In this document: positions 1 to 64,000 of the stretch, in pieces
Layout of the letters: each line of letters starts with the position of its first letter
Position numbering within the stretch: position 1 is the first letter of the stretch
From: Candidatus Binatia bacterium
GTDB taxonomy: Bacteria; Desulfobacterota; Binatia; Bin18
DNA length: 64,000 nt
Assembly: GCA_022820725.1 (NCBI GenBank)
Contig: JAJEFA010000001.1
Location: forward strand, 182,749-246,748
Direction: 5' to 3'
The notes under the pieces: generated by a model
Databases searched by the model: none
What the model saw: the letters and a program-made list of their open reading frames with translations, nothing else
Told to the model about the DNA's origin: nothing
Program-made: the position numbers and the translations under genes

Positions 1-1266
1 GTCACCCTGGGAGCGGTGACCAAACACGATGTGACTGCCGAGGCGGTGGACATTGTGCCCGATGTCCGGGCGGCCATGCATTTTTTTGGAGCCGAAAACG
101 GTCATGTCGTCGAACGGACGAACTGGACGCTGATTGCCGATGATGGGCGGAATTATCTGAAAGTCTCGCCCCATCGCTATGACGCGATTACCGCTGACGC
201 CACCCACCCGGCCGCGGCCGAGTCCTGGATGCTCTACACGCTGGAGTATTACCAACAGGTCTATGACAAACTGAACGACACCGGCGTCTACGTCCAGTGG
301 CTGCCTTTGCACAACATGGCGCCGACCGATTATCTGTCGGTGCTGTACACCTTTCGGCGCGTGTTCCGCGAAGAGACCTTGCTCCTGTTCACGAGCCGCT
401 ACACCCTGCTGGTGGGAGCCAAACAGCCCCTTGCCCTGTCTCCCGCGGTCCTGGACCAACGCCTCGGTCAGCTCAGCGCGGAGGTCCGCGCCGACCTGGA
501 AGAGATCGGTATCACCCGCGGGCAGGATATTCTCAAGTATATTATTTTTGACGGGCCGCGTATCGATGCCCTGGTCGGAGATGACTATCCGCTCCTGACC
601 GACGATCATACCTCGGTCGAGTTTGCCGAACTCAATCGGCTGGGCATAGCCGGCACCATGCCCTTTATCCTGGCTCGGCTCTTACCTCGTATTCATCCGG
701 ACCGGTTGGCCGAGCAGTACGGAGTTGAACCGACAACCATGCTCGCCCGCGCCCTCTTCATGCGCTCCAAGGCGGTGGGGACGGACGAGCCGCTCGAACG
801 TTCGTACATGGCCCTCAGCGAAGTGAACCAGGCCTCCCGCCTCACCCCGGACGATAAGGATATTGACTATTACCGCGAGATTACCACCCTGGAATTTCTG
901 GATCTGCTGAGTGCCCGCTATGCGGAGTTGCTCAACTCCTCGAATCCGGGCACGCTCCTTCCCAAAGCGAGGCTGGCCGCCCAACTGCGGCCGGACAATC
1001 CGTTTGTTCAGGAACTGCTCGGTGTGACTTTGCTGAAATTGGAGCAATACGAAGAAGCGCTTGCCCCGCTCGAAGCGGCCGTGCAGGTCAGACCGGGCGA
1101 TTTCAATTATTTGTCGAACCTGGCGTTTGCCTATGAGCAGGTCGGACGCTATGCGGACGCGCTGCGTATGCTCCAACGGGCCAAGGAGGCCAACCCCAAC
1201 GCGGCCCAAGTCCTGGACCAGGCCACTGCCCGCGTGGAACACAAGATGCGGGCCGCGGGGCAGTAG
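1..1266 (+). CDS. Spermidine/spermine synthase-like (PABS) domain protein with C-terminal TPR repeats; 5' end truncated by the window edge (reading frame is open from nt 1)
   Basis: Translation VDIVPDVRAAMHFF...DGRNYLKVSPHRYDAITADATHP resembles the C-terminal half of the PABS fold. The C-terminal region has TPR-like repeats (LKLEQYEEALAPLEAAVQVRPGDFNYLSNLAFAYEQVGRYADALRMLQRAKEANP). In-frame sense codons run to position 1, so the gene starts upstream of the window. Confidence 0.55.
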   Translation, partial: VTLGAVTKHDVTAEAVDIVPDVRAAMHFFGAENGHVVERTNWTLIADDGRNYLKVSPHRYDAITADATHPAAAESWMLYTLEYYQQVYDKLNDTGVYVQWLPLHNMAPTDYLSVLYTFRRVFREETLLLFTSRYTLLVGAKQPLALSPAVLDQRLGQLSAEVRADLEEIGITRGQDILKYIIFDGPRIDALVGDDYPLLTDDHTSVEFAELNRLGIAGTMPFILARLLPRIHPDRLAEQYGVEPTTMLARALFMRSKAVGTDEPLERSYMALSEVNQASRLTPDDKDIDYYREITTLEFLDLLSARYAELLNSSNPGTLLPKARLAAQLRPDNPFVQELLGVTLLKLEQYEEALAPLEAAVQVRPGDFNYLSNLAFAYEQVGRYADALRMLQRAKEANPNAAQVLDQATARVEHKMRAAGQ

Positions 1267-1398
1267 CGGCACAGCCCAGGACCCGACCCTTCCCGAGACG
1301 TGGGATGCATATTGTGTCGATTGCTCCCTCCGGGCCGGCCGGTCGCGCCCTCACCCGGCCCTGCGGGCCACCCTCTCCCAGGGGGCGAGGGTAAAAGA

Positions 1399-1426
1399 GT
1401 AGGGACGACCGGCCGGTCGCCCCTAC
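1399..1426. repeat. REP-like 28-bp palindrome GTAGGGaCGACCGG|CCGGTCGCCCCTAC (one arm mismatch), between the convergent PABS/TPR gene and ispG
   Basis: Seen directly in the sequence. Belongs to the GTAGGGGC...GCCCCTAC palindrome family also found at 3800-3882, 10706-10733, 55000-55027, 57250-57277 and 57317-57344. Confidence 0.6.
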
Positions 1427-1476
1427 CGCAGCGTGATTTGCGCGAGTGGCGGGGTGGGTTTCCTTTGACCGTGCCC

Positions 1477-2637
1477 CTAGGACGGCGGTGTATGGCCGGT
1501 GGTCGCTTCCAACTGACGCTCGGCAATCAACCGGTCAATCTCGTCTTTGAGGCGGTCCAGAACAACGTCGTACTTGAAGTGACCGAGCTTGACGCTCTTC
1601 TTCTTGAGATTCACCGTGGTCGGTCCACACCACAGCCCCAGGTCCGCATCGTCGGTTTCTCCGGGACCGTTGACCCGGCAGCCCATGACGGCAATGGTGA
1701 TGTCGTGCTGCTTGGCGTAGGCGGACATGGCCTTGACCTCCTGCGCCAGCTCGACGAATTTCTCATTTTCAACCCGCGAGCAGCTTGGACAGGAGATGAT
1801 ATTCAGGCCCTTTCCGAAGTCGGGGACTGAGATGAAACGGCCGTTCTGCGTGTCGTTGAGAATGGAGAAGCCGGCGCTGACTTCCTCGTGTTTGCGCTCG
1901 TTGGGCAGGGTCAGGGACACGCGAATCGTATCGCCCACACCATTGGCCAACAGCTTCTCAAAAGCAATCCGGCTCTTGATCACGCCGTCCGGCGGCAGGC
2001 CGGCCTCCGTCACGCCCAGATGAAGGGGCACATCCGGTCGCGCTTGGGAAAACCGCGTATTGGCTTCAACGACCTTGGCCGGGTCGGAGTCCTTAAGCGA
2101 CACCACAAAGCGCTCGTATTGCAGGTCTTCCATGAGCTGGCAGTGATACAGAGTTGACTGGACCAGAGCTTCCATCTGATCGCCGGGATATTTTTCAAGA
2201 AACGCGGGGGCCACCGAACCGCAGTTGACGCCAATCCGAATGGCGACATCATGTTCCCGGGCGACATCAACCAGCCAGGCCACCTTCTCCGGAATGGTTT
2301 TCCGTTTTTCAATATGGTGCAGATGGCCGGGGTTGTAGCGGATTTTGTCAACATGGGGTGCGACCTGGTTCGCAACTTTATAATTCTCCTGAAGGTCTAC
2401 GGAGAGAGTTGCCGTGGTTTGGGCCCGGATCTCTTTGAGGGCCGCGGCCTCTTTGGGATTGTCCACCGCAATACGGACAACACCCGCTCCGGCTTCTTCG
2501 AGTTGATGCACCTGAGCGACGGTGGCATCGATGTCCGTTGTTTTGGTCGCGCACATACTCTGCACAACGATGGGGGCGCCCGCCCCAACCTGGACTTTGC
2601 CAATCCGGACCGCACGAGTAGGTTTTCTTTTCGACAT
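1477..2637 (-). CDS. ispG: 4-hydroxy-3-methylbut-2-enyl diphosphate synthase (IspG/GcpE)
   Basis: 386-aa ORF. N-terminus [35 protein letters not shown] and overall length are typical of bacterial IspG. C-terminal region has a CxxC...C cluster ([12 protein letters not shown]...[12 protein letters not shown]). Confidence 0.9.
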
Positions 2638-2658
2638 GCTTTCAACCAGTTCTCAGGT

Positions 2659-2829
2659 CTAATGTTTCACCGGCATTTGAACAATGGGAGCATTGGGGTG
2701 CTGTTCGGCGTGTTCCTCCAGCCGCTGCTGGACCTCGGCTATCCATTGCCGGGCCTTTTCCTCGTCGATTTCTCCGGCGTCTCTCTTGCGGGCGACCTCA
2801 TCCACAAACCGCTCGAAAAATGTTTTCAT
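2659..2829 (-). CDS. Small hypothetical protein, 56 aa (MKTFFERFVDEVARKRDAGEIDEEKARQWIAEVQQRLEEHAEQHPNAPIVQMPVKH); not in the supplied ORF track because it is shorter than 60 aa
   Basis: Hand translation of the minus strand between ispG (start at 2637) and folD. ATG start, TAG stop, charged helical composition, GC-rich third positions. No recognisable homology. Confidence 0.3.
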   Translation of the reverse strand: MKTFFERFVDEVARKRDAGEIDEEKARQWIAEVQQRLEEHAEQHPNAPIVQMPVKH

Positions 2830-2924
2830 ACACCACCTTTTTCCGTCCTTCGCCTATCACGAAATCGACGGATGAGCTAGGCGGCCCGCTTCCGTCCGTT
2901 TGTGTCAAATGATACCGTCTCCGC

Positions 2925-3803
2925 ATGGGTGCCCAGATCGTCAAAGGCAGGGTCATCGCCCAGTCAGTGTATACGGAACTTGAAGCGGAAATTTCAGGGT
3001 TGATCCAGCGCACCGGACGAAGACCCGTCCTGGTCAGTATTTATATCGGCTCGAACCCGGCTATCGAAGTCTATATTCGATCCATGAATCGGATTGCCCG
3101 GGGGTTGGGGATTGAGTATCGCTGGTACCATCTCCCGGACAATGCCCAAGAGGCTGAGGTGCTGCGTCGTTTGGAGCAGCTGAACCAGGACCCTGAAGTC
3201 ACCGGCGTGATTATTCAGCTCCCCCTGCCTGAACATGTCCGCCGCTCGGTTCTGGTCAACCATATTGCCCCACAAAAAGATGTGGACGGCACCCATCCGG
3301 AAAATGTCGGGGCCGCCGTCACCGGAGAGATACGGATTGGCTCCTGTACCGCCCTGGCCGTCATGCGCCTTTTGGACGCAACCGGGATCGACATGGAAGG
3401 GAAAGAGGCGGTTATTGTCGGACACAGCGACCTGGTGGGGAAGCCGCTCAGCCTGATGCTGGTCGATCGCTTAGCCACCGTGACCATCTGCCATATCGCG
3501 ACCGCTCAGCGGGGGCTGTTAGCCGACCATGTCCGTCGGGCAGAGGTCCTCGTTGTGGCCGTCGGTTCTCCTGGGTTGATCAAGGGCGACTGGGTTCGCC
3601 CTGGGGCAGCCGTGATCGATGTTGGCATCAATCAGGTGGGCTCACGCCTCGTCGGCGATGTGGAATTTGACACGGCCAAAGAACGCGCCGCATTTATTAC
3701 GCCGGTTCCGGGCGGTGTCGGACCGGTGACAGTGTCGATGCTCATGAACAATACCGTCAACGCCTTCCGTACCCAGGTGGGACATCTGTCCGAAGCGAAG
3801 TAG
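2925..3803 (+). CDS. folD: Bifunctional methylenetetrahydrofolate dehydrogenase / methenyltetrahydrofolate cyclohydrolase (FolD)
   Basis: 292-aa ORF with ...VLVSIYIGSNPAIEVYIRSMNRIARGLGIEY..., GHSDLVGKPLSLMLV and VTICHIATAQ motifs typical of FolD. The stop codon TAG (3801-3803) is supplied by the left arm of a REP palindrome. Confidence 0.9.
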   Translation: MGAQIVKGRVIAQSVYTELEAEISGLIQRTGRRPVLVSIYIGSNPAIEVYIRSMNRIARGLGIEYRWYHLPDNAQEAEVLRRLEQLNQDPEVTGVIIQLPLPEHVRRSVLVNHIAPQKDVDGTHPENVGAAVTGEIRIGSCTALAVMRLLDATGIDMEGKEAVIVGHSDLVGKPLSLMLVDRLATVTICHIATAQRGLLADHVRRAEVLVVAVGSPGLIKGDWVRPGAAVIDVGINQVGSRLVGDVEFDTAKERAAFITPVPGGVGPVTVSMLMNNTVNAFRTQVGHLSEAK

Positions 3804-3882
3804 GGGCGGCCCTTGTGGCCGCCCAGGGCATGGCACATAGGGTCAACCTTCCAAGCCGGGCAACCACAAGGGTTGCCCCTAC
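3800..3882. repeat. Composite REP-like element GTAGGGGC-[GGCCcttgtGGCCGCCC ... GGGCAACCacaaGGGTTGCCC]-CTAC between the convergent folD and PDZ genes; likely bidirectional terminator/insulator
   Basis: Outer arms match the GTAGGGGC/GCCCCTAC family. Two internal hairpins (8-bp stems). A half-site ACGTCGCCCCTAC follows at about 3913-3927. Confidence 0.5.
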
Positions 3883-3971
3883 CGCGAATAATCTGTGACC
3901 CGCATCCTCGACAACGTCGCCCCTACACGGCCTTCACAATCTCAAATCCCATACTGCCTATAAGGACGGAT

Positions 3972-4691
3972 TTACGGCCCCAGCGGTTCTTCTTCGAGCG
4001 TCACCGTGATTTGGAGGGGCTGGTTCCTGCGCAGGACGGAAAAGGCGACCTGATCTCCGGGGCTGTAGCGCTGCATGATTTCCGTAAAGTCCTGGGCGGT
4101 CCGAACCGGAATGTTTTCGATCGCGACAATCAGATCGCCGGCCGGATGGCGCTCCCGCGTGAGATGATCGTGCGCGGCAACAAGCGGCATGACAAACGGA
4201 CCGGCCGGTGACATGGCCAGCGCAATGATGGCGGCCTTCTTCACTAAATCGTTCCGGTCGTGCTGCGTGGGTGCATTCACACCCTCGAAACCGGAACGAT
4301 GCGCCGGACTGCCCTCAATCACGCTTAAGACCAGGACGCCCTCCGGTCCCTCCTCAGCTGTGGCATACAGGACGCCGAGATAGGTTCGTTTGGACTCGGT
4401 GACAGATGGGTCGGGCCATTCCGGGAATTGACCGTCCGTTGCAGCGGAGGACCAGTCTTCGTGCGGCTGCCAGTCTTCGAAATCAGACGCCGAGGGTGCG
4501 ACCGGGACGGCCGGTTGGGTCAGGCTGCCCTGGACAGGAATCTCCAGCACTTGCGGGGCGCCAACCGGCTGAGGATGCTGGGCCGCCTCAGCCGGAGCGC
4601 TCTGCGCCCGGATGAGGCCCGGCGAGGTCCAGAGACCGGCGGTCAGCACACCGGCCAGAATAACTGGAAACCAGAGGACACGCGCCTGCAT
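3972..4691 (-). CDS. Secreted PDZ-domain protein (signal peptide plus C-terminal PDZ)
   Basis: PDZ-like segment VLVLSVIEGSPAHRSGFEG...GDLIVAIENIPVRTAQDFTEIMQRYSPGDQVAFSVLRRNQPLQITV. Start placed at Met17 (MQARVLWFPVILAGVLTAGLW, a signal-peptide-like sequence preceded by AAAGGGGG). The ORF track starts at 4739. Confidence 0.65.
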   Translation of the reverse strand: MQARVLWFPVILAGVLTAGLWTSPGLIRAQSAPAEAAQHPQPVGAPQVLEIPVQGSLTQPAVPVAPSASDFEDWQPHEDWSSAATDGQFPEWPDPSVTESKRTYLGVLYATAEEGPEGVLVLSVIEGSPAHRSGFEGVNAPTQHDRNDLVKKAAIIALAMSPAGPFVMPLVAAHDHLTRERHPAGDLIVAIENIPVRTAQDFTEIMQRYSPGDQVAFSVLRRNQPLQITVTLEEEPLGP

Positions 4692-4770
4692 TATCGGACC
4701 CCCTTTTACCGTCCTCGCTCTTGACCGCTCATTATTCATCCCTCGCTCTCAAAGCGCAAGCAGGCGCGTA

Positions 4771-5325
4771 TTACCGGGCCGATTTGAGCTTGGCCAGCTC
4801 AGCCTCCAGCTCGCTGACCGGAAGAACCTCCCCGGGGTTCTGCATGACGCGGACAAAGCGCACGATCCCGTCCGTATCGATCAGCACATAGGCTCTCTGG
4901 CTGAGCCGCTTTTCCCGGTCCAGCCAGCCGACATAGTTTTCAACCACCTCGGGGGCGTCAAACGCGCTCAACAACGGATAGCTGAGGGCCAGTTGTTCGC
5001 GAAATATACGCTGGGAAGCCGTGTGATTCGTACTGATTCCCAGGACCACCGCGTCGAGTTGCTTTTCCTGCCGAGCATCCTGCCCGGTTGCTAACTGAAG
5101 GGTTCAGCCTGGGGTAAAGTCCAGAATATAAAACAGCAGCAGGACATTCCGTTTGCCCGCAAACTCCGAGAGACAGACCGTCTCACCGTCCTGTGCGGGC
5201 AAACAGAAGGCGGGCGCGGGGCTCCCGACCTCAACCGCGGCACCGACGGGATGACCCCACAGCAGCAGACCGGCGACGAGGACTACGCACCAATTCCAGT
5301 TCGATTTGCTCATACCCATTCTCAT
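4771..5325 (-). CDS. Bcp/PrxQ-type peroxiredoxin with signal peptide, interrupted by an in-frame TGA (5104-5106) exactly at the peroxidatic Cys position: candidate selenocysteine peroxiredoxin, otherwise a pseudogene
   Basis: Track ORFs 5104..5451 and 4771..5049 are in the same frame, separated by a TGA plus 18 sense codons. The joined protein ...LLLFYILDFTPG-[TGA]-TLQLATGQDARQEKQLDAVVLGISTN...PLLSAFD...RAYVLIDTDGIVRFV aligns block by block with E. coli Bcp (FYPKAMTPGC-TVQACGLRD / VDVLGISTD / TLLSDED / SFLIDADGKIEHVF). Start at the MRMGM (5325) behind GGGGGAGGGGGG; a signal peptide follows. Confidence 0.6.
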
Positions 5326-5336
5326 CCCCCCTCCCC

Positions 5337-5801
5337 CTAGCGTACGGCATACACATCGTAGCGCACTGCGCCCCGTTCCAGATACGCTTCTCCGACCCCG
5401 ACACACAGGCAACGATTCATCCAGAGATAGTCGGGGTGAGCGGTCTGACACCAGGGATTCGTCCGAATCGGCGTTCCGCTCGGCGGAAGCGCGCCGTCCA
5501 GAAACTGCTGATAGCCGTCCGCACCCAAATCCAACACGCCATTATAGGTCACATAAATCAACGCGCCGTCGTTCGCCTCAACAGTCGCCCGCACATCGAG
5601 ATACGCCACCCCATCGGTCCGGACGGTCAGCCAGTCCGCGCCAACCGGGCGCAGCCGGCCTTGCAGTTTGGGACCTTCAACTTCGCCGCCCGTGATGTAG
5701 ACATTGACCCGGGCACCGCCGGGTACCGGCCCTATTGTTTCAGGCGGCATCTCCAGGGTGGCGGTATAGGAAAAGAGGTGCTCCATAGTATACTCGAACA
5801 T
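5337..5801 (-). CDS. DUF3237-family protein (hypothetical), immediately upstream of the peroxiredoxin gene
   Basis: Start placed at MFEYTMEHLFSYTATLEMPPETIGPVPGGARVNVYITGGEVEGPKLQGRL..., typical of DUF3237 proteins. The longer track ORF (to 5870) adds a low-complexity N-terminal extension. Confidence 0.55.
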   Translation of the reverse strand: MFEYTMEHLFSYTATLEMPPETIGPVPGGARVNVYITGGEVEGPKLQGRLRPVGADWLTVRTDGVAYLDVRATVEANDGALIYVTYNGVLDLGADGYQQFLDGALPPSGTPIRTNPWCQTAHPDYLWMNRCLCVGVGEAYLERGAVRYDVYAVR

Positions 5802-5892
5802 GTCATCTCCTTGTTGTGGCGGCGGCGACCGGACAAGAGCAGACCTACCCCGTCCTCCCCGGAGCGTCAAGACAAGGGAAAGGAGTCAGCCT

Positions 5893-6114
5893 ATGGCAAA
5901 AGCCCAATACTGTCTCATGTGTGCCGACGAACTCTACCAGATGAGCAACTACGGAGAGCCGGCGGACGGCAAGTGGCCGCCCATGGTTGAAGACGACACA
6001 TACGGGACGCTGATTATCTGTCCCGCGTGCGAGGCGGAGCACCTCACCTTTATTGACGACACCCCCGGCCATCCGCCGGTGCGGCGTATTCGGATGCTCA
6101 AGCCCCGCGAATAG
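5893..6114 (+). CDS. Small zinc-ribbon protein (73 aa, two CxxC pairs: CLMC ... CPAC)
   Basis: Start placed at MAKAQYCLMCADELYQ, preceded by AAGGAG. Divergent from the DUF3237/Prx operon and convergent with the KamA-like gene. Confidence 0.45.
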   Translation: MAKAQYCLMCADELYQMSNYGEPADGKWPPMVEDDTYGTLIICPACEAEHLTFIDDTPGHPPVRRIRMLKPRE

Positions 6115-6116
6115 CC

Positions 6117-7511
6117 TCAGTGTCCGGCTGAAGCCTGCGCCTGTATGGCCCGGTATTCGGGCTCAAAGAAAAACTGGGATTCCCCGCCGGCAGGTTTGAG
6201 GTGGTCGAGCCAGGTCGCGTTGGGGTCAAACTTGGCAAAGAACGGCCGCTGGACCCAATCGGCATTACGCCCCTGGATAAAGCGCAGGACAAAGACCTTT
6301 TCGCCGTTTATTTCGGTGATGCCCTGCACCTCGACCTTGCCCGGCCCCGCACTCATCGACGGACCACGGGCGGTACGCGCCAGGCCGGAGACCTGGGAAA
6401 TGGCCTCGCGGTAAATCTCCCAGGCCCGAGCCAGCGGCACCTCAAAATAGTGCCGCGCCCCGGTATCGCGTTCAACAAACATATAGTACGGAATGATGCC
6501 CAAGCGGACCTGTGTCCGCCACATCCGGGTCCACACCGCGGCATCATCGTTGATATGGGCCAGCAGCGGCCCCTGACCGCGAATGACCGCGCCGGTCGAG
6601 CGCAGACGCCGGATGGCTGCACGGACCTGTGGCTGTTCCAATTCTCTCCAGTGGTTATAGTGCGCCATGAACGCCACGTGTTTACCAGCGGCGACAAGCT
6701 GCTCACACAGGCGCATGAGGTCGTCGGCATCCGCATCGCTCGTAAAACGGAAAGGCCAGTAGGTCAGCGCTTTCGTACCGATCCGAATGGTTTGGACGTG
6801 CTCGAACTCCGGTTGGATCAAAGGACGCAGGTATTCGGCCAAATGGTGGGTCTTCATGACCATCGGGTCTCCGCCGGTCATGAGCAGATCACTCACCTGC
6901 GGCTGTGAGGCCAGATAGCTATGCAGCTGACCGGCGTCGTTTGAATTAAACCGCAGCTCCTGAATGCCCACGAACTGCGCCCAGCGAAAGCAGAAGGTGC
7001 AATAGGTATGACATGTCTGGCCCTGGCTCGGAAAAAAGAGGACGGTTTCGCGATACTTGTGCTGCATGCCGGGCAGCGATTCGCCGTCCATGTGCGGGAC
7101 ATTCATCTGCTGCTGGCCGGCGGGATGCGGGTTCAGCCGGATGCGGATCTCATCTGCGGCGGCTTTGATTGCGATCCGATCCGCCCCTTTCCTGAGCAGG
7201 TCAGCCACATGCTCAAAGTCTTCCGGCTGCAACATGCCCGGCTGCGGAAAAGTCAACTGGAACATGGGGTCATCGGGGATATTGTCCCAATCAATGAGAT
7301 TCTCGATGACGTACGGATTTATGCGAAAGGGCAGGACAGTGGCGACAACCCGCATCTGAAAACGTTGCTCATCAGATAAGCGTTGCAGTTGCGGAATCTG
7401 GTCGAGGTGACGCTCATTGTACACCTTGAAGCGCGGAGCGGAGGATTCGGACGTGACGGCAATGGACGATCCGTTTGCAGTACCAGGGCCATGAGTGGTT
7501 TCGTTCAGCAT
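6117..7511 (-). CDS. KamA-family radical SAM protein (lysine 2,3-aminomutase-like)
   Basis: Radical SAM CxxxCxxC motif (TCHTYCTFCFRW). Family-typical length and conserved blocks (PSQGQTCHTYC..., GGDPMVM..., RIGTKALTYWP). Start at MLNETTHGP (Met13), preceded by GGAGG. Confidence 0.8.
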   Translation of the reverse strand: MLNETTHGPGTANGSSIAVTSESSAPRFKVYNERHLDQIPQLQRLSDEQRFQMRVVATVLPFRINPYVIENLIDWDNIPDDPMFQLTFPQPGMLQPEDFEHVADLLRKGADRIAIKAAADEIRIRLNPHPAGQQQMNVPHMDGESLPGMQHKYRETVLFFPSQGQTCHTYCTFCFRWAQFVGIQELRFNSNDAGQLHSYLASQPQVSDLLMTGGDPMVMKTHHLAEYLRPLIQPEFEHVQTIRIGTKALTYWPFRFTSDADADDLMRLCEQLVAAGKHVAFMAHYNHWRELEQPQVRAAIRRLRSTGAVIRGQGPLLAHINDDAAVWTRMWRTQVRLGIIPYYMFVERDTGARHYFEVPLARAWEIYREAISQVSGLARTARGPSMSAGPGKVEVQGITEINGEKVFVLRFIQGRNADWVQRPFFAKFDPNATWLDHLKPAGGESQFFFEPEYRAIQAQASAGH

Positions 7512-7548
7512 AGAGATACCTCCTCCGAGGAGTCTCCTCTTTCCCACT

Positions 7549-7627
7549 CACACCGCTTCGTACCCACCCACACCGCTTCATATCAACTCACACCGCTTTA
7601 CCAACGCATACCGCTTCATACATTGCG
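7549..7627. repeat. Four imperfect direct repeats of about 20 bp (CACACCGCTTCgtacccacc / CACACCGCTTCatatcaact / CACACCGCTTtaccaacg / CAtACCGCTTCatacattgcg) in the promoter region of the KamA-like gene
   Basis: Seen directly in the sequence; periods of 20, 20, 18 and 20 nt; 38 nt upstream of the kamA-like start codon. Confidence 0.5.
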
Positions 7628-7699
7628 AGCCTGAGAAAAGAGGGCAGCTCTCCCTTCTGGAGAGCGGAGGGAGACTGTAGAAAGAAACAGGCGAAAAGT

Positions 7700-7763
7700 C
7701 AAATAAAAAAGGGCGCTTATAAGAACAAGGTTTTATTCCAGACCAAGGAGAGAGGGCGCCCTT
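7700..7763 (-). terminator. Putative intrinsic terminator of clpB (stem AAGGGCGC/GCGCCCTT followed on the minus strand by a TTTTTTATTT run)
   Basis: Inverted repeat at 7709-7716 / 7756-7763 with an A-run at 7701-7710 on the plus strand (a T-run on the minus strand), about 55 nt downstream of the clpB stop. The loop is unusually long (about 39 nt), which lowers confidence. Confidence 0.45.
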
Positions 7764-7816
7764 CTACCCCCCTGGTCTGAATACGCAGCCACCTCGTGAG
7801 CATGATGAGGAAGCAT

Positions 7817-10438
7817 TTACGCCACCTCAGCCACCGGTGCGGTCGTGAAGGTGAGGTCGTGGTGGTCGTAGTCGACGATCACGTGGGCGTTCTCCGCCAC
7901 CTCGCCAGCGATGATTTTCCGGCCAAGATTGGTCTCTATCTCTTTCTGGAGGAGGCGTTTGAGGGGCCGCGCCCCATAGGTCGGGTCATAGCCGGTGTGG
8001 GCGAAGTATTCCTTAGCGCTTTCCGTCAGTTCAAGCGTGATGTGTCGCTCGGCCAGCCGCTCCCGCAAGTGCGCAAGCTGAATCTCGACGATCTGTTTGA
8101 GGTGGTCCCGGTTCAGGCTGTGGAATACCACAATCTCGTCGACCCGATTCAGAAATTCCGGCCGGAATTCGTTCCGCAGGGCATCCAGCACATCTCTCTT
8201 CATGCGCTCATACGCCTCGGCGTCATCACCGCCCCGATAGCCCAGGATCAACTGGCTGCCGACATTCGAGGTCATGATGATAACGGTGTTCTTAAAATCA
8301 ACCGTCCGGCCGTGCCCATCGGTTAACCGTCCGTCGTCCAGAATCTGGAGTAAGGCATTGAAGACATCGGGGTGGGCCTTTTCGATCTCGTCGAACAGGA
8401 TGACCGAATAGGGTTTCCGCCGGACCGCTTCGGTCAGTTGTCCGCCTTCGTCATAGCCGACATACCCCGGAGGCGCACCAATGAGACGCGCGACCGTATG
8501 CTTCTCCATATATTCCGACATATCGAGCCGGACCATATTCGTCTCATCGTCAAACAAAAACTCGGCCAGCGCACGGGCCAGTTCGGTTTTGCCCACCCCG
8601 GTCGGCCCCAGAAAGATGAACGACCCAATCGGCCGGTGCGGGTCCTTGAGTCCCGAGCGGGCCCGAATCACCGCGTCGGCCACCGCCTGGACGGCCTCTT
8701 CCTGACCGATCAGCCGGTGGTGCAACAACTCGCCGAGTTGCAACAATTTTTCCCGTTCGCCTTCGAGCAGCTTTGCGACGGGAATACCCGTCCAGCGCGA
8801 GATAATGGCGGCAATATCGTCCTCGTCAACCTCCTCCTTGAGGAGGCGACTCGGACCCTGTTCGCTCTGGAGCTTGGCTTCTCCATCCGCCAGGTCGCGC
8901 TCAAGCTGGGCCAGCTTGCCGTATTTCAGTTCGGCGACCCGGTTGAGATCGTAGTCGCGTTCGGCCTTTTCAATGGCGCGCCGGGTCTGTTCAATGTCCT
9001 CTTTGAGACTGCGGAGCTGACCGATGCTGTTCTTCTCCATCTCCCACCGGGCAGTCAGCGCCCCGGCCTCAGCCTGGCAATCCGCCAGCTCCTTTTCCAG
9101 CTTCTCCAGCCGGAGCCGCGAGGCCTGGTCGGTCTCCTTGCGCAGGGCCTCGCGCTCAATTTCAAGCTGCAAGACCCGCCTGGACACCTCGTCCAGTTCG
9201 GTCGGCATGGAGTCGATTTCGGTGCGGAGCCGGGCCGCGGCTTCGTCCATCAGATCAATAGCCTTGTCCGGCAAAAAGCGATCGCTGATGTAGCGGTGCG
9301 ACAAGACCGCCGCGGTCACCAGCGCCGCATCCTTGATGCGAACCCCGTGGTGGATTTCGTAGCGTTCGCGCAGCCCGCGCAGAATGGAAATCGTGTCTTC
9401 CACGGACGGCTGGTCAACCGTGACCGGCTGAAAGCGCCGTTCCAGCGCCCGGTCCTTTTCCACATATTGACGATACTCGTCCAGCGTCGTCGCCCCGATG
9501 CAGTGCAGCTCGCCACGGGCCAGCATCGGTTTCAGCAGATTGGACGCGTCCATGGCGCCCTCCGACGCTCCCGCGCCGACCACCGTATGCAACTCGTCTA
9601 TAAACAGCACCACCTCGCCCTCGGACTCCTGGATCTCTTTGAGCACGGCTTTGAGCCGCTCTTCGAACTCACCCCGAAATTTTGCACCGGCAACCAGCGC
9701 GCCCATATCCAGGACGATCACGCGGCGATTCTGCAAACTTTCCGGCACATCGCCGCTGACGATGCGCTGGGCCAGCCCTTCCACAATGGCGGTCTTGCCC
9801 ACACCTGGGTCACCGATCAGCACCGGATTATTCTTGGTGCGGCGAGAGAGCACCTGTACGATCCGACGGATTTCATCATCCCGGCCAATCACCGGGTCAA
9901 GCTTGCCCAGGCTCGCCGCCTGCGTCAGGTCCCGACCATAACGTTCCAGGGCCTGATAGGTGCCCTCCGGATTTTGACTGGTCACACGCTGGTGGCCGCG
10001 TACTTTCCGGAGCGCCGCAAGCAGACGCTCTCGGCTCAGGCCGTGGTCGCGCAGCAAACGGCCCGTCACGCCCTCGTCTTCCAGCATGGCCAGCAGCAGG
10101 TGCTCAACGCTGACGTAGTCGTCTTTCAGTTCCTTGGCTTCATCTTCAGCGCGGGTGAGCACCTGGGACAAGCGCTGAGTGACATAAACATGGTCCGGAC
10201 CACTGGCCGGGCCGGAAACCTGCGGAATGCGATCCAGCAACTTTTCAAGCTCAGCGGTCAGCGCGTCGAGGGACACTCCGGCCTGAATAATCAGCGCCGG
10301 GACGATTCCGTCGGGAGATTCCGTGAGTGCGGCCAATACATGTTCAATATCAACTCCCTGGTGATTCCGTCGGGTTGCCAGCGCCTGGGCCTGGCGTAGA
10401 GCTTCCTGCGATTTTTCCGTCAAGCGGTTGAGATCCAC
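7817..10438 (-). CDS. clpB: ATP-dependent chaperone/disaggregase ClpB
   Basis: Two AAA+ modules ([13 protein letters not shown]... and [12 protein letters not shown]...), a coiled-coil middle domain and a C-terminal D2-small domain. Canonical N-terminus (V)[17 protein letters not shown] at a GTG (10438) preceded by GGAGGAAGGAGG. The track ORF extends 36 codons further upstream to an ATG at 10546. Confidence 0.9.
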
Positions 10439-10439
10439 G

Positions 10440-10530
10440 CTGCCCTCCTTCCTCCAGCCATTCGAGTTTGTCGTTTTTAACTGACTGTGACTTTTGACTG
10501 TCAAAAAGGTAAGGCTGATTTGGGGCGTGT
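10440..10530 (-). promoter_or_regulatory. clpB upstream region with TTGACAGTCAAAAGTCACAGTCAG (direct ACAGTCA repeat); putative promoter/operator
   Basis: TTGACA-like hexamer and repeated ACAGTCA motif about 55-30 nt upstream of the GTG start; no CIRCE consensus seen. Confidence 0.2.
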
Positions 10531-10705
10531 CAAGGAGAAATGACACAATACGCCATCCCCTCCACGCCCGTCTCTCTCAGCGGGAAGGTCGACTCCCTCT
10601 CCTCTGAAGGGCTGAGGACCCGCCAGTTTTGGAGAGAGCGGGAATCCGGGGTGCGGGAAATCGCCGGTGCGACACCGGGCAGGCGCTTTGGTATCACACG
10701 TCTCC

Positions 10706-10733
10706 GTAGGGGCAATTCATGAATTGCCCCTAC
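10706..10733. repeat. REP-like 28-bp perfect palindrome GTAGGGGCAATTCATGAATTGCCCCTAC
   Basis: Seen directly in the sequence, 23 nt downstream of the aminotransferase stop. Same outer arms as the family; different palindromic core. Confidence 0.6.
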
Positions 10734-10755
10734 CGCATCGTATGCCCGTGATCGT

Positions 10756-12123
10756 TTACCCGGCGGCTCTTTCTTTTCGATCCATCAGATCCACGACTTT
10801 GGGCGACTTCGTTTCCGCCACCCAACTCGTCAGACGCTGCACGGCTTCAATCATATCTCCGCACCAGCGCTCAATGAAATCGGCCGGGAGGTCGTGGTCG
10901 AGCGGAATCGCCTCGCTCGCGGTGAGGGCTCTCGCGCCGTCAAAGCCGACATAGGCAACCCGGGCGGTGAGTTCCTCCCGCGGGCGCTGAAACGCCGAGC
11001 CGGGCAGGACGGCAACACCGGTATCGCGCAGGAGCGCCTCGCACAGAGAGTCGCTGTCCATAATACCGCGCTGCGCCAGCCGCTCGGCAAAAGGGGAAAA
11101 ATCCGGAAAGAGATAAAAAGCGCCAACCGGCGCGTGCACCCGGACGCCGGCCGCCTGAAGAATCTGCGTACAGCGTTGGCCCAGGTCCGACAGAATGCGG
11201 CGGACGTGTGAGAGATAGCGCTCAATCCCGATGCTCGCCTGAAACGCCCGGGTCGCCGCATATTGAATCGGGGCGCTGACCGACGTATAGGTCTCACTGG
11301 CCACGGCCGCCATCGCTTCCATCAGCCAGCTCAAATCCGGTGGAAAGGTAAACGTCCCGAGCCGCCACCCGCCGGCTCCGCACCATTTGGACAGCCCGGA
11401 ACTGATGATGGTGCCTTCCGGATAGAAGCGGGCAACAGACACATGTGCTCCCCGGTGGTGCAGTTGACCATAAATTTCATCGGACAGCAGAATCACCCCG
11501 AACTGCCGGGCGACCGCGGCCAACTCTTCAAGCTCGTGCGCCGTATAGCTGCCCCCTTCGGGGTTCCCAGGATAATTCAATACGAGAATACGCGGCCGGT
11601 CCGGATCGGCTTTACAGATGGCCTCCAGGCGCTGTGGGGAGACGCGCCAGTTCTCTTCGAAGGTCGTCGGTATGAGATTGACGGTGCGACCGATGATACG
11701 AGCCTGGGGGATATAGGACACCCAGGCTGGAGACGGCACGAGCAATTCGCCGTAAAAGGTCAACTGCAGGAGGAACAGCAGCTCTTTTGAGCCGGGTCCG
11801 ACCAGGACACCCTCGGGGCGGGCCTGCACGCGATCTTTCTGTCGATGAAACTCCGCCACTGCTTCCCGCAGGGCGGGCAGACCGGTGACCGGCAGGTAAT
11901 CGTCTTCGTGGGCGTGCAGCCTGAGCGCGTTCACCACTTCGGACGGAATGGGAAACGGCGATTGGCCCAGCCCGAGTTTATAGACGCGGTGCCCTTCGCG
12001 GCGGAGCGCGTTGCTCCGCTCATTGATCGCTAAGGTTGCTGATTGTCCAAGCCCCCGCACGTTGAGGTTGAGGCTACCACATCGGTGATGACCCTGAGGT
12101 TCCACTGCATCCACCTCCCCCAC
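10756..12123 (-). CDS. Class I/II PLP-dependent aminotransferase (AspC-like)
   Basis: N-terminal block ...RGLGQSATLAINERSNALRREGHRVYKLGLGQSPFP and SKWCGAGGWRLG (PLP-lysine region) are typical of fold-type I aminotransferases. GTG start per ORF track. Confidence 0.75.
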   Translation of the reverse strand: MGEVDAVEPQGHHRCGSLNLNVRGLGQSATLAINERSNALRREGHRVYKLGLGQSPFPIPSEVVNALRLHAHEDDYLPVTGLPALREAVAEFHRQKDRVQARPEGVLVGPGSKELLFLLQLTFYGELLVPSPAWVSYIPQARIIGRTVNLIPTTFEENWRVSPQRLEAICKADPDRPRILVLNYPGNPEGGSYTAHELEELAAVARQFGVILLSDEIYGQLHHRGAHVSVARFYPEGTIISSGLSKWCGAGGWRLGTFTFPPDLSWLMEAMAAVASETYTSVSAPIQYAATRAFQASIGIERYLSHVRRILSDLGQRCTQILQAAGVRVHAPVGAFYLFPDFSPFAERLAQRGIMDSDSLCEALLRDTGVAVLPGSAFQRPREELTARVAYVGFDGARALTASEAIPLDHDLPADFIERWCGDMIEAVQRLTSWVAETKSPKVVDLMDRKERAAG

Positions 12124-12267
12124 CGGCCCCTGTTGTTGTCTTCACGGCCGGTGCGCTCTGCGCGCCACCCTCCCAGAATACCGCATGTCTCGGAGAGACA
12201 CAAACACAAACGAGTTTTCAGCCGCGCAGCGGTGCAAAACGGGGGAATGACGGAAACACCGAACCCA

Positions 12268-15200
12268 TCAATATTTCTTCTGCCAGAGAATATGGGCTTC
12301 GCTGGCACCGCCCGAACTGGAGGACGTATCGATCTGCCAGTTCGGACCGAGCTGATATTCCAGGGAGACTTTCCGCTCACCCTTCTTCGTCAGGTCATGA
12401 GCGACGGATACCTGTAACCCCTTGGGCAAAGAGAAACCAAAGCCGACCGTCCCGCCGGCGATATCCAGATTCGAGAGTTTGAGGCCGGCCCCAAGCCTCT
12501 CCAGCCCAAGCGCTTGAGAGACCGACTCGCCGATCTTGGTCGCGGCGTAACCGCTCGTGATCGCCAGCGCCTGTTTCTCAAGGTCAAGCTTTTCGCCTTG
12601 ATCCAGCGCGCTGGCCGGCTTCCCAAACAGGAGAACGGCCAGGATATCGGCATGCTCCAGTTCCGGCTGGCTGCGTAAGACGAGGCTGGGTTCGTCTGCG
12701 GTTCCCCGGACCACGGCTTCAACGACATGGTCGGGCGCCTGGTATTGCGCCACAATGTCCAGACTCGGATTGATTTTTCTCCCCCCGGTAAACTGGACTG
12801 TGCCCCCGTCCAGGGTGAAACGCCGCCCCTGGAAACCCGCCCAGCCTTGAACCACTTTGATATCCCCGACCAGGCGGGGCTCCGCCCCGCGTTCTTTCGT
12901 CACCGTGACCGCCCCAGTCAGATCAACTGCCGTGTTCGCGTGTTCGATCCGGGTATTGCGGTGGACTCGGACAGTCAGATCCATGGTCGCATTACGGGCG
13001 GCCCTGCCCTCGGCCCTTTGTTCTCTGACCGCGGCGTGCTCGGCCAGAGAGCGAGCGGTCTCACCCACCGGGATAACGAGAATGGTTTCGTCCCGATTGA
13101 CCGGCCTGCTATCGAGAAAGGCCAGGTCCGGGTGAAGGGTGGCCCGCAGAACTTCCACCGTACCGCTCAGATGTGGTGCGGTGAGGGCTCCGGATATGTT
13201 GACAGCCGCACCGACCTCGGCCTGGTACTGCCTGGTATGAATCGCCGGCCATTGATGAGCGGTCAGGGTCATATCTATGCCCTGTGGCGCGTAATTGGAT
13301 AAGCTGATGACCCCTTGCCCTGTCATCTTGCCTTTTCCGGAGACCGCAGAGATTTCCTCAATGCGCAGCGTCTCGGGCTGGGCGACCAGTACAAGAGTCG
13401 CATCGGAGATCGTCGTTCCGAGTGGAGCGACCGTCACCTGACCATTGCGGAGCGTGATTGTTCCTCGCGGGAACAGGTCCGTGAGCGGTCCGTGCAAGGC
13501 CATGTCAACATGCAGTTCCCCGGCAATATCGCTGGCTCCTTTGCCACTCAGAGCGTTCAGAAAGGCCAGGTTCAATCCGCTGGAGCGCGCGCGGGCGTCG
13601 AGGTCTCCCAGGATTCCGGTTGTGAGCCCGTTGTGCCAGTGCAGGGCAAGCGGCAGCGCCCCGGAGACCTGCAAGGCATGCTGCCCATCCTGCTCAAAGG
13701 TCAGGTCGAGCGTGGCCTGCCCGTCCCGATAGGTAAACGAAGACGACAGCCCTTTATATGGCTGTTCAGCGATGCGTAACGGATCGATAGCCAGGTTTCC
13801 CTCGATAATCGGGGTCTCGGCAGTCCCGGAGAGCCGGATATGCGTAGACAGCGCGCCGGCAACGGTCGGCATATCCGGTACGAGCGGGCGCAGCCCGGCT
13901 ACGGCCAACTCCTCGACCCATACCTGAAAATCCTGCGCGCCATGCGTTGAGACACGTCCCTCTATGGAAATACGTTGCTCCCCGTTCCTCAGTTGCAGGG
14001 CCTCAATCGCTATGGCCCCGGGCTGCTGTGTCACCGTAGCAGGTGCTTCCAATTCCCAGACGCCGTCGGGCAGTGCCAGTGCAAGCGCGTTCACGGACGC
14101 GCTCAACCGGTCGGGCCGCCGGACAATCTGCGTATCCAGATACTGCTTCCGAGACGCGCTATCCGTCGCGTGAACCGTCAACTGTCCCCCGAGAGCCTCT
14201 GTGTGCGTCAACTCCAGTTGGGCAGCAACAGATTGCAGTTCAACCCCGGCATGCAGTCCGGACAATTCAACCCCTATCCTCCCCGTCGGCCACAGTTCGC
14301 CTCCGGTCAGACGATACTCGATCATTCCTTGAGTGAGCGTCCCCCCTTGCAGCGCAACAGCGCGTGTCTGCCCGGTACCAGAGACGGCAAGTCTGGTCAG
14401 ATTGCCCTCAGCTTCACCCGCCAGTGTGAGCTGGCCTGTCCCCTTTTGGCCGGCCAGAGCCAGCCACGGGGCCAGGTCGGAGACGTTGAGCTGATACGAC
14501 AGTTTCCCCATCTCCGCTAACGTCGTCCCCAGTTCCCCCCGCATCGCCAGGCTGGCACTCCGGGCTTTGAGTTGAACATCAGCGATTTCCACCCTGCCCT
14601 CGGCCACCGAGGCATCAAGCCGTCCACTCCGTATCGATATGGGGCCAAGACGCGAAGGAGCAAGCGTAAACAAGGCCCGGGCATCCATGCCGGACAGGTC
14701 CATCCCTCTGCCCCGCACCGTACCGGACAGGTTGAGATCGCTCGTCATGACCGGGTGGGTACCGGCTTTTGCCTGCGTTCCGTTTTCTGCTCCCGCACCC
14801 GGAACCATTTTTTGCAAGTCAAGGTGGTCAACCGCAAGCGTGAACGTGTACGCAAGCTCGTCCGCAAGCCGGATTTCGGCCTTCCAATCTGCCCGACCCG
14901 AGCTCGCGGCAATCGTCCCTGCGACCTCGCCGACCTGCTGCGTGACGCTACCGGCCAGCCCCACCTCGCCGACCCGCCACTCCCCAATACGAAAGTCCCG
15001 ACCTTGAGCCACGGCATTGCCGCTCAGGCCGGCCAGATCGGCCCCCTGCCCCGCCAATTCCAGGCTCCCCTCAAAGATACCGCCCAGGGCGGCGCTGCCG
15101 CGCAGCTTTGTGAGGTCAAAGCGAGAGAAAGCCACCGTGCCGGTGTATCTGGGCTCGCTCTGACTCAGGTCGGTCCACACCTGCCCCGTGAGTTCCGCGT

Positions 15201-16143
15201 CGGCGACTGCCAGCCGGATGTCGGTGTGCAGGTCGGCGAGTTCGCCCGCAACGCGGACTTCTCCCAATATCGCTTCATGGATTGGCCAGCCGGGAACCAT
15301 CGCAGCCAGGTCAGCCCCAGCCAGCTTTTGAATGGAAAGTGTTCCGTCCAGTGTCAGCGTGTCCAGGTCTGCGACTCGGCCGCTCAACCGCATCCGGGAC
15401 TGTGCGGAAGTGAGATCAATATGAGGGATGTCAATGGAGAGATGTTCCAGGTCTCCGTACACCGACGCCGCAGCGGCGAGGCTTAGCCGTGGAGCCGGAG
15501 CCGCGGCAATACTGGTCGTCAATCTGTTGCATACGACCTGCCATTGATCGCCCTCCAGCGCGGCCCTGGCCTCAAGGGTCATCTCGTGCAAACGATACGG
15601 AGCATGGCCGGCAGAAACGACCTCGACCGCCCCGTTGTGGATAGTGACGGCACCGAGAACAATACCCGGACCGATTCCCGGCGAGGGGTCTGCGCCCCGG
15701 TCCGGGTTCGGAACCAGGGCTTGAACCAGATCCCAATTGCCCGCCCCGTCTTGGGCCAGTCGAACGACAGGCTCATACACGTCAACCCGCGTCAGGCTCA
15801 CCCGACCGCTGAGCAGCGGACGGAGCGCATACCGGACGGTCAACCGAGGAATATGCACGACCTCTTTTTTATCATACCGAACGGTCAGATCGGTGAGTTG
15901 CAGACCCCGCCACACCGACCCGCCCAGACCGCCCAGGCTGACCTCTCCGGGCAGGGCGGTGTTCAGGGTCGAGACGATCCGGCCGTGCAGGAATTTCTGG
16001 AACGGCGCAGTCCGCAGGAAAAGGAGCGCCCCAATAACGAGAACAACGCCCAGGCCTCCGACAATCAGCAGCGTCCGCCACACGTACCGCACCCGTTCTC
16101 CCTCCCTCAAAACGATTGTCCGATGCCGAAATGGACGCGCCAC
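12268..16143 (-). CDS. tamB: Translocation and assembly module protein TamB (AsmA-like / DUF490)
   Basis: 1291 aa with an N-terminal TM anchor (LLIVGGLGVVLVIGALLFL), a long beta-rich body and a DUF490-like C-terminus. Directly downstream of, and overlapping, the Omp85-family gene. Confidence 0.8.
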   Translation of the reverse strand: MARPFRHRTIVLREGERVRYVWRTLLIVGGLGVVLVIGALLFLRTAPFQKFLHGRIVSTLNTALPGEVSLGGLGGSVWRGLQLTDLTVRYDKKEVVHIPRLTVRYALRPLLSGRVSLTRVDVYEPVVRLAQDGAGNWDLVQALVPNPDRGADPSPGIGPGIVLGAVTIHNGAVEVVSAGHAPYRLHEMTLEARAALEGDQWQVVCNRLTTSIAAAPAPRLSLAAAASVYGDLEHLSIDIPHIDLTSAQSRMRLSGRVADLDTLTLDGTLSIQKLAGADLAAMVPGWPIHEAILGEVRVAGELADLHTDIRLAVADAELTGQVWTDLSQSEPRYTGTVAFSRFDLTKLRGSAALGGIFEGSLELAGQGADLAGLSGNAVAQGRDFRIGEWRVGEVGLAGSVTQQVGEVAGTIAASSGRADWKAEIRLADELAYTFTLAVDHLDLQKMVPGAGAENGTQAKAGTHPVMTSDLNLSGTVRGRGMDLSGMDARALFTLAPSRLGPISIRSGRLDASVAEGRVEIADVQLKARSASLAMRGELGTTLAEMGKLSYQLNVSDLAPWLALAGQKGTGQLTLAGEAEGNLTRLAVSGTGQTRAVALQGGTLTQGMIEYRLTGGELWPTGRIGVELSGLHAGVELQSVAAQLELTHTEALGGQLTVHATDSASRKQYLDTQIVRRPDRLSASVNALALALPDGVWELEAPATVTQQPGAIAIEALQLRNGEQRISIEGRVSTHGAQDFQVWVEELAVAGLRPLVPDMPTVAGALSTHIRLSGTAETPIIEGNLAIDPLRIAEQPYKGLSSSFTYRDGQATLDLTFEQDGQHALQVSGALPLALHWHNGLTTGILGDLDARARSSGLNLAFLNALSGKGASDIAGELHVDMALHGPLTDLFPRGTITLRNGQVTVAPLGTTISDATLVLVAQPETLRIEEISAVSGKGKMTGQGVISLSNYAPQGIDMTLTAHQWPAIHTRQYQAEVGAAVNISGALTAPHLSGTVEVLRATLHPDLAFLDSRPVNRDETILVIPVGETARSLAEHAAVREQRAEGRAARNATMDLTVRVHRNTRIEHANTAVDLTGAVTVTKERGAEPRLVGDIKVVQGWAGFQGRRFTLDGGTVQFTGGRKINPSLDIVAQYQAPDHVVEAVVRGTADEPSLVLRSQPELEHADILAVLLFGKPASALDQGEKLDLEKQALAITSGYAATKIGESVSQALGLERLGAGLKLSNLDIAGGTVGFGFSLPKGLQVSVAHDLTKKGERKVSLEYQLGPNWQIDTSSSSGGASEAHILWQKKY

Positions 16144-17966
16144 GGCTCATCATCGTCCGCAGGATCGATGGGGAAACCCACATCGAACCGCAGCGGCCCG
16201 ATACGTGTGGCGTAGCTCAGCCCAAAGCCGGGCGCAAATTGAAGATCATCAACCGGAATATCGTAGCTCTCAAGCGAGAGCTGACCAAAATCGAGGAAGA
16301 CCGCCCCGGCCAGTTCACGCCATAACGGTCGCCGCAGTTCGACCGACCCTTCGATCATACTCAGTCCTCCGAGCGGGTCGTCCGCCGCGTTCAGGGCACC
16401 AAGTTTACGTCGGCCATAGCCCCGCACACTCCCATCGCCTCCGGCATAAAAGCGCTCCGACAGGGGGATATTACGCGGTGAGCCGAAAAAGTCGCTCAGG
16501 CCCATTTTCAGGCGAGAGGCAAGGACAACTCCCCATCCGAGACGCTGATAGTGCTTCGCCTCAGCCGTCAGGTTAAAGAACCGATAATCGCCACCCCAGA
16601 CTGTCCCGGCTTGGTTGGCAACCACGGACAGCATCCCACCCTGGGTCGGATTCAGGGGGTCTTCAGTCGTATCCCAGACCAGCCCAAGAGTCGGGCCGGA
16701 CAATAGACCCTCGCGCCGCAGGCCCTCCAGAGCCCGGATGGTGGAACCGCCGACTTCGTTGAACTTCAGAAACTCGACCCGATAGCCAATAAAGCCGGAG
16801 AAGGTCGGAGAGAAATAGCGCTCGATGCGCGGACGCAGACGGGAATAATTGAGGAGATACGTATCTTCATCTTCCTGCCCTTGCTGGATGTCGCTGCGCA
16901 GCAGCGTGTCATGGTCGAGGAAGTAGGGCTGCACGAAGGTGGCTCCTATAGAGCGCTGGATGGCGGACAAACGCAGTTCCGCAGACAGGCGGCGACCGCC
17001 CCCCAACCAATTCCGGTGCTGCCAGGCCGCTCGACCGATAAACTCCTCGTCCGTACTATAGCCGGCCCCAAGCCGAATGCTGCGTGGCTCTTTCTCGGCC
17101 ACACGGATACGGATGGGGACCTGACGCGGTTTCTCGCCCTCCTGCCGGAATTCCATCTGGACCGAGTGAAACAGGTCCAGATTCAGCAGATTCCGGCGCG
17201 ACTGCTCTATAGCTGCCAGAGCAAACGGCTCGCCGGGCGCATAGGTCAGTTCTCTGAGTACGAGGTGCGGATCAACCTTCCGCGTCCCGGCAATATCGGT
17301 TGCTCCAAATGTGGTCGGCGGTCCCGGCGAGATGGAGTACGTCACCCGCGCCTGCCGGGTATTCAGGTCAACCTCGGCTTTGCGCTCGATTTCAACCCAG
17401 GAATGACCATGCTGAAGAAAAACCTGACGCAGCGCCTGATCGGTCTGTACGTAGGCCGCCTCAGTGAAGAGCGCCCCGGACTCAAGCGGGAGACGCTCGG
17501 GAAGCGCCACACCGGTCCGGGCTTTTGTTCGGACATCGACGCTCAGCGCTCCAACCGTAACCGGCTCGTTTTCTTGAATCCGCACCACCAGGGAAACGCG
17601 CCCCCGTGCGTCATCGGTGTGCAGGTCATACGTCACCTGAGCCTGATAATAGCCCCGAGTTTCATAATAGTGCCGAACCCGTTCGAGATCCCGCGTAAAT
17701 GTGACGGGATCAAAGAGCGGCTGCTGTTTCCACGGCATATACCAGGGCCGGATTGTGGTTTGCAGCTCAGCCAGCAGGGTCTCGGTATCGAACTGCTCGT
17801 TGCCGGAAAGCGCAATCGACTCGACCCGCCAGGCACGCTCCGGGTCGAGCTGTTCGAGCGAACGGGCAAAAACGACCGCCCCTCCCCAACCCAGCAGCCA
17901 GACGAAGCAAAAAAGGACTATGCCGGACACGGACCAGCAACCCTTTTTATCTCGCGGCTTTGTCAT
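16107..17966 (-). CDS. tamA: Omp85-family outer membrane protein TamA (POTRA domains plus C-terminal beta-barrel)
   Basis: Signal peptide MTKPRDKKGCWSVSGIVLFCFVWLLGWGGAVVFA; C-terminal barrel ending ...DDDEPWRVHFGIGQSF (aromatic terminal residue). Start moved to Met53 (17966) to avoid overlap with yihY. Confidence 0.8.
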   Translation of the reverse strand: MTKPRDKKGCWSVSGIVLFCFVWLLGWGGAVVFARSLEQLDPERAWRVESIALSGNEQFDTETLLAELQTTIRPWYMPWKQQPLFDPVTFTRDLERVRHYYETRGYYQAQVTYDLHTDDARGRVSLVVRIQENEPVTVGALSVDVRTKARTGVALPERLPLESGALFTEAAYVQTDQALRQVFLQHGHSWVEIERKAEVDLNTRQARVTYSISPGPPTTFGATDIAGTRKVDPHLVLRELTYAPGEPFALAAIEQSRRNLLNLDLFHSVQMEFRQEGEKPRQVPIRIRVAEKEPRSIRLGAGYSTDEEFIGRAAWQHRNWLGGGRRLSAELRLSAIQRSIGATFVQPYFLDHDTLLRSDIQQGQEDEDTYLLNYSRLRPRIERYFSPTFSGFIGYRVEFLKFNEVGGSTIRALEGLRREGLLSGPTLGLVWDTTEDPLNPTQGGMLSVVANQAGTVWGGDYRFFNLTAEAKHYQRLGWGVVLASRLKMGLSDFFGSPRNIPLSERFYAGGDGSVRGYGRRKLGALNAADDPLGGLSMIEGSVELRRPLWRELAGAVFLDFGQLSLESYDIPVDDLQFAPGFGLSYATRIGPLRFDVGFPIDPADDDEPWRVHFGIGQSF

Positions 17967-18000
17967 ATGAGGCACCAGAAAAAATAGGGGAAAAGAGCGG

Positions 18001-19314
18001 TCAAGGCCGTTCATACTCCAAGGGATCGTCGGTGGCCAGAGAGCGGAGCGTGATGCCGTCAAGGGCCTGCTCAACCGCCCGATTCCGCCGGTCGAGCAGA
18101 GTCGAGATGACATCTCCGCCATCCATTACGGCAGGCTCGCCCCCAGGCGTACGCAGGATATCCAGCACGCTCGCGACCGCAATCTGCTCGGGCGGACGGC
18201 CAGGGACTATACCTTCCGGCTCAACGGTCTGCAAGAGCACGCCTTTTGCCAGCAGTGTTTCAATCAGCGGCTCCAGCGCAGAGAGCTGAACGCGGATATT
18301 TTTGGCAAGAGCGGCAACCGACCACGGCGTTTGTTCGGCAAGATAGCGCCGCGTAATGGCGACCAGGGCAGTCAGCGCGAGCCGTTCCTGCGACAGCGGG
18401 GTTTTGCCATCCAGTTCGGCTCGATAGGAGTTCGGATGTTGATGAAAACAGGCGACTTCGGCACCCATCAAAATAATCAGCCAACTGGCGTACACCCAGA
18501 TAAAAAAGAAAACCAGGATGGCAAAACTCGAATAGATGGCCGCATAGCGTGCGGAACCGGCAATAAAGGCGGCAAAGCCGACCCCGGCCAACTGCCATAA
18601 AACGGCCGCGACCACCCCGCCTAATAAGGCGGAGCCAAAGCGTACGGCAGTATTGGGAACAAAGACGTACAAAAACGTGAAGGCAATACACAAAAAGGCG
18701 AACGGCATCAGTTGCGTCGCCACAATAATGAGCGGACCAAGCAACTCGTTCGCAATCATATACTGCACCACGGTGTGACTCTGGGCCGAGGCGATAACGG
18801 TCAATGCCGTAAAGACCAGCACCGGACCGACCAGGACCACACTCAGATAGTCACTGCATTTCTTGCCCCAGGTACGAGAGTGCCGCACTTGCCAGATATA
18901 GTTGAACGAGTCTTCAATTTTGCTGATCAGCGAGACCACGGTATAGAACAGGGTCGCCACCCCGACCGCGCCCAGCACCCCCACACGCAAGTTGCTGACA
19001 AACTCCAAGGCCCACCGGGTAATTTCAGTCCCCTGCTCGCCCAACGGCTCCAGGGCTTGAGCCAGAGACGGCTCAATGAGATTGTGCACCCCGAATGCCT
19101 TGAGCACGGCAAACATGACCGCCAAGAGCGGCACCAGGGACAGCAGGGTGACATAGGTGAGCCCCATGGCCCGCAGGCTGAGCGCGTCGTCCTGAACTTT
19201 TTTGCGGACCGCAGAAAAAAAGGAATAACCCCGTGGCAGCCACTGTGTTAGCGCTGCCCACAGGTGCTGGAGAGCGAAACTCTGTACCTTTTTGACGCGA
19301 TACTCCTGGTTCAT
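18001..19314 (-). CDS. YihY/BrkB-family inner membrane protein with a C-terminal soluble extension
   Basis: Multi-TM N-terminal region (LTYVTLLSLVPLLAVMFAVL...) characteristic of YihY/virulence factor BrkB, plus a C-terminal extension of about 140 aa. Confidence 0.7.
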   Translation of the reverse strand: MNQEYRVKKVQSFALQHLWAALTQWLPRGYSFFSAVRKKVQDDALSLRAMGLTYVTLLSLVPLLAVMFAVLKAFGVHNLIEPSLAQALEPLGEQGTEITRWALEFVSNLRVGVLGAVGVATLFYTVVSLISKIEDSFNYIWQVRHSRTWGKKCSDYLSVVLVGPVLVFTALTVIASAQSHTVVQYMIANELLGPLIIVATQLMPFAFLCIAFTFLYVFVPNTAVRFGSALLGGVVAAVLWQLAGVGFAAFIAGSARYAAIYSSFAILVFFFIWVYASWLIILMGAEVACFHQHPNSYRAELDGKTPLSQERLALTALVAITRRYLAEQTPWSVAALAKNIRVQLSALEPLIETLLAKGVLLQTVEPEGIVPGRPPEQIAVASVLDILRTPGGEPAVMDGGDVISTLLDRRNRAVEQALDGITLRSLATDDPLEYERP

Positions 19315-19463
19315 GCCGCAGTCTATCCTATAGCTTAAAAAACAACCTTTTCTTTAGGCGGAGGTATTTGAATGTTTGTGGCCCATTCCATTCTCAAACA
19401 ATATGAAAATCAAGAGCGAACGGCCCAACGCTCAACATCGGTTCCTCTTGAGGGAAACATTGA

Positions 19464-20747
19464 ATGACCGGCTCCGGCACAACTGCGCGGTTGCTTCTCT
19501 TGTTCGGTGTTTTCTCCTGTGTATTGACGGCGCCTCCCCGTACCGCCCATGGTGTTACTTCGCTCTGGCAGCGTGAAACGCTGACCGGAGATTGGGGGAC
19601 ACTCCGCACAAGGCTCGAAGAGAGAGGCGTGAGTTTTGAGGGAGTGTACACGGGCGAGACCTTTTCTAATATTGGCGGTATCCGGCAGAAAACCGTCTAT
19701 CTCGACAATGTTGCCTTGACGCTGACCTTGGATGGCAAAGTATTACTCGGCTGGCCTGGGGTACGGCTGTTTGTCCATGGCCTGGGCAATCAGGGTGGAG
19801 ACCCGAGTCGCCATATCGGCGACGTGCAAATCGTTAGCAATATTGAAACGTTTGATACCTGGAGGCTGTACGAAGCATGGGTCGAACAACAGCTTTTTGA
19901 GGAAAGGCTTTCCCTCCTGGCTGGCCTGTATGACCTGAATAGCGAGTTTGATTACATCCGGACCGCTCAACTCTTTCTCAATAGTTCCTTTGGTATTGGC
20001 CCTGAGTTCTCCCTGAGTGGTGAAAACGGTCCCTCAGTTTTCCCCACGACATCTTTAGGATTCAGGGTCCGCCTCCAACCCTCTCCCCAGATATATTTCC
20101 AAACGGCTATTCTGGATGGCATTCCAGGAGACCCGCATGACCCCAAAGGGACGCAGATTATCTTAGATGATGATGACGGGATACTGGTGGCAACCGAAAT
20201 GGCCTATCTCGTTGGAGTAGAAGAGACCTCTCCATTCCCGTACGGAAAATACGCTCTGGGCGGATGGACGTATACGACGGATTTTAACGATGCTGTCTCC
20301 ACCGATAGAGCTGGTCAGCCGATTCGTCGAGGGGGGACGTTTGGCCTGTATGGCTTCGCCGAGCAGACAATTCTTCGTGAACAACAAGACCCGTCCCAGG
20401 GGCTGGCACTGTTTATACGCCTCGGTATCGCAGACTCACGGGTCAATCGTTTTGGCTTGTATACTGGAGTGGGTGTGGTTTATACGGGCCTATTGCCACA
20501 ACGTCCTGATGACCAGCTAGGCTTTGGGATAGCTGCCCTGCACAACAGTCATCGATTTAGACGGGCACGGAGCATTGCAGGACAGCCAACGGCGCATGCG
20601 GAGATCGAAGGTGAGGTGACTTATCGAGCAGGAATCCTGCCGTGGCTGACAGTGCAGCCTTCGTTCCAGTATGTCATCAATCCCGGTACGGAAAAGGCTA
20701 TTCCGGATGCCTTCGTCATGGGATTACGATTTGAAATTCTCCTTTAA
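19464..20747 (+). CDS. Carbohydrate-selective porin, OprB family
   Basis: Signal peptide, beta-barrel composition and conserved OprB-like N-terminal region (SLWQRETLTGDWGTLRTRLEERGVSFEGVYTGE...NVALTLTLDG); C-terminal F. Confidence 0.7.
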   Translation: MTGSGTTARLLLLFGVFSCVLTAPPRTAHGVTSLWQRETLTGDWGTLRTRLEERGVSFEGVYTGETFSNIGGIRQKTVYLDNVALTLTLDGKVLLGWPGVRLFVHGLGNQGGDPSRHIGDVQIVSNIETFDTWRLYEAWVEQQLFEERLSLLAGLYDLNSEFDYIRTAQLFLNSSFGIGPEFSLSGENGPSVFPTTSLGFRVRLQPSPQIYFQTAILDGIPGDPHDPKGTQIILDDDDGILVATEMAYLVGVEETSPFPYGKYALGGWTYTTDFNDAVSTDRAGQPIRRGGTFGLYGFAEQTILREQQDPSQGLALFIRLGIADSRVNRFGLYTGVGVVYTGLLPQRPDDQLGFGIAALHNSHRFRRARSIAGQPTAHAEIEGEVTYRAGILPWLTVQPSFQYVINPGTEKAIPDAFVMGLRFEILL

Positions 20748-20927
20748 AATATTGCGTATATTTATGTATGATGGGGGGAAATCCACGAGGGGGGATCATC
20801 AGGCACTCTGATCGAAGGCGCCTTGCTGAAGCGCACTGAGAAACCCGGTCCAACGAAGCTGGGGCAAAAGTCCTTGAATACCCCCACTGTGGCGCTGCCA
20901 CTCTTTGGCCGAAGGTAAGGATATTGC

Positions 20928-21719
20928 GTGTTACTGTCTGTTATTATCCCCGCCTATAATGAAGCGACGACGATCCGGGTTATTCTTGAGCGCGTTGCCC
21001 GTACCCCGTTTGCCAAAGAGCTGATTGTGGTGGACGACGGGTCGAGCGACGGGACACGAGACATCCTGCGCACCATCCAAGCCGAGTTTGCCCCACCTGC
21101 TCAGTCCCTCGGCCTCCCCCCGGACGCGCCGGCGTGTACCCTCACCGTCCTCTTCCACCCCCACAACCGGGGCAAAGGCGCGGCCATCCGCACCGGCCTT
21201 CGGGCGGTCACGGGCGACATCGTGCTCATTCAAGACGCCGACCTGGAATACGACCCGGCGGACTACGTCTCCCTGCTCAGTCCCATCCTGGACGGCAAAG
21301 CCGAAGTGGTCTACGGTTCACGCTTTGCGGGTTCTCCCCGGCGGGTGCTGTTTTTCTGGCACTCGATCGGCAATAAGTTTCTGACCCTGCTGTCGAATCT
21401 GTTCACCAGTCTGCATCTGACCGATATGGAGACCGGCTATAAAGTCTTTCGGACAGAGGTCATCCAGGGGCTCCCTCTGCGCTCGGACCGGTTTGGCTTT
21501 GAACCGGAGATTACCGCCAAAATTGCCCAGCGGGGGGCCCGGCTCTATGAAGTCCCCATCTCGTATGCCGGGCGAACCTATGCCGAGGGGAAAAAAATCA
21601 ACTGGAAAGACGGGCTGGCGGCCGTGTGGGCGATCATGCGCTATAACCTGATCGACGAAATCAGTGCGGCTGGCGAGAAAACGCTCTCCCGCATGGATAC
21701 ATGTCTTAGGCAAAGGTAA
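20928..21719 (+). CDS. GT2 glycosyltransferase, polyprenol-phosphate sugar transferase-like (DPM1/ArnC-like)
   Basis: LSVIIPAYNEATTI...LIVVDDGSSDGT...IQDADLEYDP motifs. GTG start behind AAGGTAAGGA. Confidence 0.8.
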   Translation: MLLSVIIPAYNEATTIRVILERVARTPFAKELIVVDDGSSDGTRDILRTIQAEFAPPAQSLGLPPDAPACTLTVLFHPHNRGKGAAIRTGLRAVTGDIVLIQDADLEYDPADYVSLLSPILDGKAEVVYGSRFAGSPRRVLFFWHSIGNKFLTLLSNLFTSLHLTDMETGYKVFRTEVIQGLPLRSDRFGFEPEITAKIAQRGARLYEVPISYAGRTYAEGKKINWKDGLAAVWAIMRYNLIDEISAAGEKTLSRMDTCLRQR

Positions 21720-22166
21720 GGACGGTTCGGCGAAGATCAAGATGTAGAACGGAGAATAGCCGACCTGTCCCGAAGCATTTTTTATAATGAGAGAGCTGAG
21801 GTGACAGCTATACTATCCGGAGAGGGTTAGGCACTTGTGGATCAGGGAGCTATGGTCGGGGATGGAACACAAAATCTATCTCGGGGATGCCGGTGAGGAG
21901 GAGTAGGCGGTAGTCGCGTTGTATAGGGGGTAGAGAGCCGGCGTAGCGGAATCTTTAGCGATGACATGTGACGAAACGGCCTCCGCGGGAGCACTAGCAG
22001 CGAGCCACCATATACCAATTCCCCACGGGACCAATAGTCCCACTCCCGCTGGCGCTGGTACACTTCGAAGCCAACTGGTACAGTTCGACCCGCCAAGTGC
22101 TGCACTTTGAACTTCAAAGTGGGGTCATTGTCCTGGTACCCGACCTTTCACCCGGGGAGGAGGCCC

Positions 22167-23105
22167 ATGAAGATTCTGATTGCCTATGACGGTTCGAGCT
22201 GTGCCGACGCGGCCTTAAACGACCTCCGCCGAGCAGGACTACCGGCCGAGGTGAAGGCGAGAATTCTCTCGGTCGCCGATGTCTGGGTCGCCCCAAGGCC
22301 AGACAAAGAAGTGTGTCTCCAGCCAGTCATAACAGTACGGGAAAAGCGGGTTATTGCGGCTCGGAATCAGGCTCACGAAAAGGCGATGCACGCGGTAGAG
22401 GAGGCTCGGGCGCTTGCAGTCCGGGCTTGCAGACGGGTACAAGCGAACTCTCCGAGCTGGGAAGTTTCAGCCGAAGCCGGTGCCGATTCCCCCGCCTGGG
22501 CAGTGCTCAAAGAGGCACATGACTGGAAGCCAGACCTGATTGTTCTTGGTTCGCACGGTCGTTCTCCTCTAGACCGTCTCATGCTGGGCAGTGTCTCTCA
22601 GAAAGTCGTGACGGAAGCACGGTGTTCAGTACGAGTGTCACGGGGTCAAAATAAACAAGCCGACTCTCCCATACGAATTGTTCTTGGCGTCGATGGCTCA
22701 CCTGGGGCGGACGCTGCGGTGCGTACACTGACCCAACGGTCCTGGCCTTCGGACACGAGGGTCTATGTCGTTGCGGTCATTAACCCTGTTTTGGCCACAG
22801 CCATACTCTGGCGCGAAACGTATGAGCAAACACAAGACGTCCAAGAACGGGTCCAAGCCTTGGTTGAAGCGGTGGTCGAGCAGTTACGGGGGGCAGGGCT
22901 CGCCGCCTCTCCCCATATCCTCAGCGGCAACCCAAAGCAGGTTCTTGTAGAAGCAACTGAGCGTTGGGATGCAGACTGCATTTTTGTCGGGGCACGGGGG
23001 CTACGCGGAATCGGGAGATTCTTTCTCGGCAGCGTGTCAGCCGCGATCTCCTCGCGGTCACACTGTTCGGTTGAGGTCGTACGGACAGACAGCGAAAATG
23101 AATAA
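22167..23105 (+). CDS. Universal stress protein with tandem UspA domains
   Basis: Two USP modules (MKILIAYDGSSCADAAL...DLIVLGSHGRSPLDRLMLGSVSQKVV and IRIVLGVDGSPGAD...DCIFVGARGLRGIGRFFLGSVSAAISSRSHCSVEVVR). Start at MKIL behind GGGGAGGAGG. Confidence 0.8.
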   Translation: MKILIAYDGSSCADAALNDLRRAGLPAEVKARILSVADVWVAPRPDKEVCLQPVITVREKRVIAARNQAHEKAMHAVEEARALAVRACRRVQANSPSWEVSAEAGADSPAWAVLKEAHDWKPDLIVLGSHGRSPLDRLMLGSVSQKVVTEARCSVRVSRGQNKQADSPIRIVLGVDGSPGADAAVRTLTQRSWPSDTRVYVVAVINPVLATAILWRETYEQTQDVQERVQALVEAVVEQLRGAGLAASPHILSGNPKQVLVEATERWDADCIFVGARGLRGIGRFFLGSVSAAISSRSHCSVEVVRTDSENE

Positions 23106-23109
23106 TTAG

Positions 23110-23340
23110 ATATGAGAGCTTTGTCACCAGCACCGGACACGGAGCATGGCGGATCACCCGCTCGGCTACGCTGCCGATAAACACATGGGCGAGTCCGATC
23201 CGCCCGTGTGAACCCATCACAATCAGGTCTACTTGTTGCGTTAATGCCTCATCGCAAATCGCCCGAAACCGGCCCCCGCGTCTCCCATCTGCTAAACTCT
23301 CTACGCTCATGTCTGCTATTCTCGTGGGAGAAGCATCCAT
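23110..23340 (-). pseudogene. Remnant of a universal stress protein gene (C-terminal half only: ...VDLIVMGSHGRIGLAHVFIGSVAERVIRHAPCPVLVT), convergent with the tandem USP gene
   Basis: Only the C-terminal ATP-binding half of a USP domain is present. The N-terminal half is missing because kef starts at 23359. The reading frame then runs antisense into the neighbouring USP gene (the track ORF 22921..23793 is an artefactual extension). Confidence 0.4.
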
Positions 23341-23358
23341 TTCTGCTACACTGCGCGT

Positions 23359-25008
23359 ATGCCTGAAGTCGCATATCTCAAAGACTTGGTCATTGTGTTG
23401 GGGGTGGCGGTGGCGGTCGTCACCCTCCTGAGGCGCGCGCACTTTCCCTCGATTGCCGGGTTCATCCTGACCGGGGCGCTCGTCGGGCCGACCGGCCTCG
23501 GGCTCATCAACGACGCCCATCATGTCGAGGTCCTGGCCGAGGTGGGCGTCGTCCTCCTGCTCTTCGGGATCGGGCTGGAACTCTCGCTCGACCGGCTCCA
23601 GCGTCTGTGGAAAGTCATCCTGCTGGGCGGGGGGCTGCAGATCGCCCTCACGGTTGCGTGCACGGCAGTGTTGGCCATGTGGTTCGGACTGTCGCTCGGC
23701 CCCGCGCTCTTCCTGGGCTGTGTCGTCGCGGTCTCCAGCACGGCCATCGTCTTGCGTGCGCTTTCCACGAGCGGCGAACTCGAAGCGCCGCACGGCCGCC
23801 TGGCGGTTGGCATCCTCGTCTTCCAGGACCTGTGTGTGGTGCCGATGATGTTGGCCGTGCCCTACCTGGCTGGAGAAGGGGGCGCCATCGGGGACATTGC
23901 CATGACGGTCGGCACGGCCCTCATGGTCCTCGTGGGGGTGTTGCTCGCTGCGCGCCGTGTCGTCCCCCGCTTGCTCGCGTTCGTGGCCCGGACCCGCGAG
24001 CGCGAACTCTTCATTCTGAGCGTCTTTCTCGTCTGCTTCGGCACGGCCTGGGCATTATCGGTGGCGGGCATCTCCCTGGCCCTCGGGGCGTTTCTGGCCG
24101 GCCTGGTCGTCGCGGGCAGCGAGTTTCGGCACCAGGCGATGTCAGAGGTAATCCCGGCCCGCGAGGTCCTGGCCAGTCTGTTCTTCGTGTCTGTCGGCAT
24201 GTTGCTGAATGTGGCGGACATCGGTGCGCACCTGCTAGCGACCGTCGGGCTCCTGGGCGTCATCCTCATCGGCAAGTTCGCGATTATTCTCGGCACCGCG
24301 CTGCTCCTCCGCCTGCCCTTGCGGGTGGGCATCCTGTCCGCCGCCACGCTGTGCCAGATTGGGGAATTCTCCTTCGTGCTCTTGAACGCCGCTTACGGAA
24401 CCGACCTCCTCACAGCCGCGCTGGCCCACAATCTGCTGATGGCCATTGTCCTCTCCATGCTGCTGACACCGCTGACCATTGCGTTTGGGCCCAGCCTAGT
24501 CGGCGGTGCGGCGTATGTGCCCTGGCTGAACCGACTCTTGGGGGCAGAACCACCCGGCATCGATCTGCCCGAGCCGCCCAGCGGCCATGTCATCGTGGCC
24601 GGCTATGGTCTGACGGGCCAGCGCGTCTGTCGGGCTGTGCGAGGGATGGGGTTGACCTATGTCGCGGTTGACCGGAACCCGGACAAGGTCCGCGCGGCCC
24701 ACGCCGCCGGCGACCGGGCCGTCCTCGGAGACGTTGCGCAACAGGAGGTGCTGGAGGAGTTGGGCTGCCGGCAGGCCCGTCTGGTGGTCGTGAATATCAA
24801 CGACACGAGTGCCGCCGAATCCGCCGTCCGTACAATTCGGGCGACCGCCCCGCACGTCGCGGTGATCGCCCGAGCCCCGTACGAGATGGACAAGGACTCG
24901 CTGCAATCCGCCGGTGCCGCCGAGGTCATTACGGCCGAAGCCACGGCCAGCGAGGCGATCGTGGCAACCTGTCTGGCGGCTCTCCGCACGACGCAGCCAC
25001 CGGCCTAA
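23359..25008 (+). CDS. Kef-type monovalent cation:proton antiporter (CPA2) with C-terminal RCK/TrkA-N domain
   Basis: 12-13 TM N-terminal region with ...ILTGALVGPTGLGLI...LLLFGIGLELSL... and a C-terminal NAD-binding-like GYGLTGQRVCRAV...VAVDRNPD domain. Confidence 0.85.
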   Translation: MPEVAYLKDLVIVLGVAVAVVTLLRRAHFPSIAGFILTGALVGPTGLGLINDAHHVEVLAEVGVVLLLFGIGLELSLDRLQRLWKVILLGGGLQIALTVACTAVLAMWFGLSLGPALFLGCVVAVSSTAIVLRALSTSGELEAPHGRLAVGILVFQDLCVVPMMLAVPYLAGEGGAIGDIAMTVGTALMVLVGVLLAARRVVPRLLAFVARTRERELFILSVFLVCFGTAWALSVAGISLALGAFLAGLVVAGSEFRHQAMSEVIPAREVLASLFFVSVGMLLNVADIGAHLLATVGLLGVILIGKFAIILGTALLLRLPLRVGILSAATLCQIGEFSFVLLNAAYGTDLLTAALAHNLLMAIVLSMLLTPLTIAFGPSLVGGAAYVPWLNRLLGAEPPGIDLPEPPSGHVIVAGYGLTGQRVCRAVRGMGLTYVAVDRNPDKVRAAHAAGDRAVLGDVAQQEVLEELGCRQARLVVVNINDTSAAESAVRTIRATAPHVAVIARAPYEMDKDSLQSAGAAEVITAEATASEAIVATCLAALRTTQPPA

Positions 25009-25309
25009 GCATGCCAGACACGCCCGCGGTAGCCTCCCGAGCGTTGCCCACCCACGGCCGAGGCCACGGGCGGCCGTCCCGCTCTTTGCCTTCTGTCTGA
25101 AGATTTTTCGGCAGGGCGATCCTTTTCCCTAAGTCGTTCACCCGCGCGTGCCCAGCCTCGGCCCGTAAGTCCCTGATGTTCTTACACTTGCCCACGACCG
25201 CGCCACCCGCCGTGTTGGCGTGTATGAATATCCTTTCTCAAAAAAGACAATTCTGTGAGTGGGGGAAATACGTTTACCTAGCGCAAATTACGATGCCGTG
25301 TAGCGCGTC

Positions 25310-25380
25310 TCTCTCCTCCTTAAGGAGTGCGGGCTTCCAGCCCGCAAGCGGCCAAGATGGCCGCTCTCCCAGGCGGGGAG
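25310..25380. repeat. Copy of the three-hairpin repeat family (CTCCTTAAGGAG / GCGGGCTTCCAGCCCGC / GCGGCCAAGATGGCCGC / CTCCCAGG) in the kef-hydrolase intergenic region
   Basis: Same hairpin 1 as the copies at 63061-63200 and 63861-64000. Hairpin 2 carries compensatory GGGC/GCCC to GGCC/GGCC changes that preserve the stem. 3' CTCCCAGG motif conserved. Confidence 0.5.
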
Positions 25381-25560
25381 CCACACCCCCCCCGACCGCT
25401 TAGGGCAGGCCCGTATCCTTCCCGACGAGCGCGGACTGGCACGGCTACAACGTATCGTAAACCGCTCTAGCGTTCTTCTTTCACCACTACCGTTGCGCGT
25501 CCCACTTGTGTTCCACAGTATTTTCGCCTACCCGAGTGAGACAACAAAAAGGAGGAAGAT

Positions 25561-26205
25561 ATGGAAGAGCACATCACCTTTCCGGTTGGCGAGGGCGATA
25601 ACACCATCACCCTGGAAGGGCTCCTTTCGACCTCACACCAGGCTCCCGCGCTTGGAGCGGTGCTGTGTCATCCCCATCCGCTGTATGGGGGCGAAATGCA
25701 CAACAACGTAGTGTCAGCGTTGGCCCACGCCTTCCAAAAGGAGAATATCGCCACGCTGCGATTCAATTTCCGTGGGGTGGGACGCAGTGAAGGCACCCAC
25801 GACGAAGGCGAGGCCGAGCGCGAGGATGTGAAAGCGGCGGTCACGGCTCTGCTGGACCGGCAGCCCGTCTCGACCGTCGTGGTTGCCGGCTATTCGTTTG
25901 GCTCGATGGTCGGCCTGCAAGCCGGGGCGGAAGACGACCGCGTCCACCGCCTGATTGGCGTCGCGTTCCCGCTTGGCTTTCGCGACCCGGCATTTCTTGT
26001 CAACGTGACCAAACCGATCCTGCTCATCAGCGGCGACCGGGACAGCTACTCCCCCATCCCCGACCTGACCGAGCTGGTTGCAAAAATATCAGCCCCCAAG
26101 CAGCTCGAAACCCTGAGCGGCGCGGACCATTTCTTTATGGCCAGAGAGGGCGAAGTCGCCCAGGCCGCAGTCTCGTTTCTTCAGCAGACCGAGAGCAAAT
26201 CATGA
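25561..26205 (+). CDS. Alpha/beta-fold hydrolase (COG2945-like)
   Basis: GYSFGSMVG nucleophile elbow, N-terminal HPHPLYGG motif; AAAAAGGAGG Shine-Dalgarno 6 nt upstream of the ATG. Confidence 0.7.
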   Translation: MEEHITFPVGEGDNTITLEGLLSTSHQAPALGAVLCHPHPLYGGEMHNNVVSALAHAFQKENIATLRFNFRGVGRSEGTHDEGEAEREDVKAAVTALLDRQPVSTVVVAGYSFGSMVGLQAGAEDDRVHRLIGVAFPLGFRDPAFLVNVTKPILLISGDRDSYSPIPDLTELVAKISAPKQLETLSGADHFFMAREGEVAQAAVSFLQQTESKS

Positions 26206-26332
26206 TGCTGCTACACAGCATCATGATTTGCTCCAGCGATGCTCCGCCAGTCCGCTCTATGTGTCTGATTTTTCAGGCGATAGCTCCTCGCCTGCATCGC
26301 CCTCCCCCGGTGGGGAGACGGGGGTCGTGGGG

Positions 26333-26746
26333 TCAGTTCACCATCTCCAGCAGGGCCTTCATGACCTTCTGCAAAAACTCTTCAACTTCTTCCAATACCT
26401 GGGTATGACTGGCGGATTGTTTATGGCTGACGGATGGTTCTAGCTTCTCATGGTGCATGACCCACCACGGCACACCATCCCTCGGACCGCCCTCTCGGAG
26501 TCTCAGCTCTATCGCCTTCCCCACAAGCTCTTCAGCGGCCAAAACAATGTGGTCAGAATGGAGGGTGACAGAGCAAACCCGGTCGAATCTAGGCAATTCA
26601 CACCCGGTTTCCGTACGGGGAGGACCCTCATTTGACAAGTCTGCAAGATGTAACGTCTTATCTGATTTGACCACCTCAAGATGAATCTTGCGTAACCGGT
26701 CCTTGATCTCTTCATACATCATGTCCAGTTGCTTCTCCTTGTCCAT
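26333..26746 (-). CDS. Hypothetical protein (about 137 aa), in a lower-GC patch downstream of corC
   Basis: ORF without recognisable motifs. Local GC is visibly lower than its surroundings. Start placed at the MDKEKQLDMMYEE Met. Confidence 0.35.
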   Translation of the reverse strand: MDKEKQLDMMYEEIKDRLRKIHLEVVKSDKTLHLADLSNEGPPRTETGCELPRFDRVCSVTLHSDHIVLAAEELVGKAIELRLREGGPRDGVPWWVMHHEKLEPSVSHKQSASHTQVLEEVEEFLQKVMKALLEMVN

Positions 26747-26821
26747 GTCTGCTTCTCCCTGGCTCCTGGAGTGTGCATCCATTTCCCGAGCGCTTCCATG
26801 AGGGCGGCAAGGGTATGAGAG

Positions 26822-28087
26822 TCAGTGTTTGCTCTCTTCAGGAGGTAGCTCCTCGCCTGCATCGCCCTGGGCAATGCGCATCCGCACCTGGACCGCCCGG
26901 CCGCCTTGCTCCTCAACCACCTCGGCAACCGCGTTTCGGAGGCGGACCTGGTCGCCGACCTTGAGCAGCCGATTCAAGCGGCTGACCAGCAGCCCCGACA
27001 GCGTATCCACATCGGGCGCATACAGATCAAGCCCCAGCTCCCGGTTCACTCGCTCGATCGGCAACTGCCCGCTCACCTTGAAGATATCGGCACCTTCGGG
27101 CACGATTTCCGGCGGCTCGCTGTCAAACTCGTCCTGCACGTCGCCGACAATCTGCTCAACCACGTTCTCCATGGTAATGACACCGACAACCGAACCGAAC
27201 TCATCGTCAACCAGGGCCATCTGCTGGTGGGTGCTCTGCATCTCTCGCAAGAGCCGGCTGATCGGCAGGGTCTCGGGGATATGTCGGATAGGCCGCGCGA
27301 CCGACCTGAGAACGCCATCGTCGTCGCCCGTCAGGCCCAGCAGGTCCTTGACGTGAACCAGCCCGATCACCTCGTCCAGTGACCCGATACACAGCGGAAA
27401 GCGCGTGTGGCGCGTGTCCTTGGCGATTTCCAGGCATTTTTCAAGCGACCAGTGCACATCGAAGAACACCACATCCCGGCGGGCAACCATCACCTGGCGC
27501 GCCAGCATATCGTCAAAATGAAAAACCGCGTTGAGGAGTTGCAGTTCCGAGGCGGACAACTCGCCCGCCTTCCGTCCCAGATGGATATCGGCCCGAATCT
27601 CATCCTCCGTGACGGCGGGCACACCCAGGCCGCCGGTAAAGAAGCCGGTAAACGCCTGCGTGACCCGAATGAGAGGTGCAAGACCTCTCTGCATCAGCGT
27701 CAGCGGCCAGACGATCAGATGCCAGATGGTGCGCCAGTGGGTTGCCCCGTACGTCTTGGGAAGAATCTCGCCCACAAACAGGATGGCAACGGTCAAACCG
27801 ATGGAAAACGCCGGCACCCAGACTGCGCCCAGCATCTGCGCGGCGTACATTCCGCAGAGTGTTGCCCCGGCCGTGTTCGCAATCGTGTTGAGTATCAGGA
27901 TCGCCGAGGTCGGGCGGGCGATGTTCGCCTTCATGGCGATGAACCGCTCGGCCAGGCGGGCGTGTTTCCCCTCTGCCCGCTCGGCCTCAAGCGACCCGAT
28001 ACGGGTCGAGTACAGTGTGGCTTCGAACAGCGAGCACATGCTCGATATCAGAACCGTCAACCCGGCAACGACAAGCAGCATCGTCAT
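26822..28087 (-). CDS. corC: CNNM/CorC-HlyC family Mg2+/Co2+ efflux protein (DUF21, CBS pair, CorC_HlyC)
   Basis: N-terminal DUF21 TM domain, central CBS pair (...VVFFDVHWSLEKCLEIAK...IGLVHVKDLLGL...) and C-terminal CorC_HlyC domain. Start at MTMLLVV behind GGAGGGG. Confidence 0.8.
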   Translation of the reverse strand: MTMLLVVAGLTVLISSMCSLFEATLYSTRIGSLEAERAEGKHARLAERFIAMKANIARPTSAILILNTIANTAGATLCGMYAAQMLGAVWVPAFSIGLTVAILFVGEILPKTYGATHWRTIWHLIVWPLTLMQRGLAPLIRVTQAFTGFFTGGLGVPAVTEDEIRADIHLGRKAGELSASELQLLNAVFHFDDMLARQVMVARRDVVFFDVHWSLEKCLEIAKDTRHTRFPLCIGSLDEVIGLVHVKDLLGLTGDDDGVLRSVARPIRHIPETLPISRLLREMQSTHQQMALVDDEFGSVVGVITMENVVEQIVGDVQDEFDSEPPEIVPEGADIFKVSGQLPIERVNRELGLDLYAPDVDTLSGLLVSRLNRLLKVGDQVRLRNAVAEVVEEQGGRAVQVRMRIAQGDAGEELPPEESKH

Positions 28088-28115
28088 CTTTGCCCCTCCG
28101 CTCTGTGAACCCGAT

Positions 28116-29426
28116 TCATAACAGCGATGAAAACACGGTCGCCAGCCCAAGAAAACTGAAGAAGCCAAAGACATCGGTGACCGTGGTCAGCACGATGGAG
28201 GAGGACTGCGCCGGGTCCTGCCCCATTCTCGCCAGGAGCACGGGGATCAGCGCTCCGGCAACGCCGGCAATGGCCATCGCCAGCACCATCGCCAGGCCGA
28301 TGACGAGCACCAGTCCGGGCGACCCGCTCCACACGTAGACACCGGCACAAGTGACAAGGGCGACGCCCAGACCGTTCACCAGGCCGGCAGCAAATTCCTT
28401 GGTCACGACCTGGGGCCAGTGGCGCAGGGTGATCTCACGCAGGGCCAGCCCGCGCAGAACGACGGCCAGGGCCTGCGCGCCGGTGTTGCCCGATTGACCG
28501 GCCACAACCGGCAACAGGACGGCGAGCGCGGTGAACCGGGAGATCGTATCCTCGAAGACTCCAACCACAGCCGCCGCCAGGAATGCGGTGGCCAGGTTGA
28601 TCTGCAACCAGGGCAGGCGCTTGCGAATGGCGAAGCTCACTTTCGAAAGGGCGCGCTCTTCCTTGCTCGCGCCCGTCATGCTGACGAGGTCGGCGCTGAG
28701 TTCTTCTTCGACCGCGGACACCATTTCGTTGAGCCGGATGATCCCCAGCGGCTTGTTGTCATAGTCGACCACCGGAATGCTGGTCAGCTTGTGGCGCTCC
28801 ATAGTCTCGACGATCTCTTCACGGGTGGTGAATGCGGAGACGGCCACCGGTACCCCGGTGACCAGGGACAGCAGGGTCGTTTCCGCCTCGGCCAGCACCA
28901 CCTCTTGAATGGGAACAGTCCCGGACAGACGCCCGTCGCGGTCCACAATCAACAGATCAAGCACGCGCCGTCGCTGTCGTATCGACCGCAGCCGTTCCAG
29001 GGCCTCCTCGACTGTCATATCAGGCTGAAAAACCGTAATGCGGGGGTCCATGAGCCGGCCGGCACTGTCCGCGGGATGCTGCATGAGAGTGTGCAACTCC
29101 TTCGCCTCTGCCCGCGCCAAACCCGCCAGGAGGTCGTCACAGCGTTGTGTCCCGAGTCCGCCCAACAATGCGCCGGCCTGGGGAGGGTCCAAATTGCGGA
29201 TCAGTTGTCTGCCGTGATCGAGATCGATCTCCGCGAGAATATCCAGGGCCTTTGCCGGCGACAGACGGCGGAATGCTTCGATACACGTTTCCGGCGCCAC
29301 GTGGGAGAGCATCTCATCCGCCTCGGATGGCGTCGAGGTTTCGAGGTGATCCGCCGCTTCCTCCGGATGGCGTTCAAAAAAGTCCCGGGCGAGCAATCGT
29401 TCGACTGCAAGGCTAGCGGTTGGCAT
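28116..29426 (-). CDS. mgtE: Magnesium transporter MgtE
   Basis: MgtE_N domain, CBS pair and a 5-TM C-terminal channel domain (...ALAVLLPVVAGQSGNTGAQALAVVLRGLA...). Confidence 0.85.
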   Translation of the reverse strand: MPTASLAVERLLARDFFERHPEEAADHLETSTPSEADEMLSHVAPETCIEAFRRLSPAKALDILAEIDLDHGRQLIRNLDPPQAGALLGGLGTQRCDDLLAGLARAEAKELHTLMQHPADSAGRLMDPRITVFQPDMTVEEALERLRSIRQRRRVLDLLIVDRDGRLSGTVPIQEVVLAEAETTLLSLVTGVPVAVSAFTTREEIVETMERHKLTSIPVVDYDNKPLGIIRLNEMVSAVEEELSADLVSMTGASKEERALSKVSFAIRKRLPWLQINLATAFLAAAVVGVFEDTISRFTALAVLLPVVAGQSGNTGAQALAVVLRGLALREITLRHWPQVVTKEFAAGLVNGLGVALVTCAGVYVWSGSPGLVLVIGLAMVLAMAIAGVAGALIPVLLARMGQDPAQSSSIVLTTVTDVFGFFSFLGLATVFSSLL

Positions 29427-30255
29427 GGCGCGTCTCTCCCGGCTGATTGGTCACAGGGGAACCGGCACTCGACCCTCCGAACATCTCACTGAGTCCGAGT
29501 GAGTAGAACTCACTGAGGGAGGCCAGCAGGTGCATGGCCGGGGGGCGACTCTTCCGGGTCTCCAGATGTTTGAGGGTATCGGCTCCAATAGTCCCCAGGA
29601 ATGTTCCCTGCGAATCCACAACCGCAATGGGTTCCGGCGCCGCGTGCCTGGCACCCAGCGTCTGGGCGCTGGCATGGGAAGGCATCCCCGGCGTCGTGTC
29701 CAGTTCCAAAGACTCGACAGGCGTATCACGTCTGCTACCAAGCAACTGGCCCGGTGTCACAGCACCCACAAGACGCTGGGAGCGGTCAAGCACGAAGACC
29801 CGAGAGGCGACCGGACCGCCGCTTTCGCTGAGACGGGTCAGCGCTTCTCCTGCCGTGAGGTCGGAGTGGAGCGTGAGCGCCGACGGGTCGGCGAGCGCCC
29901 CGGCCGACTGGGCCGGATACTTCAGCGCTTGATCGAGCGACACCCGAGCAGTGGCCGAAAGACCACCGAGCGCATCTTCCCGGACCGCCGGTTCCAGGTG
30001 GCGCAACAGCGCGGCGGCAATCGACACTGGCACCTGCTCCACGACCCGCGAACGCTCTCCCTCCGGCCAGTGGGCGAGGCATGAACCGGCCAGGACGGGA
30101 GCAAAGCAGGCAAGCACACCGGCAGCGCTCTCGACGGGCGCTGCCTGCAAGGCGGCCACGATTTCACTCGGCGAGAATCCTTCCAACACCCGTGCCGCTT
30201 CCTCGGGGTGACGGTTCATATGCACATATGCCGCCCTTTGCGTAGCCGTCTGCAT
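29413..30255 (-). CDS. Soluble MgtE_N-like plus CBS-domain protein (no membrane domain), translationally coupled to mgtE
   Basis: N-terminal resemblance to the MgtE cytosolic domain followed by a CBS-like segment (VFVLDRSQRLVGAVTPGQLL). Overlaps the mgtE start by 14 nt. Confidence 0.5.
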   Translation of the reverse strand: MQTATQRAAYVHMNRHPEEAARVLEGFSPSEIVAALQAAPVESAAGVLACFAPVLAGSCLAHWPEGERSRVVEQVPVSIAAALLRHLEPAVREDALGGLSATARVSLDQALKYPAQSAGALADPSALTLHSDLTAGEALTRLSESGGPVASRVFVLDRSQRLVGAVTPGQLLGSRRDTPVESLELDTTPGMPSHASAQTLGARHAAPEPIAVVDSQGTFLGTIGADTLKHLETRKSRPPAMHLLASLSEFYSLGLSEMFGGSSAGSPVTNQPGETRHANR

Positions 30256-31070
30256 CAGTCCCTCCTCAGTACTACCGATATTTCGTCACAATACTTTCTT
30301 GCCGGGAGATGCACCTGACCGTCAGCCGCATCAAGCACAATGGACGTGGGGGTGATTTCTCGCACGATGCCTTCAATGCCGGCTACACGCACGACATCGC
30401 CGACCCGGTATGCCTTTGCCGCGTAGTACGAGGCCATGATGTTACTCACAATCGGGCCTGAGCCCAGGCTGAGCGAGAGCGCTACTCCCCCCAGGGTTGC
30501 GGCAATAATGATGAGAATCGTCGTTGTGAAGAGTCCGCTCTCCAGGCCGATTTCCTGCGCCCCAACGAGGAGGGCAACCACAAGGACGGCTATCTGGGCG
30601 ACCCGTCCGAGAACTGACGCATACTCGACGCCGGCCGCCGCCGCCACCCGTGTCGTCCACCGATTGACCAGAATTCCTGCGCCCAGTCCCATAAAGACCA
30701 GCACGACCGCTAACAGGACGCGGGGCAGGTAATAGGCGATACTCTGCAACAGGTCCGTCACGACCGGCAGGGGCAGCTTGTCGATCGCAGCAGCCACGAA
30801 GAACAACAGCACGACCCAGTACACGAGCGTTCCGATGATCCGTGGGGCATCCTCGGCGAGTCTCGTTCCGCTGAGACTTTCAGCCAGACGGAACTGTGTG
30901 TTGATGCGGGCGACAGCCGCCACGATAATCTTTCTCGTGAGGAAACGGGCAATAATCGCCGCAATCCAGCCCACCAACAGCAGGCCGCCCGCGCCCAGGG
31001 CCGCAGGCAGCATCGGAGCGAGACGCTCTGATATGTGCTCCAGGACGTTCGTCCAACTGGAAAAATTCAT
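30255..31070 (-). CDS. Small-conductance mechanosensitive channel (MscS family)
   Basis: 3-TM N-terminus plus MscS beta-domain signature ...YRVGDVVRVAGIEGIVREITPTSIVLDAADGQVHLP. Start at MNFSSW behind AGGAGGAG. Confidence 0.7.
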   Translation of the reverse strand: MNFSSWTNVLEHISERLAPMLPAALGAGGLLLVGWIAAIIARFLTRKIIVAAVARINTQFRLAESLSGTRLAEDAPRIIGTLVYWVVLLFFVAAAIDKLPLPVVTDLLQSIAYYLPRVLLAVVLVFMGLGAGILVNRWTTRVAAAAGVEYASVLGRVAQIAVLVVALLVGAQEIGLESGLFTTTILIIIAATLGGVALSLSLGSGPIVSNIMASYYAAKAYRVGDVVRVAGIEGIVREITPTSIVLDAADGQVHLPARKYCDEISVVLRRD

Positions 31071-31175
31071 GGCTCCTCCTGAAAGGTTTGTCACAGGAAT
31101 CAGGGATTCCGACTACAAAGGTGAAGCAGCAACGCTCATGAAAACAGGAAGTAAGAAAATCCACACATGATGGTA

Positions 31176-31943
31176 TCATGCGGATTCAAAGAAAAGGGTG
31201 AGAGCCCTCTCGAAGCGGCGCTTCAATTCGCTCAGCCGTTTGGAGTCCATAGCCAGGGTTTCCCGCTCAAACCAGGGCGCTGCCAAATAGAGCGAACGGT
31301 TCATCTCAACCTGAATCCAGGGCAGGGGCCTGCCGCCGTAGGTACGCGTAATATAGCCACCCGAAAACGGCTGATTGAGCGTCACTTCGTGTTCTTGCAG
31401 CTCAAAGGCCCGCCGTAAGCAGTCGGCCAGGCGCCGGGCGGTCTCCGGCGGACAGGCCTGACCCCGGGCGTTGCCCAAACAGAAGAGGGGACGGGGTTGG
31501 CCCACGTCGGGCGAAATCTGCGGCCCGACCGCCTGCATGGAATGACAATCAAGGGCCAGCTTGATTGTCGAGTTGTGGACGGCGGCGCGAAGCCGCTGGT
31601 GATACGGTGCATAGTATCGTTCCAGCAGGGTGTCGATTAACGCGGCATCAAGTTCTTGCCCACGCGCGTAAATCTTCTTGCCCACACAGGTCAGCGTCTT
31701 GACCACACCGTCCGGGTTCCGGGGCGGCCGGTCGTCGCGGGCGCGGTTCAGGTCCACGAAGGTACGAGGAATATGCGTGGCGACCACCGCGGCGACTTTT
31801 TGGCCGAGGTCGTATATCTCCCGCACAAAAGGATCGATATCGTCGTGAATATCGAGCGGGTCGAGACACACCCTGTCCTTCACCTCGGCAGGCACCCCCA
31901 TGCCGCCGTGCGGGATGGAAAGCAAGACGGGCAGCGTGTCCAT
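31176..31943 (-). CDS. N-formylglutamate amidohydrolase (FGase)-family protein
   Basis: LSIPHGGMGVPAEV...DLNRARDD... blocks typical of the FGase/zinc-carboxypeptidase-like fold. Start codon overlaps the ggt stop (TAATG). Confidence 0.6.
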   Translation of the reverse strand: MDTLPVLLSIPHGGMGVPAEVKDRVCLDPLDIHDDIDPFVREIYDLGQKVAAVVATHIPRTFVDLNRARDDRPPRNPDGVVKTLTCVGKKIYARGQELDAALIDTLLERYYAPYHQRLRAAVHNSTIKLALDCHSMQAVGPQISPDVGQPRPLFCLGNARGQACPPETARRLADCLRRAFELQEHEVTLNQPFSGGYITRTYGGRPLPWIQVEMNRSLYLAAPWFERETLAMDSKRLSELKRRFERALTLFFESA

Positions 31944-33568
31944 TACAGGCCCCCTGCCGTCCCGTCCCGACGGACTTCGGCCACCCCCTGAAAGCCGTTC
32001 CGCGTCTGGCATTTCAGGACTGCATGAATCGCGCCAAGGTAGAAGGCGTAGGGCTTGCGCCGGTCAATCTTATAGCCCATGTTTTCAAGATAACTGACCA
32101 CGCTGGGATCAAAGCGGTCGGCCTCAATGCTGAGCTTGCCCCCAATAGAACAGTGAAAGCGGGGATGCCGCATGGCTTCATCCATGGACAGCCTGCCATC
32201 ACCGCAGTGGACCAGAAACTGGCCGACCGTTGAAAAGATGCGTTCACTCCCCGGACTGCCCGTCACCATCCAGAGTTTGTCGTCATGAAAAATCAGGGCC
32301 GGCGCAACCGAAGTCCAGGGAACCCCGTTGGGTCTGAGATAAAAGGGATGAGCCGGATTCTTGACCTCAAAGGCATCCATATAATTGTTATAGAGAAAAC
32401 CAAGCTCCGCGGCGGCAGCCTTTGAGCCATAAACCAGCTCTATTGACTGCGTAATCCCAACGGCGTTGCCTTCCGCATCCATAACGGACAGGTGAGTGGT
32501 CTCACTCGGTCCCTCAGGCGGGTCAATCAATGGGAGATGGATATCCATATCGTCCCGAATCGACTTTGCCAGTTCTTTGGCAAACTTCCGGTTGATCATC
32601 TTTTTATCGGGAAACTGGGGGTAGGTATTCGGATCAAACGGACGCTCACGACGTTGCAAAAACGCCTTACGAAAGGTTTCGGCGATAAAGTGATAGGACT
32701 CCTTTGAGCGGCTCCGCAGAAACCTGGACGGCAGGTGGCTGAGCATCAACAGCACGAGCAGCAGCGTGCGCCCGGCGGCAGGCGGAGGAAGGGTGACAAT
32801 AGACAGGTCCCGGTACCGTCTTCTGAGGGCCGGCCGCTCAACCGGCCACGGTATGAGCGCCAGGTCATCCGCGCGCAAAAACCCGTCATTGGCCCGCATG
32901 TCCGCATCAATTTGCTGAGCGATCCTGCCCTGATAAAACGACCGGGGCCCATGAGCGGCGATATGTTCCAGGGTGGCCGCCAGTTCAGGCTGCTTGAAAA
33001 TCTCCCCGGCACCGTACGGCACCTTGCCTTCCTTGAGAAAATAGCGCGCTCCGGAACGTGCCGGGATGGCCAGGAACTGTTCCAGCGAGCGGTCCTGGAG
33101 GTCATGCTGAAGCGGCGTGATCGCATAGCCGTCCTGGGCGATCCGGATGGCCGGTTGTACGACGGTTGACCAATCCAGTTTGCCGTACCGAAAATTGAGA
33201 TAGCCCAGGACGGCCACGGTGCTGGGGACCGTGGTGGCTCGATAGCCAACCGCGTGATCGCCCTTGTCGAACTGACTGATATGGGCGAGCGAGGGCGCGC
33301 GGGTCGAGCCATCGATGGTGATGGTTTTCCCCCGGAGGTGCAGAATGGCCATCGTCTGCCCGCCAATTCCACTGGCCTGCGGTTCGCACACCCCGACCGC
33401 GAGAGCGGCGGCGCAGGCCGCATCGACGGCATTGCCGCCCTGCCGGAGCATTTCGACGCCAGCCTGGGTGGCATCGGGAAAGGCAGTGGCGACCATGCCG
33501 TTTTCGGCAGCCGCCGCTTTTTGATCTGCGGTTGGGGCGAAACGGCCCTCCGAGGTGGCGATCTTCAT
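31943..33568 (-). CDS. ggt: Gamma-glutamyltranspeptidase
   Basis: MVATAFPDATQAGVEMLRQGGNAVDAA... N-terminus and the autoprocessing/catalytic region ...GSETTHLSVMDAEGNAVGITQSIE... (Thr nucleophile motif), about 540 aa. Confidence 0.85.
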   Translation of the reverse strand: MKIATSEGRFAPTADQKAAAAENGMVATAFPDATQAGVEMLRQGGNAVDAACAAALAVGVCEPQASGIGGQTMAILHLRGKTITIDGSTRAPSLAHISQFDKGDHAVGYRATTVPSTVAVLGYLNFRYGKLDWSTVVQPAIRIAQDGYAITPLQHDLQDRSLEQFLAIPARSGARYFLKEGKVPYGAGEIFKQPELAATLEHIAAHGPRSFYQGRIAQQIDADMRANDGFLRADDLALIPWPVERPALRRRYRDLSIVTLPPPAAGRTLLLVLLMLSHLPSRFLRSRSKESYHFIAETFRKAFLQRRERPFDPNTYPQFPDKKMINRKFAKELAKSIRDDMDIHLPLIDPPEGPSETTHLSVMDAEGNAVGITQSIELVYGSKAAAAELGFLYNNYMDAFEVKNPAHPFYLRPNGVPWTSVAPALIFHDDKLWMVTGSPGSERIFSTVGQFLVHCGDGRLSMDEAMRHPRFHCSIGGKLSIEADRFDPSVVSYLENMGYKIDRRKPYAFYLGAIHAVLKCQTRNGFQGVAEVRRDGTAGGL

Positions 33569-35754
33569 GCCTGGAATCCCTCTGCGGCAAGGCGAATGGT
33601 CATCGCCAGGACGGCAGCACGGTCGATTAAGCTGTCGCGCAGAATATACTCGTTGGGGGTCTGCGTCGCGCCGCCGATCGGGCCAAATCCGTCCAGGGCG
33701 GGAATCCGGTCCGGGACGTGACAGATATCAGACGAAGTGTCCCGATGCGCCTGGCAGACTTTGACTTCTAATCGTTTGGCCACCTGTTCGACATGGTCGT
33801 AGAATTCCTGATCCTTTTCGTTATCGACAACAGGAAGCCGCGATACCCGCCTGGACACCCGGACCTGACAGCGCGGCGGGAGATTTCTCCGCGCAATCCC
33901 CCGGATCTGCTCTTCGAGTCGTTCCCCCTGGTCCGGCTCACGAAATTGTACGGAAAGCGCAGTACTCGCAAAGTCGGGAGCCAGGCCATACAGCGTGCGC
34001 CCTTCGAGCTGGGTCGGCTTGATAAAGATGCCGCTCTCTTCGGATGTCAGTCTGTCCCAGGCGGTCAGCTTTTGACACAGGATTTTGATCACGTCAGGAA
34101 ACTTCCCGTTCTCGCCGGTCTTGCTGTTCGATACTTCAATCTGAAAATCACTCCGACCCGAACACGAGGTCACAATGCCACCCTCAAGACTGCCGCTCTT
34201 GAGACCGACGACATAGTGAGAGTTCAGGGCGAGTTCTTCAACGATCTTCCGGCTGAAGCGGCCGCCCAGGGCGTCATCCGTGGTCAGCAGGACACCGCAG
34301 CGGATGCGGTGCAGGCGGCGAGTGAAACGCAGCGCCCGCAGGGCCGCCAGCATGACCGCCAGACCGCCCTTGCTCTCGGTAACTCCCGAACCGTAGAACC
34401 GCCCGCGCTCCTCGCGAAAGGAGACAAAGTCGCGATAGGAATAGAGGGTGTCGAGGTGGGACAGCAGCAGGATATCGTTGCGTTTACTATCGTGATTGGA
34501 GAAGTACAGGACGTTGCCCACTTCGGTCTGCGGATAGACCTGTCTTTTGAATCGCAACTGGCTCAGGACCTTGGAGAGCCAACTGCCGAATTCGTTGACC
34601 CCTTCGGAATTATAGACGTAGGTATCCATTCCAACCATGGAACGCAGGTCGTCTTCCATAGTGGTCAGGTTGCTGCGGATGTGAGACCGCACCTGGACAC
34701 GCAAGGGTTGCGTCTCATCAGGCTTCTTTTCCCGGTTCGGGAGACTGATGACGTTTGGGTCGGGCCGGCCAAAATACCGGACGGCAGCAACATCAAGCAT
34801 GCGGTTGACCAGCGTTTCATAAGTGTAGCCGGCGGTCTGGGCGGCATGCACGTACGACCCGGTTCTCCCCAGACTGGCCATCGAGTTGATTTCCAGGACG
34901 TAGGGCTTGCCGTCAGCGTCCATACGCACATCAATGCGGGAGAAGTCGTACAGCCCCAGCGCATCGAATGAGGCCCGGGCCAACTGACGGAGTTCTTCCG
35001 TCATGGTGTCGGACAGCTTGGCCGGACAGATTTTCTGTACCGGCTGCTGGAGTTTATTGTCCTGGGTCTGAATCGCGTTGGGGTCGCCGCCAAAGTCGAA
35101 TTCAACAATAGGCAGCACCTCCAGGTCCGGGCCGTTGCCGAGCAGGCCCACCGCGAACTCGCGGCCGGCAATAAAGGCTTCGACCAGCGCCTGCTGATGA
35201 TAGTTGTCGATAATCTCCTTAACGGCCTCCCGCAGGTCGTCCTTGTTGTCAACGATCTTGAGACCCATGGAGACGGCTTCCATCTTGGGTTTGACAATGA
35301 CGGGATAGGTGACGCCGTCCATATCGTCGTCCGGCCTGGCAAAAAACCAGAATCCCGGAGTTGCCACACCGTGTTGCTGAAACACGATCTTGGCCATGAT
35401 TTTGTCCAGCGCGACGGCGTGCGCCTGGGGGCCGGAGCCCACATAGGGAACGCCCAGCATTTCCAGCATGGCCGGCATATGGGTGTAACGGCTCTGCCCC
35501 TGGATGCCGTAGGCCATATTAAAGACCATGCCCGGCCGTTCCCCGGCCAACACGCGCGGCATGAAGTCCCGCAACTCATCCGCGACATCGATATTGCCCT
35601 CAACCACGCGGACGTTATGACCGCCCTTTTCCAGGGACGAGGCCACGAGTTCTACGGTATGTGGATTATAGGTTTCCTTGGTCTGCGGGCCGAAGGTGTT
35701 AATCACGTCCGAGGGATGGACTTCCCGCTTGTTGTAGATCACTGCCACTTTCAT
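33565..35754 (-). CDS. Fusion protein: N-terminal D-Ala-D-Ala-ligase-like ATP-grasp domain plus C-terminal M20-family metallopeptidase (ArgE/DapE/CPG2-like) domain
   Basis: N-terminal MKVAVIYNKREV...MLEMLGVPYVGSGPQAHAVALDKIMAKIVFQQHGVATPGF...VIVKPKMEAVSMGLKIV (Ddl-like). C-terminal ...GVTESKGGLAVMLAALRAL... (M20 signature). 4-nt overlap with ggt. Confidence 0.75.
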   Translation of the reverse strand: MKVAVIYNKREVHPSDVINTFGPQTKETYNPHTVELVASSLEKGGHNVRVVEGNIDVADELRDFMPRVLAGERPGMVFNMAYGIQGQSRYTHMPAMLEMLGVPYVGSGPQAHAVALDKIMAKIVFQQHGVATPGFWFFARPDDDMDGVTYPVIVKPKMEAVSMGLKIVDNKDDLREAVKEIIDNYHQQALVEAFIAGREFAVGLLGNGPDLEVLPIVEFDFGGDPNAIQTQDNKLQQPVQKICPAKLSDTMTEELRQLARASFDALGLYDFSRIDVRMDADGKPYVLEINSMASLGRTGSYVHAAQTAGYTYETLVNRMLDVAAVRYFGRPDPNVISLPNREKKPDETQPLRVQVRSHIRSNLTTMEDDLRSMVGMDTYVYNSEGVNEFGSWLSKVLSQLRFKRQVYPQTEVGNVLYFSNHDSKRNDILLLSHLDTLYSYRDFVSFREERGRFYGSGVTESKGGLAVMLAALRALRFTRRLHRIRCGVLLTTDDALGGRFSRKIVEELALNSHYVVGLKSGSLEGGIVTSCSGRSDFQIEVSNSKTGENGKFPDVIKILCQKLTAWDRLTSEESGIFIKPTQLEGRTLYGLAPDFASTALSVQFREPDQGERLEEQIRGIARRNLPPRCQVRVSRRVSRLPVVDNEKDQEFYDHVEQVAKRLEVKVCQAHRDTSSDICHVPDRIPALDGFGPIGGATQTPNEYILRDSLIDRAAVLAMTIRLAAEGFQA

Positions 35755-35901
35755 GGACCTGCTTCTTCTCCTCTGGGAGCGAAAAAACAGGCTTCAGGAG
35801 CCTACCTCAGGTTCGCTCCGCCTTGGCTCCCGCGAAGAAGCGTGACGAACCAAACGCGGCCGGTAGAGCAGCGATTACGACCATAGATATCAGCTTTATT
35901 T

Positions 35902-36939
35902 TTAATAGGCTACTCTTCTCACCGCCTCAAACGGCTGCTCTGCATCCTCGGCCGTGGCGGTGATGGCGTCCAGTGTCTGCCGCAGGTCGTGATTGTTTTG
36001 CTCGTACACCCGCTCGAAGACGCGCAGGTCTTGGAGATAGGTCAGATAGTGCAGGATGACCGCGTTATTGAGCTGCACGGAGGCAAAATCGGAGGTTTGC
36101 GCAACAGCCCCGGGCAGTTGGCGAAATTCTTCCTGGAGCTGGGTGAATACGTCTTTGCGCTGCGCCAGCTTTCCCGCTTCGGGCAAGGCCGAGTCGTATA
36201 ACGCGGTCAGCCGCTGCCGGGCCTGTTCGAGAAAGTGGGAAACGGCCAACTCCTTTTCCCAGGTGGCTCGCAGGTGTCGGGTCAGAGCGTGGGTCTCCCC
36301 GTGCGCTTTGACAAAAAAGGCGATGGCGCCGCGATACCCGGCAAAATTGGCGAGCGATTCGTTAAAGGCCGTCTGCCCGGACAGATAAAACGTATTGTGA
36401 AACAGCTCGTGCAGCACGATATTGGCCAGGGTGACCCCATCATATCCCAGCAGTTGCGGCAGAAGCGGGTCGGCAAACCAGCCCAGAGTACTGAAGGCGG
36501 CCGCGGTCCGAATATAGGTGTCAAACCCCTGCGTCTCCAAACGCCGGGCCTCCGCGTCGGCCTGCGCGCTCTCAAAAAACCCCTTGTAGGAGACCCGGCC
36601 GACAATGGGAAACCACCAGGTATAGGCTTCCAAACGCGTCCGGTGGGCCGCGGTGACCACGTAAATGGTCGGTGGCGAGGGGAGTTCGGACACGCTGCCA
36701 TAACTCCCCCCGACCCGGAAGCCGAGGTCCTGCTCGGCAAAGTCCCGGACGCGTAGGACGAGCCGGAGCTTTTCCTGGGTGGACAGGTCGAGCTGGCCGG
36801 GCTGCCGCAAGATGTCGGCAATCGGTCTGCGGTACCACAGAATTTTTGCCTCTTCATAGCCGGCCCGCAGAATATACAAGGGCGTGCAGGCCGGCAGCAC
36901 GCACAGGCAAGTCAATAGGACCCAATGCCGCACCCGCAT
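35902..36939 (-). CDS. Predicted zinc aminopeptidase lipoprotein (COG4324/DUF2268-like, HExxH)
   Basis: Signal peptide with Cys (LLTCLCVLPACT) and HELFH zinc-binding motif (NIVLHELFHNTFY). Confidence 0.55.
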   Translation of the reverse strand: MRVRHWVLLTCLCVLPACTPLYILRAGYEEAKILWYRRPIADILRQPGQLDLSTQEKLRLVLRVRDFAEQDLGFRVGGSYGSVSELPSPPTIYVVTAAHRTRLEAYTWWFPIVGRVSYKGFFESAQADAEARRLETQGFDTYIRTAAAFSTLGWFADPLLPQLLGYDGVTLANIVLHELFHNTFYLSGQTAFNESLANFAGYRGAIAFFVKAHGETHALTRHLRATWEKELAVSHFLEQARQRLTALYDSALPEAGKLAQRKDVFTQLQEEFRQLPGAVAQTSDFASVQLNNAVILHYLTYLQDLRVFERVYEQNNHDLRQTLDAITATAEDAEQPFEAVRRVAY

Positions 36940-36949
36940 AGCCGCCTCG

Positions 36950-38767
36950 CTATATTTCTTCCAGAACGGGTCCGTCCGTGTGGGCTGGTGCGGTGCCGGC
37001 GGCGTGGGCGTACTGCAATTGGTAGAGGCGCCAGTAAATGCCGCGCTGCGCTATCAATGCCTGATGGGTGCCGACTTCCCGCAGCCGGCCCTTGTGCAGA
37101 ACGATGATGCGGTCGGCATTCTGAATGGTGGAGAAGCGATGCGCAATCACCAGGGTGGTCCGGTTCTGCATCAGCTTGGTCAGCGCATCCTGAATGAGCA
37201 CCTCGGTCTCCGGGTCAACGCTTGAGGTGGCTTCGTCCAAAACCAGAATGGCCGGGTCATAGGCCAAGGCGCGGGCAAACGACAGGAGCTGGCGCTGGCC
37301 GGCGGACAGGTTGGCGCCCCGCTCGTGCAGGTGTTCGTGGTAGCCGCCCGGCAGCTCCCGAATAAAGCCCTCCGCATTCACATGCCGGGCGGCCTGCCGC
37401 AGGTCGTCCGGCGTCAGGTCGGTCCGGCCCAAACTCAGATTGGTGGCCACATCGCCGACAAACAGGAAGACATCCTGCAGCACCACGCCAACCCGGCGGC
37501 GCAGGGCGTGCATATCCCACTCGCGAATATCGACGCCGTCCACCAGGATGCGGCCGCGCTGAATATCATAAAAGCGGTTGAGCAGCTTGCTGATCGTGGT
37601 CTTGCCCGCGCCGGTCGCGCCGACCAGGGCAATGCTCTCACCAGGGGCGACCGAAAAGGACACGTCCCGCAGCACCCATTCCTCCTCGTTGTACGCAAAC
37701 CAGACATGCTCGAAGTCAATCCGGCCCGCCACCTCGTGCGGCCGATGTGCCGCAGGCGGAGAGGTGATCGTGACCGGCGTGTCCAGCAGTTGAAACACGC
37801 GCTCAACCGCGGTCATGGCCGTCTGCATGGTGGTGTATTTGGTACTGAATTCCCGGATCGGCACAAAGAACTTCTGCAGATACTCGATAAAAGCCACCAG
37901 CGTCCCCAGGGCGACCAGACCCTGGCCGACCTGGCCCGCGCCATACCACAGCATAAGCGCAATCGAGATGATGCTCAGCGCCTCGACAATGGAGAACAGA
38001 CTGGCCTCATACATATTGGAGAGGTGGTTGGCGTCGCGGTGGGCGCGATTGCGCTGCTCAAACTCGGCAAACATTTTTCGTTCCTGGGCAAACACCTGTA
38101 CCACCATAATCCCGGACAGGGTTTCCTGCAGAAAGGCGTTGATCCGCGCCAGGCGTTCCCGGATGGTCCGGTAGGTCACCCGCGTCCGGGTCCGAAAAAA
38201 ATTCAGGATGAGCAATAACGGGGGCAGGAGGGCCAGCGTCACGACCGCCAGGTGAAAATCGATGGACAGCATAATCACGACAATGCCCACCAGGGTCAGG
38301 ATGTCCATGAAGATGGTCAGCGTCCCGGCGGAGAACGCCTCGTTAATGGCATCGACATCCGTGGTCAGACGGGTGACCAGGCGCCCGACCGGCGTACGCT
38401 CAAAAAAGCTCGCCGGCAGTTCCTGCACGTGGGTGAACAAGTCGCGCCGCAGATCGGCCAGACTGCGCTGGGCGACCAGCATCGTGGCCTGGAACTGCGC
38501 ATAGAAAAACAGAAACTCGCCGAGCAGGGCGGCGGCAAACAGCAGACCAATGCGCGTCAGCCCCGCAGCGTCCCCCTGCTCAATATACCAATCCACGCCC
38601 AACTTGAGCAGATACGGCTGGGCCAGGAGACAGGCGGAGGTCAGCGGCAGACAGACCACGGCCACGATAAAGGTCGCGCGGTACGGCCGGATATAGACCC
38701 ACAGACGGCGCAGGAGCGCCAGGTCATAGGTTTTGCCGAGGGCGGCTTCGTCTTGTCCCTGGTTCAC
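36950..38767 (-). CDS. ABC exporter, fused permease/ATPase half-transporter (MsbA/multidrug-like), subunit 2
   Basis: 6-TM domain followed by a nucleotide-binding domain with Walker A GATGAGKTT, signature LSAGQRQLL and Walker B ILVLDEATS. Confidence 0.85.
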   Translation of the reverse strand: MNQGQDEAALGKTYDLALLRRLWVYIRPYRATFIVAVVCLPLTSACLLAQPYLLKLGVDWYIEQGDAAGLTRIGLLFAAALLGEFLFFYAQFQATMLVAQRSLADLRRDLFTHVQELPASFFERTPVGRLVTRLTTDVDAINEAFSAGTLTIFMDILTLVGIVVIMLSIDFHLAVVTLALLPPLLLILNFFRTRTRVTYRTIRERLARINAFLQETLSGIMVVQVFAQERKMFAEFEQRNRAHRDANHLSNMYEASLFSIVEALSIISIALMLWYGAGQVGQGLVALGTLVAFIEYLQKFFVPIREFSTKYTTMQTAMTAVERVFQLLDTPVTITSPPAAHRPHEVAGRIDFEHVWFAYNEEEWVLRDVSFSVAPGESIALVGATGAGKTTISKLLNRFYDIQRGRILVDGVDIREWDMHALRRRVGVVLQDVFLFVGDVATNLSLGRTDLTPDDLRQAARHVNAEGFIRELPGGYHEHLHERGANLSAGQRQLLSFARALAYDPAILVLDEATSSVDPETEVLIQDALTKLMQNRTTLVIAHRFSTIQNADRIIVLHKGRLREVGTHQALIAQRGIYWRLYQLQYAHAAGTAPAHTDGPVLEEI

Positions 38768-40551
38768 AGTTCCGCCAGTTCCTCTTCGAGCGCCTGATCC
38801 TGAAAGAGTTCCGTATACATGCTCCCCCGCTCGACCAACTCCGTGTGCGTTCCCATCTCGACGATCCGTCCCGCATCCAGGACAACGATGAAGTCGGCGT
38901 CCCTGATGGCCGACACCCGGTGGGAAATGATCAGCACGGTCTTTTCCGTGGTGCTCGTCCGCAGCGCCTGGAGAATCTTCCCCTCCGTGGTCACATCAAC
39001 GCTGGACAGCGCGCAGTCCAGGACGAGGATGGGCGTGTCGGCCAGCAAGGCCCGGGACAGCGTCAGGCGCTGCTTTTGCCCGCCCGAGAGCGTCATCCCC
39101 CGCTCACCGATGACGGTCTCATACCCTTTGGGAAAATCCTCAATCTCACCGTCAACACTGGCCAGGACGGCCGTCCGGCGCACATCGCCGCCGTCCACCT
39201 CGGGCTGAGAAAAGGCGATATTGTCTTCAATGCGGGCCGAAAAGAGAAACGGATCCTGGGGCACAAAACCGATGCAGCGCCGGAGCTCGGCCAGTGAAAA
39301 AAGCCGAATATCCCGTCCGTCAATGGTGATGGCACCGCGTGTGACATCGAACAGACGCGGCAGCAGATGGACCAGGGTACTCTTGCCCGCGCCCATACGC
39401 CCGACAATGCCGACGGTTTTTCCGGCCGGGACCGTAAACGTAATATCGTGCAGGACCGTCCGTCCGTCAGGGACATGCCCATTACCCGCCTCGCCGCCCG
39501 GCCTCCGGTCATCAAGCGGATAGGCAAAATCCACGTGCCGAAACCCAATCTCGCCCCGCACCGTTTGCCCGCTCCGGCTCGCGCCGTTCTCCCGACCGTC
39601 AACGATATCGGGCCGGGTCTGCCAGATCACCTCCAGCCGTTGCATGGCCGCTTTGCCACGCTGATACAGGGAGATCAGCCAGCCCATGGCCATGGTCGGC
39701 CAGGCCAGCAGGTGGAGGTAACCCATAAACGCCACCAGGTCGCCCAAACTGAGCCGGCCGGCAATGACCTGTGAGCCGCCGTACCACAACACGACCAGCA
39801 GCCCGGTTCCGGATATGCCCTTCATCAGCGGCGGGAACAGGCCGCGCAGGCGGGCCAGGGCAATATTCTCGGTCTTGAAGCGCTCATTCAGCCCGCCAAA
39901 GACGCCGTTCTGCCAGGCCTCACGCACATAGGCACGAATGACCGGCATACCGCTGACGCTCTCCTGGACGCGACTCGACAGGTCGGCCAGACCGGCCTGC
40001 ACGTTGAGTGTACGCTCCATGAGCTGGCGGCTCATCGCCCTGACCACCAGAAACATGAAGGGATACGGAGCGATCGCCAACAGGGTCAGGATCGGGTCCA
40101 TGGCCAGCATGGCCGCCATGGCATACACGTAATACAGCGGGGTGTTGAGGATATTAATGATGCCCAGGCCGAGCAGCAGACGCACCGCGGTCACGTCGTT
40201 GACCAGGCGTGACATCAGGTCGCCGATGGGCTGGCGCTGGTAATAGCTCAGGGAGAGGGTCTGTAGATGGGCAAACAACTCGTTGCGGAGTTGGTACTCG
40301 ATATCCCGCCCGACGTTGAAGATCAGAAAGCGCGAAAAAGAGCGGACAACCCCCTGGAGCAGGGCGATCCCGATAATGAGCAGGACCGTAGACACGATCT
40401 CGCGGACCGGGCGGCCGTGCTCGATCCCTTCAACCGCCTGCTTGAGCAGCCACGGGATGGACATCGCCAGGGTCGCCGTCATCACCAGACAGGCGATGCC
40501 GCGCATATACCGATACCGGTATTGATAAATATAGCCCCACAGACGTTGCAT
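38764..40551 (-). CDS. ABC exporter, fused permease/ATPase half-transporter, subunit 1 (heterodimer partner)
   Basis: TM domain plus NBD (GRMGAGKSTL, LSGGQKQRL, ILVLDCALS); 4-nt overlap with the downstream subunit. Confidence 0.85.
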   Translation of the reverse strand: MQRLWGYIYQYRYRYMRGIACLVMTATLAMSIPWLLKQAVEGIEHGRPVREIVSTVLLIIGIALLQGVVRSFSRFLIFNVGRDIEYQLRNELFAHLQTLSLSYYQRQPIGDLMSRLVNDVTAVRLLLGLGIINILNTPLYYVYAMAAMLAMDPILTLLAIAPYPFMFLVVRAMSRQLMERTLNVQAGLADLSSRVQESVSGMPVIRAYVREAWQNGVFGGLNERFKTENIALARLRGLFPPLMKGISGTGLLVVLWYGGSQVIAGRLSLGDLVAFMGYLHLLAWPTMAMGWLISLYQRGKAAMQRLEVIWQTRPDIVDGRENGASRSGQTVRGEIGFRHVDFAYPLDDRRPGGEAGNGHVPDGRTVLHDITFTVPAGKTVGIVGRMGAGKSTLVHLLPRLFDVTRGAITIDGRDIRLFSLAELRRCIGFVPQDPFLFSARIEDNIAFSQPEVDGGDVRRTAVLASVDGEIEDFPKGYETVIGERGMTLSGGQKQRLTLSRALLADTPILVLDCALSSVDVTTEGKILQALRTSTTEKTVLIISHRVSAIRDADFIVVLDAGRIVEMGTHTELVERGSMYTELFQDQALEEELAEL

Positions 40552-40560
40552 GCGTTCCGC

Positions 40561-41856
40561 TCAGTTTACCGGGGCTTCCATCGCTGACACGGCCCTTGAG
40601 TCCCTCCCCTCCAAACCGCTCGCGACCCGCATCATCAGCCCCACCGTGGCCCACCACACCAGCGCGACTTCCGCGTCCCCCCAGTTATACTGGGTCAGAC
40701 CGCCGATCAGAAACCCGACCAGGCCGAGCCAGCAGCCCAGGGTCAGGCTTTTCAGTGGCTCGGTCCGCTGTCTCGCATAGGCACGCCAGCCCGTCATGAT
40801 AATCGAGCCGACCAGGAAGAGAAAGGCCGCCAGGCCCAGCAGGCCGGTATCCACCCACATCTGGAGGAAATTATTGTGCGCGTGCGCATCGGTGTCGGCC
40901 TGGGGATAGCGCTGATAAAACGCCTCCCGAAACTGCTTATAGTTCCCAAACCCCCAGCCGGTCAGGGGCCGCTCTGTGATCATATCGATATTGGCCAGCC
41001 AGATCTGGCTGCGCCCGATATTGGCCTCAAAGTCAAAGATCGACAGGCCCCGTTCGCGCACCCCCGGCCCGGCACTGACAAAGAGCAGACCGCACACCGC
41101 CACCCCTCCAACCACGGCCAGCACGGCGCGACGGCCCTGTATCAGCCCATACAGGACCAGCACCACGCCATAGGCGACCCAGACCCCGCGCGTGAGGGAG
41201 AAAAACAGGGCCAACAGCATACACACCCACCCGCCGACCAGCAGGAGACGCTGCGTTTTCAACCGCCCGGGAGACAACCCCCGGGCGGTGATCAGACACA
41301 GCGGAAAGAGCAGGGCATGGGCGTAGGTAATCCCGGACGGATGCAGCCCTTTGACCCGGTAGCCCTCCTGGCGGCCAAACCAGAACGGGTCAAGGTTGGA
41401 CTCCTTGCCGACCAGAGTCTTGGCCAGATCGAGCCCGGTAAAATGCTGCACGATGCTGTACACCGCAACCGCTCCGGCGACCCAGAGCGCCACGGTCAGC
41501 AGTTTTTCGACCTCCCGCCCACTCCGGACGAGCACAAAGACCGCCAGACAGCCGCCCATGAGCCACATTTTCCGATAGCCGATGAAGGACTGAAGCGGAT
41601 CGGGGCTCAGAACGCTTGAGACCAGGAGCGCGGCAAAAAAAGCGCCAAAGGGCCACCACAGCGGCGTTCGGGGCAGAGCGCGGGTCCGCCACAGCGTATA
41701 GCCGAGGCAGGCCAGCAGACAGCCCAGCGCGGTTTGCTGAAAGGCGATGGGGAGATTCCAGACGGCAAAAAACAGCACCAGCAGGCTGACCCGCAGAGCA
41801 TCCTCCCACCGCTGAGGCTGTATCAGGGCCGGCACCATCCGCATCCTATACGCCAC
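40561..41856 (-). CDS. O-antigen ligase / polymerase-like membrane protein (Wzy_C / WaaL family)
   Basis: About 11 TM helices with a large periplasmic loop near the C-terminus (...RSQIWLANIDMITERPLTGWGFGNYKQ...AHNNFLQMWVDTGLLG...), typical of O-antigen ligase family proteins. Confidence 0.65.
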   Translation of the reverse strand: MAYRMRMVPALIQPQRWEDALRVSLLVLFFAVWNLPIAFQQTALGCLLACLGYTLWRTRALPRTPLWWPFGAFFAALLVSSVLSPDPLQSFIGYRKMWLMGGCLAVFVLVRSGREVEKLLTVALWVAGAVAVYSIVQHFTGLDLAKTLVGKESNLDPFWFGRQEGYRVKGLHPSGITYAHALLFPLCLITARGLSPGRLKTQRLLLVGGWVCMLLALFFSLTRGVWVAYGVVLVLYGLIQGRRAVLAVVGGVAVCGLLFVSAGPGVRERGLSIFDFEANIGRSQIWLANIDMITERPLTGWGFGNYKQFREAFYQRYPQADTDAHAHNNFLQMWVDTGLLGLAAFLFLVGSIIMTGWRAYARQRTEPLKSLTLGCWLGLVGFLIGGLTQYNWGDAEVALVWWATVGLMMRVASGLEGRDSRAVSAMEAPVN

Positions 41857-43324
41857 GCCGGGTCAGGATGACCTTGACCGTCTCGGTCAAGACACGGACG
41901 TCCAGCCACAGCGAATAATTATAGATATAGGCCAGGTCGTATTTCAGCTTGTACTCGGGCGAGGTGTGGTATTCGCCGTTGACCTGGGCCAGGCCGGTCA
42001 GGCCGGGTTTGACCTGAAGACGTTCCGCATAACCGGGAATCGTCTGCTGAAACTCGGCCACAAACTCGGGCCGCTCCGGGCGGGGCCCAACCAGACTCAT
42101 GGAGCCGTTGAGGACGTTGAAGAGCTGCGGGATTTCGTCAATCCGGGTGGCCCGCAGCAGGCGGCCGACCGGCGTCACCCGGCTGTCGTCCGAGCGGGCC
42201 AGCACCGGACCGGTTCGGGCCTCGGCCTCATTGACCATGGTGCGCAGTTTATACAGGGTGAATTCCTTTCCGTGCCGGCCCACCCGACGCTGCCGGTACA
42301 GCACCGGCCCTGACGACGAGAGTTTGATCAGGCAGGCGGCCACGCACACCAGCGGCAAACACACGACCAGCAAGACGCCGGCAATCAGGCGATCACCGAG
42401 ACTTTTCATCACAAAGGCCAGTTCTTCACGCGGATTTTTCAGCACCTCGACCAGGGGCACATCGTGCAGACGCACGGACGACACCCGTCCCACCAGAATG
42501 TCATAGACGGAGGGGACCACGAGGACGCGCGGCCGTTCGGACGCCATGTGGCCGCTGGGCAGATTCAACAGCCGGTCAACAAACGTGTCTTTCCAACTGG
42601 CGGACGACAGGAGAATCACCTCATCGATCTCGACCCGTTCAAGGACCTGGGGCAGACCGTCTATCCTGCCCAGCCACGGGACACCCACCTCTTCCGGTGT
42701 CTGACAGGCGGATTCCTCCAACCCGATTGCGCCGACGACATCGAGACCGGGAGACGGATGGAGGTCCGTCAGGCTGGAGAGAAACATCCGCACATCCTGC
42801 GCCAGACCGATCAGCAGGACACGCACCGGGCTGGAGTGTCCGAGGCGATGGTTCGCCCACAGCCGCACGCCAATAATGCCCAGGGTATTAAACACCCAAA
42901 AGACGACCAGCACGGAGCGCGGGAAGGACAAGTCGCCCCGAAAGAAATACCACGCCGCGGTGGCCAGCAGTTGGATGCCGAGGGCCGTCGCCACCCGCGT
43001 CACCAAACGGACACGCCGGTGCAGTGCCGGCTGGTCGTACAAGCCGAAGAAATAGAGCAGTGCCACCTGCGTCCCCAAGAGCAACAGCAGGGGATGGACC
43101 ACTTCCGCGAAACGCGAAGCCGGCAGGAAATCCGCCGTCAGGGGAAAGGGCAGATAAACACGCAGGGAAAAGGCACTCCCATACGCAATGCCGGCCCACA
43201 CCAGGTCGGCCAGCATCAGCAGGAGAACGGTCTGATCGCTTCTGCGGGGTGACCGTCTTCCGGAGTCGCGTGTTCTTCCTGGCGTTTGAGACCCTGGCGT
43301 TTGAGACGGAAACACGGGCTTCAC
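41846..43324 (-). CDS. Polyprenyl-phosphate sugar phosphotransferase (WbaP/exopolysaccharide 'bacterial sugar transferase' family), initiating enzyme
   Basis: C-terminal catalytic domain ...LYRQRRVGRHGKEFTLYKLRTM...IDEIPQLFNVLNGSMSLVGPRP..., N-terminal TM segments. Start placed at the GTG overlapping the upstream GT2 stop (GTGA). The track ORF runs to 43540 but would overlap the GT2 gene by 220 nt. Confidence 0.75.
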   Translation of the reverse strand: MKPVFPSQTPGSQTPGRTRDSGRRSPRRSDQTVLLLMLADLVWAGIAYGSAFSLRVYLPFPLTADFLPASRFAEVVHPLLLLLGTQVALLYFFGLYDQPALHRRVRLVTRVATALGIQLLATAAWYFFRGDLSFPRSVLVVFWVFNTLGIIGVRLWANHRLGHSSPVRVLLIGLAQDVRMFLSSLTDLHPSPGLDVVGAIGLEESACQTPEEVGVPWLGRIDGLPQVLERVEIDEVILLSSASWKDTFVDRLLNLPSGHMASERPRVLVVPSVYDILVGRVSSVRLHDVPLVEVLKNPREELAFVMKSLGDRLIAGVLLVVCLPLVCVAACLIKLSSSGPVLYRQRRVGRHGKEFTLYKLRTMVNEAEARTGPVLARSDDSRVTPVGRLLRATRIDEIPQLFNVLNGSMSLVGPRPERPEFVAEFQQTIPGYAERLQVKPGLTGLAQVNGEYHTSPEYKLKYDLAYIYNYSLWLDVRVLTETVKVILTRRGV

Positions 43325-44139
43325 AACGTATTGCTCTCCCTCGGGGCGTTTGGAAATCGTGCGTACAGCGCCCGACGAGAGACTATATACCGATGCTTCC
43401 AAAAGTAGTAGGCAAGGCCACGCAGGTGTTTCCAGCCAATGCGCGAGAAGGCCGAACGGGCGATGCGTTGCTCGGCATGCGTCACCACCGCGGCCGGCTG
43501 GTAGACCACCTGCCAACCCGCCTGGTGCAGGCGCAGACACAGATCGACATCTTCCGGACCGTAGAAAATCCGTTCGTCCAGCAGGCCGACCTCATCCAGC
43601 GCCCGCCGGCGGATGAGCTGGCAGGCACCGATCACATAGTCCACCGGCCGGAGCGTATCGTGCGCCCAGTCCGCCAACTCGGCCCGCCGGGCGGCGCGGC
43701 GCGTGAGCGCCGACGGAAAACGACGCCCGAGTTTGTCCAGGAGGGTCGGAAACAAACGGCACGACAGACACAGTTGTCCCTCGGCATCTACGAGCTTGGG
43801 CCCGCACAGGCCAACCTCCGGCCTGGCGTCAAGCAACTGCACGAGTTGATCCAGCGCGCCGGGATGCACGATCGTATCATCATCCAGGATGAGGATATAT
43901 TCTCCGCGCGCACACCGGATGCCCTGATTCCGCGCGGGTGCAACCCCGAGGTTTTTCCGATTCGCAATAATACGAACCTGGGGAAAGCGGTCTCTCAACA
44001 CCGCCACCGTCCGATCCCGCGAGCCGTTGTCCACCACAATCACCTCGTGGCTGGCCGTCAAACCGGCGGGCAGCGAGGCCAGACAGGCTTCAATCTTCCG
44101 GGCGGAATTCCAGGCCAGAATGACGACTGAAACCTTCAT
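43321..44139 (-). CDS. GT2 glycosyltransferase
   Basis: MKVSVVILAWNSARKIEACL...VIVVDNGSRD...ILILDDDT (DxD) motifs. Confidence 0.8.
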   Translation of the reverse strand: MKVSVVILAWNSARKIEACLASLPAGLTASHEVIVVDNGSRDRTVAVLRDRFPQVRIIANRKNLGVAPARNQGIRCARGEYILILDDDTIVHPGALDQLVQLLDARPEVGLCGPKLVDAEGQLCLSCRLFPTLLDKLGRRFPSALTRRAARRAELADWAHDTLRPVDYVIGACQLIRRRALDEVGLLDERIFYGPEDVDLCLRLHQAGWQVVYQPAAVVTHAEQRIARSAFSRIGWKHLRGLAYYFWKHRYIVSRRALYARFPNAPRESNTL

Positions 44140-44162
44140 TGTTGTGTCCCAGATTGATTAGA

Positions 44163-45185
44163 TTACCCGGACCGTCTTGACTCTACCGAAGCCGCGGTAT
44201 CCCACCGTTTGGTCGACACAAAAGGCCGGTACAAACTGTAGAAGCCGGCCCGTTTGAGGCGTCTCCGGGCCCACAGCCCGGCCAGACCACGAATGCCCAG
44301 GGCCAGGAGGACCAGCCCATATTCATGTATCCGAATAGTACGCAAAAACTCGGCCCAGGGATACGCCGCGACCGGGCCGTTTGCGAGCAGATTGGCGTGC
44401 TGGCGGCGAATCTGCATTTTGCCGCCCTCGGCCCGCACCCGCTCGGCAAAATAATCGCGCCACGTCTGCGGCAGGACAAAAAACACCTGGGCCTGAACGG
44501 CTTTACGCACGTGCTGTTTGCCGACCGCAACCGTCAGCCAGGCATCTTCCAACAGCAGGTCTTCCGGCATGGGCCCGCTCAGCACATCCTTGCGTATCAG
44601 GAAGAGGCGCCCCCCGGCATTGCCGAAGTTGAATCGGTACGGCAGCGCGCCCATCCGGCTCCAGATACTCGCCTCGGCCTCCAGCATCGGGACTTCACGC
44701 GCGGCAACCAGCCCCACCTGCGGCTCCGCCCGCATACGCGCGTATAAATAGGCGATAGCCTGTGGATCAATGCGGACATCGGCGTCACAGAACAGAAGCA
44801 GGTCGCCGCACGCCCATTGCCACAAGGTATTCATGGCTCGGGGTTTCCCCCGCCAGGCCGCCAGCAGCACGCGGCACGTCAATGCGCCCTGCCCCTCAGC
44901 CCCCGGAGAGGACTGATACTGTTCATGCGTTTGAGCCGGCCCCGTGGAGGAGAGCGCAATCTCCCGGAGCGATATCGCGTGACGCGCACAAAAAGCCCGG
45001 ACCGCCAGCAACGGCGGACAGGGCCGGTCCGAGCCGACCCCGTTAAGGCAGATGAGCAGTTCCCGCACACAGCCGGCCGGAAGCTGTGAAGACAGACCGG
45101 CCGCCAACAGACTCTCCAGCGTGCTGCCCAGGTCCGGTTCATCCGCCCGGCACGGGACGACGAGAGAGAGCGTTTCGTCAATCAT
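44163..45185 (-). CDS. GT2-like glycosyltransferase (divergent)
   Basis: LSLVVPCRADEPDLGSTLESLL... and LFCDADV (DxD-like) motifs. The start among several in-frame ATGs (45185-45350) is uncertain. Confidence 0.5.
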   Translation of the reverse strand: MIDETLSLVVPCRADEPDLGSTLESLLAAGLSSQLPAGCVRELLICLNGVGSDRPCPPLLAVRAFCARHAISLREIALSSTGPAQTHEQYQSSPGAEGQGALTCRVLLAAWRGKPRAMNTLWQWACGDLLLFCDADVRIDPQAIAYLYARMRAEPQVGLVAAREVPMLEAEASIWSRMGALPYRFNFGNAGGRLFLIRKDVLSGPMPEDLLLEDAWLTVAVGKQHVRKAVQAQVFFVLPQTWRDYFAERVRAEGGKMQIRRQHANLLANGPVAAYPWAEFLRTIRIHEYGLVLLALGIRGLAGLWARRRLKRAGFYSLYRPFVSTKRWDTAASVESRRSG

Positions 45186-45409
45186 AGAGGTCTTGTCGGG
45201 AGGTTTGGGGAGTAGAGGATATCCCCGTCCGGGTAATACTGGAGCTTCATGTCTACCTCCTGCCCTATTATGGTTTGAAACTCCGATCAAAGAAAGCGTT
45301 GAAGATTGTCTCATTATCGGATGAAATTTCATCCTGGGCGATTCCTCCATCCCGCGGAGAGATTATACATGAGTTTGTCTGGATTCTCAGCGGTTTGGCG
45401 AGCGGCCCC

Positions 45410-46765
45410 TCAGGGCAAAAGACGCCGATAGTGCTGTGCGAGCAGAGCGGCGTCTGCGCTGATTGATCTGACGGCAGGGAATGCGTGTGAGAGTCGATCG
45501 ACCAAATCCGGTTCGGTAAGAAAACGGTTCATCTTTTGACGCAGGTCATCGATATCACGCGGCTGAAACAGGAGGCCGTTCACGCCGTCCCTTACCCATT
45601 CGCGCATGCCGCCAAAGTCGGCCGTAATCACGGGGGTATGGGCCAGAAAGGCCTCCCGAATCACCAGCGGAGCATTTTCATACCAGATCGAGGGCACGAC
45701 GACAACATCCACCTCAGCCAGAATACGACCGAGTTCATGCTGCTCGTAGCGGCCCATGCACCGGATATGGGGTGAGCTGGCCAACTGGGAGCGGAAGCGT
45801 TTCTCGTCCGGATAGGGCGCATAGGCCGCCTCGCCGCCGTAGATATGCAATTCCGCCTGGGGCAGGGTCTGAAAGGCCTCGACCAGCAGATGGACGCCTT
45901 TCACCGGGTCAACAACCCCAATATAGCCAAAGGTGAGGGGCCGCTTGCCCCCGTTTTTCTGAGGAATAAGGGCTTTCTGAGCGGGCTGAATCGTGCCGGT
46001 CTGCAAGCCACACTCGTGAAACAGAATTTTCTCCGGCGGTACGCCAAAAGCCACAAACTGCTCGCGCAGAAAGCGCGACGGCGCCAGAAACAGTGAAACC
46101 GACGCACACAGCGCCCGGATATGGGCCATGCGAGCCTGAATCTGTTGCTGGGCCGCGAGCGAGACGGACTGGGACCCGGCGCGTTGACCGTACCAGCGCC
46201 GGGCCTGCTCTCTGAGCCGGGATTGTCGGCCAAGGAGCGGTTTCAGCCAGCGGTAGAGGACCGACATCTTTGTATCGAGCACATGGTGAAAACACTGGGC
46301 ACAGCCGGTGTCGGTCTGGCCGGGACAGACCGATAGATCGGGTTTCAGAAACCGGCCGCGCTGGCAGATCAGCCAGTAGTCGTGCAGCGTCATGACCACC
46401 GGAATCCGGCGCCGGACCGCTTCACGTACACACGTTGTGGACAGGTATACCAGGTGCTGAAAATGGACGATGTCGGGCTGGAAACGATCCAGCACTGCCC
46501 CAAAACGGGCGGCAATGGCGTCGTTTTGATAACTGTCGGCAAAGCTCGTGCTCTGCCGCAGGGTATTGTTGACTCGCACAATCTCAACATTCTCAACGCT
46601 CGTTGTTTCCACCGCGTACTCAGGCTGCCGGACGTTCTCACGCCGCGCAAAAACCGAGACGGCGTGACCCTGCCGCGCCAGTTCCTGGGCAAGAGCGGCC
46701 GCGTAGGTTTCGGTCCCTCCCAGATATTCCGGCGGTAAGCCGTTGACGACCTGGACAATACGCAT
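45410..46765 (-). CDS. GT4 glycosyltransferase (glycosyl transferase group 1)
   Basis: MRIVQVVNGLPPEYLGGTETYAAALAQELARQGH... N-terminal domain and the C-terminal EX7E-type region ...VVVPSIWYENAPLVIREAFLAHTPVITADFGGMRE.... Confidence 0.8.
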   Translation of the reverse strand: MRIVQVVNGLPPEYLGGTETYAAALAQELARQGHAVSVFARRENVRQPEYAVETTSVENVEIVRVNNTLRQSTSFADSYQNDAIAARFGAVLDRFQPDIVHFQHLVYLSTTCVREAVRRRIPVVMTLHDYWLICQRGRFLKPDLSVCPGQTDTGCAQCFHHVLDTKMSVLYRWLKPLLGRQSRLREQARRWYGQRAGSQSVSLAAQQQIQARMAHIRALCASVSLFLAPSRFLREQFVAFGVPPEKILFHECGLQTGTIQPAQKALIPQKNGGKRPLTFGYIGVVDPVKGVHLLVEAFQTLPQAELHIYGGEAAYAPYPDEKRFRSQLASSPHIRCMGRYEQHELGRILAEVDVVVVPSIWYENAPLVIREAFLAHTPVITADFGGMREWVRDGVNGLLFQPRDIDDLRQKMNRFLTEPDLVDRLSHAFPAVRSISADAALLAQHYRRLLP

Positions 46766-46792
46766 GGGTCTGTCCTGTCTCAACCCAGCCCC

Positions 46793-48511
46793 TTACGGCC
46801 CTAGTGCATAGGCCTCAAGTCGCGAGGGACCATCATCGTGCTTACAGGTCGGTATATACAGAACATTGTCATGAATGAGCGGCAGCAGATTGCGCGACCT
46901 CCAACCGAGCATCTTTTGTCGCGCAATAATATGCCCATCCCGAACACGAACGCCCAGAGCAAAGTTCATGTCACCAACCCAGGCGTATTCCTCGCCGGTC
47001 TCTCCAAATGGTGCAACAACGACCCGGGTGGGATGATAACGAAAACGAACCCGTGACTCCTGGGTTGAAAAATCCGGTGCCTGCCAGAACCGTTCAAAAC
47101 GCGGCTTCCCGTTTGCCAGGGTGATTTTCAATGCCACCAGACCGGCGGAGTGGGTGGAATCGGGCATAAAGGTCGGAATGATAACAACCGGCGTTCCGTC
47201 CACTTCAGTCAGCGTCGGTTTCGTTACGATCATCCCGGCCCAGTCAATCTTACAGGTGTCTTCAGCGGTCCCACACACCTCAACGAGCTGGTGTCGATCA
47301 TACAGCAGCCCCATATGCTCAGCATCAACAAGATAAGCGCTGCCATCCTTGCCGGCTTGTACGTAAACGGTTGGACCATCCGGGACTTCAACTTTGACCG
47401 GTGAGTTTGCTCCGAGGTCATAATCCATCCAGGCAATGCACTCCCAGAACGTTTTGTCGTCACACACGCCAGAAGCGGGCCGGAGAGCGTCGTCACCGGC
47501 TGGTAGCCGGGGAAGAAAGAGATTCTTGCATGACTCAAGACAGGCCAGAGCCGGTTCGCTGGGGTCAAATCCGGCGCATAATTGCACGTCACAGCCAGAT
47601 TCAAACGCGAGTCCGGGGCCAACTCGCATCAGCGTGTTCGCATAATTTTGACGGGGTGGATCAAGCTGACCATTCCCGGTCGGAATAAGTAACTCGAAAC
47701 CGTCCCCTACAGGAAACACCTGCGGTCCTGCAGGAGCCCATACCCCGCCGCCGCAAATCGTATGCCGTGCGCCTGACTTCCCTTCCTGAGGGCATGAGTC
47801 CTCCGGTGTGGTCAACAAGACCCCGGAAATGGCTGCCTGTGCCCCCCTGTCCAGCCAGGCACTCAAGTCAAGCTCGAAGACCCAGCCATGCCAGGGCTGA
47901 ATATCCATATAATTCCCGAACGACACATAGGCATAGCCGAGGTGGTCATCTCCTCCAGGAGCATACACAAGGGCGGAGCGCGAGAGGGCAGTGGCCGGGT
48001 TGAAGCGGACAACTCCCGTCCCATTGCTGCTTGTCTTTTGGGCCTGTAATTCGACTATGGGGAAGGCCGGGTCGAGCCGGCGCTGATCCAGATCAATGAC
48101 CGCCACCCTATGGCTGATGCGCTCATACGAACGAAGTGCACGGACTTGATAGGCGACAACAAGTTTATTTTGGAATTGAACGGGAGTCGCCAACAGCCAG
48201 GGCCGGTAGCCCTCGGGCACCGGAAGACGCAGCTCCCAGACGCGCTGGCCGGTCTTGGGCTGCACCCCGGCAAGCAGTCCGTCGGAGGCGGCGACTAAAA
48301 TAAACGCAGAGTCTTGGGACGCGACGGGTAAAGGAGAGGCCGAAATACAGCCGGCAAACGAGTGTTTTTGATCTGTATCCTCTGGAAATATCCGTGTGAG
48401 TTGCGGAACAGCGGCCGCATCCTGCCTTGTGTCGTCCCCTGAAGCACACGCCACAAATCCGTACAACGTCACGAACAGGAGTATCTTTGGGATGATCTTG
48501 CCGAAGTGCAT
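46793..48511 (-). CDS. Secreted/lipoprotein beta-propeller protein (PQQ/BamB-like repeats), in a lower-GC patch
   Basis: Signal peptide MHFGKIIPKILLFVTLYGFVACASG (start behind AAGAGGA). Repeated DG.L.A...TG...W-type blades, many Cys pairs. Function unknown. Confidence 0.5.
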   Translation of the reverse strand: MHFGKIIPKILLFVTLYGFVACASGDDTRQDAAAVPQLTRIFPEDTDQKHSFAGCISASPLPVASQDSAFILVAASDGLLAGVQPKTGQRVWELRLPVPEGYRPWLLATPVQFQNKLVVAYQVRALRSYERISHRVAVIDLDQRRLDPAFPIVELQAQKTSSNGTGVVRFNPATALSRSALVYAPGGDDHLGYAYVSFGNYMDIQPWHGWVFELDLSAWLDRGAQAAISGVLLTTPEDSCPQEGKSGARHTICGGGVWAPAGPQVFPVGDGFELLIPTGNGQLDPPRQNYANTLMRVGPGLAFESGCDVQLCAGFDPSEPALACLESCKNLFLPRLPAGDDALRPASGVCDDKTFWECIAWMDYDLGANSPVKVEVPDGPTVYVQAGKDGSAYLVDAEHMGLLYDRHQLVEVCGTAEDTCKIDWAGMIVTKPTLTEVDGTPVVIIPTFMPDSTHSAGLVALKITLANGKPRFERFWQAPDFSTQESRVRFRYHPTRVVVAPFGETGEEYAWVGDMNFALGVRVRDGHIIARQKMLGWRSRNLLPLIHDNVLYIPTCKHDDGPSRLEAYALGP

Positions 48512-48711
48512 ACGAGACAATCCTCTTCCAAATTTATACACACGAGGATGACTTGTGTTGTATCTTCTACGCCATTGGAACCAACGTCGAAGAGGTTGAA
48601 GGGTCTGTCTGAACGTTATACCTACGCTAAAGCTGAGGCGGGATACAGGGCCGTCTTATTCCGCTCCCTTTGATCCCGTTGCACCCCCCACTCTGCTGTA
48701 CGCTGACGTTG

Positions 48712-49788
48712 CTATTCATGGTCGCCACCCGCCTCTCCCTTCTCGAGAATGACAACCGTGAAGTCCTCAGTCTGAGCCACAATCTCTCGCAAGAAGAGCC
48801 CTATCCCGTCGGGGATGAGTGGGCGAGGCATGCCCCGTTGTGTCTGGCAGACGAGTTGCTTCTTCTCGTCTACATATAAATCGAATTGATGCAACTGTTC
48901 CCACCCCTGGCGGCTCCCCTCTCTGGTGTGGAAATCGAGTACCAGAATGCCACCGGAGCGCAAACACGCCCCGGCCTGCCCGACAACCGCTATCGGGTCT
49001 TCAACGTGATCAATCGCATTGCGGGTATGAATAATATCGAAGGTCTCTGGAGGGAGCACTGACGTCAACTCTTCAGCATAGATATTCAGTTCGCGATGGC
49101 ACGCCACGGCCGGCAGGCCAGAAAGTCCGTGTCGCTCCAAGATGATCCGATACATATCAAGCAAAGGATCAACGCCGGTGACATGCAACAATCCCTGGAG
49201 AACACCCCAGCGCAATACGGAAATTGGGCCACAGCCGATGTCAAGCGTATCGACCGGCTTCGTAGCCTGTCCTTGGAAACGCCGAATATAGGGGAGAAGA
49301 AATTGAGGAAAGAGTCGCTCACAGTGGGTACGACTGAGATGTTGGAGAATATACTGAGTCCAGCGGGTTGGTTGTCCGTCCCATTCATTGACGCCACCAA
49401 TTTCAAAGTCATGATGAGCCACCTCCTGACACAGCGCGCTTTCCCGGACGGCTGAGGGAGGAGGATAGGCACTATGCGTATAGGCGCATCCGAGCGCTTG
49501 GCACTCGCGTTGTACTGAGGCGGTAAAATCAGCCCGATCCGTTATGACTCCTACGACCCGGCAAGCACCAGACGCTTCCTCCGTAAGGGTCCCCGGTTCC
49601 AGGGGGGCAGAACGGACCAACATCGCATCCACACTCAGCCAGTCCCGCCAGACCAGAAGGAGACGGCGCGCTTCATCAGGAGCAACGCCGGTCTGTTCAT
49701 CAATGACCAGGGTAAGACCACGCCTGCTTCCTCCATTGGTCTCGCGGACCTGACGAAGATTAAACAAAAAACGCATAAGAATATGCAT
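48712..49788 (-). CDS. Class I SAM-dependent methyltransferase with an N-terminal extra domain
   Basis: Motif I LDIGCGPISVL, post-I and motif II/III region ...IIHTRNAIDHVEDP...GGILVLDFH. Confidence 0.6.
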   Translation of the reverse strand: MHILMRFLFNLRQVRETNGGSRRGLTLVIDEQTGVAPDEARRLLLVWRDWLSVDAMLVRSAPLEPGTLTEEASGACRVVGVITDRADFTASVQRECQALGCAYTHSAYPPPSAVRESALCQEVAHHDFEIGGVNEWDGQPTRWTQYILQHLSRTHCERLFPQFLLPYIRRFQGQATKPVDTLDIGCGPISVLRWGVLQGLLHVTGVDPLLDMYRIILERHGLSGLPAVACHRELNIYAEELTSVLPPETFDIIHTRNAIDHVEDPIAVVGQAGACLRSGGILVLDFHTREGSRQGWEQLHQFDLYVDEKKQLVCQTQRGMPRPLIPDGIGLFLREIVAQTEDFTVVILEKGEAGGDHE

Positions 49789-49838
49789 ACGATACTCACC
49801 TTGGCCGACCCGGCGTTCCGCTCAATGTTGACCGTATC

Positions 49839-50528
49839 CTACGACCGGACGGACAGCCGCAAGGTATGCGCATTGCCGTTCCAGCTCGGCGCTCCGGCCT
49901 CATAGCGGAACCCGGCCACTTCACACATGGCTCTGAGCGCCTCAGCCGTCGGCAGCCACCACCAGGGGCCGAAATCCTCAAAGCGCCACTCCGCCACCTC
50001 CTGCGTGATGCCGAACGCCCCGTCTCCGACAATGGCCTGCCAATACGCCTGGACAATCTCACGCTCGCGGCCCTGGAGAGCCGGAATACACAGCATGGCC
50101 GCGGCGGGCAGCTCAAGCACCCCTTTTGCTCCTTCAATCCGAGTTGCGGTAACGGCCGAGGTCAGAACGAGAGCCTCACGCGTTATCCTGCGTAAGGCGC
50201 GTAAGAACTGCATCGGCTCGGGCATGTGATACAGCACCCCGGAGCAGTGCACGACATCGAACTGCGGGCAGGGGTCCGCCGCGGCCAAGGTCAGGATGTC
50301 GGCGCTCACGCACTCAACGGCCGGCAGCCGGAGCGTGCGCCGCCGCTCGTCAAATAACGCCCACAGCTCGCTGTCTACAGGCGAGACATCAATCATGGCC
50401 AGCGTGCGCGCACCGTGCGCATGGGCAACGGAGACCTTCTCATTGACCGTCCCCCACAGCCCGCCGACATCGGCAAACGATTTTCCGGCCACAACCTGGC
50501 GAATATAGGTATCCCGCACATCCCTCAT
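49839..50528 (-). CDS. Class I SAM-dependent methyltransferase
   Basis: ...FADVGGLWG... motif I-like and ...VVHCSGVLYHMPEPMQFL... region. Confidence 0.6.
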   Translation of the reverse strand: MRDVRDTYIRQVVAGKSFADVGGLWGTVNEKVSVAHAHGARTLAMIDVSPVDSELWALFDERRRTLRLPAVECVSADILTLAAADPCPQFDVVHCSGVLYHMPEPMQFLRALRRITREALVLTSAVTATRIEGAKGVLELPAAAMLCIPALQGREREIVQAYWQAIVGDGAFGITQEVAEWRFEDFGPWWWLPTAEALRAMCEVAGFRYEAGAPSWNGNAHTLRLSVRS

Positions 50529-50760
50529 GGGGTTCCCTCACACAGCAGTGCAGCCACCGCCTGATTCTACTGTCCTAACGCTCGGACGAATTCTAATAAG
50601 ACGGAAGCATGCACCGAAGCAATACCCCCCACATCACATCATCCACCAAGCTGGGATGGTAAAAGGCAAGTTGCTCTACTCCGCCCTGTCACCCGCGACG
50701 ATCCCATTGACCTTGATCCCTGTGACGCTATGGTGAGCTACCCCTGAGGAGATCGGCCCC

Positions 50761-51018
50761 ATGCGTACGGATACCGTTGTACGAGCCCGCATTGATCCTG
50801 ATATAAAGGCACGAGCGGCTGAAGCACTGGAAGTGCTGGGACTGTCCGTATCGGACGCCATTCGCCTCCTGCTGATACACATAGCGGAGGAAAAGCGCCT
50901 GCCGTTCACAGACCGAGAACCCAATGCCGTCACCGCCAAGGCGATAAACCAGTTGGAAAGCGGTAAGGGAAAACGCTTCGACACACCGGACGACCTGTTT
51001 CAAGACTTGGGTATCTGA
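50761..51018 (+). CDS. dinJ: DinJ/RelB-family type II antitoxin (ribbon-helix-helix); no cognate toxin gene adjacent
   Basis: MRTDTVVRARIDPDIKARAAEALEVLGLSVSDAIRLLLIHIAEEKRLPF is a close match to DinJ N-termini. GAGGAG Shine-Dalgarno. The downstream space is occupied by the convergent HigA-like gene. Confidence 0.7.
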   Translation: MRTDTVVRARIDPDIKARAAEALEVLGLSVSDAIRLLLIHIAEEKRLPFTDREPNAVTAKAINQLESGKGKRFDTPDDLFQDLGI

Positions 51019-51028
51019 CTGAACGTGC

Positions 51029-51316
51029 TCACGCCGGGCGAATGACTTCAATCTTTAACCCCGTCGCCCGCACGACCGGAGCTAGCGTCGACCACCGGGG
51101 GTTCCCCTTGGCCGACAGTACGCGGTACAGACTCTCCCGGGGAATCCCCGCCCGTTTGGCGACCACCGCCATGCCTTGTGCTTCAGCGACTTTCCGCAGC
51201 GCTTGCAGGAAGACGGCCGGCTCCTCGTCCTCTGCCGCTGCCGTCAGATATTCGGCGCTAAAACCGGGATCTTTGAGCTGTTCCCGCAGCCACTCGTTAT
51301 GCTTCACCTGTTTCAT
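51029..51316 (-). CDS. HigA-family 'addiction module antidote' protein (COG3636-like HTH); no killer gene upstream
   Basis: ...FSAEYLTAAAEDEEPAVFLQALRKVAEAQGMAVVAKRAGIPRESLYRVLSAKGNPRWSTLAPVVRATGLKIEV matches the antidote family consensus. Start placed at Met35. Confidence 0.6.
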   Translation of the reverse strand: MKQVKHNEWLREQLKDPGFSAEYLTAAAEDEEPAVFLQALRKVAEAQGMAVVAKRAGIPRESLYRVLSAKGNPRWSTLAPVVRATGLKIEVIRPA

Positions 51317-51421
51317 GATCCCCTCGCTTGCGGCTGACCCCGAGTGTGTCACGGTCTTGACCGCCAATTCTTCAACCGCGCCTTCGCTTCGGCAATATAC
51401 CTTGCGGGCCTCATACATTCT

Positions 51422-53746
51422 TCAGAGTGCCCTCTCACGCAGCAAGCGCCGTTTGAGACGATTTTTCAGGGAAAGCAGCCACGGACGGTTGGTCTTGAGC
51501 AGGGCGGTATAGAGCGGCAAGAACATCCGGCGGACCGAAAAATACAGCACCGTCCGCCAGGAGTGGCCGTACGCGGCCACAAGATGGGCCGGAATCAAAC
51601 GCGTTCCTTGCTCTTGCCCGGCGCCCTGCTCCCGTTCCTGCCACAGCCAGTCCGTCACCGTCGTGATCCGCAGATACTCCACCGCCTGCGTTGCACAGGC
51701 GCGTCCGAGACCGAGACCGGGAACCGGCGCGGTGGCCGCTGCCCGCTCCTGCCGTGCGGCTTCACAGGCCGCCAGAACGGTATCGGTCATCTGCTCCAGC
51801 CGGAAGTAATCCTCAATACGCTGGCGCCCCTGTTGGCCCATGCTCTTGCGCTGCTCCGGCTCGTCCAGCAGTCGGGCCAGAACGGTCGAATACTGCCGGG
51901 CTTCGTCTTCTTCCGATCCACGGCCGATCAACACCCCGCATTCAGGCGTGACCAGCTCACGCTGTCCGCCCACGTCAGCCCCCACCACCGGCACTCCGCA
52001 GGCCAGGGCCTCATAGACCGAAAGCGCGATCCCCTCCCACTCCGAGGGCAGAAAGAAAATATCCGCCGCGGCCAACAGGTCCCGAATATCCGTATTGGAC
52101 AACTCCCCGACAAGACGGACCCGCCGTTCCAGCCGGTGCTTGCGGACAAAGGACTTGAGCCAGGCAAAATCCGGCCCGTCGCCGGCAACCACTAACACGA
52201 AATCAGTGTCGCCCCGGGCAAGGCGCAGCGCGGTCTGCGCCAGAACCTTCGGTTGCTTTTGGGCGCACACGCGCCCGACAAACACAATCAGCGGCGTTGA
52301 TTCGGCAATGTCGTAGTGCCGGCGGGCACGGCGGCCCCGCTCGGCGTCGGGCCGCCAGGAGTCGGCGTCGATATTCGTATGACACACCTGGATCGCATCC
52401 GGGTTGGCGCCGCGGGCCGCCATCCAGGCTTTCAGATGCTCCGACGACACCAGGCTGCGGTCAAGCGTTTCCTGATAGGTGACCGACATCTGCGGATAGC
52501 CGCCGTTCTTCCACGCCTCTTCCTCAATATGGCAAAAATCGAGCAGGGGCAGCTTTGGAAAATGCGCCCGCAGATAGGGCAGGAGCTGGTAGCCGAACTC
52601 GCTGTGCGAGACGAGCACCGCGTCCATCTCCCGGCTGTGGATGAGAGAGCGCACAAAGCGCGGATAATCCGCGGGCCGCAGAAAACGGTGCAGGAGAAAA
52701 ATATCGGGGGTCAGGCGGGCAAACTGGGCCAGCCAGGGATGATCGCTACTGAGCGTCGTCGCTATGCTCACCTCCCAGCCGCGCCGGACAAGCTGGCCGA
52801 GCAGATCCAGGTTGAACTTGTCCGACCCGCCCATAGCCAGCCACGGCACGATCAGCAGCAGACGCGGCTTTTCCTTGTGGAGTTTGTTCTCCCACGGGAG
52901 GGTATCGGACACGGTTTCATACGGCGCGAGCGGCGCGGCCTGGGGAGTGGGAAAATCCTCCCAGAGGCGCGGGTAGCGCTGGCGCATTTTTTTCCGAAAG
53001 GCATCCTCGCGCTTCCCGCCATCCCAGTTGTCCCAGCGGTCGCCGTGATTCTCGCGGCGGCGGTACCAGTCGAGATATTCCGGCAGCGTCGTGCCCCAAT
53101 GGCCCTCACTGGCGCAGTGCAGCCAGAAGTCCCAGTCTTCCAGCCCGCCCCGGATCGTTTCGTCATAGCCGCCGACGGCGGTATGCACGCTGCGGCGCAC
53201 CGCGCCGGTGATGTCCACCAGGTTCTGCTCCAGGAAGACCCCCCCGTTGTGGAAGCCCTGCTCCCACAGGTACTCGCTGGCGTCAAAGCCGACCGAGTAG
53301 CCCTTCACAAAGGCGAATTCGGGATAGGACTCCAACAGCCAGACCCATTTTTCTATGGCGGTCGGCTCCAGCAGATTATCCGTATCGAGCTGGACGACGT
53401 ACTCCGCACGCGCGGCCCGGTACGCGGTATTGCGTCCGGCGCTGGGCCCCTGGTTGACCTCGTGGTCAATTACCCGAATCCGGGGGTCCGTGTTGCGGTA
53501 GGAGTCGAGAATAGCCAGGGCCTCCGGGTTGGTCGAGCCGTCGTTGACGATAATCCACTCCCACTGCTGGAAGGACTGCCGCAGGACGGACCGCGCCGTG
53601 TCATGAAAAATCGCGCCGGTGTTGTAATACGGCGTCACGATGGTCACCGCCGGCGGGACGCTCGGGTCAATCGGACGATAAGCATAGACCGGACGCCGGT
53701 CCGAGGCCGGCGTATTCGTATAATCGGGACTGTTGGGATCAATCAT
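51422..53746 (-). CDS. Bifunctional glycosyltransferase, N-terminal GT2 plus C-terminal GT4 domains
   Basis: GT2 domain: VTIVTPYYNTGAIF...IIVNDGSTNPE...VQLDTDN. GT4 domain: ...LIVFVGRVCAQKQPKVL...IFFLPSEWEGIALSVYEALACGVPVVGADVGGQRELV. Confidence 0.8.
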   Translation of the reverse strand: MIDPNSPDYTNTPASDRRPVYAYRPIDPSVPPAVTIVTPYYNTGAIFHDTARSVLRQSFQQWEWIIVNDGSTNPEALAILDSYRNTDPRIRVIDHEVNQGPSAGRNTAYRAARAEYVVQLDTDNLLEPTAIEKWVWLLESYPEFAFVKGYSVGFDASEYLWEQGFHNGGVFLEQNLVDITGAVRRSVHTAVGGYDETIRGGLEDWDFWLHCASEGHWGTTLPEYLDWYRRRENHGDRWDNWDGGKREDAFRKKMRQRYPRLWEDFPTPQAAPLAPYETVSDTLPWENKLHKEKPRLLLIVPWLAMGGSDKFNLDLLGQLVRRGWEVSIATTLSSDHPWLAQFARLTPDIFLLHRFLRPADYPRFVRSLIHSREMDAVLVSHSEFGYQLLPYLRAHFPKLPLLDFCHIEEEAWKNGGYPQMSVTYQETLDRSLVSSEHLKAWMAARGANPDAIQVCHTNIDADSWRPDAERGRRARRHYDIAESTPLIVFVGRVCAQKQPKVLAQTALRLARGDTDFVLVVAGDGPDFAWLKSFVRKHRLERRVRLVGELSNTDIRDLLAAADIFFLPSEWEGIALSVYEALACGVPVVGADVGGQRELVTPECGVLIGRGSEEDEARQYSTVLARLLDEPEQRKSMGQQGRQRIEDYFRLEQMTDTVLAACEAARQERAAATAPVPGLGLGRACATQAVEYLRITTVTDWLWQEREQGAGQEQGTRLIPAHLVAAYGHSWRTVLYFSVRRMFLPLYTALLKTNRPWLLSLKNRLKRRLLRERAL

Positions 53747-56267
53747 TTTTTCTACTCTGGCCGGCTACTTTGGCCGGAAATTCCTGAACCGGCTTGACCA
53801 GTTTCAAGCGGGTGCCCAGGCGGCCCCACCAGCTCTGCTGCCAGTGGCGTGTCTGCGCCTGCCAGTGTTCAGTCTGTTCTTCGTGCTGCCGGGCAATCTT
53901 CTCCCAGTTGTTGCGCTGTTCTTCCATCCACGCCCTGGCTTTCTCCAGCTCGCCGATCCACGCCTGCTGCTCCTGCACCATACGTTCTCGTTCCTCCGCC
54001 TGGGTCTGCCAGTTCGTCCGCTGCGCTTCCAACCACGTTCTGCCTGTTTCGAGCTCCTCTATCCAGCCCTTGAGTTCCCGAATGAAGGTATTCTGGGTCT
54101 CGACCACGTTGCGCCAACTGGCCTGCTGGCCTTCCAGCCAGACTTTCCCGCGCCGGAGTTCCGCGGTCCACTGCCGCAGCCTGACCAGCGCGTCGAACGC
54201 TTCTTCAAGGACCGGGCCGTCGGCGTGCGGTCCCCGCTCCCGGTACAACCGGAGGCCGCGGCGGGCGGCGGTGGTTATTTCCTCCACCCCGCGCTCGAAT
54301 TGGTAGGCGTGCGAGGCATTAGCGCCGTGCCAGCGATAGCGCACCAGGGGACGCGCCAGAAAGCCCACCCGATACCTCAGGCACAGCCGGAGCCACATGG
54401 CATAGTCACAGGCAAAGCCCAGGTCCCGGTCGAACCCGCCCTGTTCGATGAGCGCGCGGCGGCGGGCCAGGACGGTCGGCGCGCACACCCGGTTGCCGTT
54501 GAAGAGCAGGGTCCGAAAATACTCCGGCCCGTCCCAGACCGTGTCGTCGGTCGCGTCCTCAATCCAGTCGGCAAACGCGCTTGGCGCCGACTCCTCGACC
54601 AGCGTTTCCACCCCGGAATGGACGAAACCGACGGTTTCGTCCGCGCTCAACACCTGGACCTTGCACTCCAGATTTTCGGGCAGCATCACATCGTCCTGAT
54701 GAAAGAGACACACAAACGCTCCACCGGCGAGTTCGAGACAGCGGTTCCAATTGGCCGGGATACCCAGCCGCTCCGGGTTGCGGTGCAGCTGTATTCTCGG
54801 GTCGGAAAAGGATTGAACAATATCGAGCGTGGCGTCGGTTGAGCCGTCGTCAACAACCAGGAGTTCAAAATCCTGATAGGTCTGGTGCAGGATGCTGCGC
54901 AGCGCCGCTTCAATATACTTCGCCCCGTTATACGTGGGCAGACAGACGCTCACCGCGCGGGCCGATGTCGGTCGCGGCCTCTCCTCACCCGCCGGGAGAG
55001 TAGGGGCGACCGGCCGGTCGCCCCTACTTGCTTCCGTTGGTCTATCCCGCACGGCCTCATACACGGCCTCCATATCCTGCGCGTACGCCTGCGGGTCTCG
55101 GATGGGTGTCGAGGCTGGCGTGAGCTGTTGACGCAACCGGGTATCGGTCCGCAGCCGCTCCAGGCAGCGCCCCAGGTCGTCGGCGTTCTCGGGTTCAAAC
55201 AGCAGGCCGTTCACCCCGTCCCGAATGACTTCGGGCAGGGCGCCGCGCCGGGCGGCAATGACCGGCAGGCCGGCCTGAAGGGCCTCTCGCGTGACCAGCG
55301 AAAAGGTTTCCTCGCACACGCTGGGCACAACCAGCACGTCGTGCCGGGCCAGAATCGCACTCAATTCGTCGTGGGCATAGGTGCCGCAAAAACGAATGGG
55401 CAGGCCGGCCGCGTCCGCCTCCAGTCGGTCGGCATAGGCGCGCCGGTCCGCGGCCCGCTCACCGTACAGGGAGGCGGCAAAACTGCCGGCCGGCACACCG
55501 TGTACGGCCTGGATCAACAGATGCGGGCCTTTATGCGGCACCAGCGCACCGATATACAACACCCGCATGGGCTGCCGGTCGTCCCGGCGTCCATATGGGA
55601 TAGGCACGACACCGGGGGCCAGGACCTGGAGACGCGGTTCCACAAAAGGAAAAATCTCCTGCATCCTCTCGGCCAGAAATCGGGACGGAACAATGACCCG
55701 CTGTGGCATATGCAGGAGTTGTTCAAAATAGGCAAAGCGCCGGCGGGCCTCCTCCGCAGTCGTCTCCGCCTGGAGGCAGGCAATACAGCGCTCGCCCCGG
55801 TCCGGTCCCGGACACAGCCGGGTGTGGTTGTCTATCAGGTGGATGCGGGCGCAGGCAAAAAAGAAGTCGTGCAGGCTGAGCACGACCGGATAGCCGAGCC
55901 GGGCCGAGGTCCGGAGTACGCTCCCGGACAGATGGATGACGTGCTGAACGTGCACGACATCGGGACGCGAGTCGGTCAGTATCCGGTGGAACGCCTCGTC
56001 GAGAAACGGATGGTCATACTCCAGGCGAAAATGTGAGGCATGGCTGAGAGTGTTGACCACCCGCACGACGCGCACCCCTTTGTGTCCGCTGACAGCCGGC
56101 GCATCCTCCCGCACCGAGCATTCCTCGGCAGCGGGGTCGGTGGTCCGGGCAAAGACCGTCACCGCATGGCCTCTCTGGGCGAGCGCCTGAGCCAGGGTTG
56201 CGGTAACGAGTTCCGCCCCACCCCACTTCTCGGGCGGATAGCCGTGCACGACCTGGAGAATACGCAT
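53739..56267 (-). CDS. Trifunctional-architecture glycosyltransferase: GT4 domain - linker containing a REP palindrome - GT2 domain - C-terminal W-rich coiled-coil repeats
   Basis: GT4 domain: MRILQVVHGYPPEKWGGAEL...CGTYAHDELSAILARHDVLVVPSVCEETFSLVTREALQAGLPVIAARRGALPEV. GT2 domain: VSVCLPTYNGAKYIEAAL...LLVVDDGSTD. C-terminal region: about 35-aa repeats WLEGQQASW...WIEELETGR / WLEAQRTNW...WIGELEKAR / WMEEQRNNW.... 8-nt overlap with the downstream GT2-GT4 gene. Confidence 0.8.
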   Translation of the reverse strand: MRILQVVHGYPPEKWGGAELVTATLAQALAQRGHAVTVFARTTDPAAEECSVREDAPAVSGHKGVRVVRVVNTLSHASHFRLEYDHPFLDEAFHRILTDSRPDVVHVQHVIHLSGSVLRTSARLGYPVVLSLHDFFFACARIHLIDNHTRLCPGPDRGERCIACLQAETTAEEARRRFAYFEQLLHMPQRVIVPSRFLAERMQEIFPFVEPRLQVLAPGVVPIPYGRRDDRQPMRVLYIGALVPHKGPHLLIQAVHGVPAGSFAASLYGERAADRRAYADRLEADAAGLPIRFCGTYAHDELSAILARHDVLVVPSVCEETFSLVTREALQAGLPVIAARRGALPEVIRDGVNGLLFEPENADDLGRCLERLRTDTRLRQQLTPASTPIRDPQAYAQDMEAVYEAVRDRPTEASRGDRPVAPTLPAGEERPRPTSARAVSVCLPTYNGAKYIEAALRSILHQTYQDFELLVVDDGSTDATLDIVQSFSDPRIQLHRNPERLGIPANWNRCLELAGGAFVCLFHQDDVMLPENLECKVQVLSADETVGFVHSGVETLVEESAPSAFADWIEDATDDTVWDGPEYFRTLLFNGNRVCAPTVLARRRALIEQGGFDRDLGFACDYAMWLRLCLRYRVGFLARPLVRYRWHGANASHAYQFERGVEEITTAARRGLRLYRERGPHADGPVLEEAFDALVRLRQWTAELRRGKVWLEGQQASWRNVVETQNTFIRELKGWIEELETGRTWLEAQRTNWQTQAEERERMVQEQQAWIGELEKARAWMEEQRNNWEKIARQHEEQTEHWQAQTRHWQQSWWGRLGTRLKLVKPVQEFPAKVAGQSRKND
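55000..55027. repeat. REP-like 28-bp perfect palindrome GTAGGGGCGACCGGCCGGTCGCCCCTAC located in-frame inside the GT4-GT2 linker (encodes SRGDRPVAPT)
   Basis: Seen directly in the sequence; identical to the copy at 57317-57344 and nearly identical to 1399-1426. Confidence 0.6.
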
Positions 56268-56274
56268 AGGCCGT

Positions 56275-57264
56275 TTATTTCTGTTTTATGCTCTCCTGTA
56301 AAGAAATCCGCCGTACCAGGGAGGGCGCCAGGCTCTGCTTGCGTTCGCCGAGCCAGGTGCCCCATAGTGCCGCAAGATGCCAGGCCAGGGCCAGGGCCCC
56401 CCAGCGCAGCCCGACCCGCAGCCGTCCCCGGTGTGTGAGCCAGCGCCAGAACGACAGGTCCCGGCGGGCGGCGCGCCAGGCTGTTGACGGCGTACGGCCC
56501 AGGCACAGACTGGAGGCCGCATCCAGATCGCTCAGCGCGCGGGCATGATCGAAATGCCGCCGGAAATTGGGCCAGGGGCCATACCCGTGGGAATGGTACA
56601 CCAGCGAATCGGCCCGATAGGCGGTCTGATAGCCGGCCTCAAGCACCCGCCTGGCCCACAGCTGGTCCTCGGCGAATTCCACCTCGGGGAAAGGGTGTTG
56701 CTGCCATACGCTGCGGCGCAACACCGAACTGACGTTCGAGAAAAAAGAAAAAGGAGCCGGATTGTCGGCATAATCGGGGGCGGCGCTGCTGTTCAGGCAG
56801 GATTCCGCCCGGCCCGACAGCTCGTCTTCAACAATGCGCCGCCACTCCATGGGGTGACAGTGCGGGCGGGGGAGATGGCGGCTATACGCCCCGGCAATGG
56901 ACGAATCGGCCCGGAGGGGGGCCAGCAGCGCGTCCAGCCAGTCGGCATTGGCGGGAGTCGCGTCCTGGGTCAGAAACACCAGATAGTCGCCCCGCGCGTA
57001 GCTTGCGGCCAGATTGCGGGTTTTGCCGTGGCCGAACTCCTGGGGCGGGATCCGTATGACGCGCACCGTGTGGGCCGCAAGAATGGCCAGGGTGTGATCG
57101 CGCGAACCGGAATCCACGGCAATGATCTCGTCGAGTTGAAAGCGGCCCCGTTGTTGACCGATACGGTCCAGCACTTCGGCCAGATAGCGCGCGCCGTTTT
57201 TTGTGACCAGGAGAACGGATATACTTGGCAGATCGGTCATAGCGTCTGGGTAGGGGCGACGCAT
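56275..57264 (-). CDS. GT2 glycosyltransferase (rhamnosyl/galactosyl-transferase-like)
   Basis: ISVLLVTKNGARYLAEVL...IIAVDSGSRD...VFLTQDA motifs. Track start ATG (57264) is the centre (GCATGC) of a REP palindrome whose left arm (AGGGG) lies at Shine-Dalgarno distance. An alternative start is the MTDLPS Met at 57240. Confidence 0.75.
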   Translation of the reverse strand: MRRPYPDAMTDLPSISVLLVTKNGARYLAEVLDRIGQQRGRFQLDEIIAVDSGSRDHTLAILAAHTVRVIRIPPQEFGHGKTRNLAASYARGDYLVFLTQDATPANADWLDALLAPLRADSSIAGAYSRHLPRPHCHPMEWRRIVEDELSGRAESCLNSSAAPDYADNPAPFSFFSNVSSVLRRSVWQQHPFPEVEFAEDQLWARRVLEAGYQTAYRADSLVYHSHGYGPWPNFRRHFDHARALSDLDAASSLCLGRTPSTAWRAARRDLSFWRWLTHRGRLRVGLRWGALALAWHLAALWGTWLGERKQSLAPSLVRRISLQESIKQK

Positions 57265-57277
57265 GCGTCGCCCCTAC
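57250..57277. repeat. REP-like 28-bp perfect palindrome GTAGGGGCGACGCATGCGTCGCCCCTAC
   Basis: Seen directly in the sequence; overlaps the 5' end of the GT2 gene. Confidence 0.6.
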
Positions 57278-57316
57278 ATCCCCTCTCGGGCTGGGTGATG
57301 TTCATTGTGTCGTGAG

Positions 57317-57344
57317 GTAGGGGCGACCGGCCGGTCGCCCCTAC
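57317..57344. repeat. REP-like 28-bp perfect palindrome GTAGGGGCGACCGGCCGGTCGCCCCTAC
   Basis: Seen directly in the sequence; 40 nt from the previous copy, between the GT2 start and the methyltransferase stop. Confidence 0.6.
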
Positions 57345-57354
57345 TCCCCAGCCG

Positions 57355-58188
57355 TCAGGCTTTTGTCTTGCGGCACACAATCGCGGCATTGTCGGGCCGT
57401 GCCCACATGCTGTTGATGGCCTCATTGGCTCCCTCCGCCCAAGTGGTCACTGCTTTTTGCTGCGCTTCCATCTGCTGCCGGAGGCGTGCTTCCAGGGCCG
57501 GCAGGTCCGCAGCAGGCACGAGTCGCAACCGGCGCAGGAGTCGAAAATACCCGGCCCGGAGTTTCTCTTTCAGCCAGCCTCTGGGCCGTGGGGGCCGGTC
57601 CCGGCCCGCCTCCACGGCCTGCGGCAGGACGAGCGGCGCCAGCAGATGGGGCACGTCCTCACGGTTGGTGTGTATCACCTCAAGGCCGGCGTGCCGGCAG
57701 ACCGCCTCAAGCAGCTCGGGATGATAGAAACGGACGTGCTCGGGGTCACGCCAGAAGCCCAACAACTGCATGCGGATGGATTCGGGGTTGGGTACGACGA
57801 TCACCACGGTGCCCGCAACGCTGACGCGAGGCGCAAGGAGTTCAAAAAACCGCAGCACCTGCTCAAAGGGCAGATGCTCCAGAAAATGCGAGCAAAAGAC
57901 CCCGTCATAGGTCTCGGTCGTCTGCTCCAGAAAGGCGAAGACATCCTGCTCGACAATATCCCAGCCGTGCTGTTTCACCCAGGCCACCACCGTGGGATTG
58001 CGTTCAACCCCGAGCGCGGGAATGCCGTGCTCGGCCAACAGTTCCAGGAAAATGCCCGAGCCGCAGGCCAGGTCCAGCACCTTGTGACACCCCCGAAAAT
58101 GGGCCACATAGCCGCTCTGCATCTCCCGGTTCCGCTGCCGGTCGCGCAGCGTGAATTCATACTCGGCGTAGTCGAAGCGAGCGGCCAC
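57355..58188 (-). CDS. Class I SAM-dependent methyltransferase (candidate O-polysaccharide terminal methyltransferase)
   Basis: Motif I VLDLACGSGIFLELL and ...VFCSHFLEHLP...GTVVIVVPN. Start placed at GTG (58188) behind AGAGGA, 11 nt after the wzm stop. The upstream part of the 470-aa track ORF lies in a different frame over wzm and is rejected. Confidence 0.6.
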   Translation of the reverse strand: MAARFDYAEYEFTLRDRQRNREMQSGYVAHFRGCHKVLDLACGSGIFLELLAEHGIPALGVERNPTVVAWVKQHGWDIVEQDVFAFLEQTTETYDGVFCSHFLEHLPFEQVLRFFELLAPRVSVAGTVVIVVPNPESIRMQLLGFWRDPEHVRFYHPELLEAVCRHAGLEVIHTNREDVPHLLAPLVLPQAVEAGRDRPPRPRGWLKEKLRAGYFRLLRRLRLVPAADLPALEARLRQQMEAQQKAVTTWAEGANEAINSMWARPDNAAIVCRKTKA

Positions 58189-58199
58189 CGCGTATCCTC

Positions 58200-58982
58200 T
58201 TAGAGATAATCGGCAAAAAATCCCCGGCAGCGTCCAAAGGCATACCGGCCAAACCAGAAGAGCCCGACCGCCCAGCAGACGCTGTACGCCAGCGCGCCGC
58301 CCAGGTTCAGACTGCCCGACAGGATAATCGAGCGATAGCCATCGGTAATCGCCACCATCGGGTTCAGGAGAAACAGCACACCGATGGATTCCGGGATGAG
58401 GCTGGCCGGATACAGAATCGGGGTCAGAAAAAACCACAGCGTAAACCCGGCGGTGGCGAGCTGTTCGACATCCCGAAAGAAGACATTGCCGCAGGCGAGC
58501 AGCATGCCCAGCCCGGTCGCCAGGAGCAGCGCCAGACCCAGGGGCAGGCACAGCAACAGCCCGACCCCGCCGATGAACGTGCCTTTCCACACCATCAGCC
58601 CGAGCAGGAACAGCAGGAACCCGACGCCCTGCACCAGAAAGCTGGCCAGCACCACCGCCACGACCAGCAGTTCCGACGGAAATTGCAGCTTCTTCACCAC
58701 ATTGGCGTTGTTGGTGATGGCCGTCACCGAGCGCAGGCAGGCCTCCTGAAACGCCAGCCACGGCCACAGGCCACAGAACACAAACTCGGCAAAGCCGTGC
58801 CCGCCCTCAATCTCGCCCACCCGGTAAATCGCCGAGAACACCATGGTGTATAGCCCTAACAGGATGGCCGGCTGGATCAAGGACCACAGGCCGCCCAGAC
58901 TCGTACCGGCAAAACGCGCGCCGATCTCACGCCGGACCATGGTCACCAGGAGATAGCGATGGGTCGTCAGGGTGGTAAACAT
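58200..58982 (-). CDS. wzm: ABC-2 type polysaccharide export permease (Wzm/KpsM-like)
   Basis: 260 aa, 6 TM helices, N-terminal ...YLLVTMVRREIGARFAGTSLGGLWSLIQP... typical of ABC-2 permeases. Confidence 0.75.
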   Translation of the reverse strand: MFTTLTTHRYLLVTMVRREIGARFAGTSLGGLWSLIQPAILLGLYTMVFSAIYRVGEIEGGHGFAEFVFCGLWPWLAFQEACLRSVTAITNNANVVKKLQFPSELLVVAVVLASFLVQGVGFLLFLLGLMVWKGTFIGGVGLLLCLPLGLALLLATGLGMLLACGNVFFRDVEQLATAGFTLWFFLTPILYPASLIPESIGVLFLLNPMVAITDGYRSIILSGSLNLGGALAYSVCWAVGLFWFGRYAFGRCRGFFADYL

Positions 58983-59083
58983 ACGCTACAGCCGTCGGAT
59001 TACACTCCGCCCATCCGACCTACGGGCTGGCTCTCTTTCCTCCATCTTCTTCCTTCCAGGGGGGGACGCATGACAACGCCGGA

Positions 59084-60763
59084 CTAACGGGACACCAGGA
59101 AATCGCCGATGACGAGATGATCCATGCCCGTCTGCCGGAACATGGCAATGGCGTCATGCGGCGTGTTCACGATCGGGTCCCCCTTCAGATTGAACGACGT
59201 GTTGAGCAGCCCGTGAATCCCCGTCAGTTTGCCGAATTCGGTAATCAGCGCGTGGTAACGCGGGTTGGCCTCGGGGGTCACGACCTGCGCGCGGGCCGTG
59301 GCATCGACGTGCATGGCGGCGCTCAGGTCGCGCCGGCCGGCCGGGGTCGTCGGCAGCGCCATGGTCATATAGGGGGCCGACATGGACGTGGGGAAATAGC
59401 GCCCGCGCTGCTCCACCACCACCGAGGGTCCGAAGGGCCGCCAGTCCTCGCGGTGCTTGACCCGGTTGTTCACCCGATCCTTCATGGCCGTATCAGCGGG
59501 GTTGGCCAGGATGGAGCGGTTCCCCAGGGCGCGCGGTCCCATTTCCATGCGGCCCTGAAACCAGCCCAGGATATTGCCGTCGGCCAAAAGCTCGGCCCCG
59601 CGGGTGGTCACGTCCGAGCAGGCTTCATACGAGACACCCGTCTCCTCAAGGGCGGCTCTGATGTCCTGATTGCGCCATTCCGGGCCAAAATAAGCGTGGG
59701 GCAGGGGGACAGGGCGTTTGCCCGTTTCCCTGGCGTACAGCGCAAATGCCGCGCCGATGGCGCAACCCGGGTCGTTGGCCGCCGGCGGCACATAGAGGCG
59801 CTGCACCGCGGGATGGGCGGCCAGTTCGCCGTTCATCTTGGCGTTCAGGCCCACCCCGCCGGCCAGACAGAAGTCGTGCCAGCCGGTCTGCGCAAAGAGC
59901 AGATCAAACAGATGCGCCCCGATCCGCTCGGTCACCGCCTGGAGCGAGGCCGCAATATGCTCATCCGTGCCGTTGATCGGGTTTCTCCGATACGCCCGCG
60001 GCGGCCCGAAAAAACGACTCAGCCCCACCGGCACCTCGGACAACCAGCTCACGATTGCCTGCGACCAGTAATCGTACGGCCGGGTGACAAACCCCTCCGG
60101 CGTGGGGGTCACGATTTGATCGAACACCTCGGCAAAGCGGTCCTCGCCGTACGAGGCCAGGCCCATGACGCTGCCCTCGCCGTCCAGAAACGTAAACCCG
60201 AGAAAATTGGTCACCGCGGAGTAGAGCATGCCCAACGAGTGCGGCATGGGGATTTCGGCCAGGTGGGTGATCCGCGTGCCCTCGCCCTTTGCCAGTATCG
60301 CCGTGACCGCCTCTCCGCGCGCGTCCAGCGAGAGGATATTGGCTTTTTCAAATGGCGAGCACAGGAAGGCGGTCGCCAGATGGCAGTCGTGGTGGTCGAT
60401 CACTTCGAGCCGGACGCCGACAGTTTCGGCGAAGGTCTCGACATAGCTGCGGATCATTTGCAGGTTTCTGAAATAGCTGAGCAGGTCGTGCGGATGACGC
60501 TGGAAGTGCGAGAAAAACGGCTCGACCTTCCAGTCGTCGCACAGGCTGCGGGCACAGTCGTAATAAAACGCCAGAGCGTCGATGTCACGGAAATCGACCC
60601 CGGCCTTACGCAGGCAGAAGCGGATGGCCTGATGGGGGAATTTGCCGTGGGCGTGTTTTTGCCGGATCAGGCGTTCTTCCTCGGCATAGGCGACCAGCTC
60701 CCCGTCCCGGACCAGGGCCGCGGACGCATCGTGAAACAGCCCGGTCACACCCAGGACGATCAT
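59084..60763 (-). CDS. NodU/CmcH-family carbamoyltransferase
   Basis: MIVLGVTGLFHDASAALVRDGELVAYAEEERLIRQKHAHGKFP... N-terminal domain and the C-terminal YrdC-like half, about 560 aa. Confidence 0.85.
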   Translation of the reverse strand: MIVLGVTGLFHDASAALVRDGELVAYAEEERLIRQKHAHGKFPHQAIRFCLRKAGVDFRDIDALAFYYDCARSLCDDWKVEPFFSHFQRHPHDLLSYFRNLQMIRSYVETFAETVGVRLEVIDHHDCHLATAFLCSPFEKANILSLDARGEAVTAILAKGEGTRITHLAEIPMPHSLGMLYSAVTNFLGFTFLDGEGSVMGLASYGEDRFAEVFDQIVTPTPEGFVTRPYDYWSQAIVSWLSEVPVGLSRFFGPPRAYRRNPINGTDEHIAASLQAVTERIGAHLFDLLFAQTGWHDFCLAGGVGLNAKMNGELAAHPAVQRLYVPPAANDPGCAIGAAFALYARETGKRPVPLPHAYFGPEWRNQDIRAALEETGVSYEACSDVTTRGAELLADGNILGWFQGRMEMGPRALGNRSILANPADTAMKDRVNNRVKHREDWRPFGPSVVVEQRGRYFPTSMSAPYMTMALPTTPAGRRDLSAAMHVDATARAQVVTPEANPRYHALITEFGKLTGIHGLLNTSFNLKGDPIVNTPHDAIAMFRQTGMDHLVIGDFLVSR

Positions 60764-60969
60764 GCCTCCCCCTCGGCGGCAAGCTGGCTGCGGACCGCGT
60801 GGGCGATGGCGGCCGGATCGGTCAGGGCCGAGGATGAGACAATGCTCAGGAACAGCCGCGCGGCCTGGAACACCTGCGCCTCGGTCAGGGTCGTGGCGAA
60901 CTCGTCCTCAAGCGCGCGCAGGGCCGCCGCGCGCTGCGTCTCGTCCAGGAAACGTCCGTTCTCCGGCAT
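60760..60969 (-). CDS. Small hypothetical protein (69 aa), translationally coupled (4-nt overlap) to the carbamoyltransferase
   Basis: ATG behind CAGGAGGAG; acidic/helical sequence; no recognisable homology. Confidence 0.4.
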   Translation of the reverse strand: MPENGRFLDETQRAAALRALEDEFATTLTEAQVFQAARLFLSIVSSSALTDPAAIAHAVRSQLAAEGEA

Positions 60970-60985
60970 GTGGTCTCTCCTCCTG

Positions 60986-61022
60986 CTTTCCCTTCTCCTG
61001 GGAGCGCGGGCATCTTGCCTGC
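60986..61022. repeat. Truncated copy of the three-hairpin/TIR element (…CTCCTGGGAGCGCGGGCATCTTGCCtGC…) between the hicB stop and the small ORF
   Basis: About 30-nt near-identity with the left end of the 61505-61582 copy. Confidence 0.4.
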
Positions 61023-61027
61023 TTCTC

Positions 61028-61273
61028 CTATTGATTCATCACGCCCAGCATCTTATTGGCGTAGTCTTTGCCGCACGTAATGGGAGGTAGCGGTTTGCCG
61101 TCGTTCTTGTACAGGGCAATCGTTTCGTCCACAATTTCGCATAATTCCGCAAAGACTGCTTTTTCGTCTTTCCCGTGACAGCCGCCATAGAACAGTCCCG
61201 GACAGCTCCCAACAAAGCACTGATCTTCGTCGGACCATTCAACAATCTTGACGTACCGGGCGCTCTCTTTCAT
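61028..61273 (-). CDS. hicB: HicB-family type II antitoxin
   Basis: ...YVKIVEWSDEDQCFVGSCPGLFYGGCHGKDEKAVFAELCEIVDETIALY matches the HicB N-domain pattern (Y.V..E...G.Y.A.VPDLPGC..-G-T.EEA..). 4-nt overlap with hicA. Confidence 0.6.
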   Translation of the reverse strand: MKESARYVKIVEWSDEDQCFVGSCPGLFYGGCHGKDEKAVFAELCEIVDETIALYKNDGKPLPPITCGKDYANKMLGVMNQ

Positions 61274-61485
61274 CGCTTGGACTCCTCAATCGCGGCCTTT
61301 ACAGCTTTCTCCTGATAGTGCTTTGCATCTGCCCCAAGTTTACCGGCGATAGTGACGGATTTAGTCACCCTGGGATGCACGAAATTTCTATGACTTCCTT
61401 TTCCGCCCCGATCCACAAACCCTGCTGCTTCGAGGTCTCTGATAAGGGCTCTGATTTTTCGAGGCATCCGTATTATAGCGGACAC
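61270..61485 (-). CDS. hicA: HicA-family type II toxin (mRNA interferase)
   Basis: KIRALIRDLEAAGFVDRGGKGSHRNFVHP... contains the HicA GSH...HP signature; 71 aa. Confidence 0.65.
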   Translation of the reverse strand: MSAIIRMPRKIRALIRDLEAAGFVDRGGKGSHRNFVHPRVTKSVTIAGKLGADAKHYQEKAVKAAIEESKR

Positions 61486-61504
61486 GCAGGGCGGCCCCTA
61501 TATG

Positions 61505-61582
61505 TTCCTTCTTCTCTCCTGGGAGCGCGGGCATCTTGCCCGCCTTGCCTTTGCGGGCTGGAAGCCCGCACTCCCAGGGGGG
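61505..61582. repeat. Inverted-orientation copy of the three-hairpin element with terminal inverted repeats CCTGGGAG ... CTCCCAGG (MITE-like), abutting the wzt stop codon
   Basis: CTCCTGGGAG-CGCGGGCATCTTGCCCGC-cttgccttt-GCGGGCTGGAAGCCCGC-aCTCCCAGGGGGG. This is the reverse complement of the hairpin 1 / hairpin 2 core of the copies at 63061 and 63861, with an 8-nt insert between the hairpins. Confidence 0.55.
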
Positions 61583-61583
61583 A

Positions 61584-62789
61584 TCACGTCCAGCGGTGCG
61601 GCAGGCGGCACACGCCCAGCTCGCGGCTCTCGCCCCGCACCGAAAAGTCCTTTTCCACGGTATCAAACATGCGCAGGCCGGACGGGTCAAGAACATGGGT
61701 CCGAAAGGTGTAGTTGCCGGGCAACAGGCTGAGGCTGACCTCATACCCGATCCGAAAGGTGTGCGTGTCCACGCGCTGGGGTTCGACCCGGTCCATGTCG
61801 CTGAAAATACCGTACACGCCGAACTTGTCGTTCCGCCGGACATGGCCGACCGCAAAGACGGGCGGCTGGCCGTCCGGCACCTCGGCGATCATTTCGATCC
61901 GGGCGGTCTCGCCCAGGTCAAACACGTCGGTTTCCCGGTTGTCGGTGTCCAGCAGGCGGACCTGGCGCAATCGGCTGGGCCGGGCCGCATCGGCCACGGG
62001 CTGCGCCTCCGCCTGCTGCTCTTCCCGGGCCTCCAGCTCACGCAGATAGTCCTCAAACGCCAGCGTCACCTCGGCCGCCCCTCCCCAGGCGCGAACCCGG
62101 CCGTGGTCGAGCCACAAGGCTTTCTGGCACAGCTTCTGGACGTGGTACATGCTGTGGGAGCAGAACAGGAGCGTTTTGCCCTCATCCAGAAACGCCTCCA
62201 TGCGGCGGATACACTTCTTCTGAAACGCCTCGTCGCCGACCGACAGGACCTCATCCGTAATCAGGATATCGGGCCGGATGCTGGTGGCCACGGCAAAACC
62301 CAGGCGCATATACATACCCGAGGAATAGGTTTTGACCGGCTGGTCGATAAAGTCGTCCAGTTCGGCAAAGGCGATAATCTCCGGCACCAGGGCCTCGGTT
62401 TCCGCGCCCTCCAGGCCCAGCATGGCCGCGGAAAAATAGATATTCTCCCGCCCGGTATATTCCGGGTGAAAGCCCGTGCCCAGCTCCAGCAGCGCCCCCA
62501 CCCGGCCGGCCACCTCAATCGTGCCGGACGAGGGCCGGGTCACGCCGGAGATGAGCTTGAGCAGGGTGGATTTGCCCGAGCCGTTGCGCCCGATAATGCC
62601 GCACGACTGGCCGGCTTCCAGGTGCAGGTTCACGTCCTGCAGGGCCCAGAAGTCCTGGTGATAGCGGCGGGACGAGACAAACAGTTCCTTGAGCCGGTCG
62701 AACGGCCTGGTGTACAGCTTATAGCATTTGCCCAGATGCTGCGTGCGGACAACCCAGTCGGACGAGGCAGAGCGAGACACAACCGACAT
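61584..62789 (-). CDS. wzt: Polysaccharide-export ABC transporter ATP-binding protein Wzt with C-terminal substrate-binding extension
   Basis: Walker A GIIGRNGSGKSTLLK, signature YSSGMYMRLGFA, Walker B ILITDEVLSVGD, plus an extension of about 150 aa (beta-rich) as in Wzt_C domains that recognise modified O-polysaccharide termini. Confidence 0.8.
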   Translation of the reverse strand: MSVVSRSASSDWVVRTQHLGKCYKLYTRPFDRLKELFVSSRRYHQDFWALQDVNLHLEAGQSCGIIGRNGSGKSTLLKLISGVTRPSSGTIEVAGRVGALLELGTGFHPEYTGRENIYFSAAMLGLEGAETEALVPEIIAFAELDDFIDQPVKTYSSGMYMRLGFAVATSIRPDILITDEVLSVGDEAFQKKCIRRMEAFLDEGKTLLFCSHSMYHVQKLCQKALWLDHGRVRAWGGAAEVTLAFEDYLRELEAREEQQAEAQPVADAARPSRLRQVRLLDTDNRETDVFDLGETARIEMIAEVPDGQPPVFAVGHVRRNDKFGVYGIFSDMDRVEPQRVDTHTFRIGYEVSLSLLPGNYTFRTHVLDPSGLRMFDTVEKDFSVRGESRELGVCRLPHRWT

Positions 62790-63059
62790 TTACAATAGTT
62801 TCACAATCGCCGCGACCGCCGTTACGATGCCCAGCCCCATCAACCAGAGATGCTTGTATAAAGCCTCAAAACGCTCCGCCATCCACGTTTCCAGGGCCGC
62901 GATTTCAGCCTTCACCTCAGCGATATCGGCCTTGGTCGCCACACTCTCGGTAAACGCCTCCCGGATCGTGTCCGTGATCGCCTCGGCCTGTTGCGCCTCA
63001 AAGCCCGCCGCGGTCAGCGCCTTGGCCGCGTGTAAGGTATCAAACGTTGCGCTCGCCAT
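62790..63059 (-). CDS. DUF1640-like small coiled-coil protein with C-terminal membrane anchor
   Basis: MASATFDTLHAAKALTAAGFEAQQAEAITDTIREAF...ATKADIAEVKAEIAALETWM...LWLMGLGIVTAVAAIVKLL; start codon directly abuts the repeat copy. Confidence 0.45.
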   Translation of the reverse strand: MASATFDTLHAAKALTAAGFEAQQAEAITDTIREAFTESVATKADIAEVKAEIAALETWMAERFEALYKHLWLMGLGIVTAVAAIVKLL

Positions 63060-63060
63060 A

Positions 63061-63200
63061 GGGCCCCCAGCCTACCAACTTGCCCGGCAAAACGCAAAGC
63101 TCCCGCCCTCCTGTTCCTGGAGGGAGGGGGCTCCGGGAGGGCGGGCTTCCAGCCCGCAGGCGGGCAAGATGCCCGCGCTCCCAGGGGGGAAAGAGGAAAT
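63061..63200. repeat. Full-length copy 1 of the three-hairpin element (140 bp)
   Basis: ...CCCTCCtgttcctGGAGGG...GCGGGCTTCCAGCCCGC-ag-GCGGGCAAGATGCCCGC-gCTCCCAGGGGGG-aaagaggaaat; 97% identical (4 mismatches in 140) to the copy at 63861-64000, exactly 800 bp away. Confidence 0.6.
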
Positions 63201-63207
63201 CTGCCTT

Positions 63208-63441
63208 TTAATCAAAGATGTCCGGGGGAAGCTGGAACACATGGATAATGTTCCTGAGCATCCGCACGGGAATTTCCGTCTTATTCCCGTGGTAGGGAAT
63301 TGTACTATGGATTTCCCTGCCATCAATGTCGGGATGATAAATCATGCGGTGGCTTCCCTTCCCGCGTGTCACATGAATGAAAAAACGGCGATCATACGCA
63401 CGGAGACGGCGAACAACGTCTGCATATTCCCGAGACCGCAT
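63208..63441 (-). CDS. hicA: HicA-family type II toxin (divergent)
   Basis: ...FFIHVTRGKGSHRMIYHPDIDGREIHSTIPYHGNKTEIPVRMLRNII... contains the GSH....HP core and a C-terminal region resembling the dsRBD-like HicA fold. Confidence 0.5.
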   Translation of the reverse strand: MRSREYADVVRRLRAYDRRFFIHVTRGKGSHRMIYHPDIDGREIHSTIPYHGNKTEIPVRMLRNIIHVFQLPPDIFD

Positions 63442-63453
63442 GGCGGGTCCAGG

Positions 63454-63810
63454 CTAGGCGGTGACCGGCTCGAACGTTTCTGACCGTGGTTCCGGGAGGG
63501 GGATGTTCCCGACCCGCAGATGGGTCAACGACCCCTCCCGATGAGCGAGCTGCCCTTTCAACGCCTCTCGTTTGGCCTCCGCATACATCGTGAAATACTG
63601 GGGTTCCGCAGGGATGAAGATATTATCCAGGGTGTCATGCTGGACCGCGAATGTCACCTGCGTCACAATGGCGTCATACAAGTCCTCCAGGGCTTTCTCG
63701 AAGGTCTCTCCGTACCCCATCAGACTCATTTCCAGGGCAATCGCGCACCAGGAAGCATCGTCTTCCTGTATGCCAAGCACGTTGAGGTTCAGTTCCAGTT
63801 TCAGGTCCAT
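63454..63810 (-). CDS. hicB: HicB-like antitoxin (118 aa)
   Basis: Located immediately upstream of the HicA-like gene with a 12-nt spacer. N-terminal half ...WCAIALEMSLMGYGETFEKALEDLYDAIVTQV... is compatible with the HicB RNase-H-like antitoxin domain. Weaker assignment than for the 61028 cassette. Confidence 0.45.
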   Translation of the reverse strand: MDLKLELNLNVLGIQEDDASWCAIALEMSLMGYGETFEKALEDLYDAIVTQVTFAVQHDTLDNIFIPAEPQYFTMYAEAKREALKGQLAHREGSLTHLRVGNIPLPEPRSETFEPVTA

Positions 63811-63860
63811 TACGCATCCCCCTGCTCGCTCGTGATGCTATTCAGGACAGGTCGGCCATA

Positions 63861-64000
63861 GGGCCCCCAGCCTACCAACTTGCCGGGCAAAACGCAAAGC
63901 TCCCGCCCTCCTGTCCCTGGAGGGAGGGGGCTCCGGGAGGGCGGGCTTCCAGCCCGCAGGCGGCCAAGATGCCCGCGCTCCCAGGAGGGAAAGAGGAAAT
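63861..64000. repeat. Full-length copy 2 of the three-hairpin element, truncated by the window end
   Basis: Direct repeat of 63061-63200; with copy 1 it brackets the hicBA cassette. Confidence 0.6.

Follow-up and report, generated by a model that had tools for sequence, protein, structure and literature searches.

A widespread fusion of a Ddl-superfamily ATP-grasp ligase with an M20-like module leads a three-gene cassette possibly dedicated to glutamate-type amides

Amide-forming ligases and hydrolase-like proteins have been found joined or paired in several described systems. In GspSA an ATP-grasp amide ligase and a domain of hydrolase ancestry share one polypeptide, the hydrolase domain being an active N-terminal CHAP cysteine amidase. 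The pairing of an ATP-grasp ligase with an M20 enzyme is a hallmark of the LysW-type pathway, where the RimK-type ligase LysX (or ArgX) is found together with LysK, an active and separately encoded M20-fold enzyme, and where the carrier LysW is needed. A peptidase gene is also part of the NAGGN operon asnO-ngg-PA3461, which makes a dipeptide osmoprotectant: AsnO is an amidotransferase, Ngg is described as a GNAT-family acetyltransferase that also forms a peptide bond and PA3461 is a glutamyl aminopeptidase (PMC8070244).

The window analysed here, a stretch of 64,000 nucleotides from a Candidatus Binatia bacterium, contains a related but distinct arrangement. One gene encodes an ATP-grasp ligase fused to an M20-like module, and two genes of hydrolase families follow it directly:

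33565-35754, reverse strand: fusion gene for an ATP-grasp ligase with an M20-like module, 729 aa, first gene of the cassette (ORF, domains and full-length relatives)
34765-35754, reverse strand: ATP-grasp (Ddl-superfamily) ligase domain, residues 1-330 (profile searches, DdlB comparison, family alignment)
34708-34764, reverse strand: interdomain linker, residues about 331-349, predicted to be disordered (pLDDT below 50 at 330-347)
33568-34707, reverse strand: two-lobed M20-like (CPG2-like) module, residues 350-729 (CPG2 alignment, family conservation, Foldseek)
31943-33568, reverse strand: GGT-family Ntn hydrolase, 541 aa, second gene of the cassette (Pfam, NCBIfam, alignment)
31176-31943, reverse strand: FGase-family (PF05013) amidohydrolase, 255 aa from Met24 (Pfam, NCBIfam, start-codon overlap)
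31164-31182, reverse strand: hairpin followed by a T-run directly 3' of the FGase stop codon, weakly indicated as a possible operon terminator

The fusion resembles GspSA in joining an ATP-grasp amide ligase to a domain of hydrolase ancestry, but here an M20 fold whose metal site is degraded stands at the C terminus, and the operon continues with separate genes for hydrolases. With LysX/ArgX and LysK it shares the combination of ATP-grasp ligase, M20 fold and, presumably, a glutamate-type linkage, whereas the LysW carrier is not conserved near the cassette. The likeness to the NAGGN operon lies in a small operon with a multidomain ligase and a peptidase gene, the NAGGN ligase forming a glutamine or glutamate dipeptide; the enzyme families are unrelated, however, and it is only from its neighbouring genes that an osmotic role of the cassette is suggested.

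The fusion ORF starts with ATG. In Pfam, Dala_Dala_lig_C was detected on residues 140-320 (E 1.2e-31, 110 bits vs a cutoff of 24) and Peptidase_M20 (PF01546) on residues 429-720 (E 3.8e-17, 63.3 bits vs 24.6). NCBIfam placed Ddl models on residues 37-324 and CPG2-like or "hydrolase" M20 models on 358-725. The AlphaFold2 model (mean pLDDT 79.5, M20 half about 90) consists of two separate folds with a disordered linker at 330-347; its pTM of 0.54 leaves the inter-domain geometry uncertain. Using Foldseek against the PDB, the M20 half matched CPG2 best (1cg2, E 1.6e-27, TM 0.77, 381 of 389 residues), and the ligase half matched Ddl structures with a TM of about 0.71 at 25-28% identity. The initial annotation had described a single protein joining a Ddl-like ATP-grasp domain to an M20 domain, and the ORF, both profile libraries, the structure model, its Foldseek matches and the relatives agree with it; the M20 assignment of the C-terminal region is confirmed by its Pfam score, and residues 457-464 carry the motif GVTESKGG that the annotation had quoted.

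The same annotation called the fusion unusual. We found 114 relatives of 690-760 aa with identities of 52-96%, and among the best 80 genomic loci identity falls to about 44%. Full-length relatives with 44-96% identity number more than 100 altogether and are spread over many bacterial phyla and archaea. The fusion is widespread, not rare. Because of this spread, and because databases already list its relatives generically as “M20/M25/M40 family metallo-hydrolase” or “D-alanine--D-alanine ligase”, the word unusual needs qualifying, although the fusion itself is genuine. Since the one-polypeptide architecture is kept in the 114 relatives and the best 80 loci, an undetected frameshift or stop is excluded and the ORF is one gene, not two.

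Members of the fusion family are common in the archaeal groups Nitrosopumilaceae and ANME Methanosarcinales, which are not known to make murein. Cultured marine nitrifiers carrying the fusion include Nitrosopumilus piranensis, N. ureiphilus, N. zosterae, Nitrospina watsonii and Nitrosomonas aestuarii. The cassette is prevalent in marine nitrifiers and in other marine and sediment lineages, and it also occurs in hosts that are not obviously marine (Syntrophomonas, Bacillota, Nitrososphaeraceae). As precedents for osmolyte use among such lineages we note the NAGGN operon (PMC8070244) and, in N. maritimus, beta-glutamate, which reaches 730 mM (PMC8269262). Strain SCM1, in which it was measured, did not appear among the fusion homologue matches; the cassette is therefore probably dispensable for beta-glutamate accumulation.

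When the ligase half was compared with Ddl enzymes (DdlB, DdlA, VanA), the fold and the complete ATP/Mg2+ machinery were found to be kept: Ddl K144, R255, D257, E270 and N272 correspond to K155, R273, D275, E288 and N290. These five residues and R277 are invariant in 115 family sequences, and the mean pairwise identity of this half within the family is 68%. These residues show the ligase half to be intact, as a predicted carboxylate-amine ligase within the Ddl superfamily of ATP-grasp enzymes. The situation is different for DdlB Glu15 (in GGxSxE), His63, Ser150, Tyr216 and Ser281, which we take to be the D-Ala-binding residues. In the comparison with DdlB the N-terminal GGxSxE motif was not found and Y216 is absent, and H63, E68, S150 and S281 are replaced by the family-invariant Y82, Q87, V161 and G299. 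The family further differs from Ddl by its own motif at residues 79-92 (NMAYGIQGQSRYTH), by a specific insertion (MAYGIQGQSRYTH), by its occurrence in archaea and by the attached M20-like module. Scores of the ligase half are below the curated Ddl cutoffs in NCBIfam (NF002378, 159 bits vs 243; TIGR01205, 140.6 vs 245.65), and no mur or ftsQ neighbours were found beside the cassette in the window or the 80 loci. We rejected an identity as D-Ala-D-Ala ligase on the replaced residues, the scores and the archaeal members. Since the D-Ala-specific residues are replaced, the ligase half would make some other amide bond.

Like CPG2-like carboxypeptidases (MEROPS M20), the M20 half has complete catalytic and dimerisation lobes and keeps His112, HxD and KGG, but it sits behind a ligase and most of its metal ligands are replaced. 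Only one of the five is kept (CPG2 His112, H433). In the alignment with CPG2 and with canonical M20 enzymes encoded beside the fusion in other genomes, Asp141 corresponds to E460 and Glu200 to K519. At Glu176 the fusion has A495, where family members carry Thr, Ser, Ala or Asn and never Glu, and at His385 it has Q698, where they carry Arg, Gln, Gly or Asn; the His motif of the lid lobe is missing. The general base Glu175 is D494, with Asp in 91 and Glu in 6 of 115 sequences. These replacements are upheld across the 115 family members and the former active site is conserved: D435 and D493 occur in all 115, H433 and E460 in 109 each and K519 in 108. Mean pairwise identity is 51% for the whole half, 56% for the catalytic lobe and 37% for the lid lobe. 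The conservation of the new residues makes the pocket look repurposed and a standard zinc peptidase unlikely. The ligand set and the general-base position speak against a standard M20 peptidase, while fold and Pfam score agree with one. The pocket has been remodelled and is probably metal-free, and we infer that the M20 half is no longer a co-catalytic zinc peptidase. A new catalytic site could be made up by the conserved H433, D435, E460, D493, D494 and K519, so that a non-catalytic M20 half is again something we infer. In two loci (L007 and L051) the fusion gene is adjoined by an intact, canonical M20 paralogue gene and by a Glu-2,3-aminomutase-like gene (D293K).

The start of the GGT-like gene overlaps the fusion stop codon (ATGA), and Met24 of the FGase-like ORF overlaps the GGT-like stop codon (TAATG). 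Met24 is likely the true start, the longest FGase-like ORF reaching 32012. Judging by these overlaps, the three genes are translationally coupled. The initial annotation had left the GGT-like and FGase-like genes unlinked to the fusion. A GGT-like gene is present in 59 of the 80 loci, mostly directly downstream of the fusion, and an FGase-like gene in 43-44, usually right after the GGT-like gene; this order is conserved in bacteria and archaea. In 5 loci a GATase/C26 gene replaces GGT.

The GGT-like protein matches PF01019 over its full length (Pfam, E 2.2e-116), in agreement with an Ntn-hydrolase fold that has a Thr nucleophile and an autoprocessing site. As in E. coli GGT it has the equivalent of the nucleophile Thr391 (Thr357, within a TTH motif, in 54 of 54 sequences), Ser in place of T409, equivalents of S462/S463 and the oxyanion Gly. 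It differs in having no signal peptide and in the residues that recognise the alpha-amino and alpha-carboxylate groups: R114 is S88, N411 is E377 (Glu in 52 of 54), Q430 is Y396 (Tyr in 52 of 54) and D433 is A399 (Ala or Ser), and these changes are conserved across cassette copies. Its TIGR00066 score is 356.1 against a cutoff of 357.85 (NCBIfam). A canonical gamma-glutamyltranspeptidase was rejected, as the gamma-glutamyl recognition residues are changed and there is no export signal. The FGase-like protein scores 187 bits vs 28.9 with PF05013 and 111 vs 278.75 with the equivalog TIGR02017, and no hut genes were found near it in the window or the loci. By these profile scores it is a member of the PF05013 family and probably not the N-formylglutamate amidohydrolase HutG itself.

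In the window an array of facultative partners (26822-31094, reverse strand) is located on the same strand as the cassette, all assigned by Pfam:

30255-31094, reverse strand: MscS-like
29413-30255, reverse strand: MgtE_N-domain protein
28116-29426, reverse strand: MgtE
26822-28174, reverse strand: CNNM/CorC

In 30 of the 80 loci, window included, the cassette has MscS, MgtE, CorA or CNNM genes at its flanks, a facultative link given as a raw count in which many loci are from related Nitrosopumilaceae. In 27 of these 30 they are located within 5 kb, and the loci span at least 8 phylum-level lineages. K+-channel genes are also repeatedly linked to the cassette. We looked for an osmo-related riboswitch or regulator beside the cassette and found none.

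Several explanations can be considered for this gene arrangement. The initial annotation had suggested coupled synthesis and editing of a dipeptide-like product. In such a model an active M20 half would edit, proofread or reverse the ligase product as in glutathionylspermidine synthetase/amidase (GspSA). A complete and confidently modelled M20 fold agrees with this, and the strong purifying selection on the former pocket would fit single-metal or non-metal chemistry. Yet with four of five canonical ligands replaced and the general-base Glu changed to Asp, an active M20 hydrolase is not supported: the second metal site is abolished by Ala/Thr/Ser at Glu176 and Arg/Gln at His385, the Glu200 ligand is now Lys, the lid lobe lacks its His motif and some genomes keep a separate canonical M20 beside the fusion. 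Two dedicated hydrolases are moreover coupled downstream, and more plausibly these GGT-family and FGase-family enzymes are the hydrolytic partners. We consider editing by the M20 half unlikely. Somewhat less probable again is a synthetase for oligo- or poly-amino acids, which would make poly-Glu or poly-Asp much as happens with RimK, cyanophycin synthetase or gamma-PGA synthesis. Here the M20-like module would grip the chain, a CapD-type GGT-like and an FGase-like enzyme of PghP-related fold would depolymerise it, and the polyanion would buffer Mg2+/K+. GGT-family enzymes such as CapD do process poly-gamma-glutamate, and a polyanion that binds cations would go well with three unrelated Mg2+ transporter families nearby. 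In structure the M20 half matches the poly(aspartic acid) hydrolase PahZ2 second best, but at 14% identity this is a generic likeness of M20 folds. Ddl-type ATP-grasp enzymes are not known as polymerases, and conserved genes for a primer, a carrier or export are lacking near the cassette in the 80 loci.

An ATP-dependent catabolic or salvage pathway by gamma-glutamylation (Puu-type), in which glutamate is ligated to an amine or amino acid and then released by the GGT-like or C26 and FGase-like enzymes, has slightly lower odds still in our view. The C26/GATase gene in the place of GGT in the 5 loci is of the PuuD type, and every module comes from a glutamate-handling family. However, the 80 loci show no conserved oxidoreductase or other enzyme for a transformation between ligation and hydrolysis, and the hosts include Nitrosopumilus, Nitrospina and Nitrosomonas, obligate chemolithoautotrophs with little organic catabolism. 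The M20 half also has a structural match to LysK (5xoy), which would suit an amino-group-carrier or protein-tagging system (LysX/LysK-LysW or RimK type) loading the substrate onto the C-terminal Glu of a carrier. We regard this as very improbable: the ATP-grasp half is Ddl-type and not RimK/LysX-type, the best cluster of small ORFs covers 4 loci, without any LysW-like C terminus, so a conserved small carrier is lacking, and AAA or arginine pathway genes are not conserved nearby in the 80 loci. Taking the fusion simply at its best sequence and structure matches, Ddl and CPG2, deserves almost no credence, since it scores far under all Ddl and M20 NCBIfam cutoffs, its D-Ala-binding residues are replaced and metal ligands lost, and the family is common in the archaea named above.

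We therefore return to the reading that we prefer and that, as a whole, has about an even chance of being correct. The fusion would be the lead enzyme of a cytoplasmic, translationally coupled three-gene cassette, its ligase half forming an amide bond other than D-Ala-D-Ala. The M20 half may serve as a ligand-binding, substrate-presenting or regulatory/oligomerisation module; because it derives from a glutamate carboxypeptidase, a glutamate-type moiety is a plausible ligand. The two downstream enzymes would hydrolyse the ligase product or its precursors: a GGT-family Ntn hydrolase with a remodelled acyl pocket and no signal peptide, and an FGase-family amidohydrolase of the N-acyl-glutamate type. 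In loci without GGT a class-I GATase/peptidase-C26 of the gamma-glutamyl-hydrolase type takes its place. By family assignment each of the four modules goes back to a family that handles glutamate. Less certainly, the cassette may make and turn over a small amide or short peptide of an acidic amino acid (Glu, gamma-Glu, possibly beta-Glu), and this compound may serve osmotic or cation (Mg2+/K+) homeostasis, a role suggested because of the repeated linkage to MscS, MgtE, CorA, CNNM and K+-channel genes and the prevalence in marine nitrifiers and sediment lineages.

The three-enzyme operon led by the fusion is widespread and uncharacterised so far. In the best reading of its sequences, it would work in the cytoplasm, making and recycling an amide solute of the glutamate type for ion and osmotic homeostasis.

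The coding region of the fusion protein is uninterrupted in the window:

33565..35754, minus strand: single ORF of 729 aa with an ATG start, encoding the fusion

In Pfam searches Dala_Dala_lig_C covered residues 140-320 (E 1.2e-31) and Peptidase_M20 residues 429-720 (E 3.8e-17), both well over the gathering score. NCBIfam models for Ddl span residues 37-324 and those for CPG2-like or "hydrolase" M20 proteins residues 358-725; all NCBIfam Ddl and M20 scores are far under the curated cutoffs. An AlphaFold2 model calculated from a 20-sequence alignment (mean pLDDT 79.5) consists of an ATP-grasp half, a disordered linker (residues 330-347) and a C-terminal half modelled with very high confidence (pLDDT ~90); how the two domains are oriented to each other is uncertain (pTM 0.54). 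The top PDB match in Foldseek was carboxypeptidase G2 (CPG2, 1cg2; E 1.6e-27, TM 0.77, 381/389 residues), followed by the M20 structures of PahZ2, DapE, LysK and carnosinases, and Ddl structures matched at TM ~0.71. Pfam, NCBIfam, AlphaFold2 and Foldseek therefore bear out the initial annotation in its description of a Ddl-like ATP-grasp and an M20 domain within one ORF. A frameshift or two-gene artefact is ruled out because the single ORF is kept in more than 100 relatives. The sole split copy is located in a Methanosarcinales MAG (locus L064, 8001-9935), with the ATP-grasp part at 8001-9056 and the M20-like part at 9096-9935. Either the split is natural or it stems from an error of assembly or a frameshift error. 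A further ATP-grasp paralogue and a divergent member of the aminomutase family are encoded in this locus as well.

We searched for relatives among 5.8 billion proteins and found more than 100 of full length (~720-740 aa, 52-96% identity, ~99% coverage), named "M20/M25/M40 family metallo-hydrolase" or "D-alanine--D-alanine ligase" in the databases. When one genome was scanned for each species, at least 570 places were found to encode a relative with the family's ATP-grasp signature. The best 80 of these loci are essentially all full-length fusions with identities down to ~44%, the top locus (96%) being from a Candidatus Binatia MAG. Among the bacterial hosts are KSB1, Gemmatimonadota, Ignavibacteria, Calditrichota, Nitrospinota, Acidobacteria, Dehalococcoidia, Bacillota, Bacteroidota and Nitrosomonas; on the archaeal side numerous Nitrosopumilaceae carry the fusion, as do ANME-type Methanosarcinales. 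The species available in culture include Nitrosopumilus piranensis (AJM92318.1), N. ureiphilus, N. zosterae, Nitrospina watsonii and Nitrosomonas aestuarii. One contig labelled Woeseiaceae (L035) encodes a fusion 92% identical to Nitrospinaceae copies, which suggests that it is mis-binned or was very recently transferred. For the ATP-grasp half alone an exhaustive HMMER search returned 623 cluster representatives (50% identity) at E <= 1e-30. Outside the fusion this ligase subfamily occurs as stand-alone proteins of ~325-350 aa (<=59% identical) and behind an N-terminal extension of ~300 aa, a layout shared by many representatives of 640-700 aa. Two such proteins of ~658 aa are encoded in loci of our set (L005:1483-3459 and L067:4371-6350); judged by eye, their extension looks like a putative SAM-methyltransferase domain.

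In the ligase half K155, R273, D275, R277, E288 and N290 are invariant across 115 aligned family members, and the DdlB equivalents of K155, R273, D275, E288 and N290 are K144, R255, D257, E270 and N272. We further compared the D-Ala-binding residues of DdlB with their counterparts in the fusion family:

DdlB His63: Tyr82, family-invariant replacement
DdlB Glu68: Gln87, family-invariant replacement
DdlB Ser150: Val161, family-invariant replacement
DdlB Tyr216: absent (Lys234, then Met/Leu)
DdlB Ser281: Gly299, family-invariant replacement
DdlB N-terminal GGxSxE motif: missing

The "HGxxGEDG" loop is replaced by the invariant insertion NMAYGIQGQSRYTH. Unexpectedly, this insertion has the lowest confidence in the AlphaFold2 model (pLDDT <50 at residues 83-108). 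The motif with the strongest conservation in the ligase half, MAYGIQGQSRYTH...GSG (35479..35505, residues 84-92 of the fusion), belongs to this low-confidence region, in all probability a mobile substrate loop specific to the family. The altered D-Ala-site residues and loop, together with the presence of the family in archaea, exclude a peptidoglycan Ddl role. At the level of its residues the N-terminal half shows itself to be an intact ATP-grasp amide ligase, with a predicted specificity other than that of Ddl.

For the M20-like half we used a phmmer alignment to CPG2, in which the chain numbering matches the published ligand numbers, and a second alignment with canonical M20 proteins whose genes adjoin the fusion in two loci (L007 and L051). 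The latter proteins keep HMDT, GTSDMKGG, SDEELG, AECAG and EHTSEE. The CPG2 residues correspond to the following positions of the fusion, with counts for 115 family members:

His112: H433; His in 109/115
Asp141: E460; Glu in 109/115
Glu175 (general base): D494; Asp in 91/115
Glu176: A495; Thr, Ser, Ala or Asn, never Glu, in 115
Glu200: K519; Lys in 108/115
His385: Q698; Arg in 51, Gln in 24, His in only 6 of 115

The lid-lobe His motif is absent from the M20-like half in the alignments to both CPG2 and the canonical M20 proteins. From the ligand replacements and the missing motif it follows that the second metal site is gone and that a Lys occupies a ligand position of the first. Within the family the catalytic lobe is nonetheless kept at 56% mean pairwise identity, between the ligase half (68%) and the lid lobe (37%). 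We consider it quite probable from these alignments that the M20-like half is not a canonical metallopeptidase. Conserved and apparently repurposed, the pocket of this module may bind or present a ligand, regulate the ligase or carry out unconventional catalysis, and the descent of the module from glutamate carboxypeptidases hints at a ligand of the glutamate type. The fusion is best filed among the ATP-grasp amide ligases, set apart by its metal-site-degenerate M20 module and by the cassette in which it is encoded.

This cassette is completed by two downstream genes:

31943..33568, minus strand: GGT-like gene, 541 aa
31176..31943, minus strand: FGase-like gene, most likely extent, 255 aa as in its orthologues

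The stop codon of the fusion overlaps the start of the GGT-like gene (ATGA) and the stop codon of the latter overlaps Met24 of the FGase-family gene (TAATG), from which the listed extent was derived. A hairpin with a T-run follows the FGase-like gene in the window. Of the 80 best related loci, 59 have the GGT-like gene and 43-44 the FGase-like gene, nearly always in this order directly downstream on the same strand in bacteria as well as archaea; many of the missing cases fall at contig ends. When all neighbours in the 80 loci were clustered de novo, no further widely conserved gene emerged. The upstream PF10023 aminopeptidase and the upstream ABC exporters were each found in 1/80 loci and were ruled out as members of the system. 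We regard the architecture and operon described here as nearly certain.

The cassette GGT-like proteins are a subfamily of their own. Their Thr nucleophile (T357) is invariant (54/54). At the positions of E. coli GGT that recognise the gamma-glutamyl group they consistently differ from that enzyme: R114 is replaced by Ser, with a conserved Arg two residues on, N411 by Glu and Q430 by Tyr (52/54 each), and D433 by Ala or Ser. No signal peptide was found on the cassette proteins, whose N terminus is short and hydrophilic, whereas the unrelated secreted GGT of one locus (L009) has one. The FGase-like protein has a good PF05013 score and lies far under the HutG equivalog cutoff. In five loci (L067, L069, L072, L074 and L079, from Ignavibacteria, Melioribacteraceae and Bacteroidota), all without GGT, a 193-aa class-I GATase/peptidase-C26 gene is located directly upstream of the fusion. 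C26 is a family of gamma-glutamyl hydrolases, e.g. PuuD, and a non-orthologous replacement of the GGT-like gene is possible. At Rfam gathering thresholds no osmo-related riboswitch (c-di-AMP, Na+ and others) was detected in the window and 17 bacterial loci, and no conserved regulator of the cassette was found. A group II intron D1-D4 match in a Syntrophomonas locus (L071:15410-15599, minus strand) is unrelated to the cassette.

The sole recurrent facultative neighbours of the cassette in the 80 loci are genes of ion and osmotic homeostasis. In the window these are:

30255..31094, minus strand: MscS-like, after the cassette
29413..30255, minus strand: MgtE_N-only protein, after the cassette
28116..29426, minus strand: MgtE, after the cassette
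26822..28174, minus strand: CNNM/CorC, after the cassette
23359..25008, plus strand: KefC-type Na+/H+ exchanger with a TrkA_N domain

As raw, unnormalised counts over a set with many related Nitrosopumilaceae, CorA was found near the cassette in 12/80 loci (four lineages), MscS in 11 (at least five lineages), CNNM/CorC in 9, MgtE in 8 and a K+-channel-like protein in 4. At least one such gene was present in 30/80 loci, in 27 of them within 5 kb of the fusion. In some Nitrosopumilus loci CNNM/CorC separates the fusion from the GGT-like gene.

Other neighbours were restricted to few loci. Upstream of two ABC exporter genes (36950..40551) the window holds an exopolysaccharide or O-antigen-type cluster (40561..46783, minus strand; Wzy_C ligase/polymerase, Bac_transf priming transferase, GT2, GT4), without conserved linkage to the relatives of the cassette. 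Three Nitrosopumilus loci contain a Cys-rich, zinc-ribbon-like ORF of ~55 aa (L013:7800-7970, L015:4567-4734, L020:7724-7876), upstream of the fusion in L013 and L020 and not LysW-like. Directly upstream of the fusion in L007 (5352-7976) and L051 (6495-9119) there are a lysine-2,3-aminomutase-family radical SAM gene and the stand-alone canonical M20 gene. Compared with 2A5H, Asp293 is replaced by Lys and Asp330 by Thr in these aminomutases. The Asp293-to-Lys exchange is said, in 2007 work by Ruzicka and Frey, to mark glutamate 2,3-aminomutases, which form beta-glutamate.

This adjoining gene is the only remaining tie of the cassette to beta-glutamate. In N. maritimus beta-glutamate predominates among the solutes and reaches 730 mM (PMC8269262), its biosynthesis in methanogens was open as of 2005 (PMC1224877), and eam and ablA have been handled as osmoprotectant genes (PMC9337991). 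The cassette as the beta-glutamate route of N. maritimus is not supported: strain SCM1 was not among the homologue matches, so the cassette is probably not the maker of beta-glutamate there, and no chemically plausible route was found. A peptidase gene can form part of a dipeptide osmolyte operon (PMC8070244). A three-gene block with an "extra Ddl" has been described in the piezophile Colwellia MT41 (PMC7542103); its identity with the cassette is unsupported, as the closest relatives of a proteobacterial-labelled copy included no Colwellia, Shewanella or Moritella sequences. The literature searched held no description of the fusion or the cassette, and an earlier mention in the amidoligase survey of Iyer et al. 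2009, the likeliest place for one, is possible.

The fusion is translationally coupled to two amidohydrolases from glutamate-handling families, the location is cytoplasmic, and linkage of the cassette to Mg2+ and mechanosensitive channel genes is recurrent. In the mechanism we propose, the ligase half would join the carboxylate of an acidic, Glu-type amino acid to an amine, forming a small amide or peptide, and the M20-like module would bind substrate, product or effector. The GGT-like and FGase-like enzymes would hydrolyse the ligase product or its precursors, and the cell could thereby build and then quickly dismantle a solute pool tied to osmotic or cation balance. We give this composite about an even chance; the osmotic or ion-homeostasis role by itself is a tentative assignment, with somewhat less than an even chance. 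The most far-reaching reading, an unrecognised, horizontally spread bacterial and archaeal pathway which makes and rapidly recycles a glutamate-derived solute, with the metal-free M20-like module as solute- or ion-sensing or substrate-presenting domain of the ligase, is speculative and on balance rather unlikely. The solute may then carry gamma- or beta-glutamyl groups, the module would tie synthesis to the adjoining MscS, MgtE, CorA and CNNM channels, and the pathway would operate in Nitrosopumilus, Nitrospina, Nitrosomonas, ANME archaea and many uncultured phyla.

The initial annotation had read the fusion of a ligase with an M20 hydrolase as coupled synthesis and editing. Its domain assignments stood and its interpretation is borne out in part; conventional M20 peptidase activity is not supported, four of the five metal ligands being replaced, and that this half is an unconventional but active hydrolase domain we judge unlikely. 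It is quite unlikely that the cassette encodes a poly- or oligo-amino-acid synthetase accompanied by depolymerases, and very unlikely that it represents an ATP-dependent catabolic route of the gamma-glutamylation type. A carrier system of the LysW type would be highly improbable, given that no conserved small ORF is found near the cassette, and there is next to no chance that the Ddl or M20 annotations are literally correct.

The analysis shows three points: the conserved pseudo-peptidase-like M20 half, the three-enzyme operon, and the tracking of this operon with ion and osmotic genes. With them, a hitherto anonymous annotation becomes a hypothesis of solute or cation homeostasis that can be tested. 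The M20-like half offers a clear example of a peptidase fold repurposed within a biosynthetic enzyme, and the current generic names of the family ("D-alanine--D-alanine ligase", "M20 metallo-hydrolase") are misleading. The function we infer is directly testable, and cultured hosts exist. The family is widespread and its hosts include biogeochemically important organisms, namely ammonia-oxidising archaea and bacteria, nitrite oxidisers and ANME archaea.

Follow-up and report, generated by a model that had tools for sequence, protein, structure and literature searches.

A tryptophan-rich coiled-coil stalk behind two glycosyltransferase modules in an ABC-transporter-dependent glycan locus of an uncultured Binatia bacterium

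Coiled-coil rulers are an accepted means of chain-length control in ABC-transporter-dependent O-antigen systems. To our knowledge, a few enterobacterial serotypes are the source of the rulers that have been studied. Chain-terminating systems are considered to have an extended coiled coil as their 'characteristic marker', the terminator sitting at the distal end of that coil (PMC11231755), and insertions into, or truncations of, WbdD's coiled coil shift the modal chain length (PMC5082667). In WbbB of Klebsiella pneumoniae O12 and Raoultella terrigena, the coiled coil lies between an N-terminal terminating glycosyltransferase (GT), a beta-Kdo transferase, and two C-terminal polymerising GTs; ORF7 of K. 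pneumoniae O4 has a terminating GT N-terminal to the coiled coil, and ORF6 of serotype O7 combines a methyltransferase-kinase, a coiled coil and a GT2-GT2 pair (PMC11231755). Since GTs joined to a ruler coiled coil have already been described, the concept and the ruler principle are not new. New are the repeat family reported here, its portability between enzymes and its natural length series of 2 to 14 copies.

Here, we describe a GT4-GT2-coiled-coil protein of 842 aa that an uncultured Binatia bacterium encodes in a gene cluster of the O-antigen type, within a window of 64,000 nucleotides (the whole stretch of DNA that was analysed; Table 1). Like WbdD of Escherichia coli O9a/O8 and K. pneumoniae O3/O5, it has N-terminal catalytic domains, an extended coiled coil and, C-terminally, a region in the place of the anchoring/recruitment region, and its locus encodes Wzm, a Wzt carrying a carbohydrate-binding domain and, adjacent, a separate dual-GT protein; the stalk measures about 190 Å here and about 200 Å in WbdD (PMC5082667; PMC3482155; PMC11231755). 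In contrast to WbdD, the catalytic part is GT4 plus GT2 instead of a methyltransferase(-kinase), and the stalk is built of strict 35-aa W-rich repeats in variable copy number. Neither the full protein nor its tail region matched WbdD in the PDB, WbdD constructs included. An earlier sequence-only reading of this DNA had already drawn the comparison with WbdD. Like the present protein, WbbB joins GT modules to a coiled coil of the ruler type in a single chain, and it belongs to an ABC-transporter-dependent O-antigen system (PMC11231755). Here, however, both GT modules precede the stalk and no catalytic domain comes after it, so that the polypeptide alone is unable to span both ends of a ruler. 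The nearest precedent for a stalked GT is O4 ORF7 (PMC11231755), which differs in being a single GT137 Kdo transferase of another fold with an added TPR-like bundle, while O7 ORF6 bears GT2 modules on a coiled-coil protein, as here, but C-terminal to the coiled coil (PMC11231755). For neither ORF7 nor ORF6 is a W-rich 35-aa repeat reported in PMC11231755. The same repeat family, with 34-40% identity to the window's stalk, is found in three environmental proteins known from sequence (P0155, P0142 and P0165, of loci L052, L053 and L054), which likewise end in a short basic tail and are encoded directly after wzm-wzt(+Wzt_C); unlike the 842-aa protein, they carry classic capping enzymes (methyltransferase, sulfotransferase) as catalytic domains.

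Table 1. Features of the glycan locus, in positions of the window; residue numbers refer to the 842-aa protein.
Feature	Position	Strand	Evidence
GT4-GT2-coiled-coil gene, 842 aa	53739..56267	-	ORF list, sequence, Pfam
GT4 (GT-B fold) module, residues 15-385	55113..56225	-	Pfam PF13439, PF00534, PF13692
GT2 (GT-A fold) module, residues 438-675	54243..54956	-	Pfam PF00535, E = 2e-27
Coiled-coil stalk, one continuous alpha-helix, residues 684-811, about 190 Å	53835..54218	-	AlphaFold2, heptad profile
Three 35-aa (five-heptad) W-rich units	53868..54182 (54078..54182, 53973..54077, 53868..53972)	-	Trp spacing, lag-35 identity
Conserved motif of the tail, W813-P826 (WWGRLGTRLKLVKP), putatively for anchoring or docking	53790..53831	-	Conservation, model
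GT2-GT4 dual glycosyltransferase, 774 aa, basic C-terminal tail, no stalk	51422..53746	-	Pfam
GT2 single-module glycosyltransferase, 329 aa, hydrophobic/basic C-terminus	56275..57264	-	Pfam; syntenic in 18/18 Binatia loci
SAM methyltransferase adjoining wzm, about 281 aa	57355..58200	-	Pfam PF13489; in 16/18 syntenic loci
Wzm, ABC-2 permease	58200..58982	-	Pfam PF01061, E = 1e-15
NodU/CmcH-type carbamoyltransferase, candidate glycan-capping enzyme	59084..60763	-	Pfam PF02543, PF16861
Wzt, ABC ATPase with C-terminal carbohydrate-binding domain	61584..62789	-	Pfam ABC_tran; Wzt_C sub-threshold
SAM methyltransferase, 229 aa, synteny-conserved	49839..50528	-	Pfam, synteny
SAM methyltransferase 'MT358', no stalk or tail here	48712..49788	-	Pfam, comparison with related genomes
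GT4	45410..46783	-	Pfam
Two GT2	44163..45350, 43321..44139	-	Pfam
WbaP-type initiating phosphoglycosyl transferase	41846..43540	-	Pfam
WaaL-like O-antigen ligase (Wzy_C, E = 1e-23)	40561..41856	-	Pfam

With Wzm, a Wzt bearing a carbohydrate-binding domain, methyltransferases, a carbamoyltransferase and a WaaL-like ligase, the locus is ABC-transporter-dependent. The C-terminal extension of Wzt and the several SAM methyltransferases named in the earlier reading are both present. Residues 16-398 of the 401-aa Wzt align to residues 5-388 of Aquifex aeolicus Wzt (7k2t/8dku; E = 9e-73), carbohydrate-binding domain included, and the Wzt_C profile over residues 274-394 scores 29.1 bits, just below its 30.4 cut-off. 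The methyltransferase adjoining wzm, placed at 57355 to about 58200, has a listed ORF that runs further upstream into wzm, and its orthologue in L055 aligns from residue 7; it contains YFRLLRRLRLVP, which is similar to the tail motif of the stalk proteins. The MT358 of the window is followed by truncation remnants, and in many related genomes MT358 carries the same W-rich stalk and a WGRLG tail (477-569 aa). Within the window the repeat is found on one protein only: the capping-type enzymes (methyltransferases, carbamoyltransferase) are separate proteins here and stalked in other genomes. The gene order is kept in 18 Binatia loci, the carbamoyltransferase being absent from about 7 of these. 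The rest of the glycan cluster spans 40561..46783 on the same strand. No protein of the locus, the 842-aa protein included, reaches an NCBIfam equivalog cut-off. The WbaP-type initiating enzyme and the eight GT modules of the cluster would also suit a non-LPS glycan (capsule-like, S-layer-linked or exopolysaccharide) on which the stalk works just as proposed below, and chain-terminating ABC systems make other glycans too (PMC11231755). We give such a product only a slight chance, as the WaaL-like ligase lies in the same gene string and genes for outer-membrane machinery are present in the genome (TamB, an OprB porin and a protein of the Omp85 family).

The 842-aa protein has 436 homologues at E<=1e-20 and is ordered GT4, GT2, stalk and tail, with both GT modules N-terminal and about 30 aa after the stalk. 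The GT4 and GT2 signatures exceed their curated Pfam cut-offs (PF13439 77.7 bits, PF00534 84.2, PF00535 96.6); in the GT4 module, Glyco_transf_4 covers residues 15-220 and Glycos_transf_1 residues 234-384, while the GT2 match covers residues 440-550 of a domain that reaches to about 675. Foldseek comparison of the protein model with the PDB returned generic GT4 and GT2 enzymes only, the top matches of the GT4 module being MshA, sucrose-phosphate synthase and PglA, and the best PDB sequence match of the GT2 module is the GT2 domain of the chondroitin polymerase K4CP (E = 2e-18). Pfam detects no terminator domain on the polypeptide. The stop codon of the gene and the start of the next gene share 8 nt (ATGATTGA). 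Cyanobacterial matches from a genome scan (e.g., L020) were set aside, as they have the GT2 domain in common with this protein and lack the W-repeat.

The repeat seen in the sequence-only reading consists of three exact, in-register units of 35 residues (696-800). Each unit has Trp as its residues 5, 15 and 23, and the Trp spacing is 10, 8 and 17 three times over. Its extent, put there at about 130 aa, is corrected to 105 aa when full units are counted, and these lie within a helix of 128 residues. Trp makes up 10.3% of residues 690-815 vs 2.3% of the whole protein. At lag 35 the stalk is identical to itself at 31 of 102 positions, above all 20,000 shuffles of the tail (shuffle maximum 26, lags 5-59); lags 7 and 14 come next. 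The DNA motifs quoted in the earlier reading are present as well (cgtggttggaa, cgtggatggaa and ctggctggaa on the coding strand). Tandem Repeats Finder, run on the window, reported no DNA repeat in the stalk because its units, with 47-58% nucleotide identity, have diverged too far, and the repeat is seen only at the protein level. In the AlphaFold2 monomer model, built from an 81-sequence alignment, the helix 684-811 is unbroken, at a pLDDT of 67-87 over residues 681-790 and 53-56 over residues 791-820.

The profile of 271 distinct units from 115 homologues has large hydrophobics at its a/d positions (L2, W5, L9, L16, W23, V/I26 and L33), a Fourier peak at 3.5 residues and no prolines, and E8(g), at 89%, forms an i to i+5 pair with K/R13(e), at 90%. 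Such g/e pairs are typical of parallel coiled coils. The complete conservation of Trp in this profile is circular, as Trp spacing was the criterion by which units were selected; support independent of unit picking comes from alignment A1, in which W710, W718, W735, W745 and W814 are invariant. As the heptad profile and the modelled helix show, the coiled coil predicted earlier holds: this part of the protein forms a true heptad coiled coil and is not disordered or folded back on itself. We read the last ~160 residues as a parallel alpha-helical coiled-coil stalk of W-rich 35-residue units that ends in a short basic/aromatic tail; this is one part of an explanation to which we jointly give an even chance. 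A PDB sequence search with the tail region alone gave kinesin and myosin coiled coils at best (E = 0.3), and on this negative result homology to the WbdD or WbbB stalks was rejected.

In the tail, W814 and L821 are invariant and W809, R816, G818, V824 and P826 at least 90% conserved among 81 sequences. The AlphaFold2 model has a short helix at residues 813-820, and the ~16 poorly conserved residues behind the motif, down to position 53742, are modelled as disordered. An 11-mer with net positive charge has a hydrophobic moment of 0.55, and a 17-mer one of 0.17, not above shuffles; amphipathicity varies with the segment chosen and is not decisive. The tail is a putative membrane anchor to which the computed amphipathicity lends weak support. 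Homologous tails occur both with and without a stalk: MT358-stalk proteins end in the same tail as the 842-aa protein, and the tail of the GT2-GT4 neighbour, which directly follows its catalytic domains, is homologous to the tail behind the W-stalk in P0219.

The W-rich stalk and tail are found in at least 275 protein clusters, most members of this wider family being metagenome proteins, and the repeats of unrelated enzymes are 35-60% identical. In the 76 clusters scanned, the stalk is C-terminal to GT2 (22), methyltransferases (17), GT4 (10), sulfotransferases (8), pyruvyl transferases (3) and a carbamoyltransferase (1). Carbamoyltransferases fused to the stalk are seen in P0163 and P0260. 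A further protein, P0137 (1550 aa, 22 stretches), was discarded as a low-complexity false positive. Homologues of MT358, of the GT2-GT4 protein (e.g., the stalked P0141) and of the carbamoyltransferase occur both stalked and stalk-less. Stalk and tail form a portable cassette at the C-terminus of varied enzymes of ABC-transporter-dependent glycan loci. This adds a distinct and easily recognised stalk family, on GTs and on methyl-, sulfo-, carbamoyl- and pyruvyl-transferases, to the known rulers. The order wzm-wzt-wbdD-wbdA is that of the E. coli O8/O9a gene clusters. L052 has the same order, its methyltransferase-stalk gene being followed by a GT2-GT4 gene whose product is 49% identical over 750 aa to the window's GT2-GT4 neighbour. 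The stalk is carried by capping-type enzymes in the wzm-wzt-wbdD position and is therefore grouped functionally with the WbdD-type molecular rulers. In L055, a polymerase-like GT2-GT4 paralogue carries the stalk and a GT2 has W-units without the tail, so that terminators are not the only bearers of the stalk, which may have a role in assembly too.

The analysis shows the repeat and its heptad character, the helix, the series of lengths, the spread of the cassette and the type of locus; the ruler function, capping role, oligomeric state and membrane anchoring of the 842-aa protein we infer. The tail would tether it to the polymerase complex or to the cytoplasmic membrane, and the stalk would keep the GT4-GT2 modules at a set distance, about 170-190 Å in this genome, so that they would act only on undecaprenyl-linked chains grown to stalk length. 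Most likely, such chains would be made by the tail-only GT2-GT4 neighbour, which is the better polymerase candidate, membrane-proximal and in a WbdA-like position. The GT4-GT2 pair may then supply a distal domain or a cap that ends the chain, the methyltransferases and/or the carbamoyltransferase may complete the cap, and the carbohydrate-binding domain of Wzt may recognise it for export, the stalk length setting the minimum chain length in heptad steps. As a whole, this explanation of a tail-anchored stalk as a spacer or ruler for GT4-GT2 is, in our judgement, evenly balanced between right and wrong. The WbdD layout of catalytic domains, stalk and C-terminal anchor places GT4-GT2 in the terminator and not the polymerase position, which adds a layout with two GT modules where a terminator normally sits. 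We know of no precedent for a dual-GT terminator. The sequence-only reading had taken the protein for a variant, single-polypeptide solution to chain-length control. That claim does not stand, as no terminator is present on the polypeptide and the two GT modules share one side of the stalk, the N-terminal one; its idea of a ruler is supported by the coiled coil, the locus type and the presence of the repeat on terminator-type enzymes, but the placing of GT4-GT2 as the polymerase and the novelty of the concept are not supported.

Conversely, GT4-GT2 could be a membrane-sited polymerase with its own ruler, the stalk reaching into the cytoplasm and its distal tail recruiting, or being fused to, a terminating methyltransferase. 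The match of the GT2 domain to the polymerase K4CP, the tail-like motif of the wzm-adjacent methyltransferase and the overlap of the stop codon with the start of the GT gene that follows, which suggests a stoichiometric complex, are in line with this, as is P0100, a GT4-GT2-stalk-methyltransferase whose methyltransferase is weakly similar to MT358 (27% over 125 aa, E = 1e-5). However, P0100 is known from a single short-read contig and its stalk ends in 'WIPQPLK', which is a terminal tail in P0139 and P0152 and suggests a secondary gene fusion. In every other stalked enzyme found, the catalytic part is N-terminal and the short basic tail last; in the WbdD layout the tail end sits at the membrane (PMC11231755, PMC5082667), and the stalk-less GT2-GT4 has a homologous tail right behind its catalytic domains. 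We therefore consider this arrangement unlikely, and prefer the tail-anchored spacer.

The stalk spans 69-478 residues in 68 orthologues, with 23 distinct lengths, and in 61 of these 68 the first stalk Trp lies at a distance ≡2 mod 7 from the Trp of the tail; MT358-stalk proteins are likewise heptad-quantised, and the closest homologue (95% identity) has two exact 7-aa deletions relative to the window protein. One long allele carries DNA repeats of 105, 210, 273 and 483 bp that are 97-99% identical. Near-identical loci form a natural series of 2-14 repeat copies, about 100 to about 700 Å, in exact heptad steps, with 2 units in P0078, 3 in the window, 6 in P0023 and about 14 in P0015. Long-read MAG assemblies, in which repeat counts can err, are the source of some of the copy numbers. 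This allelic series is the natural counterpart of the experiment made by hand on WbdD. If the ruler role is true, the repeat could be used to recognise, from metagenome sequence, glycans of regulated chain length, and possibly as a ready-made toolkit for engineering polysaccharide length.

Copy-number variation might instead be neutral drift in a stalk that serves only as an oligomerisation or assembly scaffold, joining like or different stalked enzymes. The repeat is unusually conserved across unrelated enzymes, which a need for stalks to pair would lead one to expect, in several genomes a single locus has two to four proteins with coiled-coil segments, one of them without a tail, and the stalk lengths of co-resident enzymes are not simply matched: for stalked GT and stalked MT358 they are 79/86-111, 142/142, 205/142, 219/142, 212/128, 273/128 and 198, and 107/94, with no constant offset in these seven loci, a sample too small for such a comparison. 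Yet 100-480 residues are more than oligomerisation needs, the heptad phase to the tail is kept over a seven-fold length range, the module goes with capping-type enzymes beside transporters with a Wzt carbohydrate-binding domain, and in such ABC-transporter settings coiled-coil length sets chain length experimentally (PMC5082667). The window also has a single repeat-bearing protein, and we regard a mere scaffold as distinctly unlikely. The stalk could also be more than a terminator ruler, namely a length-gated switch and an assembly rail, a doubtful reading in our opinion: GT4-GT2, as a second polymerase or capping machine, would start a chemically different distal block at stalk height on a first block made by the tail-only GT2-GT4, and through the highly conserved W-rich units the differently stalked enzymes (GTs, methyltransferase, carbamoyltransferase) would join, each at a defined height, in hetero-oligomeric coiled coils; the conserved tryptophans might even touch the nascent glycan. 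If true, gaining and losing repeats in heptad steps would let evolution adjust the architecture of surface glycans quickly.

The protein of 842 amino acids in the Candidatus Binatia locus carries a GT4 and a GT2 module followed by a C-terminal stalk, which reads RLRQWTAELRRGKVWLEGQQASWRNVVETQNTFIR / ELKGWIEELETGRTWLEAQRTNWQTQAEERERMVQ / EQQAWIGELEKARAWMEEQRNNWEKIARQHEEQTE, then HWQAQTRHWQQSWWGRLGTRLKLVKPVQEFPAKVAGQSRKND. The repeat that a sequence-only reading had described in this protein is borne out: there are three exact 35-residue units with Trp at positions 5, 15, and 23 of each (spacing 10, 8, 17, three times), and the identity at lag 35 (31/102 positions in the stalk region) exceeds that of all 20,000 shuffles, with lags 7 and 14 ranking next. 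The DNA words quoted in that reading are present in the window sequence, while no DNA tandem repeat was called within the stalk region because the units have only about half of their bases in common.

Features of the window
Feature	Position	Strand	Basis or remark
MsbA-like exporter genes, two, tandem	36950..40551	-	605 and 595 aa
582-aa protein	46793..48541	-	lipoprotein-like N-terminus (…FVACASG…)
Possible MT358 remnants	48541..48712		past stop codon at 48712
MT358, SAM methyltransferase	48712..49788	-	
MT229, SAM methyltransferase	49839..50528		
HigA-type antidote protein	51029..51418		PF21716, TIGR02684; between GT2-GT4 gene and MT229
GT2-GT4 neighbour, 774 aa, stalk-less	51422..53746	-	
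842-aa GT4-GT2-stalk protein	53739..56267	-	ORF
GT4 module	residues 15-385		Pfam
GT2 module	residues 438-675		Pfam
Three exact 35-residue units	residues 696-800 = 53868..54182	-	Trp spacing
GT2_329, GT2 protein	56275..57264		
wzm-adjacent methyltransferase	57355..58200		
Toxin-antitoxin genes	51029..51418, 61028..61485, 63208..63810		
HicA toxins, two	61270..61485, 63208..63441		Pfam PF07927
GC-rich repeat copies	60994..61029, 61505..61583, 63055..63200, 63855..64000		last reaches window end

A heptad profile was compiled from 271 distinct 35-residue units of 115 homologues; as the units were chosen by Trp spacing, Trp invariance in this profile is circular. Independent of this selection, W710, W718, W735, W745, and W814 are invariant in an ordinary alignment of 81 orthologues. 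In the 271 units, large hydrophobic residues occupy positions 2, 5, 9, 16, 23, 26, and 33 in an a/d heptad pattern, with Gly12 (83%) and Gln19 (97%) also at core positions. The units contain no proline, give a single Fourier peak at 3.5 residues and have a conserved i to i+5 pair of Glu8 (g) and Lys/Arg13 (e), in the style of parallel coiled coils. AlphaFold2, supplied with the 81-orthologue alignment, models residues 684-811 as an unbroken single helix (pLDDT 67-87 over most of its length; ~190 Å at 1.5 Å per residue), followed by a short helix (813-820) and a disordered end. Heptad profile and continuous helix contradict a disordered or non-coiled region, the outcome that the sequence-only reading had named as counting against it, and we assign a coiled-coil stalk with high confidence. 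In sequence, the stalk resembles none of the solved structures, and Pfam returned no family match for it apart from one sub-threshold coiled-coil match.

All 436 homologues of the 842-aa protein (E<=1e-20) have the GT4-GT2 architecture, with lengths of 790-1213 aa, and the size difference resides in the tail region (97-555 residues past the RYRWH motif, with 8-44 Trp). In long alleles the 35-aa unit recurs in runs, interspersed here and there with a 21-aa unit of three heptads; one such allele, P0084, has eleven identical copies. Measured in 68 proteins, the interval between the first Trp of the stalk and the Trp of the tail has 23 different values, from 69 to 478 residues; it is ≡2 mod 7 in 61 of the proteins and ≡6 in the remaining seven. 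Two separate 7-residue deletions, both exact and both within the stalk, set the closest homologue (95% identity) apart from the window protein. The stalk is therefore one uninterrupted heptad structure that grows and shrinks in evolution by whole heptads while staying in phase with the tail. DNA repeats of 105, 210, 273, and 483 bp (97-99% identity) in a long allele (L015) indicate recent unequal recombination.

When the 157-residue tail was the query of an exhaustive search (E<=1e-3), 275 clusters emerged, in which the match is nearly always C-terminal. The N-terminal domains of the 76 clusters that were domain-scanned include GT2 (22), methyltransferase (17), GT4 (10), sulfotransferase (8), pyruvyl transferase (3), carbamoyltransferase (1), and TylF O-methyltransferase (1). 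In most, a short basic/aromatic tail (such as WGRLGxRLKLV, WIRIGKRFRF, LYRLLVRLRLLP or WIPQPLKK) directly follows the stalk. For the window protein, amphipathicity of the tail is no more than suggestive. Three other enzymes of the window locus have stalked homologues: MT358 (73-78% identity, 477-569 aa, with the WGRLG tail of the window stalk protein), the GT2-GT4 neighbour (P0141, 57-58% identity over 708-733 aa), and the carbamoyltransferase (P0163, P0260). The tail of the stalk-less GT2-GT4 is homologous to that after the W-stalk in P0219, and thus one type of putative anchor exists both with and without a spacer.

Several further C-termini in the window are similar. The wzm-adjacent methyltransferase contains YFRLLRRLRLVP, and GT2_329 and GT2-GT4 also end in Arg/Leu/aromatic-rich segments; all resemble the WGRLGTRLKLVKP tail of the stalk protein, so that these enzymes may have one anchoring or docking motif in common. 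MT358 itself is apparently truncated: past its stop codon follow QRQRTAEWGVQRDQRERNKTALYPASALA in frame and FRQTLQPLRRWFQ in another frame, both of which correspond to the helix and basic tail at the C-terminus of P0281 (405 aa, 92% identical). P0280 (358 aa, 98% identical) has the same stop. A nonsense mutation together with a frameshift may have removed the putative anchor tail; the alternative is errors in the assembly.

Long-read MAGs make up the 18 best genome matches; they carry the label Candidatus Binatia, except for one labelled Thermodesulfobacteriota, and have the conserved gene order wzt, (carbamoyltransferase), wzm, methyltransferase, GT2, GT4-GT2-stalk, GT2-GT4, methyltransferase. 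Further along the window lie MT358, a lipoprotein-like protein, three more GTs, a WbaP-type initiating transferase, a WaaL-like ligase, and two MsbA-like exporters; TamB, an Omp85-family protein, and an OprB porin upstream mark the organism as diderm. The window Wzt aligns over its full length, carbohydrate-binding domain included, with A. aeolicus Wzt. The locus is an ABC-transporter-dependent system of the O-antigen type, with predicted cap recognition. In loci L052, L053, and L054, a stalked methyltransferase or sulfotransferase gene immediately follows wzm and wzt(+Wzt_C). The next gene in L052 is a GT2-GT4, with 49% identity to the one in the window, which gives the wzm-wzt-wbdD-wbdA order of E. 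coli O8/O9a.

According to published work, chain-terminating ABC-dependent systems are marked out by an extended coiled coil that carries the terminator distally; in WbdD, catalytic domains are followed by the coiled coil and then by a C-terminal membrane/polymerase-binding region, WbbB (O12) and ORF6 (O7) combine GT modules and coiled coil on one chain, and in ORF7 (O4) the coiled coil lies C-terminal to a terminating GT (PMC11231755, PMC3482155). Lengthening the WbdD coiled coil raises the modal chain length and shortening lowers it (PMC5082667). The window protein has the layout of WbdD, but GT4-GT2 replaces the methyltransferase-kinase. While the coiled-coil ruler concept, GT fusions included, is already known, the W-rich 35-residue repeat family is new, as are its cassette-like spread across many capping and transferase enzymes, the natural heptad-quantised series of 2 to 14 units seen across syntenic loci within an uncultured phylum, and the two GT modules at the terminator position in this series.

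In the favoured reading, the tail would anchor the protein at the membrane or a complex, the stalk holding GT4-GT2 ~170-190 Å off, and the tail-only GT2-GT4 neighbour would polymerise. Only chains that have grown far enough to reach GT4-GT2 would then be its substrates; it would add a cap or distal block, to be completed by methyl- or carbamoyltransferases and read by the carbohydrate-binding domain of Wzt. Our confidence is moderate that the stalk measures chain length and lower that GT4-GT2 caps rather than polymerises. The reverse orientation proposed from sequence, with GT4-GT2 as the polymerase, seems unlikely: it would fit P0100, in which a methyltransferase lies C-terminal to the stalk, but the tail type at the end of that stalk is one with which other proteins terminate, suggesting a secondary fusion.

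In the more distant L055 (GCA_016197285.1, JACPWD010000004.1, 7423..15120), the GT4-GT2 fusion is split into a GT4 of 495 aa, which has a basic tail and a non-W coiled coil of its own, and a GT2 of 365 aa with W-units and no tail; of two GT2-GT4 paralogues, one bears the full W-stalk and tail. Against the favoured reading, stalks thus occur beyond terminators and may also serve to zip enzymes to each other, this arrangement suggesting possible pairing between subunits. Also counting against it, stalk lengths show no constant relation in the loci with two stalked proteins (n=7).

The MsbA-like genes, directly after the WaaL-like ligase, encode half-transporters, each with transmembrane and ATPase parts. 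Neither Pfam nor NCBIfam gave a match for the 582-aa protein; homologues were detected in 3 of the 18 syntenic loci (L002, L008, L015), and ORFs of similar size come after MT358 in L047-L050. Toxin-antitoxin genes are dispersed within the glycan cluster: a small partner ORF without significant Pfam match adjoins each HicA gene, and the HigA-like gene was matched only in L018 among related loci. A short GC-rich element (core GCGGGCAAGATGCCCGCGCTCCCAGG), present in at least four copies in both orientations, one 146-nt pair being 97% identical, borders both wzt and the HicA modules; it looks REP- or MITE-like.

Follow-up and report, generated by a model that had tools for sequence, protein, structure and literature searches.

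The REPs described so far that come closest to the repeats considered here belong to two overlapping groups. The first consists of the REPs associated with subclass 2.4 of TnpA_REP (RAYT). They have a canonical long form, whose foot consists of three G-C pairs, and a "double foot" form that carries GT[AG]G at its 5' end and C[TC]AC at its 3' end, and that was proposed to arise from an inverted dimer by central deletion; REPs inside tnpA_REP genes were also reported (Quentin et al. 2018, PMC6006769). The second is the superfamily of GTAG-tagged REPs (Di Nocera et al. 2013, PMC3733652), which are found mostly between convergent or co-directional ORFs, near 3' ends, and whose termini provide TAG stop codons. 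Some of these lie wholly within ORFs, where they are thought to be neutral in flexible linkers, while those that apparently lie in N-terminal coding sequence are mostly attributed to misannotation; insertions of REPs into small target palindromes are on record as well (PMC3733652). Gene loss is also known in REP-bearing genomes.

We analysed a stretch of 64,000 nucleotides from a Candidatus Binatia bacterium, called here the window, together with orthologous loci from Candidatus Binatia MAGs, identified by numbers preceded by the letter L. The palindromes of the window are very probably copies of a GTAG-type family of REPs, the 28-mers being of the double-foot form: one copy is a passenger in the linker of a glycosyltransferase, another donated the stop codon of folD, and two more occupy the leader of a GT2 gene and are not its start. 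The features are collected in Table 1.

Table 1. Repeats of the window and the genes that they touch.
Feature	Positions	Strand	Remarks
Double-foot REP, one mismatch	1399-1426		intergenic, between convergent ORFs; C-type palindrome alongside at 1371-1391
folD (292 aa)	2925-3803	plus	tail ends ...SEAK, then the REP TAG
Canonical GTAG REPs, head-to-head dimer, REPIN-like	3800-3882 (units 3800-3824 and 3858-3882)		TAG at 3801-3803 is the folD stop
Decayed REP head GTAGGGGCGACG	3915-3926	minus	belongs to the inserted cluster that separates folD from the convergent PDZ gene
Double-foot REP variant, centre AATTCATGAATT	10706-10733		intergenic
Glycosyltransferase (842 aa)	53739-56267	minus	GT4/GT1 at residues 15-384 and GT2 at 440-674 (Pfam); C-terminal coiled coil
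Degenerate C-type palindrome (CTCTCC...GGAGAG)	54978-54999		adjoins the REP; encodes LPAGEER; common to most orthologues
Double-foot GTAG...CTAC REP, perfect 28-bp palindrome GTAGGGGCGACCGGCCGGTCGCCCCTAC	55000-55027		in-frame in the GT4-GT2 linker; minus-strand reading SRGDRPVAPT
GT2 gene, corrected start MTDLPSISVLLVTKNG... (321 aa)	56275-57240	minus	about 28 orthologous 5' ends aligned
Double-foot REP, perfect palindrome, centre GCATGC	57250-57277		5' leader, 9 nt upstream of the corrected GT2 start
Double-foot REP identical to 55000-55027	57317-57344		stop of a methyltransferase ORF 10 nt upstream of the REP

The window has 5 occurrences of the motif GTAGGGGC-N12-GCCCCTAC, whereas shuffling predicts 0.03; the 12-mer head GTAGGGGCGACC, taken with at most one mismatch, occurs 11 times against 0.48 expected. 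This excess of repeats is not due to chance. There are 7 REP sites in the 64 kb, far above chance, and 6 of the 7 are intergenic. The ends GTAG...CTAC are present in all five 28-mers, and the foot of the double-foot stem is made of three consecutive G-C pairs (GTAG-GGG...CCC-CTAC), with a G+C-rich hairpin predicted. The centres of the 28-mers in the window are self-complementary (GACCGG/CCGGTC, GACGCA/TGCGTC and AATTCA/TGAATT), as are the centre GAAAAA/TTTTTC of the relatives' 28-mer and the centre GCACGG/CCGTGC; stem variants differ by compensatory changes. For the dimer at 3800-3882, one long hairpin is predicted (z = -4.3). Only one of the three frames of the 28-mer contains a stop, namely the frame that reads the TAG of GTAG. 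Since the palindrome of the linker is also present in independent assemblies of relatives, L001 and L003, it is not a sequencing artefact.

A second kind of repeat, the C-type palindrome, is not significantly enriched in the window, where there is one match and 8 of 100 shuffles do as well, and it is the copies in other loci that justify regarding it as a repeat family. The copy at 54978-54999 is the older component of the GT4-GT2 linker. GTAG REPs adjoin C-type palindromes in this linker, at 1371-1426, at 57250-57295, and in L014 and L021.

The association of the repeat with a transposase comes from other metagenome contigs. The exact 28-mer was found in at least 120 metagenome stretches, on contigs whose GC content ranges from 37% to 72%. 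Of 130 metagenome copies, 11 form an in-frame part of RAYT-like genes, between the HuH and Tyr motifs, and another 3 abut the 5' ends of genes of this kind, which brings the copies inside or adjoining RAYT-like genes to 14/130. The RAYT-like ORFs match the NCBIfam family NF047646, "REP-associated tyrosine transposase", with E = 2e-16, a match below the equivalog cut-off, and are recognised by NCBIfam and not by Pfam at strict thresholds. Among 120 database homologues of the RAYT-like transposase, the corresponding loop almost always reads VGATGRSPL, VGAHGRAPL, RGDRPVAPT or similar, and in one case that was checked the coding sequence is GTAGGGGCGCACGGCCGTGCGCCCCTAC, which differs from the palindrome by compensatory changes. 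The same 28-mer is also found in-frame in CarB, LeuS, a Ser/Thr kinase, an adenylate cyclase-ATPase and a periplasmic binding protein, and both open frames of the palindrome are used among these other proteins. A motif scan of the window revealed no RAYT gene, and a tblastn search with a RAYT-like protein against all fetched Binatia loci found none. Because the window is without such a gene, we can only infer that the repeats were mobilised by a RAYT in this organism.

At folD, the stop codon is the TAG at 3801-3803, which belongs to the REP head GTAGGGGC at 3800-3803, as the sequence-only reading had proposed, and the comparison with relatives bears this out. The closest FolD relatives end in ...AFRTQVGHLPEHPGEHPVD (298 aa) or similar, against ...GHLSEAK in the window; with a tail reading ...GHLPEHPGEHPVD, and no REP cluster, their folD terminates six codons later. 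On their contigs, folD and the convergent PDZ-domain gene are only 3 nt apart. When the DNA of the window is aligned to that of the relatives, the two match up to ...CTG YCY GAA and diverge exactly at the start of the REP cluster; the two become homologous again where the PDZ gene ends, after about 165 nt that comprise the REP dimer and the decayed REP head. These 165 nt or so of REP cluster were therefore inserted where the two convergent genes meet, into the 3-nt gap and the 3' tail; the insertion removed the last, non-conserved, codons of folD, and the TAG built into the REP head became the new stop. This explains the short tail of folD. Since the C-terminal tail of FolD is variable across homologues, its loss would be expected to carry no functional cost.

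At the GT2 gene, a similar reading of the repeat does not hold. The ORF 56275-57264 has its first ATG, on the minus strand, at 57264, in the centre GCATGC of the palindrome at 57250-57277. The sequence-only reading correctly described this palindrome and the annotated ATG within it, and proposed in addition that the REP supplies the start codon, with its arm AGGGG as Shine-Dalgarno sequence. This last proposal fails on three counts. An ATG (or GTG) at window position 57240, nine codons downstream of the REP ATG as we count them (57264 versus 57240), is kept in more than 20 of the approximately 28 aligned orthologous 5' ends, whatever lies upstream, and it opens the conserved N-terminus MTDLPS.../MTxxPxVS, MT(D)LPS. 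L005 has the identical REP, but there a reading that began at the REP ATG would meet an in-frame TAG before reaching the conserved ATG. Finally, the predicted REP hairpin takes up both the REP ATG and AGGGG in its loop and stem. For the entire leader with its two REPs, the fold has z = -4.5, and in L001, L002 and L023 a DUF433/DUF5615 toxin-antitoxin pair stands upstream of GT2 in place of the REPs. On the aligned 5' ends, the REP ATG at 57264 is an artefact of ORF extension: the two REPs belong to an intergenic leader, the ATG at the centre of the palindrome merely lengthens the mechanical ORF, and translation proceeds from 57240. The annotated start should accordingly be moved from 57264 to 57240.

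We now turn to the copy inside the glycosyltransferase. The palindrome forms residues 414-423 of the 842-aa ORF, reading ...TEASRGDRPVAPTLPAGEE..., so that the position first given for it, in-frame between the GT4 and GT2 domains and read as SRGDRPVAPT, is correct. In an AF2 model that is modest overall (mean pLDDT 63), residues 408-438 of the linker are coil with pLDDT of about 30, and residues 386-435 lie below pLDDT 50. The length and sequence of the linker are hypervariable across all homologues. At the DNA level, among 20 Binatia orthologues, the window, L001 and L003 have the REP at exactly the same position, and L004 has a decayed copy; the remaining orthologues have a different sequence at that position. 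At the protein level, among the homologues listed, the REP peptide is present only in P0001 (95% identity), P0003 (85%) and P0067, a partial sequence, with a decayed form in P0015. Where alleles without the REP, such as L027, have about 14 nt, the window has 26 nt in their place, which makes it 12 nt longer according to sequences read by eye. The idea that the 14 nt replaced were a decayed, converted half of a REP was set aside, as the similarity seen on inspecting the alignment is unconvincing.

A REP copy thus became part of a disordered, hypervariable linker in a GT4-GT2 fusion that had long existed. It is read in one of its two stop-free frames, so that it adds only a decapeptide rich in Pro, Gly and Arg and is tolerated. 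The linker REP is a passenger in a permissive linker, in agreement with the second option of the sequence-only reading, that of a REP tolerated between the domains; its insertion was presumably neutral, as presumably were the others.

How the REP came to be shared by some orthologues is less simple than a single vertical insertion, since the gene tree does not unite the REP-bearing orthologues in a clade (0/100 bootstraps) and makes L003 the sister of the REP-free L005 in 100/100 bootstraps. This polyphyly could mean that the linker is a hot spot that REPs entered independently at the same position, perhaps targeted to the C-type palindrome; the repeated proximity of GTAG REPs and C-type palindromes mentioned above, and the published insertions within small target palindromes (PMC3733652), point in the same direction. 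However, the three REP-bearing alleles also have identical flanks, ACGGAAGCAAG upstream and CTCTCCCGGCGGG downstream, and the GT4 and GT2 halves of the gene have incongruent nearest neighbours. Because of these two observations, one insertion spread by homologous recombination is the simpler account, and we favour it over repeated site-specific insertion, on the evidence of the alignments and trees, while regarding the hot spot as rather unlikely. The local identity profile of the window and L003 around the REP has no decisive peak that would mark a recombinant patch.

Other palindromes occupy the same linker in other lineages. The palindrome GTAGGGGCGAAAAATTTTTCGCCCCTAC is in-frame in the linker of L021, and L014 has a near-copy; L002, where it is tandemly expanded, L005, L023 and L008 have CCCTCTCCCAGNGGGAGAGGG, of which nearly all other orthologues, including the window at 54978-54999, retain a decayed form; and a unit CCCTTCGACTGGGCTCAGGACAG is present in L021, L008 and L024. 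Copies of the CCCTCTCCCAGNGGGAGAGGG and CCCTTCGACTGGGCTCAGGACAG types also exist outside the gene, for example at 1371-1391 in the window, and at L077 876, L023 11034 and L005 11790. One may go further and conjecture that the linker was largely built, and repeatedly remodelled, by mobile palindromic repeats, with at least four families in-frame across lineages, the C-type palindrome acting as a landing pad and the hairpin perhaps playing a role at the mRNA level. We hold this stronger version to be doubtful; if true, the linker would show, in a natural case, how selfish hairpins supply and diversify interdomain linker sequence.

The conservation of the palindrome raises the question of function. 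Between the window and L003, the linker palindrome is identical at 28/28 positions while the genes are 85.6% identical, for which the naive chance is about 0.86^28 = 0.015. All three REPs common to the two loci are identical, including the two upstream of the GT2 gene, and the REP-bearing intergenic stretch is 97-98% identical. Such perfect conservation may point to constraint or gene conversion more than to pure neutrality, and could come from selection on the hairpin, gene conversion among copies, or recombination. If selection is the cause, the linker hairpin, for which a 13-bp stem is predicted, would function in RNA or DNA, as a ribosome pause between domains, in processing or stability, or in protein binding. 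This is quite improbable: most orthologues have an unrelated sequence in place of the REP, the copy of L004 decayed without loss of the ORF, the fold of the linker in its context is unexceptional against shuffles (z = -1.6), and gene conversion or recent recombination would equally predict perfect conservation.

The fusion of the two glycosyltransferase domains is older than the repeat. A search of the protein collection gave 497 matches, the best 120 of which span 95% to about 45% identity; almost all of these 120 are 800-1200 aa long and have both the GT4 and GT2 Pfam domains. Since the GT4-GT2-coiled-coil architecture recurs in more than 100 homologues, down to about 45% identity, the fusion is old. 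Whether they carry the REP or not, all full-length homologues have the fusion, so the comparison with REP-free orthologues that had been suggested yields the same architecture in the absence of this REP. A search for split GT4 and GT2 orthologues among the homologues found none; P0119 (543 aa), considered as a candidate, was rejected, as it is a clean deletion of the GT2 domain that joins the linker to the coiled coil. That the REP joined two neighbouring genes into a bifunctional enzyme, an idea drawn from its place exactly between the domains and from a GTG just downstream that might be a former start, is almost certainly wrong, given these fused homologues, most of them without this REP, given the clean deletion that accounts for the one short form, and given that the GTG is GTC in L003, L004, L027 and others. 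It would be a mistake to interpret the GT4-GT2 protein as a fusion made by a REP.

These results matter chiefly for annotation: that of the GT2 start, of the GT4-GT2 protein and of the short folD tail. In a wider view, the locus gives a clean and comparatively documented example, from an uncultured phylum, the Binatia, of GTAG REPs that truncate gene tails and donate TAG stops. It is also an example of REPs tolerated in disordered linkers, in which sister lineages fill the same linker with different palindromic repeats. These loci leave the current understanding of REP and RAYT biology unchanged, as can be seen by setting them beside the systems already described.

Rickettsia palindromic elements (RPEs) are likewise selfish palindromic repeats tolerated in-frame in unrelated proteins, but they are about 100-150 bp long, belong to other families and reside in reduced intracellular genomes, whereas the repeats here have 28 bp and are of the GTAG type. 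The REPIN/RAYT systems of Pseudomonas and E. coli (BIMEs) likewise contain inverted pairs of REPs that form a long hairpin, as at 3800-3882; they differ from the window in the RAYT subclass and in the REP sequence, and the window has frequent single double-foot units. Closer still are the subclass 2.4 double-foot REPs (PMC6006769), whose ends (GT[AG]G and C[TC]AC) and foot of three G-C pairs agree with those seen here, and which coexist with canonical dimers as they do here at 3800-3882, and find a parallel in the exact 28-mer inside or beside RAYT-like genes in metagenomes; however, no tnpA_REP gene was seen in the window, and Candidatus Binatia is not among the taxa discussed in that paper. 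The GTAG-tagged superfamily (PMC3733652) has an unpaired tag, whereas here GTAG is base-paired with CTAC in the double foot, but its behaviours are those seen in the window: a TAG stop, a copy in a linker, and an apparent N-terminal copy due to misannotation. As all three are published, the co-option of repeats into translation signals, which had been called notable, loses weight. The Binatia copies are a new instance of a class of REPs, and of behaviours, that were already described: real but ordinary.

The two halves of the 842-aa GT4-GT2 glycosyltransferase gene (window 53739-56267, minus strand) have different nearest relatives: against L004, a Binatia locus, for instance, the GT2 half is 93% identical and the GT4 half less than 81%. 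On these sequence comparisons, the disagreement between halves indicates a putative recombination event within the gene, with a breakpoint near the linker that carries the perfect 28-bp REP palindrome (the 28-mer). In one Binatia genome, the orthologue P0119 (543 aa, 75% identity) has its entire GT2 domain cleanly deleted, from linker to coiled coil; its gene adjoins a 982-aa full-length paralogue, whose linker contains a perfect C-type (CTCTCC...GGAGAG) palindrome.

Homologues of the 842-aa protein range from about 790 to 1213 aa. Its C-terminal coiled coil (residues about 700-842) consists of W-rich repeats, WLEGQ..., WIEELE..., WLEAQR..., and differs by two 7-residue indels from that of the 95%-identical relative. 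The next gene downstream shares 8 nt with the end of the 842-aa gene, stop codon included; it too encodes a bifunctional glycosyltransferase (774 aa), but with the domains in the opposite order, GT2 before GT4. Two REPs separate the methyltransferase gene from the GT2 gene in the window; L001, the 95%-identical relative, carries a DUF433/DUF5615 toxin-antitoxin pair in their place, as do L002 and L023. The methyltransferase ORF, a mechanical call of 470 aa, probably begins too far upstream; its L001 orthologue has a called length of 277 aa, and the 5' portion of the ORF overlaps an ABC-2 permease ORF.

In a metagenome scan (L079-L198), contigs with the identical 28-mer have GC contents from 37% to 72%, and the 28-mer lies in frame in varied proteins; it is therefore a single REP sequence common to very different genomes. 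Exact copies also lie in frame within genes for RAYT-like Y1 transposases (RAYT, REP-associated tyrosine transposase), as does a compensatory variant in L199. The site is between the HuH and Tyr motifs, and both open frames are used, one or the other per gene. Loop peptides of the VGATGRSPL or VGAHGRAPL type occur in about 100 of 120 database homologues of the transposase.

Coordinates of the features discussed
Feature	Locus	Position
Coiled coil, 842-aa protein	window	53739-54200
774-aa glycosyltransferase	window	51422-53746
Two REPs	window	57241-57354
Toxin-antitoxin pair	L001	4334-5001
Methyltransferase ORF	window	57355-58767
ABC-2 permease ORF	window	58200-58982
P0119 gene	L078	5001-6632
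C-type palindrome, 982-aa paralogue	L078	3458-3478
Small palindromes beside REPs	window	1371-1391, 54978-54999, 57280-57295
RAYT-like gene, in-frame 28-mer	L086	1631-2173
RAYT-like gene, in-frame 28-mer	L153	3214-3861
Further RAYT-like genes, in-frame 28-mer	L080, L084, L097, L119, L123, L162, L164, L183, L197	
28-mer variant, RAYT-like gene	L199	1783-1810
In-frame 28-mer, CarB	L137	
In-frame 28-mer, LeuS	L152	
In-frame 28-mer, Ser/Thr kinase	L141	
In-frame 28-mer, cyclase-ATPase	L110	
In-frame 28-mer, binding protein	L082	

A REP inside the transposase gene, between the HuH and Tyr motifs, agrees with a published feature of RAYT subclass 2.4 (PMC6006769). In the window, GTAG REPs repeatedly adjoin short CCCTCTCC...GGAGAGGG-type palindromes, a pairing reminiscent of reports that certain REPs insert into small target palindromes.
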